Assembly: GCA_963924565.1 (NCBI GenBank)
Contig: OZ004611.1
Span: 6,882,001 to 6,946,000, forward strand
Source: Ascidiella aspersa
Taxonomy: Eukaryota
Direction of reading: 5' to 3'
Length of the DNA stretch: 64,000 nucleotides
The translations under genes were made by a program, and so were the position numbers. The notes beneath the pieces were generated by a model, which was not told where the DNA came from, did not search any database, and saw nothing but the letters and a program-made list of their open reading frames with translations. Shown here piece by piece: positions 1-64,000 of the stretch (the first letter of the stretch is position 1; every line of letters starts with the position of its first letter).

Positions 1-683
1 GAGAAGTTACAGTACCCCCATTAAAAAAATGACATATAACAGCATGCACCGTACAACAAGTGTCAACGAAGAACAAACAATATTAAAATTCACCACGTAT
101 TCTCAAGACAAATAATCCTGCACTGTCTATAATGTTTATGCAACAGCATAAAAAAATAATAATACAATTATACTTTGGCAGCAAAAAGCAGCTTTAACCA
201 AATTAGGATTTATATGCTAAAAATAATGGTGGATTACAAGGTAATCCTTTAGAAATCGGATTTACAGAATTATGATCTAGTTAGTATGTAAGCAAGTACT
301 TGCTTTTTTGAGTGGCTTAAGCAATAAACCAGACAGGAATGCAACATTTAAATCAGGGGTAGAAAACCTTATCTGTTGAGGCGTATAACATTTTCTAACG
401 AATAAAGGTAAACAAAAGAACTGAAATCATAGACAGCATTGAAATACTTAATGATAATGGCACAGCAGCATTTTTTGGTACAAGCTATTTATTATGTATA
501 GCGTCACAATAAAATAAAAATATGGTTAACAGAGTCCCTGTCCTGTTTGAGACCACAAGCATGTGAGACCAGACCTTATAGCATTTGGGTGTATCAGGAA
601 GTTAATATTATAAATAACACATTAGTTGAAAGAAAAGTAAGCTAATTACAAAGGTGGTGCTGTTTTAACAACATGAAGTGGGT

Positions 684-2966
684 TTAGAGGTCATTTAAAA
701 TACGCTGTACACTGGTGTTAACTCGTTCAATAGAAATTCCTAACAAACAGCTTAGTAGTTGCAAGGTTTTTGTGATAGGTTTAGCAAATGTAATGTTGAA
801 GCACCAATAGCTTGACAAAAGTGCTACCACACCCTCAACGATGTCTTCTGTGCAACACAAAGGTTGCCCATCAACATACTCCAATAGGGTATGGAGTCTG
901 GACATCCGGCAAGTCATTCTAAAAAAGTGGATGATTATTGATTAAACAACAAAAGTAAAATATATAAAGCAGTATGCATATAAAAAAACCTCAATTAAAA
1001 ACACAAGAATATACTTCTTAAAAACAACGTAATTTTTGGTAGGGTGTTGTTTTGTAATTTCTTTTACAATTGTTGGCAATAGCACCAAGGTCTTTGTCAA
1101 GGAATCTAAATCAAATAAATTTGTTAAATATATTATGGATTGTTTTTTATATACTGTTTTACTTATTTTTATGAAACATACCTTTGTCAATCAATTGATG
1201 AAAAGACTTTGGTTTTACAAATTTTTGAAGATGTTCAAGTTTTTCACTCGTTTTTAGTTCATTCATTTTTTTAGAAATGTTTATTTCAGCTTCCAAAATC
1301 GTTGAATATATAAGTAAATATGCATACCATTACTGTGCTGTTCAGAGCAGGAAACTCTTTAATAATTTCAGAAATCGGATGATTCTGAAGATTTTTCGTC
1401 TTATATTAAATGTCCGTTGCATCCTATCCTTAATAAGATCTGTGTTTGGAGTTGTTTTCTTTAACTCCCCCTTCATTACCAATATATGGCATTTTATGCT
1501 TTCTTCGTCTTCTAAAATATCTTCACCAAGCTAGAATTAAAACAAAAAAGTAAAAAATATGTGTTTTAACAAATATTTTTTGCGTTAATTTACCTTTTGT
1601 GTCTTGGGTCTTGGCGAAAAGAGTCTCTTTCTTACCCCATATTTTATTTTCATTTTTTGTACTTGTGCATTAGAATGTAGAGGGCGACGCATGTCCTTTA
1701 GTCTCTGTCTTAAACTTCCAACCCATGTTCCCTAAATAACACAATGCATCAGAAAAATTTACCAGACTATATATATATATATACCTAAAGAACAAAGACA
1801 TACAATCGGTGATTTTGAATGTTTATCCTTTAGCACCGGGTACTTTCTGACAAGATCTAGCAGGATGTGACGAATTTGAATTGGTGCTGGATATCTGGAA
1901 TTGCAAACCAATAAATGGGTCAAATAAATATAAATACTATTAAGAGCTTTAACATCACAGAAATTATATTACAGTAATAGGCTGCATTATTTTCTAACTA
2001 TCATAAGAAAGAAGATGAAATATAAAACGCTATGCTTACATGTCATGTGTAGATATAGTGTCACACAGAACTTGAACAATTTTAGCCACCTCAACCACAA
2101 ACTTTGGGAAATCCGGCAACTTAAAATTAATGAACCAGTCCTCTGTTGAAGAAACAGATAAATTGGCTGCACTGCTACTGCTTTCTATGGATGTTTCACA
2201 CACAGATGTGTCTGAAAGACTACTTTCTCTTTGAAGATCACATTCTAAAAGTAACAAAACCAAGTTAGCACTGCAAAAATATTTGTTTTTACTTTGCATT
2301 CTTAAATGACAAATCACCAAGCAAATTAACTATAGTGGCCTGCTCAACACATTTTAATAGTCAACTAAAGCAGACATTATTTATATATAGTGTATATATA
2401 ATTATTAATATTATAGAAACATTTCAATCGGTAAATCAGGGTTGCTAGACAATTCCATAAAAACAATGGTTCATAGCTTTTCAAAGACTTTGAAATAAGG
2501 TCGCTTGACGTTTTATAATTTAAAAAAATAACAAAAAAAAATATAATTGCCATTGTCAAAAAAATAAAAAATAGTTCATTATTTTTAACGACATAACTTA
2601 AGTTTTTTTAATAACTATTTAAAATGCGATTCAATTCAACACATTTTAAAGATTCTATGGTGTGGCAACCCTGTAAATATATCAAAACTGTTACTGTAAT
2701 TAATATTACTCACAGGTTACTTCATGCCTACGGTGCTTATTGTACTCTATTTATTTATATAGGAGCAGCAAAACGTACCTTGAACCAAAATTTTGCCTGA
2801 CGAAGGCAAATCATTTTCCACATCAACCCAATCTTCAAATTGTTGATTATATATTTGCAATTTAAATAAAGAAATTGCAAACAATTTTGCTATAGATGAT
2901 TCCAGTTTTGATGAATCACAGCTTTATAATTCTTTTACTGTCTTTGTATGTAACGTGGTAACTCAT
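684..2966 (-). pseudogene. Multi-exon SAMD3-like accessory gene of a CACTA/EnSpm element (decayed)
   Basis: Manual translation gives N-terminal MSYHVTYKDSKRII..LQIYNQQFEDWVDVENDLP, then YPAPIQIRHILLDLVRKYPVLKD and WVGSLRQRLKDMRR, and C-terminal VDGQPLCCTEDIVEGVVALLSSYWCFNITF (ORF 684-917). It has short GT-AG introns and lies directly downstream of the transposase on the same strand. Confidence 0.7.
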
Positions 2967-5247
2967 TTTGTGGCAGACAACAATACAATTTTTTTACTAC
3001 ACCTGAAATATAATAAAACTCAAGGGTTTTATATGAGAACACAAACAAGCATAGTTAAAGTATAAATTTAGACGATTCTATGTCGTGACCTGTGGAAGCT
3101 GCTCCTTTTTTAAAAAAACTACATCGTCTGTGCAGATCACTTCAAAACTTTGCAACAATTTTAACAAACACTGGGATTTCATCAACAACATCAATAATAC
3201 ACACACTATTATTAGAATGAACTCTACCATTTAAAGAAACGCTTGACAACGTTAGTAAGTTTTTTGAGTCTATACCAGCACATTTGCTTGTGACAAACTT
3301 TTGCACATACATAGGAAGCTCAGAAACCTCAACAATTTGCCTTCCATAATATGGTCATCTTCACAAAGACAAGTCTTCCCAACACTTCAACATTTGCACC
3401 CGTTTTGACACTGTTAAGGTTATATTCTTAAAGTTGCGACACCTTAAAGCCACATTTTTCACTCGGCGATGAAAGGATTCATATCGCATACACCAAAAAT
3501 TCCTAAGAGGCCCAAACCTTAAAATCATCTCAGGATAATGTAAGAGAAAGTGAAACTTGGGAACAAGTATGTCAGGGCTTAATTTAAAACATGAATTGAG
3601 AAATTCTTTGCCATATAAAAGGAAGTAATCGAAACAAACACCAAGTTTCACTTGCACTTAAAGAAACCTTTCTATCACTGCGGACTACATCATTGGGTAA
3701 ACATCTAGGTTTATTAGTTTTGTCAGTTGTTCCAAATTTAAATGATTTAATCAAAGAGTTTAGTTTGCTAAAAGAGCATATTCTTGATGTAGCAAAGTGC
3801 CTAAACATTGCTTTTAAAGTAGCGGAGTGACACCTTCCAAGCAGTCGTGCATCACATCCGGAGGACAAAGCGTCACATGAAAACCACAAAGTTGATGCAA
3901 TGGGCAATCCCCTCGTACTCCGTATACTTGTAACAATGTGTGGGTGATCATTGGAAACATCCTTTACGTATGTGTCATGAGTAGTCGGTGTACGAGATGT
4001 ACACTCATAAGAATCAAATTTTGTTCTAAAATTTTTGTATGAACACATGCAATCTTGATATCCGTCCACTGCTAAAACATCTTGAAAATCCTCCAATGTC
4101 ATGTGCAGCAAGATTATCCGCAGACATAATAGCAATAGTTCCAAATATTAGTTTTGGATGGCCATTTCTGTTTACTAAAATGCCCTTGGTTTCAAGTTGC
4201 TTGCAATCTTCTAGCAGTGGAGCTAAACACTTTTTCGTACCCAACCTTGGAAACCTGGGCGGAATTCACTACCAAAGCTAGAAAGATGTTTTTTAAAGAA
4301 GATCTAAATTTAGCAGGTATGTTACCAACAGTAAAATATACACAGAATAATTTATTCCTTTTGCGTGAGGAACCAAGAGGGTTACATAGTTCGATCTCAT
4401 CACAGTACAGGAATATTTGTATAAATTCAGCATTTCCTTGAAAGTATGAATGTGTTTGAAACAAACTGCCAGATGAAAAATTAGTTAGTGTGTGTCACTG
4501 TCGTCATATGAGGTTACACAAGATTTGCTGAACTGTTTAAATACATCTTCATGTGCTAAATATTGCTGCAGTGTTTCAATTATAGAAACATAATGTAATA
4601 CAGTGGAGTTGGGTAAATTTACTGTGATTGGATCGATGAGACCAAGGCAAAGAAAGGCCTTTGCAGTAGTCGTTAAAAATTGTCTTGTTTTGCAGTTTTT
4701 CCCATGTCAAACCTAAAAAATTATCATCAATTAAATATTCATAGCATGTTGACAAATTTGTACCAGTAGAAATTGATTTTGTTGCTTGAAATTTAGAAAA
4801 TAAAGTAATGACATCGTCAATAACACCTTTTAAAGTAGATCTAGGGAGAACATATTTTTCTTGGCTTTTAATAATAAATAGTACCAAATTTTTTTTCATT
4901 GTAGAACAATTCATTATCAACAATATTGTCAGTGTTGCTGGTTAAATTAGTTGCTCCAGATTCTGCAGCTTCATTATAATTGTCAATCTGCATTTCAAAT
5001 TGGCTTGTTGTTAAAATGTTTAAATCAGTTAACAACTCTTGGTGCTGTCTTTCTAGGTGCTTATCGTAACTTCTCATGTTTTTGTATTGTCGTAAGCACC
5101 CACTTACTTTACATGTTATGTTTACTATGAAACTGATGAAATGTAATGAGATTCTCTTAAATGTTGCAGTAAATCTTTTTTGTTGAGAAATAAACTATGA
5201 CAGGCAGCATGAGGACATTCAATACCTTGTACAGCAGTATCCATCAT
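2963..5247 (-). mobile_element. CACTA/EnSpm (CMC)-type transposase pseudogene with two N-terminal C2H2 zinc fingers
   Basis: Frameshifted ORF pieces carry the typical motifs LYCDEIELCNPLGSSRKRNKLFCVYFTVGNIP, ADNLAAHDIGGF and PKFHFLLHYPEMILRFGPLRNFWCMRYESFH. The N-terminus reads CPHAAC..HLRESH and CKVSGC..HLERQH. Confidence 0.85.
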
Positions 5248-6859
5248 TAAATAAGTAGTAAAATAATCAAAATGACTCAATATTGGGTAAAACTGTTAAT
5301 CTGAACGATCAGCTTTTTATGATTTATGTAATTTAAACTACCAAGTTTTTAGAACAAACAATTTTCAGTCCATTCTTACTGTTCTGGCCGATAAGACGTG
5401 CCCTTACAAAATGTGGTAATTCTTCTAATGAATCAAATTACATATGCCCTAAAACTTTACGAACTCGAACGGCTGCCCTAACCTAACTCAATATGCAACA
5501 TACTGTAAACTATAGCAGAATCCTAAATATTCGACTGTGGTCAGCAAATACTAATTAGCACCGATTCTAATACTTTTTACCATACACAACACATACAGTA
5601 CAACAACACACAACTTAAATATAATTTTAACGCACAGTATCAAATTATTTTAATCTGTACATTGCATATTTTTATACTCTTAACAAAACCGACAGAAAAG
5701 ACTTTCGAAATCGATTGGTTGTCCTCTGCGCCACGCGATTGACCTTGCGCAATCTTATTGGTGGCAGGTCAAAGGTCGAATATTTTATTTACAGTTGGGG
5801 AGTGTATGTCATGAGAACTGGACTTGTATAACTTATATTTATGTAAGTTTGACAATTTCAAGAGAATTTAAATAAGATACAGGAATTTTCTGTTCTTATA
5901 AAAAAATATATATTGGTTTCCTACAGTTGCAATATTGTTATGAACCGGTATTTAATACTTTATTACCCCACAAAATCAGACAAGAATACATTCCAGGATT
6001 TGCACAAATTACAAAATCTGCATTAGTCCCGTAGGCTAAAAGGTTTTGTAATTAAATTCATTTACTGTTAAAAATGGGGTGGAAATCAACACCGGTGGCA
6101 TAAACCCCACATAAGGGTGTTCACACCCTAACGAAAAATCTCCACCTTAAAGGTGGCATTTCTCCACCCTTTGGATTTACTGAAGAAACCTTTCGGATAA
6201 CTCTGGGTGTCGGTTTTTTGGATGTAATAGTGAGGAGATTTCAGGTAATTGAAGTGCCCTTGCCGCCCCCCCTGAAACGGCGAACATTGTGGTAGGCAGT
6301 CGGAAACTGCACGGCCAATTGCCTGACCTCTCTCCGCTTCGATTAGTGCTCGCGCTACCCGAACCATAGATAGCTCACACAACCAGTTGACTGGTTTATA
6401 AGATCGATCTTCCACGCAACTCAGTTTTCTTATTGCCCAACCTCCCTTAGACTGACAATTGCATCAGAATAGAATTGTAGGTTCTGTTAAATTTGAATCG
6501 TTTTGTAAGTAGTATAAAGTAAGGTATTATATTAAGGTAATGGAAAATGTGATTAAACATGGAGAAGGTGGCAAAATAACTGGCGAGAAGTCTGACGTGA
6601 GATGATGCACAGCACCCTTTTTTAGAGAAATGTGTTTGGCGATTGGAACAACTTGGAACCGAGGTGACATGAGGTGGAAATGGGCTACAGCTCTGAGCAA
6701 AAGACGTGTGTGTCAGCAACATGTAGTACAGAAAAGATCGCGAAGAGGCGTTTCGCATTGTCTGCCGCAATCCCCCACTACTTGCTTACTACGTCAAATA
6801 ACAGTGATTCTTCAGTTCTTAATTTTTGGGTAAAATTAGAGGGCTTCAGCCGTAAAATC

Positions 6860-7085
6860 GAAATAAAAACAACATCAACCTTGGAATAGGGCAAAAATAG
6901 GACTAAATACCAATAGTCTTATATAACAAGACCTAAAAGACCAGGATCAGGAATATAAACCATTTTACAAGTGACTAACTCCCCTAATAATAAACCCTAA
7001 CCCCGAACAGGGCCAAAAAAAACAGGTTCCAAAACAGCCGCGCCCTTCAAACTAGGCCGAAAATTTGACACTAAAACGGCCAATG
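6860..7085 (+). repeat. Dispersed non-coding repeat (copy 1), possibly Helentron/Helitron-type non-autonomous
   Basis: Recognisably similar to the reverse complement of 13015-13210 (shared blocks ggaatagggc..aatagg, actaactc.cctaata, aacaggtt.aaaa, aaacggccaa). The family assignment is a guess. Confidence 0.45.
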
Positions 7086-8734
7086 TAATACGCTCTTCCT
7101 ACGGTTTATGTCTCTTATTCAGACGAAGTTTTTATTGTGTTGTCGTGACCCGTGGGTATTTTACTGCGTAGGCCTATTTGGCTTTATTATGTCGTTGGTG
7201 TTAATACTAATGGTACTATTGATTTTTCTGCTTCGATAAAGTATATTATTGCTAACATTCGAAGTTATTGTCGTCATTGACGTACGAGATATCTTCTTTT
7301 TACATATTCAGTTTGCATTGGCCATACGACAAGATATCCTCAGTGCCAACACTATCTACGTGTGAGAGAAAGAATAATTCTCCTTAAGCGTTGTTTACGT
7401 GAAAATGTGATTTTGCCATCATACCAACGCAGACGTTTGGATTTCGATCTCTAATTCAACAACAGAGGAAAATTAGACCTAAAGCAACTACCGACGAACT
7501 ACAGCTAAATCTAGACCATATTGGAACTGTAATCCATAAAACGTTCTCTTGCAACCTAAAGGCCAGGGGTTTATTCGAAAATTTAACCGCCTTCAAAACC
7601 AACAGAAGAATGTTTTGGTACCATTATGCTTACCGACAACAGCAATATTTTAAATCAAAAGGAAAAGAACAAGAAAGATACAAACGTAGAAAGGCTATCC
7701 ACCAATCTGCCAATTTTACACTGCATCAAGCAGAAAAGCTCATTTTAACAAATCTAAGGTAGTACTGGAAGACATGGACAACGGATTGTCGTGCCCACGC
7801 CTATGTGGTCAGATAAGATTGAAGACCAGGAAAAACGCAATCCAACATGTGTCGGGTTGAATGGAAGTTTGTCTTTGGTGACGATTTAAATGACAACGTT
7901 ATCATCCAAAATATTGGAGGCCATCCAATAAACTACTACTTGAAAAGGAACAATTGCGTACGGACAACTAGTTTTAGCTAAACTTTGGAATGTTGGACCT
8001 ACAGTAAAATGCCATGTACCGCACACGCAATAATAACCTTGGGCGCTATTTGAGACATAGCGTAGTGAAACTTCGACATCTAACGTTCACACGCAAAATC
8101 GTTATCTTAAAATAATGTTTGAACAACTGCCGTTTAACACCGACACGTATTCATAATTGACGATACGTATCTTTTGCAAATTGTTGGTATCAAGCATAGC
8201 GTTAAGGCTAACCCTGCCTACTACCCTTTTTTAAGACACATAAAATGACGGCCGAACAATTTTGCCCAAGATAATTGGTATTGCAATCCTCTGTCGAGAA
8301 TAACTGCATTTTTGGAGTATGTCCTTCAACCAGTGAGTGTTGCCTAATGCTCAAAAGGAGTTGCCGAGTATTACAGGGACAGCTCTGACTATATTCGGAC
8401 ACTTATCACTACAATCGGTTCTAAACTATGCAAGTCCGATTTGTATATTGTAACGGCAGATATAAAAGGTCACTCGTCACGAGTGCGTTGCAGGGGATGC
8501 GCCCAAGTCGAAGGACAAATTCCGTTTGAAAACTATTCGCACATAGCTGGTCAAATATGGTGTATGTTTTTCACACAAAAGCAAGGTCGCCACAGGTGTG
8601 ATGACCACTTCGTTTCACTTGCCAATGTTGTCATGCACTATGTTATTTCTCCAGGCTGCCAACGCCATTAATGGAATGGGAAGTTTTTAAACGGTTTATT
8701 GGCTGGAAATAGCATGTTTAGAAGTTTAACAACA

Positions 8735-8930
8735 TGTCGAATGAAATGTCTAGTTAACGATTGTACTGGCAATACTTATAATTAAATGGCTACTTTGCAA
8801 TTCAAACAGCAACATGTTAAATCAAACGCCTAGTTAACGATTATACTGGCAATTTTTGAAATGTTATATCTTACCTCGTAAAGAAAATGTGATCTATGAA
8901 AGGTCTAGTTTACAGTTGTAATGGCAGTAT
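8735..8930 (+). repeat. Degenerate tandem repeat with a period of about 80 bp
   Basis: The motif ctagttaacgatt(g/a)tactggcaat occurs near 8750 and 8830, with a weaker third copy near 8905. Confidence 0.55.
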
Positions 8931-9130
8931 TTTGGAATTAAATGACAACAAGACGTTAACAACTTTAGTATTTTAGGAATTATTAGAATACACTTTGAAA
9001 TTTAAACAGCAACATCGCCAATACAAAAAAACACCTATTGGAATTTAGCAATAGTTCGAATAACATAGAGTTTACTTTGCAGCCAAAACAGCAACTTAGC
9101 GAATGGAATCGCTACTTTTAGCGATACAAT

Positions 9131-9652
9131 CATGGGCGCCCGCACGATGGGGCAAGGGGGGTACTTGCGGCCCCCCGGAATTTCAAAATACGATTATTAG
9201 TATTATTTATAAGTATAATATGTATTACTTATGAAGGTTAAAAATATTATACATTATCCATTGCCCCCAGTGGCCGTATCCAGGGGGCGGGAGTTCTTAC
9301 CCTCTTTTTGTAAGTCGTTTTTGTCAGCTTTTGAAGTAATTGGGTCACGACGCGTCTTAATCTAATCTAATGCGAAACCAAAATGGAGTGTCTTTTGTTT
9401 GGTCGACCGTAAACGCTGGAAGTTTTTCTCTTTCGTTATTTGTTTAGGTTGACTGATTAAGTGGTCGCTTTTGCTGGACGTATTTGGCTGTTTCTGATTA
9501 ATTTTTTTATCACGTCTTGCACCACCATTCTATGACGTCATACTTTCACTGTTTTATGACGTCATTATTCATTAACGCCAGACGAAAAATACGGGAATTC
9601 CCTAAGTTGAAAATTCAGGACCCCCCTTTTTGATTTTCTGGTTACACCCCTG
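9131..9652. mobile_element. hAT-type MITE (composite of two left ends and one right end)
   Basis: Starts catgggcgcc, has a second end cagtggccgtatccag near 9269, and ends ctggttacacccctg. Flanks gatacaat (9123-9130) and aatacaat (9653-9660) form a 7/8 target-site duplication. Confidence 0.6.
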
Positions 9653-10719
9653 AATACAATAGCCATCGTATCGACAGCACAACAAATTTGGAAGCATCTT
9701 TAGGATTTTAACAATTAAGAGTGGGTGGAAAATAAAAAAATAATGGCTACTTTTAAAACGGCAACTAATAAATAAAATACAGCACCAATAACTTTAAAAC
9801 GTACAAAAGGTGATTGATTGTTACGTAAAAATATCAGCATTGTTTAAAGTGTAATCAAACCGGCGTACATCATGTTTTGCGATTCAAGAAAAAAATCAAT
9901 GAAGTAGCTACATGGCGAACGGGATGTATCGTATCTATAGCTAACTGTTTTAATAACAGTTTTGCGAATAGAATAGCAGCCAAACTATTGAAGAGGCATT
10001 GTTCAGATTTTGGCGTCATGTTAACCGAAGCTAGCTGGTTTCGAATAGGGACTGCACCAACATGTTGATTGGGATAAAACTTTTAATGTTTGACCTAAAG
10101 TAACCTTTGTAATCAGAAATAACGTAATAATTGCTTTTCTTGCGAAACCTAGATTCGAGTTAATTCTATTCCTTCTGGACTCTTATCTGACTTAAACTGA
10201 ATTAGGTGGGAGAACTTTTTTGGCATTATATAAATAAGGCGGCATATTTTGTGCTGACAGTTGCTATCAAGTTTTAATGCGTTATTTGCAAGTGCTATTG
10301 TAGATCACATCTCCCTTTTTGCCAGTTCTCTGAAGATTTTGATCAGCGATCTCTTTCCTGGTAAAAGAAAAGGAAGACGTGACACAGTCTTGAGCATTTT
10401 TGAGATAGAAAGATTGTTTTTGCGATAAAATTTAGAATAGGCTATTTCTTAAATACTCCTTCTATTTTTAAGTTTTTGGTAGTTGTTTCTGGTGAAAATG
10501 TCGCAGTGTAAACGCTTATCGAAGTATATAAAGCAATTTTTTTCTGGTAAACCGAAAACACGTACTGCTCTAACACCCCCGAAACCGCAATTCTGCTGAA
10601 AATGTTCAAGAGCAGTCGACTCTTCCTGTTGCAGCTGCACCGTCCAACAAGATATTTCAATCGTCGATTAATAAACTGAAAGATTTTGATGATGCTCTAC
10701 GAATGAAACGTGTTCACCC

Positions 10720-11570
10720 TCCATGCTGACGAATGTTTGCTTTGCTCTAAGCATCCATTAGCTATATCACTGGCCGAGGTTTGCTGATGTCTACACCAGC
10801 GTACCCGCCAGACCTCAGCGCCCCTCTCGTCTGGATATGCATCTGAGCTCGGAGCAACACCAGCAAGCAGTTAAACTGAACCAACGTGTCTCGCGATTTC
10901 ACACAAAGTATCAAGATCGTGTATTAAATAAAACCAAAACAGTGGCTGAGAGACTACACCTAATTTACTGGGTACTAAAAGAGGAAGAATCGAAAAGTTG
11001 CTTCCTTCCAAACAACTGCTGTCAAGCTATTCCGACTCTGGAAAGAGTAAACATGTCGCCATTGCATGCGATGGAGCTGCTGCAATGATAGGCCGCCGAA
11101 ATTCCCTCTCACAGAAATTGACTGCACAAAATCCGATTACCTACACAGACAGTGCAGTGCTGCCATGCGCATCGCTTAGCCTTGGCATGTACGGACACGG
11201 TAAATGAGCTACAACACATCGAGGATTGCGAACGTGGCTTCTTAGTCCAGTCGTGGAAGTACTTTTCAATTTCGCCGCTCAAGATCGCAAAACTACAAGA
11301 AATGCAAACTGTTGATGTGTTGATTCGTCTGCGCGAAAATTAGTTCAAGGCTCCCGTACTCGCTGGCTATCGCATGGCCAGACTGTAATCGCAATGAAAG
11401 CAGAAGACCCTGAGGTACTCTCTGCTTTTCGAATCTTTGATGCTAATGAGATTCCTCTTGATACCCCTCAGCGCCAGCTGCTTATCAGAAGATGTGACAT
11501 TGTTCCTGCTGAACAAACCTTGAAAACACTAAATGAATTTCAAACGTTGAAAGATAGAATGACAATTTTC
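10720..11570 (+). mobile_element. hAT transposase remnant, ZNF862/C17orf113-like
   Basis: Motifs VAIACDGAAAMIGRRNSL, CCHAHRLALAC, WKYFSISPLK and RTRWLS occur across several frames with large internal deletions. Confidence 0.8.
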
Positions 11571-13014
11571 GTATTAATTGATAGTATTGTGTGTCTTGTA
11601 GTAACAAAGTGGATTTGTATAATGCCGAATGCCTCTCGTTTGGTGATAGTTAATAGCGCTCATTAACACATATAACACAATATATTTTGAATTAGTAAAT
11701 TTGTGGTATGTTTTAGCTCTTTACCAACATTATTTGTCATTGTCCTTGTTCTAATAAACAAAGAATAAACTGTGTAAAAGGCAACCAAGCTTAATAAATA
11801 AAAGTTATAGCAATACTCTCATTGTGACATACACAAAAAAAACGTTTTCGTAAACGCGTAGTACATGTTGACGTAACAATTGCTATGTATATATAATGCA
11901 ATTTATTCAGGTAAGAAATATCGCCTAGTTAAAAAAATGCTGCTTAAAAGGTAACTTTTGAAGAAACGTACTAGCGACGTATGATCTGAGCTCTGCTATG
12001 CAGAAAGCCAAGTAGGCTACACCTGTGGGTGGTTATCTGAAAACAAGAACACTCCAATCCTGTATTAAACAGGTATATAATACTGGGTAAATGTATTTCG
12101 AGAGACATTATTTATATCCGCCCAAGAGATTAAACCTGTGAAAAAAACAAGATGCGTTTTTTTATGCGAGTATTAAGTTTTTCCTCGTATTTATGAATAG
12201 TTTGTATCTGAAGTAAAAAATAAATTAAGCCTATATTACAATGTAAAGCGGTAACAATAGCTTGATTTAAATAACTTCGGTAATATGTTTTTTAATAATC
12301 GCACCCCAAAAAATATTTATTCCTACGTCATTATGTATAATTTGCAAAATGAAACGTTAGCATGTCGTGCGTTCTTTTGCGATTACCAGTACTCGCAGCA
12401 TGGCTGACTCTTTTGTATCAATCAAATTACAAAATTGGGGTTTAAGTCAATACATCGAAAAGTTTGGTAAAGAATAAAATATTTTTTAGTTTTAAACTTT
12501 TGACTCCTTTGTATTGCTGCCGACCAGTCAACTTTCGAAAATTTTACTGTTCGGGAGGAAGATTTTTTAGTTAATAATTTAGAATTAAATAAAATGCATT
12601 CAAAGCAACTACATTTTCGATTTTTACTACAGGTATTTTTGTTCTGATAGCTGTAATATAAAAAATATGAAATACAAATTTTGCCAAGCACTGGATTCAA
12701 AATTTCTGTGGATAGAAAGTTAAAATGTAAAGGTTCATATAGGTCAAACATGTGGGGACAATCTGGGAATTCATGGGCTGTTTGGATTCGTTAAATGTTT
12801 TTAGTTCAGGCTACTGCTAAGGAAGATATACGCAGTTTGTCCCTATGTTGTGACGAATTTGCTAAGGGCATTTGTATACAAGTCAATTTTTTTCACTGGA
12901 GCAACTAAACACAAAGATTTTTGGTCTTTTGGATATGCTAGCTAGTAATCAATTTAAAAAAAGAGTTTAATTAAAAATGAAACGTTTTACCCCACTGATT
13001 GGGGGGCACATGTC

Positions 13015-13210
13015 TGGTTGGCCGTTTGCTTGCTACCGACATTTAGGCGCCGCTATTTTGGCCACGGGTTTTTGAACCTGTTTCGGCTTATGGGAGGGTT
13101 AAAAATATTAGGAGAGTTAGTGATATTAATGGGTTGGATTTAGGATTACTAGACAAAAGGTTATATAGGCCCTATTTACGCCTTATTCCTAACTGTGTGT
13201 TGTTCCAATT
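13015..13210 (-). repeat. Dispersed non-coding repeat (copy 2, inverted relative to 6860-7085)
   Basis: The reverse complement aligns by eye with 6860-7085. Confidence 0.45.
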
Positions 13211-15573
13211 TTGTTAAAGATTTGCAGCAAAAAAGTCTATATTATGAAAAATTGCAAGCAATTTAAAACAAATACCGGTACACCTCAAAAATGTCGCACT
13301 CGCTCTGCTTGCAAGGTGCGCCGCCACGTTTTCATATGTCTTTAGGTGCACCCCGAGTAAAAAAGGTTGAGAAACACTGATTTGAACTAAGATTTTAGTT
13401 TAATATAAGCTAGAAAGCTGCATGCTTAGAAAGTATATGGGGTCATAGGAAGAAAGAGGTAAAATAAACACTTCTAGTGAAACAATATAGGCGGGATAAT
13501 TGATATGCCTGGTATAAACGGCATATTAAAGGTACCAAATATTTTAATTATTTAAACACTTCCTGGGCAAATTTAGGTAGAGGCCTGTCCCTGCTGAGAT
13601 CCCAAACTATGAAATAAGTAAAGATTTGACAATTTGTATACGGTTATAGCTAGGAATGTTCAAACTAGAATCAAGGGATTCTGATACCTAATCTCAATTG
13701 CATTCTAGTAGTTTTTTTATCATTTGTAAGCTTCTAATTTTGTGGGGGGGGGGGGTTAATCATATAATTTTAAAAATCGGCATGACATGTTAGTTGCTTA
13801 CCCAATAACGTTTGATTACTGATTTATTTATTTTGCCAAGGTTATTACCACCTGCATGGCCACAATTAAAGCAAGCACTACTACAACTGTGCCTCCATAG
13901 CGACAGGCCTTATCTAAACTTTCCACTCGCATACTATTAGGCGCAACAATCTGCTGCATTGAACAAATAAATTATACCGGTTCCAATTATCCAAAATGAG
14001 TTTAGTAGTTGAGGTTTTTGACTCTCGTTTGAAGGTAACTTGAAGGTTGCGTGCGTATAACTCGTTAGCCAACCACAAGACGTATAGGCTAGAATTGTAT
14101 TATCTGATAAGCGAACAACCAGTTAAACTATAGAATCTAGAAGGCGGACAAGTTAGCATATAGGAGATGCTACTTGCAATCTCAAAGTTGCCAACAGCAA
14201 GACGATAACTGAGAAGAAGTTTTTTTTTTCGAGCAGATAAGGTCTTAAGTACACAAACCCCTGTGCTGACAGCAGAGATAATGCAAGCCAGGAACTACTT
14301 TGCACTTTGGAGCGAGTAGGCAATAAATCTGTGGCATAAGCAAGCAAATACATCACAAAAGTTACTGTAAACACAATCTCTTAGTCGGTAAATTATAGTC
14401 GTGCCCTCGACACTATATTCTACTCACTGTAAAAGCTTAGTCAAAATACATTGTCAAGCCCTGTTAGGTCCTTTGTGACGAACTAAGAATATTCTCTTCT
14501 TGATTTGACCTAGAATCAGTGTAGTCAAATTATATTTTTAGTTTTGCTGAATAGACTTTCAAAACTGGTACGCGACTAACTTTAGCCTACGTATAAATTT
14601 CGAAAACGTTCAACTTTTAAAACTTTCAGATAATTTGCAATGCTGCGTTTTAGTTACCGTTTCGCACGTTTATGACGACGTAACACTGATAGTGAGCCGT
14701 GTATTGTCGTATGAATTGACCAGCTGGTGAAAAAAAACAACTATCACATAAACTTTTTGCTGGGTTTTTAGCTTCTTTGTCTTCCTGGTATGACGTTTGG
14801 TAAAGTTTAATTCAGCTACATGATCATATTTTTTTGTATATGCTAGACATCAACACTGTACAAAAGCTCAAAATGGTACGCGAGAAAAAAAGTTTTGTCT
14901 TATATGTTGATATTTTACAAATACCACAAATTATGTTGCCAAAATAAATAAGTGGGTTAAATTATGGAAAAAAACAAATTTGTTTGGTGTTTACTTTTGT
15001 TTAAAATGCGAGTGAGTAGTGCATATAAATTTAGGAACGTCAGCCCAGTGAAGTGTGATTAAAGCCTTTATTATTATTTGAGAAAATAAGATCTTTTGAG
15101 AAAAAAAAAGCTTTCCAATGTTTCTCTCCAATATTTGGGTTAAAATGAAGAAAGCGTGTTGAATAGATTTTTTCTACCTGCTGAATTCTAAAAACTTGCA
15201 TGTCATGAGTCCGAACAAAAATTCTAGACACTATGTTTTTGTAGTGGTTCCACGCAACCTTCAACAGATCTGGAAAGAGCATTTTAGAACACGACAAAAA
15301 AATTGCTGACCACTGTTTAGGCTTTATTATGTGTGGCTCAGTGTAGAAGATTGTTTCTAGCAATGAAAAATGATCATTAATGTTCCATTTACAACGTAAT
15401 TACACCTTAAAAGAGCAGTTTTTCTGCCAAACAAACACCATTGCAACTGACTTGACCTTGACGAGGTGCAAATGCTTTCAAACAGAACATTTATTTGTCT
15501 AATTGGGGTTCAGTGAACAGAACTGTGTTCAACCTCCTAATTGTGAGACAACAGTGTGGGTAGAATAATAGAT

Positions 15574-16003
15574 CAGTGATTCCCAACTGGGGGGTTGCAT
15601 ATTTTTCTTATTTGTGGCAAAACAGTCATTAAATAAAATATCTCTTAAACCGCAAATTTAGGTACTGCATACTACTAATGGCTTAAATCGGGACATTACA
15701 GTTTAATGGGTCGTTGACTCTAGTTGTATTATATAGTTAGTAATGGTTCTGAGCAAGATTTTTCTAAAATATCAATAAATTTCAGACGCAAAACGAACAT
15801 TATGGTTAATGTTAATTATTGCACTGTAATGATATATTAATAATTTGTTATGTTTTTTGTTCAGTGAAGAGAATTTTGTCGCTAATGGAAAAAACTTATG
15901 GAAAGTGAGAGATAGCTTTTATTTATAAGTTGGCAAAACTTATAACACTTTTTCTATGTTGATATATAGTTGGGTTGCAGCAAAAAAAGGTTGAGAAACA
16001 CTG
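15574..16003. mobile_element. hAT-Charlie/Buster-type MITE
   Basis: Terminal inverted repeats cagtgattcccaac and gttgagaaacactg, both with a subterminal gggttgca. The target-site duplication is not conserved. Confidence 0.65.
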
Positions 16004-17134
16004 CGTTCATTTTCAGCCTTCTACCTATATTTACCTTTTTTGTTTATTTACAATGATTTTTGCAGTAAAAAATATTTTTTTAGAAGAATTGCATGTGTAT
16101 CTTGGTTTCACTTTACATCTCTGGTTTGCATCTTCGAGGTGTGTGTCCTCACGGGGCGTCAGAGTGACAACTGGTTTTATGTTAGGTACTGGTGATGTAT
16201 TTATTACCCGGTAAATGAAACATAGTCAATAAGTAGGTATAGTGTGATTAATGCGGAAATTTATAAATAAAAATTCTTCAACCAATATGGATTCATGAAC
16301 GTTTATTTAAATAACGGCATTAAACATTTTTTGATTTCTGTAAAAGTTATTTACTAAAAACTATGGGGCTAAGTCCTAAACCAAAATTATCAATTTTGAA
16401 AAATTTTGGAACCAAATTGGGCTATGTCCAAAAAGGGGGCCAAAAAAATAGGGGACTCCGATAAATATAAAACCCATATAGTAGTATGTATTGGTAACCT
16501 ATAAAACAGACATAGCCCAGTTTTCAGCTATAAATTTACAAGAATGTGTCGAATTAAACATGTTTATTACTAATTGATGTGTTGAAAAATATCAAGTGGT
16601 TAAAATCGTCAACATGTTAAAATCGTCAATTGTGTTTAAAATCTCCCAATATTCATTGTAAAACACGTCAAAATATCAGGTGTTTAGCCAAAATTCAGAT
16701 AAACACGGAGGTGTTTAAATTAGGTGTTAAAGTCTTTCAAAATACAAAGTTTCCAATCTAGCAACAAACCTGTTGTCCAAGCTAACTTGTTTTTGCTGTT
16801 TGCACAATTTTACTATCTTATGCATCAGATAATGCGTTTTTTAGATTCAATCAAACCAAACGATGCATTAACTTTGATTCCTCTGAAGATGATTTATGCT
16901 TAGAGTAAGTCATGTTAGGCATTTTTAAAAACTAGTGTTAAGTGTAATCAAAACAATTTTATGTATTTGGATCTAGCTTAAATTACATGAGAATGTGAAG
17001 GAATGAGTGATGTCAACCCCAACTCATCCGGCAAACATCTTTCACATTTGCTTAAATTTTGAGTAATAATTCATTTTTTGTTAAATCCACTGTAGTTATT
17101 ATTAAAAACAATCAAACAGAATCTATATTTTCAA

Positions 17135-17575
17135 TATTTTTAAAGAAAAGAGACACAAGGCTGTGCGGAGCAGAGACACCACTTCTACAAGCCGTTCGGC
17201 TTCACCCCAGCAAAATTATTAACATTTTTAAAGAAAAGAGACACACTAACAGCTCCAGAAATGTGAGGTAAATATGTTTAGAAATGATTAACTAATATCA
17301 AACCCCAGCAAAATTATTAACATTTGCAAATATTTTAAAGAAAACGGTCACGCCACAGCCGCAGAGCTGTGCGACGCAGAGACACCACTTCTACAAGCCG
17401 TTCTGCATCGACCAGGAGGTAAATATGTTTAGATAACTAATATCAAACCCCAGCAAAATATTATTAACATTTGTGATATTTTAAAGAAAAACGGTCAAGC
17501 CACAGCCGCAGAGCTGTGCGACGCAGAGACACCATTTCTACAAGCCGTTCACCATCAACCATCAGGTAATATATA
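17135..17575 (+). repeat. Tandem array of duplicated exon-intron units inside an unidentified decayed multi-exon gene
   Basis: Unit ttttaaag|aaaacggtca..ctacaagccgtt..ag|gtaa plus intron taactaatatcaaaccccagcaaaa. There are two full copies (exons 17341-17418 and 17487-17565) and two partial copies upstream. Confidence 0.75.
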
Positions 17576-19805
17576 AAATGTTTGACTATATTTTTGTGAC
17601 TAAGTGGATATCAGCAATTGCCTTCTTCGAGCCTCCAGCTTTCTTCTATCAGGTTTGTTTTGGAATAATTTTATGCTTTTTAGATTTGTTACAATGAATC
17701 TAATATATTTGGTAAGTTCAACATACTTCTTTCATTTTTAGGTCTGTTTCATCCAGAAAAAGAAGACTATGTCCATTTTGCAAAACGAAGAAAAAAAAGG
17801 TTATTCTGGAATACATTAAGAAAAATGAAAAAAAGATGAATGTACTGCGACAGAAAGAAATATTGGTTCGCTTTCATTCAGTGAACTTAAATTGTTTGCT
17901 AGGGTAATATGCCGCCAAGGGTGCAGATCATCTCTTTTCACGTTAAAAAGTGAATTCCAAAATGGAGAAACTACATCTCATGGAAACTTTCTAAGCACAA
18001 TTTGGCATATTTGCAAAAATCTGTATTGAATATCCAACCCAGAATGTTTCAATAACGTTGGGGAAAAAATGACGCCGTCTTAATTTAATAGCATCTATAA
18101 GGAGGACTGAAACAAGAAAATTTACAAACCCTGGAAAAATAGTTGAATCTACACGAATTGCATTGGATAGATTAGCATCAGGTTGACTATGTTTTGAGTG
18201 TCTTTTAACAGTATTTTGCAGAAACTTTAAATAGTTTTGTTGCATTTTGGTAGACCATAATGCTTTCTCACTACTTTTGTGGCAGTTTTTCACATATTAG
18301 TTTGTCACACAAAGCAGAAAACTGCATTTTTTATAAAATAGGTAGTAAATACTGACTATGTGTACAGTCAAAACATAGGCGAATGTTGCAATAAATTTTT
18401 TTGCAAAGTATCACCTTGTTAATAGATGTTACTCAGAACATTGCTTCTACGATGCCAACTACATTAAGTGGAACAAAAGGTATTTGGGGGTTTGACAAGG
18501 CAAGAAGATGCATGTGGTTTACAAGTTTGTGTCGTTTAGATTCTGAAACTAGCAGCCAAGTAAAGCATGAACAAGTCTTTTTTGTGATTTACATTACGGT
18601 CTGCTGCTAGTAACTAAGTATATCGTTAAAGTCAACTAGTTTCTACTACTATAAAAACTAAAAATGTTTGGTGATAAACTGGAGATGTAACTTTAATACT
18701 TTGCAGAACGTGAATTCATCAAAGTTGACTTTGTTGATGACGATTTGACATGTTATATTTACGACCCCCTAAGGACATTAAAATGTTAAATCGGAAAAAA
18801 ATTAAAGCGCTCAATTGTTTATGCTAGATGGCCAGAGGGGGCCGCCTGTTTTATGAGGCAAAAGTTGTTAAAATCCTTCAGCTGCAAAATTAAGCAAGAA
18901 ATTACTAGGTATATCACAACTTGACCATACTAAGGTTAAATATTTTCACTAAAATTCAAATTTCTAAACAATCTGCCACTTTAAATTTGCAAATTAAAAA
19001 AAAAAAAAAACACAGCCACCTAGTTTCTTAAAGAAAATTTCACCAAAATGTTTTAAAATATTACACTTTTCACAAATATAATTTCTGTTTGCAGCGCTTT
19101 CAAGAAATAAATTACATGTAAAAATATATCTCCAGTCAAAAGAATACGCAGAAACTCTAACTCTTCTTTACCTGCAAGAAGTTACAAGGTATATCGAAAC
19201 ATTTTAAAATAACTTATATTCACTACAGATTAATCTTTGTCATAGCCTTGAAATATTGTGAAAAGTAGCTATATAAGTAAACAGAATAACCGAAAAGTTT
19301 GTGATAGATGCTCTGCACTTTACCTTCAAAATAAGCTAATGCTGCATGCTTTTCACGTTAATGTTCTCATAATTAAATTTCATAAAAGTGTTTCGAACGT
19401 TCTTTTCCATGTGTTGTAGTGTTGTACTTTACCTTTAAAACAAAGTAATGCCGCAAACTTTTTACATAAATATTCTCTAAAGTTACTGATGTTTAACATA
19501 AAACATCACCTCCTTCACTGTGGTATACATGAATGCTACATAGCCAAAACGTTCGTTTTTTCGTACTGTTTCATTAAAGTGGTGATGTATGTGGACAAGT
19601 TTGCAGCGTGATGTTACACAGTCTATTTAAAATCATTCTGTAAACATAGTTTTTTTTTTATAAAATTAGTTTTAAAATTGCAAATCGAATAAACGTTGGT
19701 CGGTCATGACCGGTCCAGAGACAGGTTCAAAATATGACAGTTGTTGTTCTAATTAAGCTACAATAAAATTTTCCAACGTGATCGTTCTAACCCCCTATAT
19801 TTATG

Positions 19806-19840
19806 ACTAGACGAAATACCCGGCGTTGCCCAGGTTAAAT
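19806..19840 (-). mobile_element. Helitron 3' terminus
   Basis: The minus strand reads cctgggcaacgccggg (imperfect hairpin), then a short spacer, then CTAG|T, the canonical Helitron 3' signature. Confidence 0.6.
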
Positions 19841-20978
19841 AGGGTATTATTTACTTGGAAAAGTAATATGCAGCCGTTCGTGCCCGGATTTTGCGTGGTT
19901 AAAGAGGACTGGGTCAAGTAAAAACACTTTCTCTCAATAAAGTAGGATGCGACCCTTATGAAAGCAAACTAATCTCGCAACTTTAGCAATTACGAAACAA
20001 ACGGTATAGTTAAAAATACCTAACCAAACAGCGATTCTGTCGCAGTGTTTAAACTGTACCGCAATATAAAAAAGCCCGTCGTAGTTCAGATGCGCTTCTA
20101 TATAAACTGAAAGCATTTCACACAAAACTGTCTTTAGTTTTACAGTTGTTACTAAACAGCATCAACCTTACTTTGGAACTTACAGTACAATCCGACAAAA
20201 TCTATTTTATAAAGAATGGCACAGCGGGGTTAATATTTGTAATCTTGCAACTTTAGCAAAATTGCCGGCGCCACATCATTTTCGTGATGCTTTAGTAAAT
20301 AAGCGCTAATGATGCTTACCAACAAATTTGGTTATTTGTAGTTTGATTTCGGCGATTGTTTAAAATGTGATCTCATCCTTTTAGAGATTAATAAAAACGT
20401 TCTATAGAGCGACCTGAGGCGAACAGCGCTTGACCGGCTTAACTCTGTATACCGGAATGGTAACTACTTCGTGGATGATGTAAAAAAAATCGAGAAGAAT
20501 AAATTAATTTTGTTTAAAATGCACGCGATGCTGCGTTGTCTTCCAACATAAGCAGTAAAGCTTTTCACTTGAATTACGGATAATCTTTCAGAACTCGTTT
20601 TGTTTGATGTACTATTATTACTCCAAACAGATTGTTTGCCTTTTGTTTACCAATATTGTTAGTATTTTTCACAAAGATTTATTTTATGTTATTTTTTCAT
20701 TTTATGAAAATAGTTTAGAAACATATTATTTTTTTAAACAGTTTTCGTTAAACGTTGGCTGTCCTGCAAACAGTTTTTTAAACCAATCTGTTTCTTAAAA
20801 CGGTTTTTGAAGCGAAGTTGAAGTGGTTCTGTAAAATTATCACTTTAAACGCTTTGCCTTCCGTTTGTTTTACTACTTAGTATTGCCAGTCTTTATTTTT
20901 GCAACAAAATACGGTTCTTGAAACAGATTTGGAAATAAATTTGTTTCTTGAAACTTTTTTAAAGACCGAAATCCTTTT

Positions 20979-21635
20979 ATGTCAACAGCTCAGCTATGCA
21001 ACATTGCAAATGGAACGTACGCTCTGACAATCCTAAAATTAAAGAACACGAAAAGTGCTTCAGAATTCGTTTTTCGGAAAAAACAACAGGTTATGGGGCA
21101 TAATAAGTCTATGTGTAAACTTGATGGTGATGAAATACACATCAATCCACATCTATTGTATCAACGTTTGGTAATTGCTGCGAAAAACTTGGATGAAGAT
21201 GTTTTCAAAGACTGTTTGTTTCAAGTTTTAAAAGAAAATGTACTGGTCCTTCATGCTCCAGAAGATGCTGATGTATGTCTTCATTGTTCAAACCGCTGCC
21301 CAGTCATTTAATGAAACCAATACAATTGTAGTTGGAGATGATACAGATCCCCTAGTTCTCTTAATTCATCACGTTGAGGTAGATGAGGATAGTCTTTACA
21401 AGTGGTACTTTTGTCATGCTCCAAAAAGTAATTCATCCAGCACAAAAACTTGGGATATTACATTGATAAAGCGTCAACTCGGAAAAAAGAAATCTCACAG
21501 AGTATATTATTCCTACACGCAATACTAGGATGCGACACGACGTCACGTTTATTCGGTATAGAAAGTCCGAAAGGGTTGACTCGATTTCTCAAATATGAAC
21601 ATTGTGAGTGCGAGATAATAAAGCTGACATTTTGA
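20979..21635 (+). mobile_element. XPG/FEN1-like nuclease fragment, probably from an Academ (AcademX) transposon
   Basis: Motifs INPHLLYQRL, HAPEDADV, IVVGDDTDPLVLL and the H3TH-like FLHAILGCDTTSRLFGI. The region is intronless, frameshifted and deleted. Confidence 0.6.
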
Positions 21636-21641
21636 AAGAAA

Positions 21642-21880
21642 CTACATTGATGAAGTCCGAAACTGGTACAATACGAGTACAGTTCTGTCCACTGTAGTCC
21701 AGACAGATAATATCTTCAAACTTCTCACACAAATATCGCATTTTTGCGACACGCAATTTCTATCGTTACTGTTCGGCATGCAACAAATTTGGTGCATTGT
21801 GCATGTCACACCCAGAGAATGTGTTCCGGATGCGCTAACCCACCATTTAGGTCTAAGCGTATTTTGTTTCATGGTTTTGT
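21642..21880 (-). mobile_element. DNA-transposase fragment, Sola2-like
   Basis: LRPKWWVSASGTHS..CTMHQ and WTTVDRTVL resemble remembered motifs of this family; the superfamily label is unverified. Confidence 0.4.
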
Positions 21881-22718
21881 TTTAGTGTGCACAGAAGCAA
21901 CCTTTGTTGTTCATATTGATTTTTCATAATGCTCTTCTAACACGGTCTTACTAACTACAAAACCATGTTGTAGTGGTTTGATTATTACGAAACGAAACGT
22001 AACAATAACGCAAGCACTCGGTAAATTTTCTGATAGACAACAACCTTATTCATTATATTGCTATAAAGGTTCAGGTTTATTACCACTTTTTTTCAAAATG
22101 AGTGGTGTTGAGGGTAATTTCAGTTGTGATATCTTTTTGGACACTTGTAGCCATCTCAAACGTCGTCACTTATACAATTTAAGAGTGTGGAGGAGGTCTA
22201 CGAAGAATCGTTAAAGGAAGACACAATCAGTCTATTTGATGTCTTCCAGGACCACCAAAAGCGTGATTCTTGCATAGGTAAGAAACCAAAATATCTAAAC
22301 AATTAACATCTCTTCGCAGTTAAATGCCGATCGCTAATACCTGAACGCGAATTACATTATTATTTTAGTTAGGCTGCGGGTTAGCGTTGGGTCAATTCCA
22401 ACCACTCCCAAACTCCAAACCCAAATATTGTTAGCAATGTTAAGGCTGGATCACACTAGACGCGTCAACAGCGCTTCTAACCGAAAGCGTCAAATTTTAT
22501 CTAAAAGTAGGACATTTTAGAAGTTACTTAATAGTAAAAAAGTACGTTTACCATCTAGCACCAAGTTGTCTTAACTGAGTAAGGTGATTGTCAAGGTTAA
22601 CCGTGACGCTTTTGTTATCTGATTTTTTTTTGTTCTATTCTAGTAAATTTGTTCAACTTGAATAGATAGTTAAGCTGACTGCTGACTAAATTACATCGTT
22701 CATTTTTAGAAGATATGG

Positions 22719-24533
22719 ATGGACTTCAACAAAATGCTAATAAACTTTGTAAGAAACTACCCTGTTTTATATAACAGCAAAGATGCAGGATACAAGGATG
22801 CTCTAAAAAAAGGACAGCCAGGTAAACGTCCATTGCCGTCTAGTTGTTTGAGCATATTGAAAAATAAGAAAACTAAAGTTACTGGCGCTTATTTTGTAGT
22901 AGCCTAGTTAAAAACAGATACTGTGAAATATGACAGATATAGTAGCTAAATAGCAGCATAAACCACAAGTGTATCTTACTTATTAGTAACAGATTGCCAG
23001 AAAAGATGGAAGAGCCGGAGAGACAGGTATTCCAAGGTGAAAAAAGATAAGAGCGAAGCCCAAAGAAGCGGCTCTGGGGCTGTTCGCCATAAGAACTGGG
23101 AGCATTTTGACAGCCTTTCATTTTTAGACGATCATATGCGCAACTGTATGTATTTGCTGACATTTGGTAGTGTTATACAGATAGAATTAGCTATAATAGA
23201 CCAAGAATTCCAGCTATTGTTTTACAGTTTTAAACAAAACTAAATACTTTAATGTACTACTTTTTGTTTAAAGAACTGTCAATAACTATGAAATGCTGGA
23301 TGTCACCAACACCAGCTCAGACTTGAAGGAAGCTGTGATGATAGGTTTGATATTACTTTATTGAAGTTATGTTTGAATAAAAATCATACATTGCAAAACA
23401 ATTTCATATGCACTTTGTTTTTAAATATAAAATTGTAAAAAGATCTTGATGAAGTCGTGAATGACGAGGGCGTCGATCAGGGGTGACGAACCTATTTGCT
23501 GTCGCGGTCGCGGGCCACACAGCTTTTAACTCATGCTATAAAACCTGTTAATAAAAAATGTCCAATGGCAAGCTAAGCAAGCTTACACTCAACTAGTTAC
23601 TACTGCAATGTACTGAAGCAGCACCAGGCTCATGGTGTTGAATTGATGGGTACTGTATAGATTTACACAACAGTTTCTACGATCCCTGCATGATATACGC
23701 CAGTGGTTCTTAACCTTTTTTTAAAATATGGGTTTTGATTTCATTGAATTGGCTAAATTGCAATTTAGGAGGCTTTTAGCGTTGGGCGCACAACAAATTG
23801 CTGGTGCTCTCGACACATTGATTTTTATCGAGCTGATTTTGAAAAACGTGTTGTGAGGAAATTGACTCTATTAAGTTCTCGTTTTTTAAAAGATGTGACG
23901 ACACACAATACAACGGCAATATTACAAAGAACGTTATATATGCAAAAAAGAGTCCCCTGTTGCTAGCCTGTTATCATATATCTATTAGTTAGCAAAACTG
24001 AAATTAAATAGGGCCGTTATTTCTTATTTTAATTCGGCTATCAGCTTTTGATATCGCATCGCAAAGAGTAGAAGCGGGTCAAAGAAACTTTAAGACTGCC
24101 TTGTCCTCACCCGAATGTTTCGCGGGCCACACAAAATTCTTTTGCGGGCCACTTGTGACGGCCCGCGGGACACGTGTTCGTCACCCCTGCGTCGTAGATA
24201 GACCACGATCGTCCAGACTATCAGAACAAAAAGAAAAAAGATTGGAATTTGAAGTAAGTGTTTATTTCATTGATTTTAAAGCCCTTTTTATTGTGGCATT
24301 TCCAACTTAGGCTACCCTATTTTGAGAAGATTCATTTATTTTACATTGCAGTATGGAAAAAAACTCAGGCCATTTCAGCGGCAACTTCAAAGCCCAAGGA
24401 AGATGCCGCATCTCATTTTTCCAACCTAGTATCCACTAAAATCCGGCTGCTACCAAAAGAAAAGTCAGAGCAATTGGCCCACATTTTAAATTATTTGTGT
24501 GACTTACAATATGGTAATAAAAATAAAACATAA
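22719..24533 (+). pseudogene. MADF (Myb/SANT-like) DNA-binding gene with BESS-like C-terminus; Harbinger accessory gene
   Basis: Reads LINFVRNYPVLYNSKDAGYKD, WKSRRDRYSK..SGSGA..WEHFDSLSFL and EDAASHFSNLVSTKIRLLP. It has GT-AG introns, and one exon is split by a MITE. Confidence 0.75.
23478..24189. mobile_element. hAT-type MITE inserted in a MADF exon
   Basis: Perfect terminal inverted repeats caggggtgacgaac / gttcgtcacccctg, internal gcgggccac repeats, and cgtcg on both flanks. Confidence 0.8.
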
Positions 24534-25544
24534 ATTGATACAATTGTGTTGAAACGAAAGAAATAAAAATACTAATAGTGACTACTTGTCCCTGCCATGG
24601 CAATTGTCCAGAAGGTGACATAAAACTGATCTATTGGCCTAAGGGTAATAGACTCCCCACGGTCTCTTCTCCCCACAATCCAAGTGTAACATCCCCTTGC
24701 TCGTCACGATCGAGGATCCTTGGAAAAATACAACTTTGGCCGCCTTTCTTCTGGAGAAAATTATAAAGGCAGCATTGTTGACATCGGCTATTATCGGACG
24801 TTTGAAGAAAACCCTCCAGCGTGTCAATCGTCCGGGTCGGCTACCAGTCGCCACAGTTTCCCCTCAGGGATAGAACTTTGTGTGAGCTTCGTTCGTGGCC
24901 TCCCTTTTCTCAGCGCTGCGTGATATCTTTGTGTCGTTTTGATATCATTCGTCGGGTGGATACCGAGAGAATCGAACGCATTTTGAGCACAGTTTGCAAT
25001 CTCGTTGGTTAGAGACAAGCTGTAGCCTTATGCGAGCACTAGGTGTGCATGGTTATTTGCCGTATACTGATGATTGTCGTTCTGTCCAATAAAACGTCTT
25101 GCTCGAGAAAGTAAAGTCATTCCTATCCTTAGCAGCTTCTTTGGGGATCGTGTCCCGATCTAGTCTGCGAAACTATAGTTGAATACTTTCTTATTTTCTG
25201 GTAAAAAATGGCCAGGGTATGGTCTCATTGAAATCAGCTACAAAACAAAATGGCGAGACAACAGATGAGTTAGCTATGCACTCAGGAAGGAATAGATAGG
25301 CAAAGAATTATTAATTTTGTATCCTATTAGTATTTTATATTCAATAAAAGGAATGTGGTTTTATAAGATGTTTATTTTTTATATCTTTACAGTTTCTACA
25401 AACTCTTCGTCAACTGCATGCTGAAATATTGATCACGTCATTGTGTTGCCTTTTTTATAAAGAGCACATGCTTAATATTACCACTGTGAAAATTGATATA
25501 TAAATAAAACTGTAGCTTGATCTTATCATATTTTGTTTATTATC

Positions 25545-25799
25545 GTGTTTTACCGTTACGATTTCACATAGACGTAAACAAGACCAAAACGAAACGACTT
25601 TCAGACGATTAAAAGGTGCCATAAAGACGTTTTTGTAATCGATTTAAATGCGATTTTTTAGTACGTCTACTAGTCGTGTTTTAGCGCACGTTTATTACCG
25701 TTACGATTTTAGACATTCTGAAGACCTAAATAAGAGCAAGACGAGTGCGAGATTAAAACGATTTGAAGATAACCTAAAAACGTTTTGTGTTCAATGGGT
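25545..25799. repeat. CACTA/EnSpm-like terminus with subterminal repeats
   Basis: Repeated ttaccgttacgattt and agacg/aaacg motifs ending in aaacgttttgtgttcaatggg (reverse complement CCCATTGAACACAAAACGTT). Confidence 0.45.
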
Positions 25800-25879
25800 T
25801 ACTCTAATTTTTTTTAAATATAATTTTGCTGGGGTTTATCATCCTCTTCTTTTGCTACTAAATTAGTATTTTGGTCTCT

Positions 25880-26600
25880 AACTCTACCGAACCCAAGAAT
25901 ATTACTTGAGAAGTTGTAGATGAGCTAGGTTCATCTTCATTGGGAGCAAATTTGGTAGACAACCATTGAAGTAAGCTGTCCCTCATACTTAATAAAGATT
26001 GCAAACATATGCTTACAGGGTATGAAGTGGTAAGCAAAAAATCTCTGTTGTTCTTTACATTTGGTAATCTTTGTCGTTACCTATTTTACTCGTATTGATT
26101 CTGCTTATAGCTTCTATATTAAATAATATTTATTTTTCTTTAGTATTTGGTACACCACCTATAAAATTCATCAAAGCTGAGTTAAGAAGCTATACTGTAT
26201 ATTTAAACTGTCTAACCATTAAATACAGACTCCACTGCACACTTGTCAGTCATGAAGTTAGTAGGGTTCCAAGTTGGGCACCATCCTTTCAAAATCTGAA
26301 GGGCTTCCTGAATGTCTTTTGTTGTTTCATTTTAAGTTATGAAGCTGGCTACGACTTGGTACCACCCCACATTTTTCTTCACACACAGAAAAAACAATAG
26401 GAGTGCATATTTTGTGGTTTTCTACATAGCATCAAGAAGATAAATATCTCAACAGTTCTGCGCTGCCAAGCAAGTTTGTGTGAACAAAAAGCATCGTTTC
26501 CTGATATTCACAGGCAGGTATTTTGTGTTCAGTGGACCATTTCGGTTCCCCCAAAACATCTTAATAACAAGATGTGTAAGATGCCTAGATTGCAGTCGAG
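25880..26600 (-). mobile_element. MULE/Mutator transposase remnant with SWIM finger
   Basis: The minus strand gives LDAM*KTTKYALLLFFLCVR, YQVVASFIT*NETTKDIQEALQILKGWCPTWNPTNFMTD, and downstream IPCKHMFAIF. Confidence 0.75.
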
Positions 26601-27249
26601 CAAAGCGTAAAAATCGCTCCAAACTGCATATATTTTAGCTGCATGGAGCTTGAGTTTAGCAAAGTATAGAAATTTAATGTAAACTACGCTTTGCGCAGCT
26701 CAGCTGTAGTGCAAATGGCATTTAAGTAAAAAAAAGGAATTTGGCACTTATTATTAAATAAGAATAAGTTTAATTATTTTTTATATATTTTAAATAGTTG
26801 CATTTAGATAAATTCTTTAACCTGAGACTATATTTTGGTAATTTCAAAGGGTCATCAGATTCAAGCTTTACATCTGTTGGACAGTCCGACCAAGAGTCCC
26901 TAATAAAAAAAGTATGTTTTTCATTTTTTAAATGTGGGCCAACTCATGGGCGCCGAACTTTAATCACACAAATTATGTGACGGTTCTTGGTTACCAGATT
27001 TTGTTTTGTTGCACATTATGACTCAGAATTTAGCATAGTGTCACTTTCGCCTGTAGGCTAGCTAAAAAGTTCCAATAAAATGGGCAAAACTTAACATTAA
27101 ATAAAAAAAAAATAGTATTTATGAATAATTAATAAGCTTTTGGTAAACTAAGACTGCTACAGGAATTAGTTTTGCACACTAAATGTATGCATTGTTTCGT
27201 GATTTAATTTTATAAATATTTTGTGCAAATCTTGTAATTTGATTTTAAT

Positions 27250-28700
27250 TTAGATGCACCACACTCTTCAGCTCGTGCAGGACGACCTTATGTGCCAAAC
27301 AGAGAACCTGTTCTTATAAGAAGTATATAAATCTTTATAAATAGAATGTTGTCAAATCTCAAAACATATTGAACAGTAACATCATCTGTACAATATATAT
27401 AAATCTTTAATATCTGGAAGGACTAAAAGTTGGATCACCAATAATTGCGTAAAAAATTATTGATTTTATATATAAATTTATATTTGTTTGTTTAGATACC
27501 CATCTTTAAAAAATATTCTGTTTTAGCAGACAAAAATGATCAGAATAAAATAGTAAGTTTGTATAATGTTGTGCTCGGCGTATCTTCTAAATAAATTAGT
27601 CCTTATTGTTAATATGTTAATCATAGGGAGGGAACATTGGTAAATAATGCTCTTCGCCGAAAATTGCCACCTTCCGAAAATGAAAAAAAAATTTGGAACA
27701 AAAACCCCAAAACCACCCGTATAGAAACAGCAGTTACTTCGGCAAAACGAAGACTTGTAAATCGCACTTGTATAAACTATAAATGTGATGCAATAAATCG
27801 TCATGGAAATCTATCCTCACACAGTATGGAGATGCATATTAAAGACATGACCAAGGAGTGTACTAAAAATGTCAAAAACATGGAAATGATCAGAGACCGC
27901 ATGCAAAGAACATTTATTTTTAGACAAAAAGAGGCACAAGAAGGCTTAGTATCTGTGGCATGTACATACTCTGTTACTTATTGTGACTTTTTGTGGTTTC
28001 TACAATAATTGCTCTGTTTGTAGCTGATTGATGAAGCACAAAGAATATTTAAGGTTGATTTTGACAATGAATTACCAAACAAATTACAAAAAATATGGCC
28101 CCTGGCTACAACGCTATGTGTACCAGATTTCGTTTCGAAACTGATAAGACAGCGAATCGATGGTAGAGAAAAGCATAATATGCTTATGGTGGCACGCACC
28201 CCTTCGAGTGAATTGCTGAATGAATAGATATATCCATCTTATTTCAGTTACGTAAATCTATGAAATCGGGTTGTTTTTAATCAATGATGACGCAGCCGTG
28301 GTTGCAACCAGTGCAAAACCTAACAAAGAAATTTTTCATTGGCACGCGAGTTGTTGGCCATTATGGTGAGTAAATGTCAGTCTGTCTTCTGCGATTTGAA
28401 ATCTGCCTCCTAATTTCGGAAAGTTATTGTGTAATCAACCTTGCTTGTTTACGGAACTACTGACTCTGAGAATATGCATTTCATTTTGCATTGAAAATTA
28501 TATTCAAATAGTTAGTTTGTCACAGATGTATTCAAACACCGCATACGTACACTAATTTTTAATGAATTTCACCCAACGGTGATTGTTTTGTTTTTAGCAA
28601 AAGGTAAAAAACTTTTTTGAAACTGAATTTATTTATTTTCATTTTATCTCAGGTGATGAATGTGTAATCAAGAATATCGAATCCTTATGTAAAATACCAA
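27250..28700 (+). pseudogene. SAMD3-like CACTA accessory gene remnant (second family)
   Basis: ORF 27637-28008 has HIKDMTKECTKNVKNMEMIRDRMQRTFIFRQ, followed by the exon LIDEAQRIFKVDFDNEL, with short introns. Confidence 0.5.
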
Positions 28701-29732
28701 CAAACACAAAAGTATAAAAATGCATTGAGGTTGAACTCTTAGGCTGAATCCCAACCGGATGGAACGCTATTTCTTTTGTTACGCACAGCAGACAGATACG
28801 ACTAAACGCGTTTTCAGCGAGATAGCGCGTGCACTACTTTTGGCCGTGACTGAAGATGTTTTCGAAGGTTTCTGTTTGGAGCAGACATTTTTTTTTAAAT
28901 TATTATGGAAATATAATCCCGGAACGGTTGAAAAGCCTTTTTTAGTTTGTTCTAATTAAATTGGAAAGTGCCAAGAATAATATATTTCTACAAATATGGT
29001 CTACCCAGCACTTGTGTTGCCGTATGAAACCACTTGTTACGTTTCCAAATCCATATTTCTCCCAAACGGAAACAATTAGGAATGGAATTTATGTAGCAAT
29101 GTCAGCGTATTTTACGACTATCGTGAATCCAAAGTTCAACCGCGCGGTCAGTCGTCACACACGGCCTTGTGACATTTATCGGTTACACAGCAAAATTGGA
29201 TTCGAATCCACGGATCCAATATTTCACTTCCCTATAGAAGATCACTCTACAAGCAAATATGACAGACCACCACCACCTTCCAACAGTGTACTCATACCAG
29301 ACCAATAAATTTAACAAGAATCAAAAGAAAAAAATGTTTCAAAAATCTTACAAAATAAACGACACTGAAAAGAGCTCAAGCCATACAAAGTTTTTAGTTT
29401 ATACTTTTGTCAATAAGCCTCTTTACATGGTGAAATTAAGTGGGTTAACACGGTTCTCTAACCCATTTAAACTGACGCAGCAATTTTTCGTTTTCGTTAC
29501 GCTTCGCTGAATATCGTGCTTAAGCGCGTCAACTCTAACCCGCTCGTCACAGGTAGGTTACGCGCTTGTTTAGTGGGTTACGATTTCTTTGTTTTAAGTC
29601 TTGGCTGTGGTTTAATTACTGTGCATAAAATTTGGACTATGCAAAGCAAGTTTATACTTGATTAGCCTAATTTCATCTGAATTTATTATAATGAATAATC
29701 TATAAATAGTGTTTAGGTTTTTTAAAATCAGT

Positions 29733-31050
29733 ATGAAAAAGCAGCAGATACTATCCCGGGCGTCATGGACCGATCACGATGCCATGATTTTAGTTGACCT
29801 AATTGCCGTTAGGCAAATTGATGGCCGAAAACAAAGAAACAAACCAATATTTGATAATTTGGCAGAAGAAATGAAGACGCAGCATGCATTAACTTACACT
29901 AGGTTTGTTTATTTGGCATGCATTTTTTTCGTTTCATTATTTGAATCTTACTTTCATTATTTGAATATTTTTTGTCTTGAATTATATAATTTTATGTCCT
30001 AATTCCTTTATTCAAGTTCTATATTAATAGTTTGTTTAAATTTGTAAATGATTTAAGAATAAAATAATTATCATTACCTAATACCACAAATAAAAACAAA
30101 GACTAATGTATACACTAAGCATTTAACCCTAACATTTGCTATTGAATTGATCCATGTTAAGGTATAAAAATCCCATAAAACTTGAACATAAGTTTTATTC
30201 AGCTTTGGTATTTTATTTTTTTTTATTTTACCACTGTACATGGATGTAGTTTACAGCTAAGGGAAAAATGGAAAAACCTCAAAAGAATCTACAACAAAAT
30301 CATTACAAATTTGAAAGTGTCAGGATCAGACAGTTCGGATCGGGATAATTGGATTTTTTTCGAGAAAATGAATGCTCTTTTTTCTACAAGACCAAATGCA
30401 CAAGTAAGATAAAATTTTTGCAATGCTTAGATAAACAATATAAATAACAAATCTGTGTTATTAAGGCTATTGCAAGTGATGGAATAGATTCTATGGCTAT
30501 GCCAGAGAGTTCAGAAGAGACAGCAAAAAACATCTTGCCCTTGCTATATTTCAGTAGAAATTTCAAATAAATGCTAATCTTGTTTTTAGCAGTTGACGAA
30601 ACACCAAACATAGGTAAGAAGATGAATGGTTTTATTGTGATTTAGCGTAATTAGCTTTTAAATGTAGACTTCTGAATAGTGTACATTTAATTTTTTGATG
30701 GTGCTATACCTGGAAATGTGTTTTAAGTTTTATGCTACACTGTACTTCCCAACATTTGTAATTTGCAGACCATGAACCTTGTACCAAAGAGACGCCGGCT
30801 TGTAAACAAAGGTGAGCTTTGCAAAATATTTGTATTTTAAAATAAATATCTATTTAAAACAATTTTATAAAATACTAGTATGGCTTTACAGAGTCAACTG
30901 ATTCATCATTCGAAAAACTATGCACCTTTAATGATAACTCCGAAAAAGAGAGAATCAGAACTGATTTCCAACAGGCAATGTGGCTCAACTGTCCCCTCCA
31001 CAACTACCCATAGAACTCCAGGTCATGGTTCCACAAACAAGTTCATCAGA
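29733..31050 (+). pseudogene. Myb/SANT (trihelix) DNA-binding gene of the Harbinger element
   Basis: Exons read SWTDHDAMILVDL..RNKPIFDNLAEEM and QLREKWKNLKRIYNK..SGS..WIFFEKMNALF. Confidence 0.8.
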
Positions 31051-31619
31051 TGAAGAACTTTAACTTCTGTATGCCTACATATCTTTATTTTTTTTTAACT
31101 TTCACCTTTGTAATCATGCACCTTTCTTTCTACGTATGCACATAAAATACTAATGCTGTACATATTTTTCTTTCATTTTTTGTTTATCCAGTTTGTTTAG
31201 CTATTGTACATTATATCCTTTTACTTTTTTAAGCTTACCAGTGCAACTGTGTTTTTTGTTATCATGCACCTCTCTACCTTACTGTTTTGCATATATGTTT
31301 CTTCACCTTTCATTTTTGTTTTAAATTTGCAGTGCACTGTGTTTGCAGTTCAACAAACAACTACTGTGTGTTTCTTTTTTTCAAGATTTTTTTATTGGCA
31401 ATTATTTTTATTTCTTTTAACTGTACATAATATGCACCTTCTTATACTGTTTTACATATAGGCACTTTCATTTTTTTCAAAATACAATACTGTACATAAG
31501 AATCTTTGGTGTTGGTTCCAATGTTTCATAAAACAAAATTAGGTGACTGTGTTTTATTACAAACGCACAACAAAAGAAAAAATCATCGACAAAACAATAC
31601 TACGAAAATTGCACAAAAA

Positions 31620-33000
31620 CAGGCCTATAAAATACGACTTGACTGTCTTTGGGGCAGATTTTTGTTAATATGTTGCATCAAAATATCACGATGATGCACA
31701 CCATCACCTGTAGCTACATCACAGGGCCTACTGACAGGCTGGTCAGCAAAAGGTAGATGATGGCCGAATGTGTAACTGCATTATGTAAAATACAGCAAGC
31801 TCCAATTATTGTTGGTGCAAAATCTATGCGTGCTGAATCAATCTTCCTTAGTATGCGCCACCGGGCCTTGAGCTTTCCAAATGCATTTTCCACTACAATG
31901 CGTGCACTACTGTGATAACAATTAAAAGATTCTTTTTCTGGTGAAATTCTTGTCCCAATGTAGGCTTAATCAGCCATGGTAATAGTGGATAGGCGGGATC
32001 ACCAAGAATAAGCAGTGGTACACCTTCAATATTTAAGGGTGCCTAGAACAAAAAAAGTTGTGAAATACATAATTAATATAGTAAACAATTATAAGAGTTA
32101 CACTTACTTTTGGTAAAGTATTGGAGGGCTTGAACAATGCTGAGTTCTTAAAAACTGATGCGTCATGGCAACTTTCAGGCATTTTGATGCTTACATTTCT
32201 AAAACTAAAAGTTTATTTAATTATGTAAGTGTTAAAAAAAAAAAAAAAAATTTCACAACAAAAATCATCACTGCATAAATTATTTAAACTAACCATAATT
32301 TGTCATCGACAACAGCTTGCAGCACATAAGAATCCCAACCTTTGCGGTTCGTATAATCTTTCTTTCCTTCTATAGGAGCAGTAACGGCAATGTGCGAACC
32401 ATCAATGCAGCCCATAACCTGGCAATACATACCAATTATTATATAACTAAACTTTGGTAAACCATGTGCACCTACAGAGAAAAACAATTTACCTGTGGAA
32501 AGTGGTACTTTAGTTCAAATCGTTGTGCTATTTGTTTTGCTTCCTCAACATTTGGCATATAAATATGTACGTCTTAAGTCGCTTAATTAAACTGTTGCAT
32601 AATCTGTATTAACATTTTGAAAATTTAAGGTTTTGAAAAACAGTATTATACTATCATATAATTTATGGTTAAAATACAACTTAGAAATTACCGTAAAAGA
32701 CAGTTGTGAACTGAGGAATCACTAACTCCAAACAATTCTCCTATTGTTCGATACTCTGCAGAAGAAGCCAGTTTATATAAAACCCAATAGCCACCTCACC
32801 GTGTATTCATCTGCAAAGAATTTTGATTAATTTTTTGTACTATTTATATAGCTCAAAACTATATTGATTACCTGGTTTCATGTCGTCTCCCACAGCACAT
32901 TATTGACAAGGTCATCAAAATTTGTTTTTTTCATTCTAAAGTGTTTAAGCCACTGACCATCATTAAATCCAACAACAACCTATATGTACATGAGTGTATT
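31620..33000 (-). pseudogene. Harbinger DDE transposase (HARBI1-like), multi-exon, frameshifted
   Basis: Reads WLKHFRMKK, YKLASSAEYRTIGELFG, GCIDGSHI..NRKGWDSYVLQAVVD, HDASVF, ILGDPAYPLLPWLIKP and SSARIVVENAFGKLKARWRIL..ACCILHN. Confidence 0.9.
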
Positions 33001-35039
33001 TTTACCTCAACTTACAATTTTGATTTTAAATGCCACAAAACATACCTATACACTTGAAACTTGTGATACATAGTTTCCTAATTATTTCAATAATAAGCTG
33101 AAATTAAAAAAGGTGTATACTTATCTAAAGTGCTGTTAAACCAAAATTCAAGCATATATGCTTTCCAGAGTTAGAAGTCAACATAGTATTGCTTTGCAAC
33201 TACGCCGCCTGCAACATACAGAACGAACGTTAACAGACATTTTCGCTTTTTGTCAGATTTTCCTAACATTTTTTCCCAAATCCACTCGCTTATCGTGTTA
33301 ACACAATAATTACCGCAACTCTCTAACCCGTGTTACCTAACCCACTCATGTAATTATTAGGCTTAATGTCAAAACAACTATTTTACCAAAACAAAAATCT
33401 GGAAAGTAGTTAAATATGATAATGTTACAGATCCCCCAAATAATTTATACCTAAAAATCGACAACAAAGACAAAAGGAGTCCTATAGCCCCAGTTCCCAA
33501 AGTAAAAAGTTAGCTGGCGATTTTCGCCCAATAGCAATAACCACCAGTGCAAAATAATCTTTTCCAACTTACCAATTTTGATGTCCGGCTCCGATGTATT
33601 TTTTAAAATGCTACTATATGCTTACTACTACTCTCAATGTTAACAGCAACAACCCTTAACAGATTTGAGGCGGCAACAGATGATACGGACTACTCTGACT
33701 GGCCTATTTTATAGTTTTTAAATCAACTTTAAATACTTTAAATGGTATTGCATTATAAAATCACATTTCGTTGTGACGTAATAGTTTTAGCAGTTACTAG
33801 TAGTCTCTTAAACATTGTAAGAAACAAAAAAATGGTACGCGAGTGGATAAAGTTTGGGGGAACACCACTGTTGTTGGGGCATTGATGGAAACTTGTGGAT
33901 AATACCTTTGTTTAGTTTATAGTCTCAGTCCAGCGATTAAAGCGTTGCAAACAAACAGCACTAAAAATATCAAATCACATGAGAGATAGCTGTGCTCGCT
34001 GTCAGCGAGTTTTTGAAATTGGGGCGTAATTTTTCTTAGGCATAGCCGCATGTCGGCTTCAACTTCCAGTCAGTTTCGCTGTTTAGTTCAATGCACACAT
34101 GGCGCTCTCCCAAATCCAAGTTGTTGCAAATGGAAAGCCCAAAAGTGAATATTTGCAGAATCTTTGGGGTATTTGTGTTTGAAGGACGCAAAAGAAATAC
34201 GATTTGCTGCTTCTGTTGTGTTCTATGTCCATAAATTGTTCGATGGGAAGTCTAAATACAGTCTACTACTGCCCGACACTAACAGTGTACAGTATAGCAA
34301 TTTGCAAATATGATCAGGCTTTTTACATTTGATTTAACAAAGTGAAGCCGGGAAATAACTTAAAGTTTATTACTCGATTTCAAGGTTATAAAAAACATTT
34401 TCAAAAACCACTTAGATAAAACCACTAGGAGTGGCAGCCCTGGAAACAACCAAAGACGTGTGTTGCTGGACTATTCCGCTGTTTTTTCGCCGATATCTTC
34501 AGTGTTGTTTTCAGATTTCCAGGTATGCAGTCCAGGATTTTATGCTCACATGATATAAATATAAATTTTGTGCACGCTAACAGTCATATTATTTTTCATT
34601 CTTATTTATAAACCTATAAATATAACTACAAATACAGCTTTAGCTTTTACTATCCTAACGTATATTTAGTCATTTTTACTCCCTAGTAGTATTTTAATTG
34701 TTCAATATTAGCCTAATTAAAATGTACCAGTCAGCTTTTAGGGGCGCACTAATAGTATAGTATGGGTAAAAATATATATATATATAACTCTAAAGGCCCG
34801 TTATAACACTAAAGGCCTAAACTTTTTCAAGTGTCAATGCGGCCCACTATAATAAAATGTTGGACATCCCTGCTTTAGACAATAAATTCGTCCTTGCAAA
34901 CATATATGTTTGCTATCTTCAAGAAACATGTCACTAATGACTTGTCGCGTCGTGCCTGAAAGCGACTGTGTCCAAATCCCCACCGATAAAGCGCGCGAAA
35001 CTTGAACTGGTCAAAAGCTATAGGCTATATTATTCAGTC

Positions 35040-37915
35040 GTGATCATGGCGGATGGAAATTTTGGCAGTATGGATTTGGAAACGAAGGGTTGGACACTTT
35101 TCCGCACTTTATTGAAACATGAAGATAAGTTTCACAACTACGCAAGGATGTCTTAAATTGTTTTTTGAACTAGTTAAGCTGGTAAAACTTTGAGTAAGAC
35201 TTTTTCGGCTGTACCGTAGTGTAAAATGATGTTTGCAGATTTTTTTCAAATATGTCTCTGCTATGATATTTGGCAACTGGAGACAGCTACAAAAGCTTCC
35301 GGAGGTATGCAACGCAATTTGGAACGTTTTGCAGTCATTATACATGCCAGAAGTGACCGAAGAAATCTGGTTGGATGTATATTTTGAGCTTTGGAATTTC
35401 CCGAATTATATTGGTGCTATCGATGGCAAACGTGTCCGCATCAAATGTCCTGTGCGAGCTGGATCGCAATTATAAAAGTTATATATTCAATTGTATTGGA
35501 AGCAATTGCACATGCTGATGGTTGTTTTTCTTCTTCTATCATCGAGGTAGGGGATTACGGAAGAAATAGGGATGGCGGGGTTTTTTGCACTTCTATGTTT
35601 GGGCAAAAGATGATTGGAAATTAATTCATTGGACATCCCGGAAAATTGCCCACACTCCGGAGAAACCGAAAATGACTTTCCATATGTGTTGGTCGGAGAC
35701 GAAGCATACCCTCTGCTACTAAATAAAAACGCGTGTTTAACGCTTGTTTATCTAGAGCAGTGGTTCTCAAAGTGGGCGATGATTAAATTGGGCAGTAACA
35801 AGAACAGTGACAAACTAAACATTTGCACTGTTCGTATAATATAATTAAATGCTTCGATTTTTTTCTTGTCATAGAACAGTGATTCCCAACCAGGGGTCGC
35901 AGAGCATTTCATAGGGGGTCGCGAAGCTATTGCTCGGGCGAGGTACCGGTCCGCTAGCACTCATCCAGTATGCGTCCACTGTAATGTAATAAATATGACT
36001 GTAGGTCCCTACAGTAACGTTTATTATTACATCACAGTGAACGCATACTGTGTAGGACTAAGCGTTCAGTCACTGTAAATTGAAATTCTATTAACAAAGT
36101 AGCCTTGTATATTAGACAACAGAGATCGGTCAAGACTCGAGATTGCTAAAAAATAGTTAAGGGAGAGCATCGTTCGAAAAAACGAAAATACATTGAAGAG
36201 TACATTAACCTCGGCTTTACTTCTTTATTGACCAATGGTGTTGAGAAGCCACAATGTGTTCTCTGCAACGTTCTTAGCGCAGAATCATTGAAACCATCAA
36301 AATTGGAAACCAAGCACCCGCTAAAAAGGATGCGCAGCATTCTTTAAGCGCCATGAAGCTGGTCTCAAGCGGCAACGGCTTGATGCTACTGGATACTTTC
36401 ATCAGGTAAATGTGGCTGTACTTCAGGCGTCCTATGAAGTCGCACTGGAAATTGCCTCACACTATTGGGGAAAAACACTTGTGAAGCCATGCTTGTTAAA
36501 AACAGTAAAGCTGGTTCTCGGGGATACAAGTGCGGCGAAAGTTAAACAAGTCTCTCTTTCTAACAATACCATCAAGAGACATGTCCAAAGATGTAAAACA
36601 GTGCAAGTGATACAGGAGATCAAGGCTTCTCCGATGTTTTCAATTCAGGTAGACGAGACAACAGATGTTAGTTAGCTTCATGTGCTCAGCTTCTCGTTTT
36701 TGTCAAGTATATCAATTCCGGTGACTTCAAAGATGAATTTCTTTTCTGCAGTGAGCTGGAAACTAGTACAAAAAGTGCAGATGTTATGAAGAAGATGACA
36801 ACTTTTTTTGAATCTGCCCAACTTGATTGGACAAATGTTTGTGGAGTTTGTACCGATGGCGCCCCTTCTATGTTGGGATCGCTGTCTGGCTTTCAAACAC
36901 AAGTTAAGGGGCTTGCACCTGAAGCAAAGGGAACGCACTGTTTCATCCATAGATATATGCGCTTGCCAGCAAAACATTACCAGCTCAACTAAAAGATGTA
37001 TTGAATTCTGTGGTGAAAATCGTAAATTTTATCAAAGCAGAAGGTCTCAGCTCACGTCAGTTCAAAGAACTTTGCAAGGATATGATGAACTCAACACACG
37101 AAACGTTCTTAATCGCGTTTATGAGATGAAGGTTGAGATTCAGGTATTTTTAGAATTTAAAAATAAAAGGGAATTTTTGTCATACTTCAATGATGATATG
37201 AACTGCTTGCCTGGCTTATTTGGCGGACATATTTGAAAAATTGAAAACTGCCTAAATCTGAAACTTCAAGGGAAAGACACAAATATTATACAACTCAATG
37301 ATAATGTCAAGGCATCAAAATTGAAAAACTGGCAGCGAACATTTGCTATGTTTGACAGATTGTCCAGTGTTCGAAGATTTAAAAAAATGGATTGTGGCAC
37401 ACCTGCTCCAACGTTACAAAATCCGTTTTCCGTTTCTTTGGATGCAAGTGGGCATTCCTGATGAAATCCAAGATCAATATTTTGATCTTAAGAATGTGAC
37501 TCATCTGCTCGAATTCACTACCATGAAAAGTCACTCTCTCAATTTTGGTGTGAAATGTATGAGTGGTTTTTCAGCTCTTCTACATATGAAAACGAAGGAA
37601 AGAAATAGAATGAATGTGGAAGACGACATGAGACTGGCTCTGTCTAGCACCCAACCTCGAATTTCACGGTTAGCTGCAAGCAGACCTACAAGGTCAACAA
37701 CCATCGCATTGATTTGTCAATAAATGCAAGAAAAACATTTTTAGTGCTGCCTTTCTAAGTGGGGGTCACCAAGACAAAAAGGTTGGGAACCACTGAGCTA
37801 GAACAATTGTGTCCAAAATAATTTTTCATTTCTTCTCGCATGTTGCAGATACAAAAGGGTATTTCAGCCTCGAGAAAGTTACTGTGATTGTGAATGCCAT
37901 TATATTCTTAGATTT
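35040..37915 (+). mobile_element. Third Harbinger transposase remnant (intronless), split by a Buster insertion
   Basis: Reads KFHNYARMS, WNFPNYIGAIDGKRVRIKCP, YGRNRDGGVF and FPYVLVGDEAYPL before 35758. The decayed C-terminal part (EKVTVIVNA) resumes after 37803. Confidence 0.8.
35758..37795 (+). mobile_element. hAT Buster/Charlie element with ZBED5/ZBED8-like transposase pseudogene
   Basis: Left ends cagtggttctcaaa (35758) and cagtgattcccaacc (35877); right end ggttgggaaccactg (37795). Flanks atctagag/agctagaa match at 6/8. The protein reads KRKYIEEYINLGF..PQCVLC, SLSNNTIKR, FSIQVDETTD, CTDGAPSM, HCFIHR and RNRMNVEDDMRLALS. Confidence 0.9.
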
Positions 37916-37919
37916 TAGT

Positions 37920-39300
37920 TAGTGAGCCGGGGGTCGTAAATAATGAGTAATTCAAGTTATCTCCAGTATGGGTCTATTCCAGCCCCGCATTCCGAATCAC
38001 AGCCGATGTGTTTGCTGTGCTCGAAAGTGTTTTCTAATGAAGCGATGAAGCCGTCCCCAGACTTTCCGAGCATTTAGCGAAAATTCAACCAGATAAAGTA
38101 GGCAAGACTGCAACATTTTTTCAAACGCTCTGGGACAATTTCAAAAAACAGAAAACCATTAGCACAATATTTTCAAACCTTTTCAATAAATACAAGTAAT
38201 GATGGATTACGTGCGTCTTACAATTTGTCTTTGATGATTGCAAGAAAAGGCAAGCCGCATACGATCGGCGACGAATTGATCTTACCATCAGTGAAGGGTT
38301 TTGGACACCGTTTTGCACCACAAGGCTTCTTCTGCAGTTATTATTAAATATGTTCCTCTGAGTAACAAGACGGGAAGACAAGATGGCTACCGATATAGAA
38401 GATAGCATAGGCAACATCATCAGAAACAGAATTTAGTTTACAACCGCTTTAACACTGGATTCAGATACCCGGGGTGAGACAGTATTTCAGAAAGTTAAAA
38501 CATATTTTGAAATGTCATAGCGTGTGCAACTGACGGTGCCCCATCTATGATGGGCCGTTACCGTGGCTTCATAGCATTTCTAAAAGCAGCGAATCCCCAA
38601 CGTGCTTACACCATTGTGTGTGATTCATCGGCAGCATTTGGTGGCCAAGAATACCAGTGATCGTCTTAACCTCTCACTGAAGACCTGTGTCATCAGGGCA
38701 GTAAATAAAATTAAAGCTCATGCGCTTACTTCTACACGGAAGTAAGATGGCTCTCAAGGGAAATATTGCCTTGCACGATTTTACACACTGATAGATACTG
38801 TTGAATTCTTAGAAAGCTGTGACCCTGGCCTTGCCAAAGACATTATTGCTATAAAAAATGATATCTATCGCATACTTGTCAGATATATTTCCAAATTTAA
38901 CGAATTGAACCTGGGCAACGAGGTAAATCTAATCAAGGTAAAATCAACAGTGTGTGGATTCAAAAATAAGCTTGTGTTGTATGGTCGAAATTTAGCTAGA
39001 CGCGAATTCTTCCAGTTTTGCAGCTTGCAACACTTGCTACCAGCGACAAAGGTAGTTCTACTGTTGTTGTTGAGACATACAGCAAGCATATATTACATTT
39101 GGAAATTCCTGACTGGAAATCGACCCGTTCAGTGATATTTCCGAGCAATCTTGCAGAGGAACTTATTTATATTGCAAATGATTTTGAACTCAAACCAAAA
39201 TTCCATCATTTTGGCTGCAAAGATATGTCCTCACGTGTGGGATCGGGTAAAAATTTTTTTATTGCGTGGAGCGTACGTTTAGTGCCGTCACTTTAGTATT
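37920..39300 (+). mobile_element. Second Buster/Charlie (SCAND3-like) transposase remnant
   Basis: Reads QPMCLLCSKVFSNEAMKPS, IARKGKPHTIGDELILP, ACATDGAPSMMGRYRGF, CVIHRQHLVAK and TEVRWLS. Confidence 0.85.
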
Positions 39301-39941
39301 GTTTTCGTTTGTGTAGTAGTAACTGGTCAACAGCGCGTCTGTATGAACACAATTTATCGACCAATATATTGCAAATGTTTTATATGAATAAAATATTTAT
39401 AAATTTTTACTTTGTCGTCAAAAGAGTTGTTGTTAAGTTATTACTTATTCTGAATAAATTTCAGGAAATAAATTATAAACTCTAAAAGTAAAGTGGCTTA
39501 ATTTAGAGTAAATAAGAAAATCCACACAGAACTAGGTAGCAATATTGTACAGGTTTGAAATCAGGACTGCTGAGTCGGACTCGGGACTCGAGTAAGACCA
39601 TGTAAAACTACCCGAGTCTGACATGCGCAGTAAACTAATATGACCGCCAACTGAAAATTGTAAAGGTGGAATAGCATGTGGTGGAATATTTTCCAACCAT
39701 GTATTATGAATGAGTTATACGAACGACACCCCTGTAAGTGGTAGCTGAATATCCATGTTATTTTGGTTACGTAAATTGGCGGAATACAGGCTGTTTAGTC
39801 AGGGCCGGACTCTGTTGTCATTTTCAATGTAAGTTTGTGAAAAGCAATTTTTACCTCGAGTGCTTCTTAAGTTTGGAGTTGCTGGAGGTTGTTGTATCAA
39901 AGCCCATGTATAGAAAAGCAGTTGACATCTTGTAAACAGCT

Positions 39942-39943
<2 letters not shown>

Positions 39944-39972
<29 letters not shown>
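39944..39972. repeat. (AT)n microsatellite
   Basis: Uninterrupted AT dinucleotide run. Confidence 0.95.
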
Positions 39973-42227
39973 CTTTATTCAGTTTAAACTTCATTGGATA
40001 ACTGGTTGTGAATAAAGGTTAACATTTAATTTTAACAGATTAGAAAGCATAATCTGGTGCTTTCCTTTTTTAAATAAACAGACACTAAATTTGTGTTCAC
40101 CAAACCCTATCCACTAAACTGGGGAATAAAATATTGTAATATTTTGTTACTATATAAGCTAACAAAAAAAGTTGTACCAAAAGGCTTTACTAGTAATAAT
40201 AAAAAAATGTAAATTCCTCTCCGGCACCCCGGTTTTGGAACCACTGGTGGTCGTACGCTGCCGCAGTCATTAACTGGACGACTTATGGTCAGCTGATATG
40301 CCTGCCCTACATGCTTTTTTAAGTGTGTTTAGACGAAACCCGACAATGAAAGTTTAAGTGACTTTAACCTGTCAGAAATGTCGAACCTTAATATATATAT
40401 AAGCTGGTTGCTCCAAAATTTTACTTAACCAACATGCAAGTGTCAAGCCCAGTTGTTTTACGTTTTACTATTTATGCACTAGAGCGGAACGTCATCATGT
40501 TCACCGAGGGCTAAAATAATGCAATTCGTACTTTCTCAAAAATCTAGCCCACAGTCGCTAAATGCCAGCCAAGCGCGTAAGCTTAATGGTGTAAAGTGAT
40601 TCATTGCTTGTAGTTTGGTCACTCAAATTTGAAAAAGACATGTAACAACATTGCTGATTAGAATATTTATTCATTTTGATTTTTTTTCCTGTAGTGCTAC
40701 GAAAACTTCTACAGCAATACATAAAAAAAATTAAAATGCGATATTTCAAAAACCTGATTTGTTAGAAAAAAACAAGTCATTTTCAGAATCAGCTCCGAAA
40801 ACACATTAAGAATCAATCTATCACATCTCCGTTTAAAACAATAAATTCGAATGCAAATAAATCTTATAATAATATTTGTAAACAATGTTTTAAGATGTTT
40901 TGGGGGGACCGAAACGACACTATTACGCAGTATTTTAAAATATCGTCTACTTGTGTAACAGCCGAGACCTAACAATGAGTCTACGGAAATTATGTTACCA
41001 AGAAGCTAAAGCTTAAAAAATACCTGACTATGAATATTTTATACTGCAATGATGTTTAGATTCAATTTGAAACGTGCACAATCTTTGCGAAAGAATGGTT
41101 TAGTTTTAAATTTACAACTATTTCGTAACTATTTTGTTTCTGGCGCGAAGCAGCCTGGAGAATAAGAAAAAAGACCGCGCGAGGATTTTAGAAAAATGGA
41201 AAACAGGTCGTGGTTTATAAATTCCCGAAACTGTATACAATGTTGCATAGAGCATTATGAGAAAATAAAACATTGATCAACTTCCAAAAAAATTATCGAA
41301 GGGTGCAAATCTTTTTAAGTCAAAGCCATGCATTTTTAGCTCGTCTTATGGATGAAGGGCAAAAATTACCAGCGACAGCTCCTACTCAAATGGGATTGAA
41401 TCCTCAGGCAAAACACTGGGTAATTTATTTAGAAACGCTCACGGTATTGCGAAGCACAGAGAAGACCGATCTGGGATTACGCTGGATGAGACAAAGGGTA
41501 AAAAACTTGCAATTGTAAAAAAATAAATCTAATTTTTTCAGTATAAGCTGTGTGATGGTGCAACGGACATAACGACGGAGCAGACACCGGCGGACACCGG
41601 TTTATGTCCGCTGGTGCAAAAGTTTGTCGCCTTAAACCCACTATTTATGATAGTATTTTGCAGCAGGGCTAGCATTGTAGTTGTCCACTGCTTTGCTCCA
41701 TCGTTTAAAACAGCAATGTGTGGCAAATGACTACTACTAGAGTTTGTGGCACAAGATGAGTGGGTCCATCCATACTCTGATATCAACAAGAATGTGATAT
41801 TTATGTTATGACAGTAATCTCCTCCCGGTTAATCCGCAAATTGAATCTTTTATAGGCTTTTGCGGACTTTACGTTTTTAGTTTTTGTTTTGTTTTACGGG
41901 TAGACAATAAACTCTTTCAAGTCTTTGAAACTTGTCCGAGATTTCTGCCAAACCTGACACTAATTAACTGTGACACGTAACGCTGCTTCAAGACGAATAC
42001 CAAAAAAGGCGAGGAAACATTAATACCAGCGCGAGATTACATAAGCAAAAAAAGCAAAGCTTAATAAGCAACATATATTATTACTGTAATTATTGTTGAA
42101 ACTTTTGAAGCGGGCAGGCAGCAAATCCATAGAGTAAAAAATCAGCGTTGCTCATTTGATTCTATAACGCGTGAAGTGAAGGTTTGATACGCTAGTGTAA
42201 ATCAGGCTGCTATTTTAACTGCAGGAA

Positions 42228-42550
42228 ATGTCAGAAAAAGCCCAGAGACATTGAGTGACTCAGGCCACCCTAGTAAGGTACAATGTAGATGAAAAGGCTA
42301 TCCGAAGGGTTTGGGAAAAATCGAGAAGCCATTCGAAAACGATCTGCTCTGATGTCAGAAGAGGGTAAAAAAACAATTTCGATCATCTGTTGGTCAATTT
42401 TCTGAATTTGAAGGTTTATGTTGTTTCTTTGGGTTGATAGCATGCGCCGCGCTGCCTTAAATGATTTGTATATGCTACTCTCGCCCAGTATGATCCCGAG
42501 AATTTCTATAATATGGATGAAACCGGCTTGTTTTATCGGCTCATGCCATT
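42228..42550 (+). mobile_element. pogo/Tigger (TIGD-like) transposase remnant
   Basis: HTH-like YNVDEKAIRRVW and MLFLWVDSMR are joined by a deletion to YDPENFYNMDETGLFYRLMP. Confidence 0.75.
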
Positions 42551-43579
42551 GCTGGCAAATAAACATAGTCTACTTTGGCCCGGGGGCTGTGCTTGGAGGA
42601 CCACACTGACATAGGCGGTAAGCACTTATTATGTACGCGACGAAGTTTTGTGACGTCTTTAACCATTTCGTGCCCACCAAACGTAAATATCGTCGATCCT
42701 CTTCTGGTACGCATTGCAAGAAATATCGTGGCCCGTAACGCGCTAATTTGTGGTTTGAGGATTTTTCATGCCATCTAGGGATTTTTTGACATAAGTCCTG
42801 CCATCAAGCTACGTTGCACATCCGTGTGCGCAGTGCACCAAATGTAACAACATGTTGAAGACAGAAGTCGGCCGCAAGTTTGAAGCTCAAGATTTGTTTC
42901 GCTATTATTTTTTCAAAAGCTGGAACTGCAACTAATGTCATAGTTTAACTGAAAACATTGGAGTCCGTTTATATGTTTTAAAACTTCGGTTTTTGCTTGT
43001 TTCATTGATTTTGGAATACGAAAACCAAGATTACTACTACTGGGTGTTGTCTAAAGTATATCAGTACATTTGAGACTCCATTTCTGATGTCTAGTTGTTG
43101 TCTATACAATTTTAACTCTAATTTTCTTGGAATTGCCTTGTTAAACTAATTGCCGCTACCCCAACGTTTGGTTTGAAATTGTCATATTGAATGTGACAAA
43201 CGTCATTTAGAAAACAAATCTGTGTTTTTTGTTCGAAACGATACTCCTGCTTTACGCACGAATAATCAGTTATAACAAAAAACAACAAACCATTTTACTG
43301 TTACACGGACATAAATTTACTTTTAACAATCGTCGCCGCATTTAGTGCAAAGATCCAGAAAAGCTGGCAAGGGGTTAAAGTATATTTCTTGTTTGCTTCC
43401 TATATAGTTAACCGTAAACAACCCAACTAGTTACAAACCGCTTTTAGTGCCTTACTTTTGACAACCTTCAAAAAACGGCTTATAATAATGAACTAGATTT
43501 ATAGACTGAATGTCAGTCAACTAAAACAATCCGTTTTCTGCATTTCATATCGACTTAATTTGAGACACCCAATGCATAA

Positions 43580-45615
43580 TTTTATTGAACCCATTGTTTC
43601 TTCTATTAATTTCCCCACTCTTCTTATGTAGTTTGTTTTCAGCGTCTATTTTCATGTTTTCGTGTTCCATTTAGTGCCATAGTGTCAGCAGTTAGTAGGG
43701 TCAACCGAACTCTATAACATAACACAACAACATACATGCAATACAACTATTTACAGAATAATTCACTAGGTCGAATTCAATTTCACACATGCATTGTGCA
43801 TCCATGTTTTTATGTTTGCACGTTGTTCTTGTGTCGGCTTCGTATTCCGCGACACTGAATTCGACACACTCCCAGTCCCCTGCCCATGCGGCATCGACAC
43901 TAGTGTCAATGGTAGTGGTACTGACACTAGGCTCCTCACGTGATTTCTTGGGACTGGGAGGTGTGTCGAGATTTTATTCTAGTAGTCTCTCCCAACTCTT
44001 CTTACGTAGTTAGCGATTTGGACCAGTTTCTCATCTATAGCCATCCTGTTGTTTACCAGCTCTTTGACTAATTGCGTTACGATTTCGTCCGTGATGTCTC
44101 CTGTAATGCGCTTGCGGTGTTTTGGCTTCTTCCGTCCATTGCGCTTGAACAAACCTTCTCATAGGTTTTACGTCCTCTAGGGATGCCATTTTCGTCAGAA
44201 GGTTGACCGTATTGGCGGTTATGAGTGCGCACTTTCTTCATTGTCCTGCCGGTCCCCATGCGTTTTATCACTACAGCACACTACACTGATTGTGGTGCAT
44301 GAACTTTATTTATGGCGCTTAACAACAACTGATCGTTGTTGAAAAACGCGGGACCGGCGTCGTCGATTTTGAGGACTTTGTGCCCAAATTTCAGCGCCAT
44401 TTGTGCCCCCCCACCCCCCTGACTGTCGTTGGTCATTGATTGATGCGTATTCCGTGGAGTAAGTAAGATGTGTGTGGGGCGTATTGAATACCGCCGTCTT
44501 CGTTTCTGGCTTCTAAAGCTGCCTGTGTGAGTATTCAGAAGCTCATCGTTGTTGAGTGGCGCTTCGTCCCAGATTATGTTTTTCGCTTCGTTTATTATTT
44601 TCTTTAGAGCTTGTTTGTCTTCTTTCCATATGTCATTATTTGGTTAGTATACTCTTTTTGCCAGTAGCTCGGCAAAGTCTGCGGCGAATAGCTTTTCCTT
44701 AAAGGCGTTCATGCTTGGTTTTGTGTCGAAACTACTGGCGACTTCCTCCGCTATTTTTTCTTCAATTGTCCGTTGGATTCGTGTTCGGTTGTTTTTATTA
44801 GGTTTTTTTGCTTCTTCCGGAATGTCGATTTGTTCTACTCATTTGTACATATATTTCACCCATTGGCTGGTGTCTTTGACTACTATGTTGTGGTTATTCC
44901 TAATCTGGATAGGGCGTCGCTCACGGACTTTTTTCTCAGTAGTCTCGATTGCTGTCCTGCCTCCCGACTCAACGTGATGAACGGCCATCCGTTGGACCGA
45001 TGTATATCACTTCCTTGTCTGTTCGGGTTATTCCTGTTTTTTCCATTCGTTGTGGTAAGGGGGCCCACTTTCTTGCTCTGAATGAATCTCCCCTCTCGCT
45101 TATTCCGTTTTCTTCTTTCGATTTTCATAGACAGTTGTTAAATCTCTTATTAATAATTTTGCTCTAATGGTTCTCTGAAAAGTAGTATCAAGTGGGATAC
45201 TTTACGTAATTTGCTGCTATATTTGCTATGACTTCTGCACTCGGAAACATTTTATTCACAATATGACGTCTTGACACTAGAACTGACACTAATTATAGTG
45301 GTTCAGAACGGTGAACCGAATATGACGTCGAGTACGGTATGCAGTCTTTCGTTTAGTATCCTGTTGCTCTAAGGTTTTTCTTGATGCTTTTGGTGGTAGT
45401 ATACATGGAGTTGGGTATTCTTCAAACATCTGCTTGATGGCGGTTGTGCTGCTATGCTCTTTGCTCTTTATCGTGTCGTTTGCACTCCTCATCCAACGGT
45501 CCACAATGCGGGTGCCCAGGTATAGTTATATACCACCTGTAGCTAGTTTCTTGCTCGACTTCAACATCATAATGAACTTTAAACTCACCTGATTTGCATA
45601 TTATACTCTTTTCTT
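43580..45615 (-). mobile_element. Endogenous viral element 1: parvovirus-like ssDNA virus (PLA2 ORF plus NS/Rep), heavily decayed
   Basis: PLA2 reads TIPGHPHCGP-LDEECKRHDK (about 45470-45530). RCR motif III-like WVKYMYK lies at 44842-44862. The SF3 helicase reads TNDSQG..QMALKFGHKVLKIDDAG..KTHGDRQDNE..PMRRF, with Walker A deleted. It is collinear with EVE 2. Confidence 0.85.
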
Positions 45616-45829
45616 AACAAGCCAACAAACGGCTTATAATGAACCTGGTAGAAGAACCAGTCATAAATGTATTAGTTTTATAAATTAAATAGTCAATCTT
45701 GGTTGATAGCAGCATGAAGTGGCAGGCAGTTTTGACATATTACATTTTAATGTTGACGACCTTTCACACAATTGTGTGACACGTCAAGAGAAAGAAAGTT
45801 GAAAACAATCGTAGTTTAGTGCAGACTGT

Positions 45830-47150
45830 AATTAAGCACGGTTGTGTGAAAGCTTGTCATTATTAAAATATATATAAATGGAAAATATAAATACAGTTTT
45901 TTATTACTATGACAAGGGGACATTTTGACATTTAATGTTAAGCAATTTTTTGCTAAAAAAAGATAGATTTGCTTTGCAGCAGATGGATATTCTAGGTCCA
46001 AAAAACTCCAAATAATGACAAAAATACACTGCAAGGATTTTAGTAGGGTTCAACTCAATTAACTTCGAACAATCTATATTAATTCAGCAGCAGCCTGCTG
46101 GCTCTTGGACTGACCCGGAGCAAAGAATATATGGCTGATTTTTATCTTTTTAATTGAATGGCCCGGATATCTTCACATATAGAGTTATAGACTACAGTTA
46201 CCATCTTTTCCATTTCACACTACCTTGTAAACCATTTGTTTGATTTCCACCTTAACATCATGGCCCAGGTTTCAGCCGACTTCTGTAATAAATTTACTTT
46301 TTAACACATTTCTGTTAACAAGTCTATACACCGAAACTGAGGAAATGTTTTGAATGTTTTACTACTTCTCACTTTTCCATCTAGAGAAATAATGTATTAT
46401 TGACGGATTGGTTAATAATTAGGCAAGGCTTGGTCACTGGTTAGTTTAGAATTTGGAATTGGCAATGTTATCATCAGGAGATGAACTTAAACTTATAGAA
46501 GACTGGGTGGACTCTTCTAGCAAACTAGTTGAAAACTATTCGCATTTAAATTACCAGCTGAGCAAGAACTTTCTTGGAGCAGCTGTATCTTCAATCGATT
46601 GAATCTTTTATATTAGAATTACTACAAGCAGCTCTGGAATTTATTGGCAAGATCATTTTTTTAAGTGCTGCATTTTGGTTATTGCCTCTTTTACGAAGCG
46701 CTTCTGATGGGATAGCCTCAGCCCAATATTAAACGAATCGAAACAAGTTTTCTTTCCTTGGCAGTAGGCCCTCTCCCTAACTAACCTTATTTATTGTTTA
46801 CAAAACATTGTCCGTGAGGTGTGTATTTTCTAAAATAGGTTGACAATGGGAATGAATGGAGGATGATGAGCAACAGATAAATGATGTTTTTTGTTTTATA
46901 TAACCTTCTTGAGATTTGTGGTTCTGCTCCAAATTTAGTAGAGTCTAGACTTCGTGAGCTTTGTTTTGAAGGAGTGTTCCGTATGTGATGATGTCTAGTC
47001 AAGGTTTTCCTCCGTTGGAATGGTTGAATCGGACGAGTGGTCCTCAAAACTTTCCGATACATCAGCACTGTCAGTGTAAGAGATGCTGCTGCTCTGAAAA
47101 GAAAACAACAGCCTGTTGGCTTTTCGTACAACTGCAATTACCAAACCAAA
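45830..47150 (-). pseudogene. SAMD3-like CACTA accessory gene remnant (third family)
   Basis: C-terminal FLDLEYPSAAKQIYLFLAKNCL (ORF 45816-46034) resembles the C-terminus in ORF 684-917; the upstream part is poorly preserved. Confidence 0.45.
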
Positions 47151-48031
47151 GGTGGTTGTAAATCAAATAAACATGACACAAGTTATGTTTGTTTGACACC
47201 GTAGAGGAATCAAAAACACCTTACTAAAACTGATGCTAAAAACACAATGATCGCTCATTTTTTTCACGTATTTAACTAAAAATTCTTCAAGCGTCGTTTT
47301 CTCAAGCTTTTTATTTCATCAACGGCCATTTGAATTTTAGCAGCTTTAAAAAAGCAAACATGTTTTTAATCCACGAAGTCATTAAAATAAATAGCACCAA
47401 ACTATGTGTCATCAGGTGGACGATTATCATTTGATTTTTAAACAGTTCATTGTTGTATGACTGCATTAGTGTCTTTGGTAGCGTTTGAAAGTGATATGAC
47501 AGTGAAGTTCAGGGTTTATAAAAAACTGAAGTTCGAGCTGAACCTTATTAAACCAGGCCAGTATGGTTAAAATTTTGTCAGCTTTTCTCTAATCAAAATA
47601 TAATAATAATGTAGGCCATAAAAAGTAATTTTCAATTGTGAACATTACGGAATCTTTATTTTATAAATGATATTAATCTTTTATATGAGCATATTTGAAT
47701 GCCACATAATTTGTGTGAAATTGACGCAATTGTTTTTACTTAATGGATTTTTTCATACAATTGTGGTTTCGATTATTAAGTTCTGTAGAACTTTAGGGGG
47801 TAAATGAAAATATCCACATCAGCTGACGAGACAAAAAAATATTGCCTGTAGGGAGTTTCCTAGAACTGCTTTTTTGAAGCTAGCCTAGTATATTGATTTT
47901 TTATTGCTTCGCTAATTGATCATTTTTTTAGTTTCTTGACAATATCCTTATCTTTCAGTTACATCATTAATAAGTCATTTACTGTTTGAATAAATCATGT
48001 TCTTCGGCAGTCACGGCTTAGATTATTAAGG

Positions 48032-48780
48032 CAGTGGTCTCCAACGTGTGAGTCGCGACCTCAAGTGAGGACGCCTAAAATTTTTGTGGGGTCGCCATAA
48101 CTCACCATATTCGTAATGTGTTTTTAGTACGATTTGTGTATTTAGTTTTCTTTACAATGAGGTATAAAAATTGCTGTTTGTAGCTCTTAAAGACCTGCTA
48201 TATCAGCATTTGTAACATCATACATAATAAAATGCTGTTGATTTCTAGTAAAACATCTGCGTTTTCTAAGGTTGCATTCCACAGGCCAAATTAGAAAGCA
48301 TATTCACTTAGAAACAGGCGAAGAGGCTTTTCGCTAAAAACATTTTTTACGTTCTGCTGCATTCTATAGCACTTGTTATTATTAATAACATTGCCTATAA
48401 TTGTCTCCAAAATGGGGTCGCTTATGTCTGCGAGCAGTTTTGAAAGTTCCGATACACTTTTTGAAATTTCAGTGCTGGTTATACATACACGTGATTGCAT
48501 AATTCTGTCACTGGGTACGGCTGGCCAAGTTAGTTTATTCTTTAGTCCAATAATTAAGGCTTTAAAGAACTCATTGACTGATTATTAAAATGTAATCTTA
48601 AAAATGTCGTGTCCAAAAAGAAGAGAAAGTAACAGAAAAATTATTTTAAATTTAGATTTAGAAATTTTATTGAGAATGGTCTTTAAGTTCCTCAGTGTGT
48701 CTCGTGCGTGGAAACATTTTTAAACAGTAACATGAAACCGCCGGCCCTTTAAAAAGGCACCTAGCAAATTTTAGGCACAC
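48032..48780 (+). mobile_element. Truncated Buster/Charlie element: left end plus BED-finger N-terminus
   Basis: TIR cagtggtctccaac with gtcgc repeats. From 48604 it reads MSCPKRR..FIENG..PQCVSCVETFLNSNMKP. Confidence 0.65.
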
Positions 48781-48909
48781 AAACTGGAATGTCTTGACAG
48801 CACAACTCGTTGCCAAACGCAAGGGAACAACCCGTCGCATTGATTATACCTGATGCAATTTGTTACTTTCCTTTTTCTAATAGATGAGAACTATTTGATA
48901 TAATGGGGG

Positions 48910-49141
48910 GTAAATCTGATATAGAATATAGATAACGAGAGGGAATCTATGTGATCCTATAGTATATATACATACATTAGAAGTATAACAGAAAAATGCT
49001 AATATATTAGGATCCTACAGAGTTATAGACTAAAGATTTCGTATAGGGAGTCTCTATAGGATCAAATAAAGCTGTTCTTATAGGCAAAGTCTAATAAGAT
49101 CCTATAGAGGAGTGAGTCCTAAAAGCAGTATTTGCCTGGTG
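48910..49141. repeat. CACTA/EnSpm-like terminus with (gat)cctatag subterminal repeats
   Basis: Multiple gatcctatag/ctataggatc motifs in both orientations ending in agtatttgcctggtg. Confidence 0.45.
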
Positions 49142-49299
49142 TTCGGTCGTTATGGGATAAATTAAATAAAGTCATCAACATTCATGTAAATATGCATTTG
49201 CAAATATATATCTAGGATATATACACACATACTTATCTAACTCAGTTACTTGAAACATAAAATCTGTCGAAATATCAGTATAAACACACAATTGCCAGT

Positions 49300-50600
49300 T
49301 CACATTGACACATAACATCAGCTTAGCTTGACAGTTATATTACTTACCACAACGTGTTACATTTCATGTGACATAACTGCACGGTTAACGTCGACTTCCA
49401 CTAATGCTTGAACAGCACGCAATCTTGAAGGTAACAATAATATTTTCCTTGCTTCAAGCCTTGTAGGTTGTTTGCAAGGAATACATATTTTTCTTTCACG
49501 TATCCTGAAGTCAATGACTTTTAAAGAGTATGAACCTCAGGATTTACATCAGACATTTTTTTCAACATTAAAAACGTTTCAGCTATTTGTAATGGAACCT
49601 TTTGAGTTCCCAGAAACAACTTTTTAATTGTTCCATTGTACCCTTCAAACAAGAAAGTGGATGTTGGTTGCCCACAATGGGCCAGAATTAAAAACTGACC
49701 CTGCTAGGTTCCAGTTGATTAGTCAGTACATTAAAGGCATTTGCTTTATAAACAGTTTCTACTGTTACAGTTTCACTCATCAAATTCAACAGTGCAAACA
49801 CAAATAAAAACCAATGGATGGTTTAAAAAATACATACCCTCTAAAAAAAAAAAGAGAATAACAAATTAATGCTCTGGCCTTCCAGTGTTTTCTGGTTGAA
49901 AAAGGTCTGGCTGGACACCCACCTCTGCTTATCATCTCTTTTGGTGGCCGTATTCTTTGAATTCGTTCATCTAATTCCTACACATAAAAGTCATTGTCCC
50001 TTTTTCTAGTATCAATCCATGTGTTGACAAACACTTGTGTCTTGATTCTACACAGCCAGCCTCCTCTGCTCACTATTTGTGGTCCCTTCTTGTAAGCACC
50101 AATCGCACCCATATGTACCATTAAATTCCTTGCAATTTCTAACTATAGCTCTTACTGGAGCATCTGCAGACGATACAAATACTTTAAATGTCCAATGTTT
50201 GTTCCAAGTTGAACAAGTTCATCTGTAAATGGTTTTAGGAAATGTATTCATTCTCTCGGCTTGGAGGATCCAAACCATAAACCACTCATAATCATGTGTT
50301 TTCGGCGAAGGTGCGGTGGTAGTTCATTTATTGTGGCTAATATTGGCCAAACAGAATATAGTTGGATGACTTGAATATACGAACACCATCAGTGTTGAGT
50401 AGTAATGAGATATCATTTTTCCTAAAATGCGCTGTTGGATAAGATATTGACGCCCATGCACAATATGGATATTGCCCAAGTTTCTATTGTTCGAAAAGTC
50501 ACTTATATTTCATGGTTATCTAAAAACTGCTGTGAAGTTGAACAGAAATACCAATGAAGAAGTTACCACCTTCCCTGTAGCTAACATTGGAATTGAACTG
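49300..50600 (-). mobile_element. CACTA transposase remnant (Tnp2/Transposase_21-like)
   Basis: Reads ISLLLNTDGVRIFKSS, VWPILATINELPPHLRRKHMIMSGLWFGSSKP, FLKPFTDEL and GPLWA..FEGYNG. Confidence 0.8.
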
Positions 50601-51019
50601 GGTGTTCAGTGTAATATGACACACAACAAATAAACAATAAATATATTTTTAGTTGTTTGTAAATATAATATAATATCCAAGTGTGTACATATGTCATATT
50701 TGACTGCAAAAAGAGGTGCGCGAGAAGCGCAAAAAATTTGCATATTCGACAAACTTTCAATTTAGGAGACTGTATTTTATAAGCGTGGAATGTTCGCGAA
50801 AACCGTGTGTATTACTAAGTGGCAAAAACAGTAATTTATATAGGGTGTACGGTATTTATATTATGTTTATACTAAAAGTACGGAAAACAAAACGCAAACT
50901 TGCCAATGCTTTTGGAGGCATGTTTGTTGTCCTGGTCCGCCATATGTTAGCGGCCCGGCTTCTTGTTTTAGCATAGTGGTTGCAGGTTCTTCAATCTGCA
51001 CCCAAAAAGTAAAAACATA

Positions 51020-51343
51020 TGTGGACACAAAGAAAGGATATTTATTGCAATTAAACAAACGACAAACGGTACTTACACAGATACATACATACAATAATTA
51101 CCTCCGTATAACGTACGCGATCTGGACTCCACAATGAACAGTATGCAAGACTGCTATTTTTGGTATAAAATGAAATCCCTTATATACACAGCATTCCAGC
51201 TGGCGGTAATTAAATATCGTGACTCGGACAAACGACGAAAACACGATCAGGCAATAATAAACTGGACGTCACAACCGGCCAGCCTGCTTCATTTGGTTGG
51301 CCGGGGTTTCAAGCCGGTAACAATATGGAGCGCAAACGCTACA
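51020..51343 (-). repeat. 3' LTR
   Basis: The minus strand runs TGTAG...CCACA, with AATAAA near 51040, and matches 53572-53920. Confidence 0.85.
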
Positions 51344-53535
51344 TCACAACTCCCCTTGTCTTTGAGGCAATAGGTCCGTCAAACATTGTTCATGGGATGG
51401 ATCATGTCCTCCTTGTCGATCGGCTCTTTGTAGAACAAGTCAGGAACGGTCGAAACATAAATGACTGTTGTCTAACGATGAAAAAGCTCGCTTCGTACAA
51501 AGCACGTTGGTAGTCAAAGAGCTGAAACTGAACTGCTCCTTCTAGTGTTCGAGAATCCCTCCGTAATCGAGCTGGTACTTTGTTGCTGAACAATCTGTGT
51601 AAAAAATACTTACACCGGCGTTTAACAACATGCGAATACAAGAAATGCACAGCCTACAATGCAGAAATAGAGCCGTAAAAATCGTAATTTTAATGTAGAA
51701 AGACAAAAACCGTCAGTCAAATGCCTAGAATCTATCGTTCTAGAATACCGAAATCAAGGAAGTTAAAGGTGCTAAACTCTGAAACTCGAAAACAAAATAA
51801 ACGCCTTGTCCATTTTAAAAGTAATCCCTAAATGACAGACATTTTAACCTTGGCGTAAAGGTTATGCAAAGCTTGTATGCAAGCTTGTACCTCAGCCGTC
51901 AGTAAGGTAAAAAGGCTTCACGGCATCACGTGGCCTTGAAAACATCGGGAACTATGCCCGGAATACAAACAAAACGGTCAGGTTATTTTAGGTGTGATAT
52001 TATCTCTGATCAAACACCGTAAACCATATAGGACCAGACTGCAGGTTAGCTGCAAACGGAAATGGCACTTTAGAAGGCACAACTTCTGTAAGTGTGAGAG
52101 ATAAATATATCTGTTTACAGGCTTAGAGATTAGTTTACGAGAGAAGAATATTCATTCTCCTACGTAAAGTTTCACCTTTAACTTAACAAAAAGAGACGTA
52201 ATTTTGCAACTGACTGAACAGCTATGCCGTAAATTTAGTTAGCTCAAAAGCGGTGTTAAATCTGCATTGTTCGACCGATATGTCAACATTAAAACGTGCT
52301 CAAAATTTAGCAACAACATACTACAATGGCGGCGGCTTAGAGAGAAAAACAGGCGTGGTGCGTAAAAAGGTAAACAAGGCATGTATCAATAACTGACAAT
52401 GCATAGGATAGCTGCCATCCTTCGTGAGCGTATTAGTGAAATTCAATTTGATTATGCAAGGCCCATCCCTGCGTTAGCGACAACTTTAAGCCATAGGCGC
52501 TAAAATTACCCAAAAAATGTTAACTAAGCGTCTATCAAGAAAACTAGCAAAAAGCTGAGAATAAGAGGAAGAGAAGATTAGAATAGTCAAACAAGGTTAG
52601 AATAGTAAGAGGCCGTAGAGATAAGGTAAAGTAAAGTTATGAAAGCTTTTATCATCAGGTGTAAACGTCGTAGGAAAGTGCTGTTTCCTTCGCAACAGAT
52701 CCGCAAGATTTGCTTGCAAGCTGTTAGGTCAGGCGGACGATACCAGTCATCGAGATACTTAAAATCATCAATCGATCGACAAGAATTCCTGTCAAGATTA
52801 GGTAAAGAGAAAGTTGAAAAAGATAGCTTAGAAGTACAGAGTCTGGCTTTAAATAGCATGTCGTCATAGATGTTTTGAACGTCGTAGATGTAGTAAACTC
52901 GCTTTGTTGACGAGGAGGCATCGCTTCTGCATTTGAAAGTTCGCTGTTGGACGTAACTGCAACAGACTGAAAAGATTTTACCGGAACATTTAAAGGTTTT
53001 GCCGTGTTGCAAAACGACGATGGAGCGGCTTCGAAAGTTGAAAGCGGTTGGACGTTGTCCATCTGCGGTTGGGCTAAAAGATCAGCTGCAGGTTGAGAAA
53101 CAGAATCGTTAGACAAGATTGACACTGCAATCGGTGGAACAACTGTAACCGATGGCATTGGAACATCATTTTCTGTTAAACTGTCTTTTGAGAAAGGAAA
53201 AACAGGTTTAGAAAAGGAGCCTATTTGCGGACGCCGTAGCTTAGAGATGGAAAATTTCGAATTATTTCCCTTTGGTTTCGGAAAAACATTACCTTCCCTT
53301 ATATTGCATGGCAGCTATACGCGTTGAAGTTTTGACGTTGCAAGCTTTAAATTTGCTTGAAACCTTGGAAAACAAAACGGAAAAGTTATTCTTCGACATA
53401 ACGATTTTAAGAATAATAGCACACAGTAAATAAGACTAAAAATAGGTGCAAAAGCGTAGGTTACAAATAGATTTAAATCAACACAATAGGTTAATATTAA
53501 TTATTTTAGAATATTAGTTAATCAGAAGGAATTAA

Positions 53536-53568
53536 TGCGTGTTCAATATCACGTCAGGTGCGTCAACA
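53536..53568 (-). promoter_or_regulatory. Primer binding site complementary to the tRNA-Trp 3' end (extended)
   Basis: The plus strand tgcgtgttcaatatcacgtcaggtgcgtcaaca resembles the eukaryotic tRNA-Trp 3' end TGCGTGTTCAAATCACGTCGGGGTCACCA and lies 3 bp from the 5' LTR. Confidence 0.7.
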
Positions 53569-53571
53569 ATT

Positions 53572-53920
53572 TGTGGGTTTAAACACAAAGAAAGGATATT
53601 TATTGCAATTAAACAAACGACAAACGTTACTTTACACAGATACTTACGATACATACATACATACAATAATTACCTCCGTATAACGTACGCGATCTGGACT
53701 CCACAATGAACAGTATGCAAGACTGCTATTTTTGGTATAAAATGAAATCCCTTATATGCAGCATTCCAGCTGGCGGTAATTAAATATCGTGACAATGCGG
53801 TTCGGCGACGCATCGAAAAAGAGGAAACTCGGACAAACGACTAAACTGTCAACCGGCCAGCCTGCTTCATTTGTTTGGCCGGGGTTTCAAGCCGGTAACA
53901 ATATGGAGCGCAAACGCTAA
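53572..53920 (-). repeat. 5' LTR
   Basis: Direct repeat of 51020-51343 with reciprocal indels. Confidence 0.85.
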
Positions 53921-54559
53921 TAGTTGAAAAATGGGGGGGTATTGCTGTTACGAAAACATCTGCGTTTTCTTTGTATTCTTTGGCAGCTTTTGTATCAAGA
54001 ATCAACAAGGTTTTCCCGAAAATGCGGAGTATATGGGGACATGATTTTTGCAGAGTCGGAAATAAAAAGTATATTATACCCGCGAAGTCGGTCGTAGAAA
54101 CTTCTGTAATTGTAATGTTTCGATCCACTGATCAACTCTAAAATAGTGTAAAAATGTTTAATATGTTTGGCGGGAACTTTAGGCCGACCAATCAAATCGC
54201 TCGTTTCAAACGAAAGAAAAAAGTCGGTGACGTGACAGTGAATGGAAATATTTATTTGAGCATCCAAATAAACGAGGTTAGTAGAACCGGAAAAGTAAAA
54301 TATTTTGTTGGTTGTTAAATTCTTACGAAACGTTAAAAAAATAATTTAATTAGTTAATATGTCTGTAACTTAAGGATAGCAAAATAGAATCTGGTTTGGT
54401 TTAAATTTAATGAGTTCATAATTTTTATAAAAAAATATTAGTGTTAAGTTGTGTTTAAGTAGTCCTGCATCGAGGTATATTGATTTGATAAAACCTATAA
54501 CATGTGCCGAACTGAAATATAATCAATCAAATATGTAAATTTATGTATTTATATTGTAG

Positions 54560-55630
54560 GTTACTTGCTGCTCATATGAGGTAAAATGTCCATTTGATAA
54601 TTGTTCCAAACACTACAAAAACGTATCTTTATTTTCATCACATCTGACAAGAATTCACACACAAGTCAAGCGGTACGATGTCGGACAAGCCACACCTGAT
54701 GAATTAACTGGAGAATCAGAAGTTCCGTTGAAGAACTTTGTTCAACAAACCCCGCGCCCACAGCAAATATAAATATGATCACCAGACACTATGCTTTATT
54801 ATATATACTGTTTTGTGGAACACAAACGTCTTGTGCCCTCGTCGACCATAACTGAAATTGTTTGTCAGCTTGGCACAAACTATATGGCAATGCTAGTCAA
54901 AATTGGTGCTTATTGCGACTTATCACATTTTTTGTTGGAAAAAAGGTACAAAACTTTGACAATATTGTCTGGCAAGCAACTATTGCTCTTCAACGAATAG
55001 TGCAATTAGTTTGTGCACCCTATTTAAATGTTAATAATTTAGTTGTTCTTCAAAATGAAATTAACTTATATATTGCATTGCGCCAGTCAGCTTTTGTTCA
55101 AGTTTCTTTAAGACCCAAACATCATTATCTTTGCCATTACCCCTACCTGATACAGCAGTTTGGCCCTTTGACAAGGAGTTTGGACTTTAAGATTTGAGAG
55201 CAAGCATCGCTATGTAGTTAAAAGTTGTGGAAATTTTATAAATATTACTCAAACACTTGCCAACCATAAACAACAATGTTTGAAGAGAATATAATACTTC
55301 CTTGGTGATCCTTCAATAAATCCTAATGTGTTTTGCTTTACCAGTTCTTCTAATCTATCAACTAAAGTAATTGTTAAACTTATGGATATGTATGCTTGTT
55401 ATCCAATTCACTCTTATCTTCTTCACGGAGAAGAAATAATGTTTGTTTTAAGACAAGGCAAACATAAATTTTTCGAAATATTAAGCAACAATATAAGTGC
55501 AACAAATCAACCAACACCATACTATGAAAAATTAAAAAGTTATTCATTAACGAGCTACATTACAAATGCTGCATTGTTTCCCAAAAAAGGTATACACACT
55601 ATTGTTATTCTGCAACAAAGATACTTTTAA
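54560..55630 (+). mobile_element. CACTA/EnSpm transposase remnant with C2H2 finger (same type as 2963-5247)
   Basis: Reads CPFDNCSKHYKNVSLFSSHLTRIH and LRPKHHYLCHYPYLIQQFGPL..WTLRFESKH; the catalytic core is mostly deleted. Confidence 0.8.
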
Positions 55631-57759
55631 GAGCTATGAAATACTCAACAGGGCTATATAAAAACATATACACAATAAAAATAACTGTAAAGTAGTGTTT
55701 ATTATAAAAGTGCAAGAAAATGAAAAGTATAATTGTTTTGTTTTCACTGCTTGTTTTGAAATTGGCGTCCGATCCAGGCACTCCTGGGACACCAATTTCA
55801 GACAACTATATACATTTTGTAAATTCTATATTAATTGTATTTTACTTTAAACCAGTGGTTCCCAACCGCCGGTCCGCGTCAACTTTCCTGTCGGTCTGCC
55901 AAGTATGTTACAATTTTATATCTCACTTGCAAAATGCAAGATGTTGAAGGCTTGTCTATCACATTTTGAACTTTTTGCCATAATATAGAGTTGATGATCT
56001 ACTTTAAGCCTTTATCAAACGTCACAATGCTGCAAGTGTTGCGCCCAACTGTTTAAAAGTGGGTTATAGCTCATTAAAGTCTTAAAATTTAAGACTAGTT
56101 GTAGCTAAGAAGCCTTTTAGTTCAATACTTCTGTCGTAATTACATTTTGGTTTGATTTTTGAAGGTCCACCGGTTTTGTAGGTAACACTAGCCCAGTATG
56201 CCTCCAACCATGTTCATCGTCTGATGTTGGGAGTACTGGCATAGATGGTGACTGGTTATATAAATTCAAAATACCTTGGGACGCTTTTCCACCAAACCTA
56301 CTACTTGCGTGCAGAGAGGAGTCAATTCCAGACCCTCTCTTGCGATTAGAGAAGATGGTCAGAATTGTAACAAAGGACATATTCCGTTTTGTTGACCGAC
56401 CGAGAAAAAGAGATGTGGATAATGTAGCTTTAAATATAGTGACCAATTCGCATCTCTTTCTAATTGAAGAGTTCAAAAACGACAGGTCCCCTTCAAAGAA
56501 ATGACCTTCATTATGAGACTCTAGTGGGGCCTAGTGCAAGCAGTCTTTCAACTGCAATCAAAGAGGGGGGGTCAATTGTAATAATGCTCTTTGAATATTT
56601 TCAAACTTATGAAACACATTAAGAAATGACATAATAGTTTTTTCTATAGATGCTAAAAATCAAACCATAGAGCCCAAAATAAGTCGTTCGTTATTTAACT
56701 GTAAAATATTTTGAAATCATTGGGCCTACCAAGAGTCAGTAAATAAATAAAAATTCTTATTTATTATGCTCCTCACCTTTTATAGGAATCTTTCAGCCTT
56801 ACACATTTTACTTGTGATCATGGATGACGCCTAGTGCACTCAAATTTTACACATTTTTTGTGCCAATGCATTACCACCCTCTTAAGTTCAGAGTTGTAAA
56901 TGTTTTAAGAACTTCGGGTTATAACAACAAAATTTCACCAACCTGTTATAACGATAGTTTACTGAAGATGACATTTTTCCTTGGTGTTCATTTTTACTTT
57001 TGCTGAGTTGAACATTAAACAAATAAAAGAAAAACTGAAATTAAAACCAAACACACAGTTGGCTCTTTTTTTAAAGAAGAGGTGGTGTCCGATTTATACA
57101 AATGCTTTTTCGGTAAGTCTATCTGATTTGTTAATTGTATGACCGACAACTAAATGCTAACTAACACCATTTAAACCAGATCAATTGCAAGGAAATTTAA
57201 TAGTTATGTAAGGTTGGATAAAAGTTTTTAAGGATAATAATTGTACATTCTTAGGGTCAGATATTTGATGTAATGTATTACATAAGTTTATTTTGCGGAG
57301 CGACACTCTTTTTGAAAATATAGTTGAAGATGCACCAGCGACACCTTTTGTAGTGCTAGGTAAAGTTTTTGCTAGTAATAATGTTGTTGCAAAATTACTT
57401 AGATATATATTAGTTGCGCTATGCGATCATTTTATGAGCATGTATTTTTTCTCAACTTGGAACCTGAAACCATAAAACCAATTGTGTAGTGCCTGTATAA
57501 GGCAGGCTACAATGCTGTTAAAGCCTAACTTTAATCTTGGCCTTTTTTGATAGTATGATGACGACTCTGTTGATGCCACAAAATTTGTTGTCTTGGTAGA
57601 AAAAAATTTGGCCTGCACATTCAGTGATACAATAATCACTTAAAAATCCATTTCAAACAAATAAACGTCAAACACAGTAGTGTTCTTATCGTGTTTGCTT
57701 GCCTATTTGAAAATAGAATAAAAAAAGGAAAGTGGGGTAACTAAAAAAATGAAATTTAG

Positions 57760-57860
57760 TGTTATTAGAATTACAGAAAAAATCCTTAGAATTTTCCAGA
57801 CAATAAATTCTGTAAATATTACGAATTTCCGTAAATATTACGAATTTTTTCTTGTAATTA
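57760..57860. repeat. Short tandem motif cluster, likely transposon subterminal repeats
   Basis: gtaaatattacgaattt is repeated in tandem, with related ttacag/ctgtaa motifs nearby. Confidence 0.45.
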
Positions 57861-58033
57861 ATCAAAATAGCTCTGAATAGTCATTGAGTCGTAACTAAAG
57901 CGAAAAATAAATTTGTAGAGGATTGATTCTCCACAGAGCACGCAGTAGTATTGTTTAGTAGAAGAGTTGCCGACTAGCTTTAGGCTTTGAATCTTTTCTT
58001 TTCGTTAAGTTCTTAAGTTTTAAACTATTTTTT

Positions 58034-58975
58034 TTACTCGCCGAACAATTTTACTTTTTTACCGGAGAGCTCGTCAAAATTCTGGATGTAATTTTGGCAA
58101 TGGGCAGAGGAGATATGTCTACCAAAACCCTCTCTGGGAATTTTGATGTTGGGGAAAAAAGTCTTGCATATAGTAGACAGGCTCTTAATCTGTGGTTGGA
58201 CTAATAATATCATGCTGACTGACTGGAATAACTTTATGGTCAACGGAAGTAATATTCTGGCTTTCTATCTGTGTAACTATTTTCTTGTGTACTTTCGATT
58301 CCTGTGTCTATGCTGCCGCAAATTCTGCATCTTTAAAAATACATCAGGGTTGTTGTATGGCACAATCCCCGCTGACCTGAAGCCACTTACAGAATTGGTC
58401 ATGGAAGCAGCTCGTAAACAGGGATGCTATGTGCATCTTGAACTCGTTGACCCACATGACTTTGCCATCCATTTATCTATTTCTTGAAAGTAGTAGGTAG
58501 GTTTTGACAGGACCAACATTTATGTACGGTTCAAAGGCTGCAGGCGATGGGAGGTGGGATTAAGAACACAGCTCTCTTTTATTCCATTCTTGTTGGTAAG
58601 TACAGATGGCTGTCGTGATTGTCAAGGGAATTAACAGAGGTATGAAAATGCATCACCCATTAAAAAAATATTTTGCCGTCCATCCAGAAGAAGAAGCAAA
58701 ACCTTTTGAGCCTTGTGGTGGTGCTTCATTAAGGAAGGACCAGCGCACTCATGGCGCAAACTGTTATTGTTTTCAGCACTGGTCACTTTGCCCACTTGCT
58801 TCATCCCTTTTGCTGCAATAATGGCACTTGGTTTTTGAACGCAAGTTAAAACGCTCAAACTTGTACTTGGTTCAGGTTTCCTAACAGTCAGACTTGGGTG
58901 TCTTTTCAAAAAGCTATTTATTAGCCAGTCATTTCCTGCTTTCTTTTTCTGGTTGTTGAAAGAAACTTGCATGCT
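58034..58975 (-). mobile_element. pogo-family (CENP-B/DDE_1) transposase remnant
   Basis: Reads AGNDWL..FLKRHPSLTVRKPE, VQKPSAIIAAKGMKQVGKVTSAE and SSGW, with a Cys-containing C-terminal remnant. Confidence 0.75.
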
Positions 58976-59692
58976 GTTGGGTTTAGTGCAGTTCTGAAAC
59001 GACCTAACTTTGCATCATCCCCCCAGGCTTGAATACCGCCGAAAACTTGATAATTTCAACTGTTTTGAATAACAGTCTGTAACTTCAACTTTGCGTTAAC
59101 TCTTGTAAACAGCCCATTATTTTACTATACTGTCCTTATATATCAAAATACTCCAAAACTTATATTTCCCCTCACTGGTTCAATGTCAAATATATCTGTG
59201 ATTGCTTGACCCAAGCGTTTCCTTGACATTTGTCACGGTTCAGTCAACAAATGGTGGCGCTAACTTATCTCAATCCACGAACCCACATATTTTTCCATCT
59301 GAGCACAACATTTTTTTTGACTAACTTAAAGCAGTGCAGTGTAATAGTGTTATCTAATTAGCATATTTATAATTTTTTTCTTTTTATTGTAAATTTTTTT
59401 TCTTTTTTTGAGTTCGGAGGGTCAAACGAACCCCACATATAGCCCCTCTGTACTAAATACTACACTATTATTAGTGTAATTTATTTTGCACTAGTTTTTT
59501 AATTACATTAATTATAGTACAGTATTTAGTACCCACACTATACATGCGACATATCCCGCTCTCTTTCATCGCTTCCTCTACCATGTTAATCATCTGAAAG
59601 TCCTCTTCTTCTAGTTCTTCTTCTTTTTTATCTTGCTCACATGTGCATTGAGCGCACATGCCATTATTGACCCATCATTTCCAATAGTGGAG

Positions 59693-60415
59693 CTATTGCT
59701 CTCTCCGCGAAGCCCGTGGCAATATCTCCACACGTGATTTCTTCGCGGATACTTCTTCTTTTTCTTCTTCTTCTTCTGACGTGGGGTACGACCTTTTCGT
59801 ACTTCTACTGCTAGTACTGCTCTGACTGCTTTCTTCCTCTTGCTCTTCCTCTTCTTCGTCACTTATATCCTCGTCGATTAGATGTGCTACCTTTCGCACA
59901 TATTCCGCTATTTCTATTAGTGATGGTTGTACTGCCATTTCCCTGTTTTCCAACTTGTCTACCAATTCCGATGTTATCTCCATTAATAGCTCATCAGTGA
60001 GGTCCGATGTTATCCTCTTTTGTGCTCCTAGTTGTGGGCTTTCGCTTTGCTCCGTCCACTCTGCTGTAACAAAGCGTCTGCGCATTGGAGCCATATCTTC
60101 TAACCCTGCCATCTTCTTTACCAGTGGATGTGAAGCATTCGTCGTTATGAACGCGCAGGTCGCCTCGTTGTCCTGCCGGTCGCCGTGTGTTTTAGCGCTC
60201 CACGCATTGTGGTGCATAAATTTCACGGCGGCCAGCAGGGCATCGTTGTTGAAAAAGGCGTTGCCTGCGTCGTCCACTTTTAGCACTTTATGTCGGAACC
60301 GCAGCGCCATTTGTCCCACCCCCTGGGAATCGTTGGTTAAGATTGATGCATACTCGACTGGAAAAATGAATTTTCCCAGGAATGTTTTGCCCTTCCCAGC
60401 GACCCCGTGGAGCAT
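59693..60415 (-). pseudogene. SF3 helicase domain of a viral NS1/Rep-like protein (5'-truncated)
   Basis: Walker A GVAGKGKT, Walker B VLKVDD, motif C FITTN, arginine finger PMRRRF, then an acidic tail and basic KKSR. This is the longest ORF in the window (240 aa). Confidence 0.85.
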
Positions 60416-60519
60416 GATGTGGGTACTCTATTCCTCCTGTGCCTCACTTCGTGCCTCGAGTCCCGCTTGTACCATTACTAATAATAGCTCATCGGTACCA
60501 TTACTAATAATAGCTCATC

Positions 60520-61034
60520 CGATAGTCTTGCGCGCTTAGCCGTTGGTTCCCCAGTTTCCATGAGTGATTGGGAATTGATGGATAAATCTTCCATCGCTTC
60601 ATTCATTGGGCTTTCTACAGGGCTGTTTCTTGGTATGTTGGCGGCGGTTGTTGTTGTTGCAGCTGTTCCTGATGGCCTTGTTCTGTTGTAGTTCTGTATC
60701 TGCGGCCAATTCTTCTCAGTTCGCGCTTTTTTCGCAGGGGGCATGTGAGGTAGCATTGCTTTTTTAGCTTTGAACACACCACGCACGATAGTGCTACTAA
60801 TGCCAGGAATGTTAGCGCTATCTCTGAGTAGATCACTATCCGCAGAATTAAATGTCCAGTTCGTATTGTTTGTCGTGTTTGTCGTGCTTCGTATTGTTTG
60901 TCGTGCTGTTTGCAAGCCTCATCAAGCGCTCCTCCTGTCGTGTCTTCTCCAATTGCATTGAACGGTCCGCAATGGGGGTGCCCTGGGATTGTTATTCCTC
61001 CTGTCGCAAGTTTACTGCTCGACTTCCACTTCAT
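60520..61034 (-). pseudogene. Viral phospholipase A2 (VP1u/PLA2X-like) ORF with NLS-like tail, frameshifted
   Basis: Reads PGHPHCGPFN..LDEACKQHDKQYE and, after a small tandem duplication, WTFNSADSDLL..VFKAKK..MPPAKKAR..EPTAKRAR. Confidence 0.85.
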
Positions 61035-63109
61035 ACTGATTCTAAACCGACAATCTGAATTACTAGATAATATTGGTATTTTGGAGTTCTAACAACCTGT
61101 CGATATTTGTGCCATTAATTGAAAAATAACAATCAAACTTTTAACTGTAAACTTTAACATAATTTTAATAAACAAATCTTATTAGAGAGTTTACTAAGAA
61201 AACAACATTCATAATTGGGCATTTGTTTGGAGAATTTTTTTGCCTGTATTAAAATCCCAACAAAAAAATCAGCTTCCAGACATTTTGTTAGATAACAAGA
61301 CCTTTTTTCAGCTTTAGGAAAAATTAATTACAAATTGGTTACGTGCTTAAATCCTAGAAATGACCTGTGGAACTGTTTTTAAAATTTTTTCAATCAGGAA
61401 TGATGTTTTTTCTAACTACCTATTCTGTTTATATATTTAACCATTCAATAGGTTACAGTCTAACAGTTTGTTGTAACTTGTAAAGTAAAGAGGGATTTTG
61501 CTACCAATAGCACTTACACTTTTCAGTTTTAGTCAGATATTGATATGTTTGCCCACAATATACTTTAATATTTACTGTCAGATAATAACAACTTATATAT
61601 AAACTTGATGGTAGATTCCAAAGACAACTGCTTTCAAGTTAAGCACACAACACGCTACTATCTCACAGACTAATGTTGCTTGATCAACGATTAATTCAAA
61701 CGTTCCAAGAATGCTACATACTACTACTCTATGGGCTTTGATTAAAATAATTAGCCTTAGTAGTGGGCGTTTACCATAATTTGGCGCAGATGTACAAATT
61801 AAAAACTTCAGTCGATCTTAAAACAACAACCAGTGTTTTGCTTTTAAAGCATTCGCCACGAGTGGGTGTGGGTCAACAGCACTCGTTAAATTAAAATTTG
61901 TACTCGTCAGTTGTTTGAATGTGAACCAATCAGAACTCCCCCCCCCCCCTTATTTTGATGATTCAAACTAATTCTTAACCCAGTTTTGCCTCTAATGATA
62001 AAACTCTAGAACCCTTTAAAACAATATACCACCGTACACTATATAATTAAAGTTATTTGTTTATGATTGATTACATTTTGTATGACATTTAAGCTTCTGA
62101 ATGAGATGAAATGTCTCTTTGGAATTGATGTACAAAACAAGTTAATATTGGAACAAAAGTTACTAAAATTTTTGTGGGGGGTCATAATGCTAGTCTGATT
62201 TTGTTTTAACTTTATCTGTTGCAAAAGAATGTTACAAAATTTGCAAGAATGTTCGGGTTTATGCCATAATAAGCATGCACGGTTTGTACTAGATAATCAT
62301 TAGCTTCGGCCATTTATTGGAAACAGGAGTGTGTTCTCTTGCGACTCCCAGATTGGGAAGAACTGTTTCTACACTGACAGCAATTAATCACAATCGACCA
62401 ATGTATATTGCAATGAAAAATTATCTTTCAAATGGTTAACATTTTACTTCTATTTAAAGCAGTTGTGTAAATTGTGATGCATAACTACATAACAAACATG
62501 AAGGTTAGCGTTTGGGGAGAGACTCAAGGTGGCAAGTCAAGTAGTGGAGTTAAAGGCGTCCTCACTATGATGAATTTAACTGTAAAAAGGAGAAGACAAA
62601 CACAGCTTGCGTTTCCATGTGAAGGTAAGGACGACAAGCGCTGTCTTTGGATTGCGGAAAAGCGAAAAAACGCCCTCTTGGTAAAACAGAGGCATGCTGT
62701 TTCAGAAGTATACTGAGAATACCAGTGTCATCACTAGGGCCATTTTTATTTTGACCTAAAAAAAAAAATTTTATTTTTTTATCAAATTTTAACTCTTTAT
62801 TTTAGCATAACGAAATTGCTTGTTTGTAGAGGCCACAGTTCTTCCTTGAATTGATGCCAGTTAGCCAAACATAATATTATGGATTTAGCTTGCTTAGGCA
62901 TTTTTGTATTACAGAATGTCAGCAGGCTATTCCTAAAATCCAAATTGTTGATCTTCTAAAAGACCACATTTATGAAGATGAAGTGTTTTATAAAAATTAT
63001 TTAAATACGTAACAATAAATGAAACACTGGACAATTTGCATAAAAAGTTACTGCTGATCAACTTTGTCATGTAATTTGACTAATTATTTTAACCTATAAA
63101 CTTCTTAGA

Positions 63110-63615
63110 AAGAGTACCCTAGGTGCTGAAAACAACTTTATTATTCTTTGATTCGTGGACAGGGGAGGTCCTTAAAAAGATTTTGCGGGCCCTAGTCATC
63201 ACCTAAAAATGTGAAAACCAAGGAAAGTTCTTGGTCGGGGAGAGAGCCACAAGCGAAGAAGGCTCGCCGTCGCATTAATCGAAAGTTTTGCGATTGAGTT
63301 TGACAGGGCTTTTAAGGTTTACGGAACCAGGTGGTAGTGACGCTCTGACATATTTCTGCTCAGAAAGAAAGGGGTGTCTACCATGAAACCCAAGTTCACT
63401 AACAAAAGAAACTTTAAGCTGATCACGAGTTACATGAAAGAAAGACAATAAATTCTACAATTGTTGAGTGATCAGTTTTGGAAAAGCTGGTTGGAACCGA
63501 TAAGAAACTTCAAAGACGGGGACGTTGTGTTAGTATATAGGACTGGTCGAGGAGGTCATTTCTGATCAGCTGTACGGAGAGTTCAAGTCCGAACACGTGA
63601 GGGACATTCGAAAGC
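63110..63615 (+). mobile_element. BEL/Pao retrotransposon integrase C-terminal remnant (DUF5641-like)
   Basis: Reads DQFWKSW..RNFKDGDVVLV..GLVEEV..VRRVQVRT. A possible 3' LTR starts at tgtgg near 63630 but is not confirmed. Confidence 0.7.
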
Positions 63616-64000
63616 GGTGCTTGCTGGAATGTGGTTAAGTTTTTGCTTTCATTGCATGTTGTTTCTATTTGTAAGCTGCTCATTCTTTTCATTTCATTAT
63701 CCCCACATGTCATTTTTGCAAATACCTATGTGAACCTTATCTTGCCTAATTTTTCACCTTACATGCCAACATTCCGAATACCTGCTATTGTGTCTTGTGT
63801 ATCCTTTTTGTACTTGCTTTTACCTCCTAGAACAAATATTGGTTCAAATTTGGAGATTTATTTTTATATCAACAACATTGAAACTGTGCATTTCCACTCG
63901 TTGTATGTCATATATATGTGTTTTGTTGTGAAAATTGTTTCAAATTTGACTTAACAGCTGTTTCTTTTAAACCAAGTTTTGAAAAATGTTTTCCATGCTT

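Follow-up and report, generated by a model that had tools for sequence, protein, structure and literature searches.

Two loci with PLA2 upstream of an SF3 helicase

The window, the whole 64,000-nt stretch of Ascidiella aspersa DNA analysed here, contains two minus-strand loci that each carry PLA2 upstream of an SF3 helicase, E1 (~43580-45616) and E2 (59331-61047), as the preliminary description had reported (Table 1). The PLA2 loop PGHPHCGP is found at 45520 in E1 and 60986 in E2, and CKxHD at 45484 and 60914. Walker B is present in both copies (44370 and 60280); Walker A (GKGKT, 60397) is confined to E2 and has been lost in E1. Further motifs named in that description are also in place: the motif III-like YMYK in E1 only (44853), KKSR at 43949 (E1) and 59743 (E2), AQCxCE at 43799 and 59653, and AATAAA at 43586 and 59388, the last being weak evidence alone, with 6 occurrences in E1. 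The motifs of the two loci stand beyond chance, since the E2 PLA2 matches Pfam PF08398 above the cut-off (E 1.3e-5), E1 matches the E2 helicase (E 8.5e-10) and also the PLA2-led protein of the family, VP (E 3e-7).

Both copies are internally deleted, as had been claimed. E2 lacks ~1830 nt relative to copy L021, and E1 lacks most of VP; despite its deletion, E1 retains the run from the end of VP through ORF2 into Rep. The right edge of E2 coincides with a break common to 9 of 11 right ends in the host genome. Seven of nine left ends share a trio of TATA-like element, octamer and splice-donor-like sequence ahead of VP. In E1 the trio is likely the promoter and leader of the putative capsid gene.

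Table 1. Features of E1 and E2, in window coordinates.
Feature	Position	Strand	Evidence or detail
E1, likely VP promoter and leader	45575..45616	-	TATA-like TATAAT; octamer ATGCAAAT at 45599-45592; splice-donor-like sequence at 45590-45583
E1, 5' piece of the PLA2-led likely capsid (VP) gene, frameshifted, internally shortened	45464..45572	-	tblastn to L021 VP residues 1-46; motifs
E1, decayed VP 3' end and VP/ORF2 spacer, after large deletion	45262..45451	-	weak blastn to L032, L038, L040; spacer alignment
E1, ORF2 remnant (NS2-like, overlaps Rep 5' end)	44917..45253	-	tblastn E 3e-8; MFPS at 45250
E1, broken Rep with HUH motif III (YMYK), Walker B, an arginine finger and a C-terminal AQCxCE but no Walker A, interrupted by several frameshifts and stop codons	43770..45109	-	motifs
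E1, 3' region: family GAGTTCG box and AATAAA; right boundary uncertain	43580..43710	-	
E2, 5' third of the PLA2-led likely capsid gene (residues ~1-169), frameshifted	60517..61047	-	91% nt identity to L021
E2, deletion junction, VP fused to mid-Rep, 25-nt tandem duplication	60469..60519	-	
E2, Rep 3' half: SF3 helicase (Walker A/B, motif C, arginine finger), acidic linker, Cys/His tail	59552..60496	-	
E2, 32-bp inverted-repeat cassette after Rep stop	59450..59532	.	fold z -5.2
E2, right-end palindrome inner arm and loop: GAGTTCG box, A-tract, octamer-like box, CACTATTAC	59331..59440	-	

Gene order in the host genome

The host genome carries many further copies. They are endogenous in an animal genome, because they lie on contigs of 20-40 Mb and one of them, L028, is located 2 kb from a neurochondrin ORF. 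Divergent insertions are clustered in a few chromosomal neighbourhoods.

Among the 29 stretches mapped, VP lies upstream of ORF2 and Rep on the same strand in all 14 units that bear both genes (L021, L026, L027, L028, three in L032, L035, L039, L040, L063, L069, E1 and E2). The layout runs from a 474-aa PLA2-led protein through an overlapping ORF of ~176 aa (ORF2) to an HUH-SF3 Rep. These 14 units support the suggestion that an undescribed ssDNA virus group genuinely carries PLA2 ahead of Rep on a single strand; every gene-order observation comes from within the host genome. In rearranged arrays (L033, L032 and L038/L069), fragments of Rep precede a VP start. Downstream of Rep the mapped stretches contain no ORF, and the right palindrome follows within ~250 nt.

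An ORF-X had been placed upstream of PLA2. In 4 of 4 fuller copies checked, the interval from the left palindrome to the start of VP contains no ATG-started ORF longer than 33 aa, and we reject ORF-X as a separate gene: the short KxLATGG segment belongs to the PLA2 protein as its N-terminus and, in E1, is out of frame with the rest. The actual extra ORF is ORF2, between VP and Rep.

Genome ends and integration

A Y-shaped palindrome with an internal mismatch lies upstream of VP and a different palindrome follows Rep, each 120-200 nt long. Five of nine left ends carry the left palindrome, ~290 nt ahead of VP (fold z -15.4 and -11.6 against 200 shuffles). The right one forms a ~185-nt hairpin in L038 (z -12.1), the one copy in which it is complete. 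Because the two ends carry different palindromes, the order is genomic and not an artefact of a concatemer, which largely refutes the concatemeric template first offered as its source. A concatemer of an ordinary NS-VP parvovirus was rejected as well, the VP-to-ORF2 spacer being 110 nt without a terminal palindrome. No single copy carries both palindromes, so the map of the genome, likely linear and likely single-stranded, is pieced together from overlapping endogenous copies. Cassettes similar to the 32-bp inverted repeat of E2 also occur ahead of VP and in the VP/ORF2 spacer of other copies.

The shared right break lies just beyond the loop and is adjoined by at least eight separate flanks, which are unrelated except for one shared by L026 and L027 (L068 was left out of the count as an A-tract false match). 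Left ends vary between copies.

These ends bear on a circular origin of the copies. A circular CRESS-type virus of unisense layout, carrying a PLA2 capsid and opened at or near its origin before integration, would also place cap before rep. It would fit the CRESS/plasmid-type nuclease with its motif I (WAFTT), the CRESS-type nonanucleotide (C/TACTATTAC; NANTATTAC match) in the right-end loop of 7 of 12 right ends examined, ~10 nt before the shared break, and L033, where a right-end-type cassette directly outside the left palindrome may be a head-to-tail junction. A CRESS origin, however, is a short stem-loop, unlike the long palindromes at both ends. The nonanucleotide is missing in the other five right ends, its seven carriers are close kin, and copies extend ~12 nt beyond its canonical nick position; it is also absent from 6 of 6 left ends and 4 of 4 spacers. 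In no mapped stretch does a right end run into a left palindrome, and the helicase carries flanking helices that PCV2 Rep lacks. We regard a circular virus as unlikely.

Between copies, VP shows dN/dS of 0.11-0.28 in 6 of 6 pairs, and the helicase pN of 0.03-0.17 versus pS of 0.42-0.93 in 27 of 28 pairs. The exception is the near-identical pair L022/L023 (pS 0.03), whose flanks differ. This strong purifying selection points to repeated independent endogenisation. Alternatively, a capsid-bearing rolling-circle transposon could have multiplied in the host, the fixed right end being an insertion boundary made by Rep. The single break shared by so many flanks and the L022/L023 pair would agree with this, and a Rep-less capsid unit present at ~60-80 copies in one other DNA run would fit a non-autonomous partner. 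Most copies, however, are near-saturated in synonymous change with conserved proteins, for which many viral lineages are a better fit than bursts from one master copy; the left ends vary, and no copy among those examined is complete. We consider a transposon very improbable.

The PLA2-led protein is likely the capsid

The element described as a PLA2 ORF does contain PLA2 (E 2.5e-11 to PF08398), but it is not a separate short ORF: it forms the N-terminus of the 474-aa likely capsid protein. VP frames are open over 474-480 aa in L021 and L027; that of L028 spans 480 aa, with the last ~20 residues in another frame. PDB matches to parvoviral VP1 are limited to the N-terminus. Residues 175-474 resemble ssDNA-virus capsids by language-model features (0.89-0.94), but only 4 of the best 10 atlas matches with a family agree on a capsid fold, and the AlphaFold model has a pLDDT of just 30. 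VP is likely the capsid protein, with a core that is capsid-like by these features and a putative capsid fold.

Rep is predicted to combine two types of domain

Rep is ~550 aa long, with HxH and YxxK conserved across the family, a compact nuclease of ~110 aa and a Walker B that reads DD. Its motifs and the predicted fold of the relative P0004 place an HUH endonuclease and an SF3 helicase in one protein. P0004, from which the fold is taken, is 44% identical to the L032 Rep (predicted structure, pLDDT 78.6). The best matches of its helicase are papillomavirus E1 (Z 12.2, with rmsd 3.7 over 183 aa; E1 matches range from Z 12.1 to 12.3) and AAV2 Rep40 (Z 11.9, rmsd 3.8, 182 aa), against Z 7.8 for PCV2 Rep (rmsd 3.2, 127 aa). 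The best match of the nuclease is pMV158 RepB (Z 9.5, rmsd 2.6, 100 aa), and nanovirus Rep (Z 8.6) and circovirus Reps (Z 8.4 and 7.9) are also found; no parvoviral nuclease is among the 50 matches listed in either VIA search, which leaves room for such a fold. Rep is thus predicted to join a circovirus/plasmid-type nuclease to an E1/AAV-type helicase.

Neither Parvo_NS1 nor Viral_Rep of Pfam matches three host-genome Reps or 25 relatives, and a 23-sequence Rep profile matches no PDB Rep or NS1 sequence. BFVD structural neighbours are 10-15% identical at best, with CRESS and parvoviral proteins tied. As a correction to the preliminary description, Rep is not recognisable as a parvoviral NS1.

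Rep relatives number 57 among 1.84 billion proteins. Of the 20 looked up, none is named as viral or as PHV, and one is an ascidian protein (Styela clava, XP_039269095.1). A word-seeded protein search with a host-genome Rep returned 0 of 3316 candidates, and one with a 23-row Rep profile 6 of 8000 scored, none named. Plasmid tblastn gave no match and PHROGs only generic NTPase matches. The preliminary description had suggested looking for relatives in virome contigs; our scans of viral contigs found none, and these scans and a metagenome scan yielded no free virus or viral contig. The metagenome scan, made with VP, gave 22 loci, all PLA2-only and without a Rep-family ORF (best E 0.44); most of the seven whose ORFs were inspected are presumably polinton-like, by gene content. 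We found no description of a capsid-first linear ssDNA virus in the literature, a scope that stops short of the original PHV papers, the ICTV Oomyviridae proposal and supplements.

Proposed virus and its significance

We consider it probable that the copies derive from linear ssDNA viruses with hairpin ends that form a family not yet described, parvovirus-like in their working and outside Parvoviridae and Oomyviridae as described. On this reading, E1 and E2 are deleted endogenous copies of a ~4 kb, likely linear and likely single-stranded DNA virus, which likely replicated by rolling-hairpin synthesis, as in a parvovirus. The left promoter would drive VP. Expression of ORF2 and Rep could start at a second promoter, within the 110-nt spacer, or depend on splicing from the conserved donor ahead of VP, with leaky scanning between two starts ~130 nt apart. 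PLA2 of the capsid would serve endosomal escape, as it does in parvoviral VP1u, and Rep would nick and unwind the terminal hairpins. Double-stranded intermediates may have been joined into germline breaks many times. The closed hairpin end may often have been opened near its tip before joining, which would account for copies with the inner arm and loop only (9 of 11 right ends and the L028 left end).

A wider reading is offered tentatively, as possible rather than probable. The linear, capsid-first ssDNA viruses would form a new lineage at order level in marine invertebrates, with a Rep in which an active CRESS/plasmid-type nuclease is joined to an E1/AAV-type helicase. This lineage would represent a living intermediate that connects circular Rep-encoding viruses with the parvo-/papilloma-/polyomavirus line. 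It would still circulate in the host population, with Rep-less capsid genomes at tens of copies per host genome.

As a family-level group of animal ssDNA viruses, the proposed family would bring in a gene order that we did not find described, together with a second and likely independent case in which linear hairpin ends are paired with a CRESS-type nuclease. The replication proteins of parvo-, papilloma- and polyomaviruses have been proposed to descend from those of circular Rep-encoding viruses, and the Rep described here opens this idea to tests by structure and phylogeny. A ready search profile for the group, which Pfam and word-seeded searches miss, is available in the 57 relatives, and the many divergent, clustered insertions provide a marine-animal case in which EVE-based small-RNA defence could be tested.

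Comparison with known systems

Parvoviridae have a jelly-roll T=1 capsid, with PLA2 in VP1u of most members; their NS cassette precedes VP in monosense genomes and lies on the opposite strand in ambisense ones. With the monosense Parvovirinae, iteradensoviruses and hamaparvoviruses compared here, the proposed virus shares its ~4 kb size, likely linear form, terminal palindromes, PLA2 at the N-terminus of the likely capsid protein, an SF3 helicase flanked by helices as in AAV Rep40 and B19 NS1, and a replication gene whose 5' end is overlapped by a small ORF. It differs in its capsid-first order, the unmatched Parvo_NS1, the DD of Walker B and the compact nuclease with motif I, whose fold is nearest to RepB, nanovirus and circovirus proteins. 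Bidnaviridae use a protein-primed PolB in place of HUH replication; the replication gene here is the HUH-SF3 Rep, and the fuller copies contain no polymerase ORF.

Passages of PMC12451638 and PMC13426907 describe Oomyviridae (Lineavirales; 'parvo-like hybrid virus', PHV) as linear ssDNA viruses with a PLA2-containing capsid and a circovirus-like Rep. PHV genomes are described with a pair of forward-oriented ORFs encoding replication and capsid proteins, like that of Parvoviridae, in a passage that only implies their order (PMC9703751). The Rep of Oomyviridae falls in class Arfiviricetes, with the PHV/NIH-CQV Rep as its relative. A likely linear ssDNA genome and the PLA2-containing capsid, a putative role here, are shared. 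Unlike the predicted stramenopile hosts of Oomyviridae, the present copies lie in an animal germline, with an ascidian protein among the relatives; going by the description, the ~550-aa Rep with its E1/AAV-type helicase and no Viral_Rep match is also set apart. The Swazi bat-associated megaparvovirus lineage, as presented in a section of PMC13426907, carries a PLA2 ORF, a second ORF, NS1 and then a PLA2-free VP on a ~6.4-kb homotelomeric genome, with beetle hosts. It shares known EVEs and a same-strand arrangement in which a PLA2 ORF and a second ORF precede the replication gene. Here, in contrast, the right palindrome alone follows Rep, and the PLA2 protein itself bears the capsid-like core.

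The copies could represent a divergent member of Parvoviridae, including the megaparvovirus lineage, or of Oomyviridae, with an order that is already known or was rearranged after insertion. The hairpin-ended layout, PLA2 and AAV-like helicase fold would suit such a virus, as would the likenesses above. Against it stand the Pfam, PDB and BFVD results for Rep, the lack of an ORF downstream of Rep where megaparvoviruses carry VP, and an order that is constant over lineages that diverged under selection. We judge this origin improbable and favour the undescribed family.

Papillomavirus E1, tied for the best helicase match, and polyomavirus large T share with Rep an origin domain, a helical collar and an SF3 helicase. 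They belong to dsDNA viruses and their origin domain has lost nuclease activity, whereas HxH and YxxK are conserved in the Rep described here.

Gene order of the endogenous copies

The preliminary description reported named motifs at two minus-strand loci of the window, the broken virus copies E1 and E2, and proposed the order ORF-X, PLA2 ORF, NS/Rep on one strand. The motifs are present at both loci, and the placement of PLA2 before Rep proves to be real architecture. The window occupies positions 6882001-6946000 of contig C5 in the host genome (G000, 308.6 Mb in 75 contigs). Searches of that genome returned 38 matches to the E2 helicase and 8 to the PLA2 peptide; across the 28 fetched genome stretches and the window, all 14 units carrying both genes have PLA2 upstream of Rep in the same orientation. 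ORF-X is not a gene, since no ATG-started ORF longer than 33 aa occurs upstream of VP in the four copies checked. In the fuller reference copy, L021, a 474-aa PLA2-led protein (VP) is followed by a 110-nt spacer, a short ORF of about 176 aa (ORF2) and the predicted HUH-SF3 replication protein (Rep), which starts about 130 nt after the ORF2 start in a different frame. Counter-evidence comes from tandem or rearranged arrays (L032/L033, L038/L069), in which pieces of Rep precede a later VP and are separated from it by other DNA or a palindrome. L032/L033 contains three VP-end/ORF2/Rep units with differing deletions.

Both window copies are internally deleted, as previously described. E2 lacks about 1830 nt, fusing VP codon ~170 to mid-Rep, while E1 has lost most of VP and retains the run from the VP end through ORF2 to Rep. 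The two copies align in just two short blocks, at 66-80% identity, and are therefore separate insertions. The E2 PLA2 lies above the Pfam cut-off (PF08398, E 1.3e-5); the E2 helicase ORF matches no Pfam family. The direct repeat bracketing E1 is possibly a target-site duplication, but could also be chance because 27 repeat families occur in that region. Further repeats and ORFs of the window are listed in the table.

Coordinates of endogenous copies and associated features
Feature	Location	Strand	Remark
E1	window, about 43580-45616	-	motifs
E2	window, 59331-61047	-	motifs
18-nt direct repeat around E1	window, 43469-43486 and 45623-45640		94%
340-nt repeat pair	window, 51025-51341 / 53583-53919		host DNA; 85% identical
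~150-nt tandem repeat	window, 17160-17574		host DNA
ORFs	window, near 36300-39100 and 58600-59000		transposase-remnant look by eye; no Pfam match above cut-off
Tandem array	L032:2960-9900 and L033:1-1864		
Left palindrome	L033:455-620; L039:5220-5372; L035:5930-6085		
Solo left palindrome	L065:3860-4090; L066:4000-4230		
Inverted-repeat cassette	L021:5295-5400; L027:5520-5650; window 59450-59532; L028:6050-6130		
Rep-less unit	L021:3608-5618		runs X7, X3
Copy neighbourhoods, C3	5.02-5.19 Mb; 10.80-10.86 Mb		
Copy neighbourhoods, C5	6.9-7.9 Mb; 29.77-29.79 Mb; 32.6-33.1 Mb		
Copy neighbourhood, C8	18.70-18.73 Mb		
Metagenome ORFs	L048:12-4616		

VP and Rep proteins

VP residues 13-87 form a PLA2 domain (E 2.5e-11), and the only PDB matches are N-termini of parvoviral VP1; the domain presumably functions as a PLA2. 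By language-model features, residues 175-474 are similar to the capsids of ssDNA viruses from several phyla (0.89-0.94), and three unnamed homologues were found among 1086 candidates (95, 52 and 40% identity). We infer a capsid role for VP.

Rep carries motif I (WAFTT), HxH, YxYK, GxxGxGKT, DD, TTN and RRF, and matches neither Parvo_NS1 nor Viral_Rep in Pfam. Searching all of 1.84 billion proteins with HMMER yielded 57 relatives; the 20 looked up comprise 18 unnamed entries, one 'hypothetical protein' and one uncharacterised Styela clava protein. Some relatives sit on contigs of 0.1-3.4 Mb and are likely endogenous in other genomes. The model of one relative, P0004 (pLDDT 78.6), consists of a ~110-aa nuclease, a helical collar and a helicase. 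The modelled nuclease is closest to pMV158 RepB (Z 9.5), followed by nanovirus and circovirus Reps (Z 8.6-7.9); values near 8-9 are only modestly above the common range, and the domains compared were folded as parts of the whole model. The modelled helicase has its best matches, at Z ~12 over ~180 aa, in papillomavirus E1 and AAV2 Rep, with PCV2 lower (Z 7.8, 127 aa). CRESS Reps and parvoviral NS1 tied in a BFVD search, at 10-15% identity.

Terminal palindromes

A Y-shaped palindrome lies ~290 nt upstream of VP in five of nine left ends; the L028 left end has the inner arm only. Its folding energies of -61 and -58 kcal/mol correspond to z -15.4 and -11.6, and none of 200 shuffles folded as well. 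The left end contains CRE-like sites. The palindrome's mismatches fall at the same positions in L033 and L039, and it is nearly perfect in L035, resembling a hairpin bubble repaired in one copy. A solo left palindrome with ~200-nt arms exists in two copies, L065 and L066, which lie 237 kb apart and arose by duplication together with the flanks.

Downstream of Rep, nine of 11 aligned right ends share a stop point. The L038 right end runs on into the outer arm of a ~185-nt hairpin (z -12.1), which places the common stop just past the loop. The two palindromes are different, yet share the GAGTTCG box and an octamer-like box; none of the copies examined holds both. Of 12 right ends, seven closely related ones have a match to NANTATTAC in the right loop, ~10 nt before the break, and the other five lack it. 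The match is a weak hint of a circular or CRESS-type origin, given its absence from those five ends and a break that does not coincide with the canonical nick; we regard a circular unisense CRESS-type virus as an improbable source.

An inverted-repeat cassette of a single type is found at three places: ahead of VP, in the interval from VP to ORF2, and following Rep. The spacer of L027 shows 81% likeness to the right-end cassette. The cassette may serve in Rep binding or as a terminator, or may be left over from the fusion of two segments.

Gene order, palindromes, motifs and selection are direct observations; the source was probably an ssDNA virus with a linear, heterotelomeric genome of about 4 kb and hairpin-primed replication. 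Such a virus would replicate by rolling-hairpin synthesis, and its double-stranded intermediates would integrate after their closed ends opened near the tip. Expression might rely on splicing or on a second promoter; seven of nine left ends keep a TATA-like box, an octamer and a splice donor.

Copy history and sequencing reads

The copies diverged under purifying selection, with dN/dS of 0.11-0.28 for VP and pN of 0.03-0.17 against pS of 0.42-0.93 for the helicase. Related viruses appear to have been endogenised many separate times, with a few later duplications (L022/L023; L026/L027, with a common flank; L065/L066). In a quick tree without a named outgroup, the 12 sequences from the host genome cluster with P0004 (SH-aLRT 97). 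Matches in G000 concentrate in a few neighbourhoods of contigs C3, C5 and C8; the clustered copies are divergent and their surroundings rich in transposon remnants. Small-RNA source loci likewise hold divergent copies clustered amid transposon remnants. The L028 copy lies 2 kb from a neurochondrin ORF, which identifies the host as an animal; the ascidian relative and a marine metagenome run suggest a marine invertebrate.

Reads from four of 12 listed runs were mapped to L021:3300-7300 with a likeness threshold of 80%. In RNA run X8, 201 reads fall on VP, ORF2 and Rep, 147 of them less than 90% alike; most run in one direction, which may be sense or antisense as the library direction is uncalibrated. 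In DNA run X7, where a single copy should give 6.3x, coverage is 368-525x over VP and the ORF2 start but 8-57x in the Rep bins 5712-6381. This coverage represents a Rep-less unit, about 95% like L021, at roughly 60-80 copies per haploid genome. The unit takes in the core of the left palindrome, VP and the ORF2 start, and its left junction is A-rich; a search of G000, whose counts are lower bounds, did not find it. Marine metagenome X3 contains a similar contig of 1710 nt. The X7 unit may be an episome, a defective genome or an array missing from the assembly.

As judged by eye, metagenome contig L048 encodes a 1039-aa RNA-replicase-like ORF, then a 465-aa capsid-like ORF with a PLA2-like motif at its start. 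PLA2 would be unusual in an RNA-virus-like genome.

Comparison with known viruses

No description of a VP-ORF2-Rep layout between two palindromes was found in the literature searched, which included few subscription papers and no supplements, original reports of parvo-like hybrid viruses (PHV) or ICTV proposal; the literature covered also includes PMC9896142, PMC4419787 and PMC12297876. According to PMC13426907 (section 3.3.1), the PLA2 ORF of megaparvoviruses precedes NS1, but their capsid is separate and lies downstream. The Oomyviridae, to which PHV belongs, resemble the proposed virus in being linear and in having a PLA2 capsid and a nuclease of CRESS type (PMC12451638, PMC13426907, bioRxiv 10.64898/2026.04.22.720165), but differ in host, helicase type and, likely, gene order (PMC9703751). 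A divergent member of a described family is about as improbable a source as the circular virus, and a capsid-bearing rolling-circle transposon is slightly less probable than either. The proposed linear virus would work like the Parvoviridae, but departs from that family's gene order. The feature is real, and the viruses behind it are likely a variant of linear ssDNA viruses that is new at family level.
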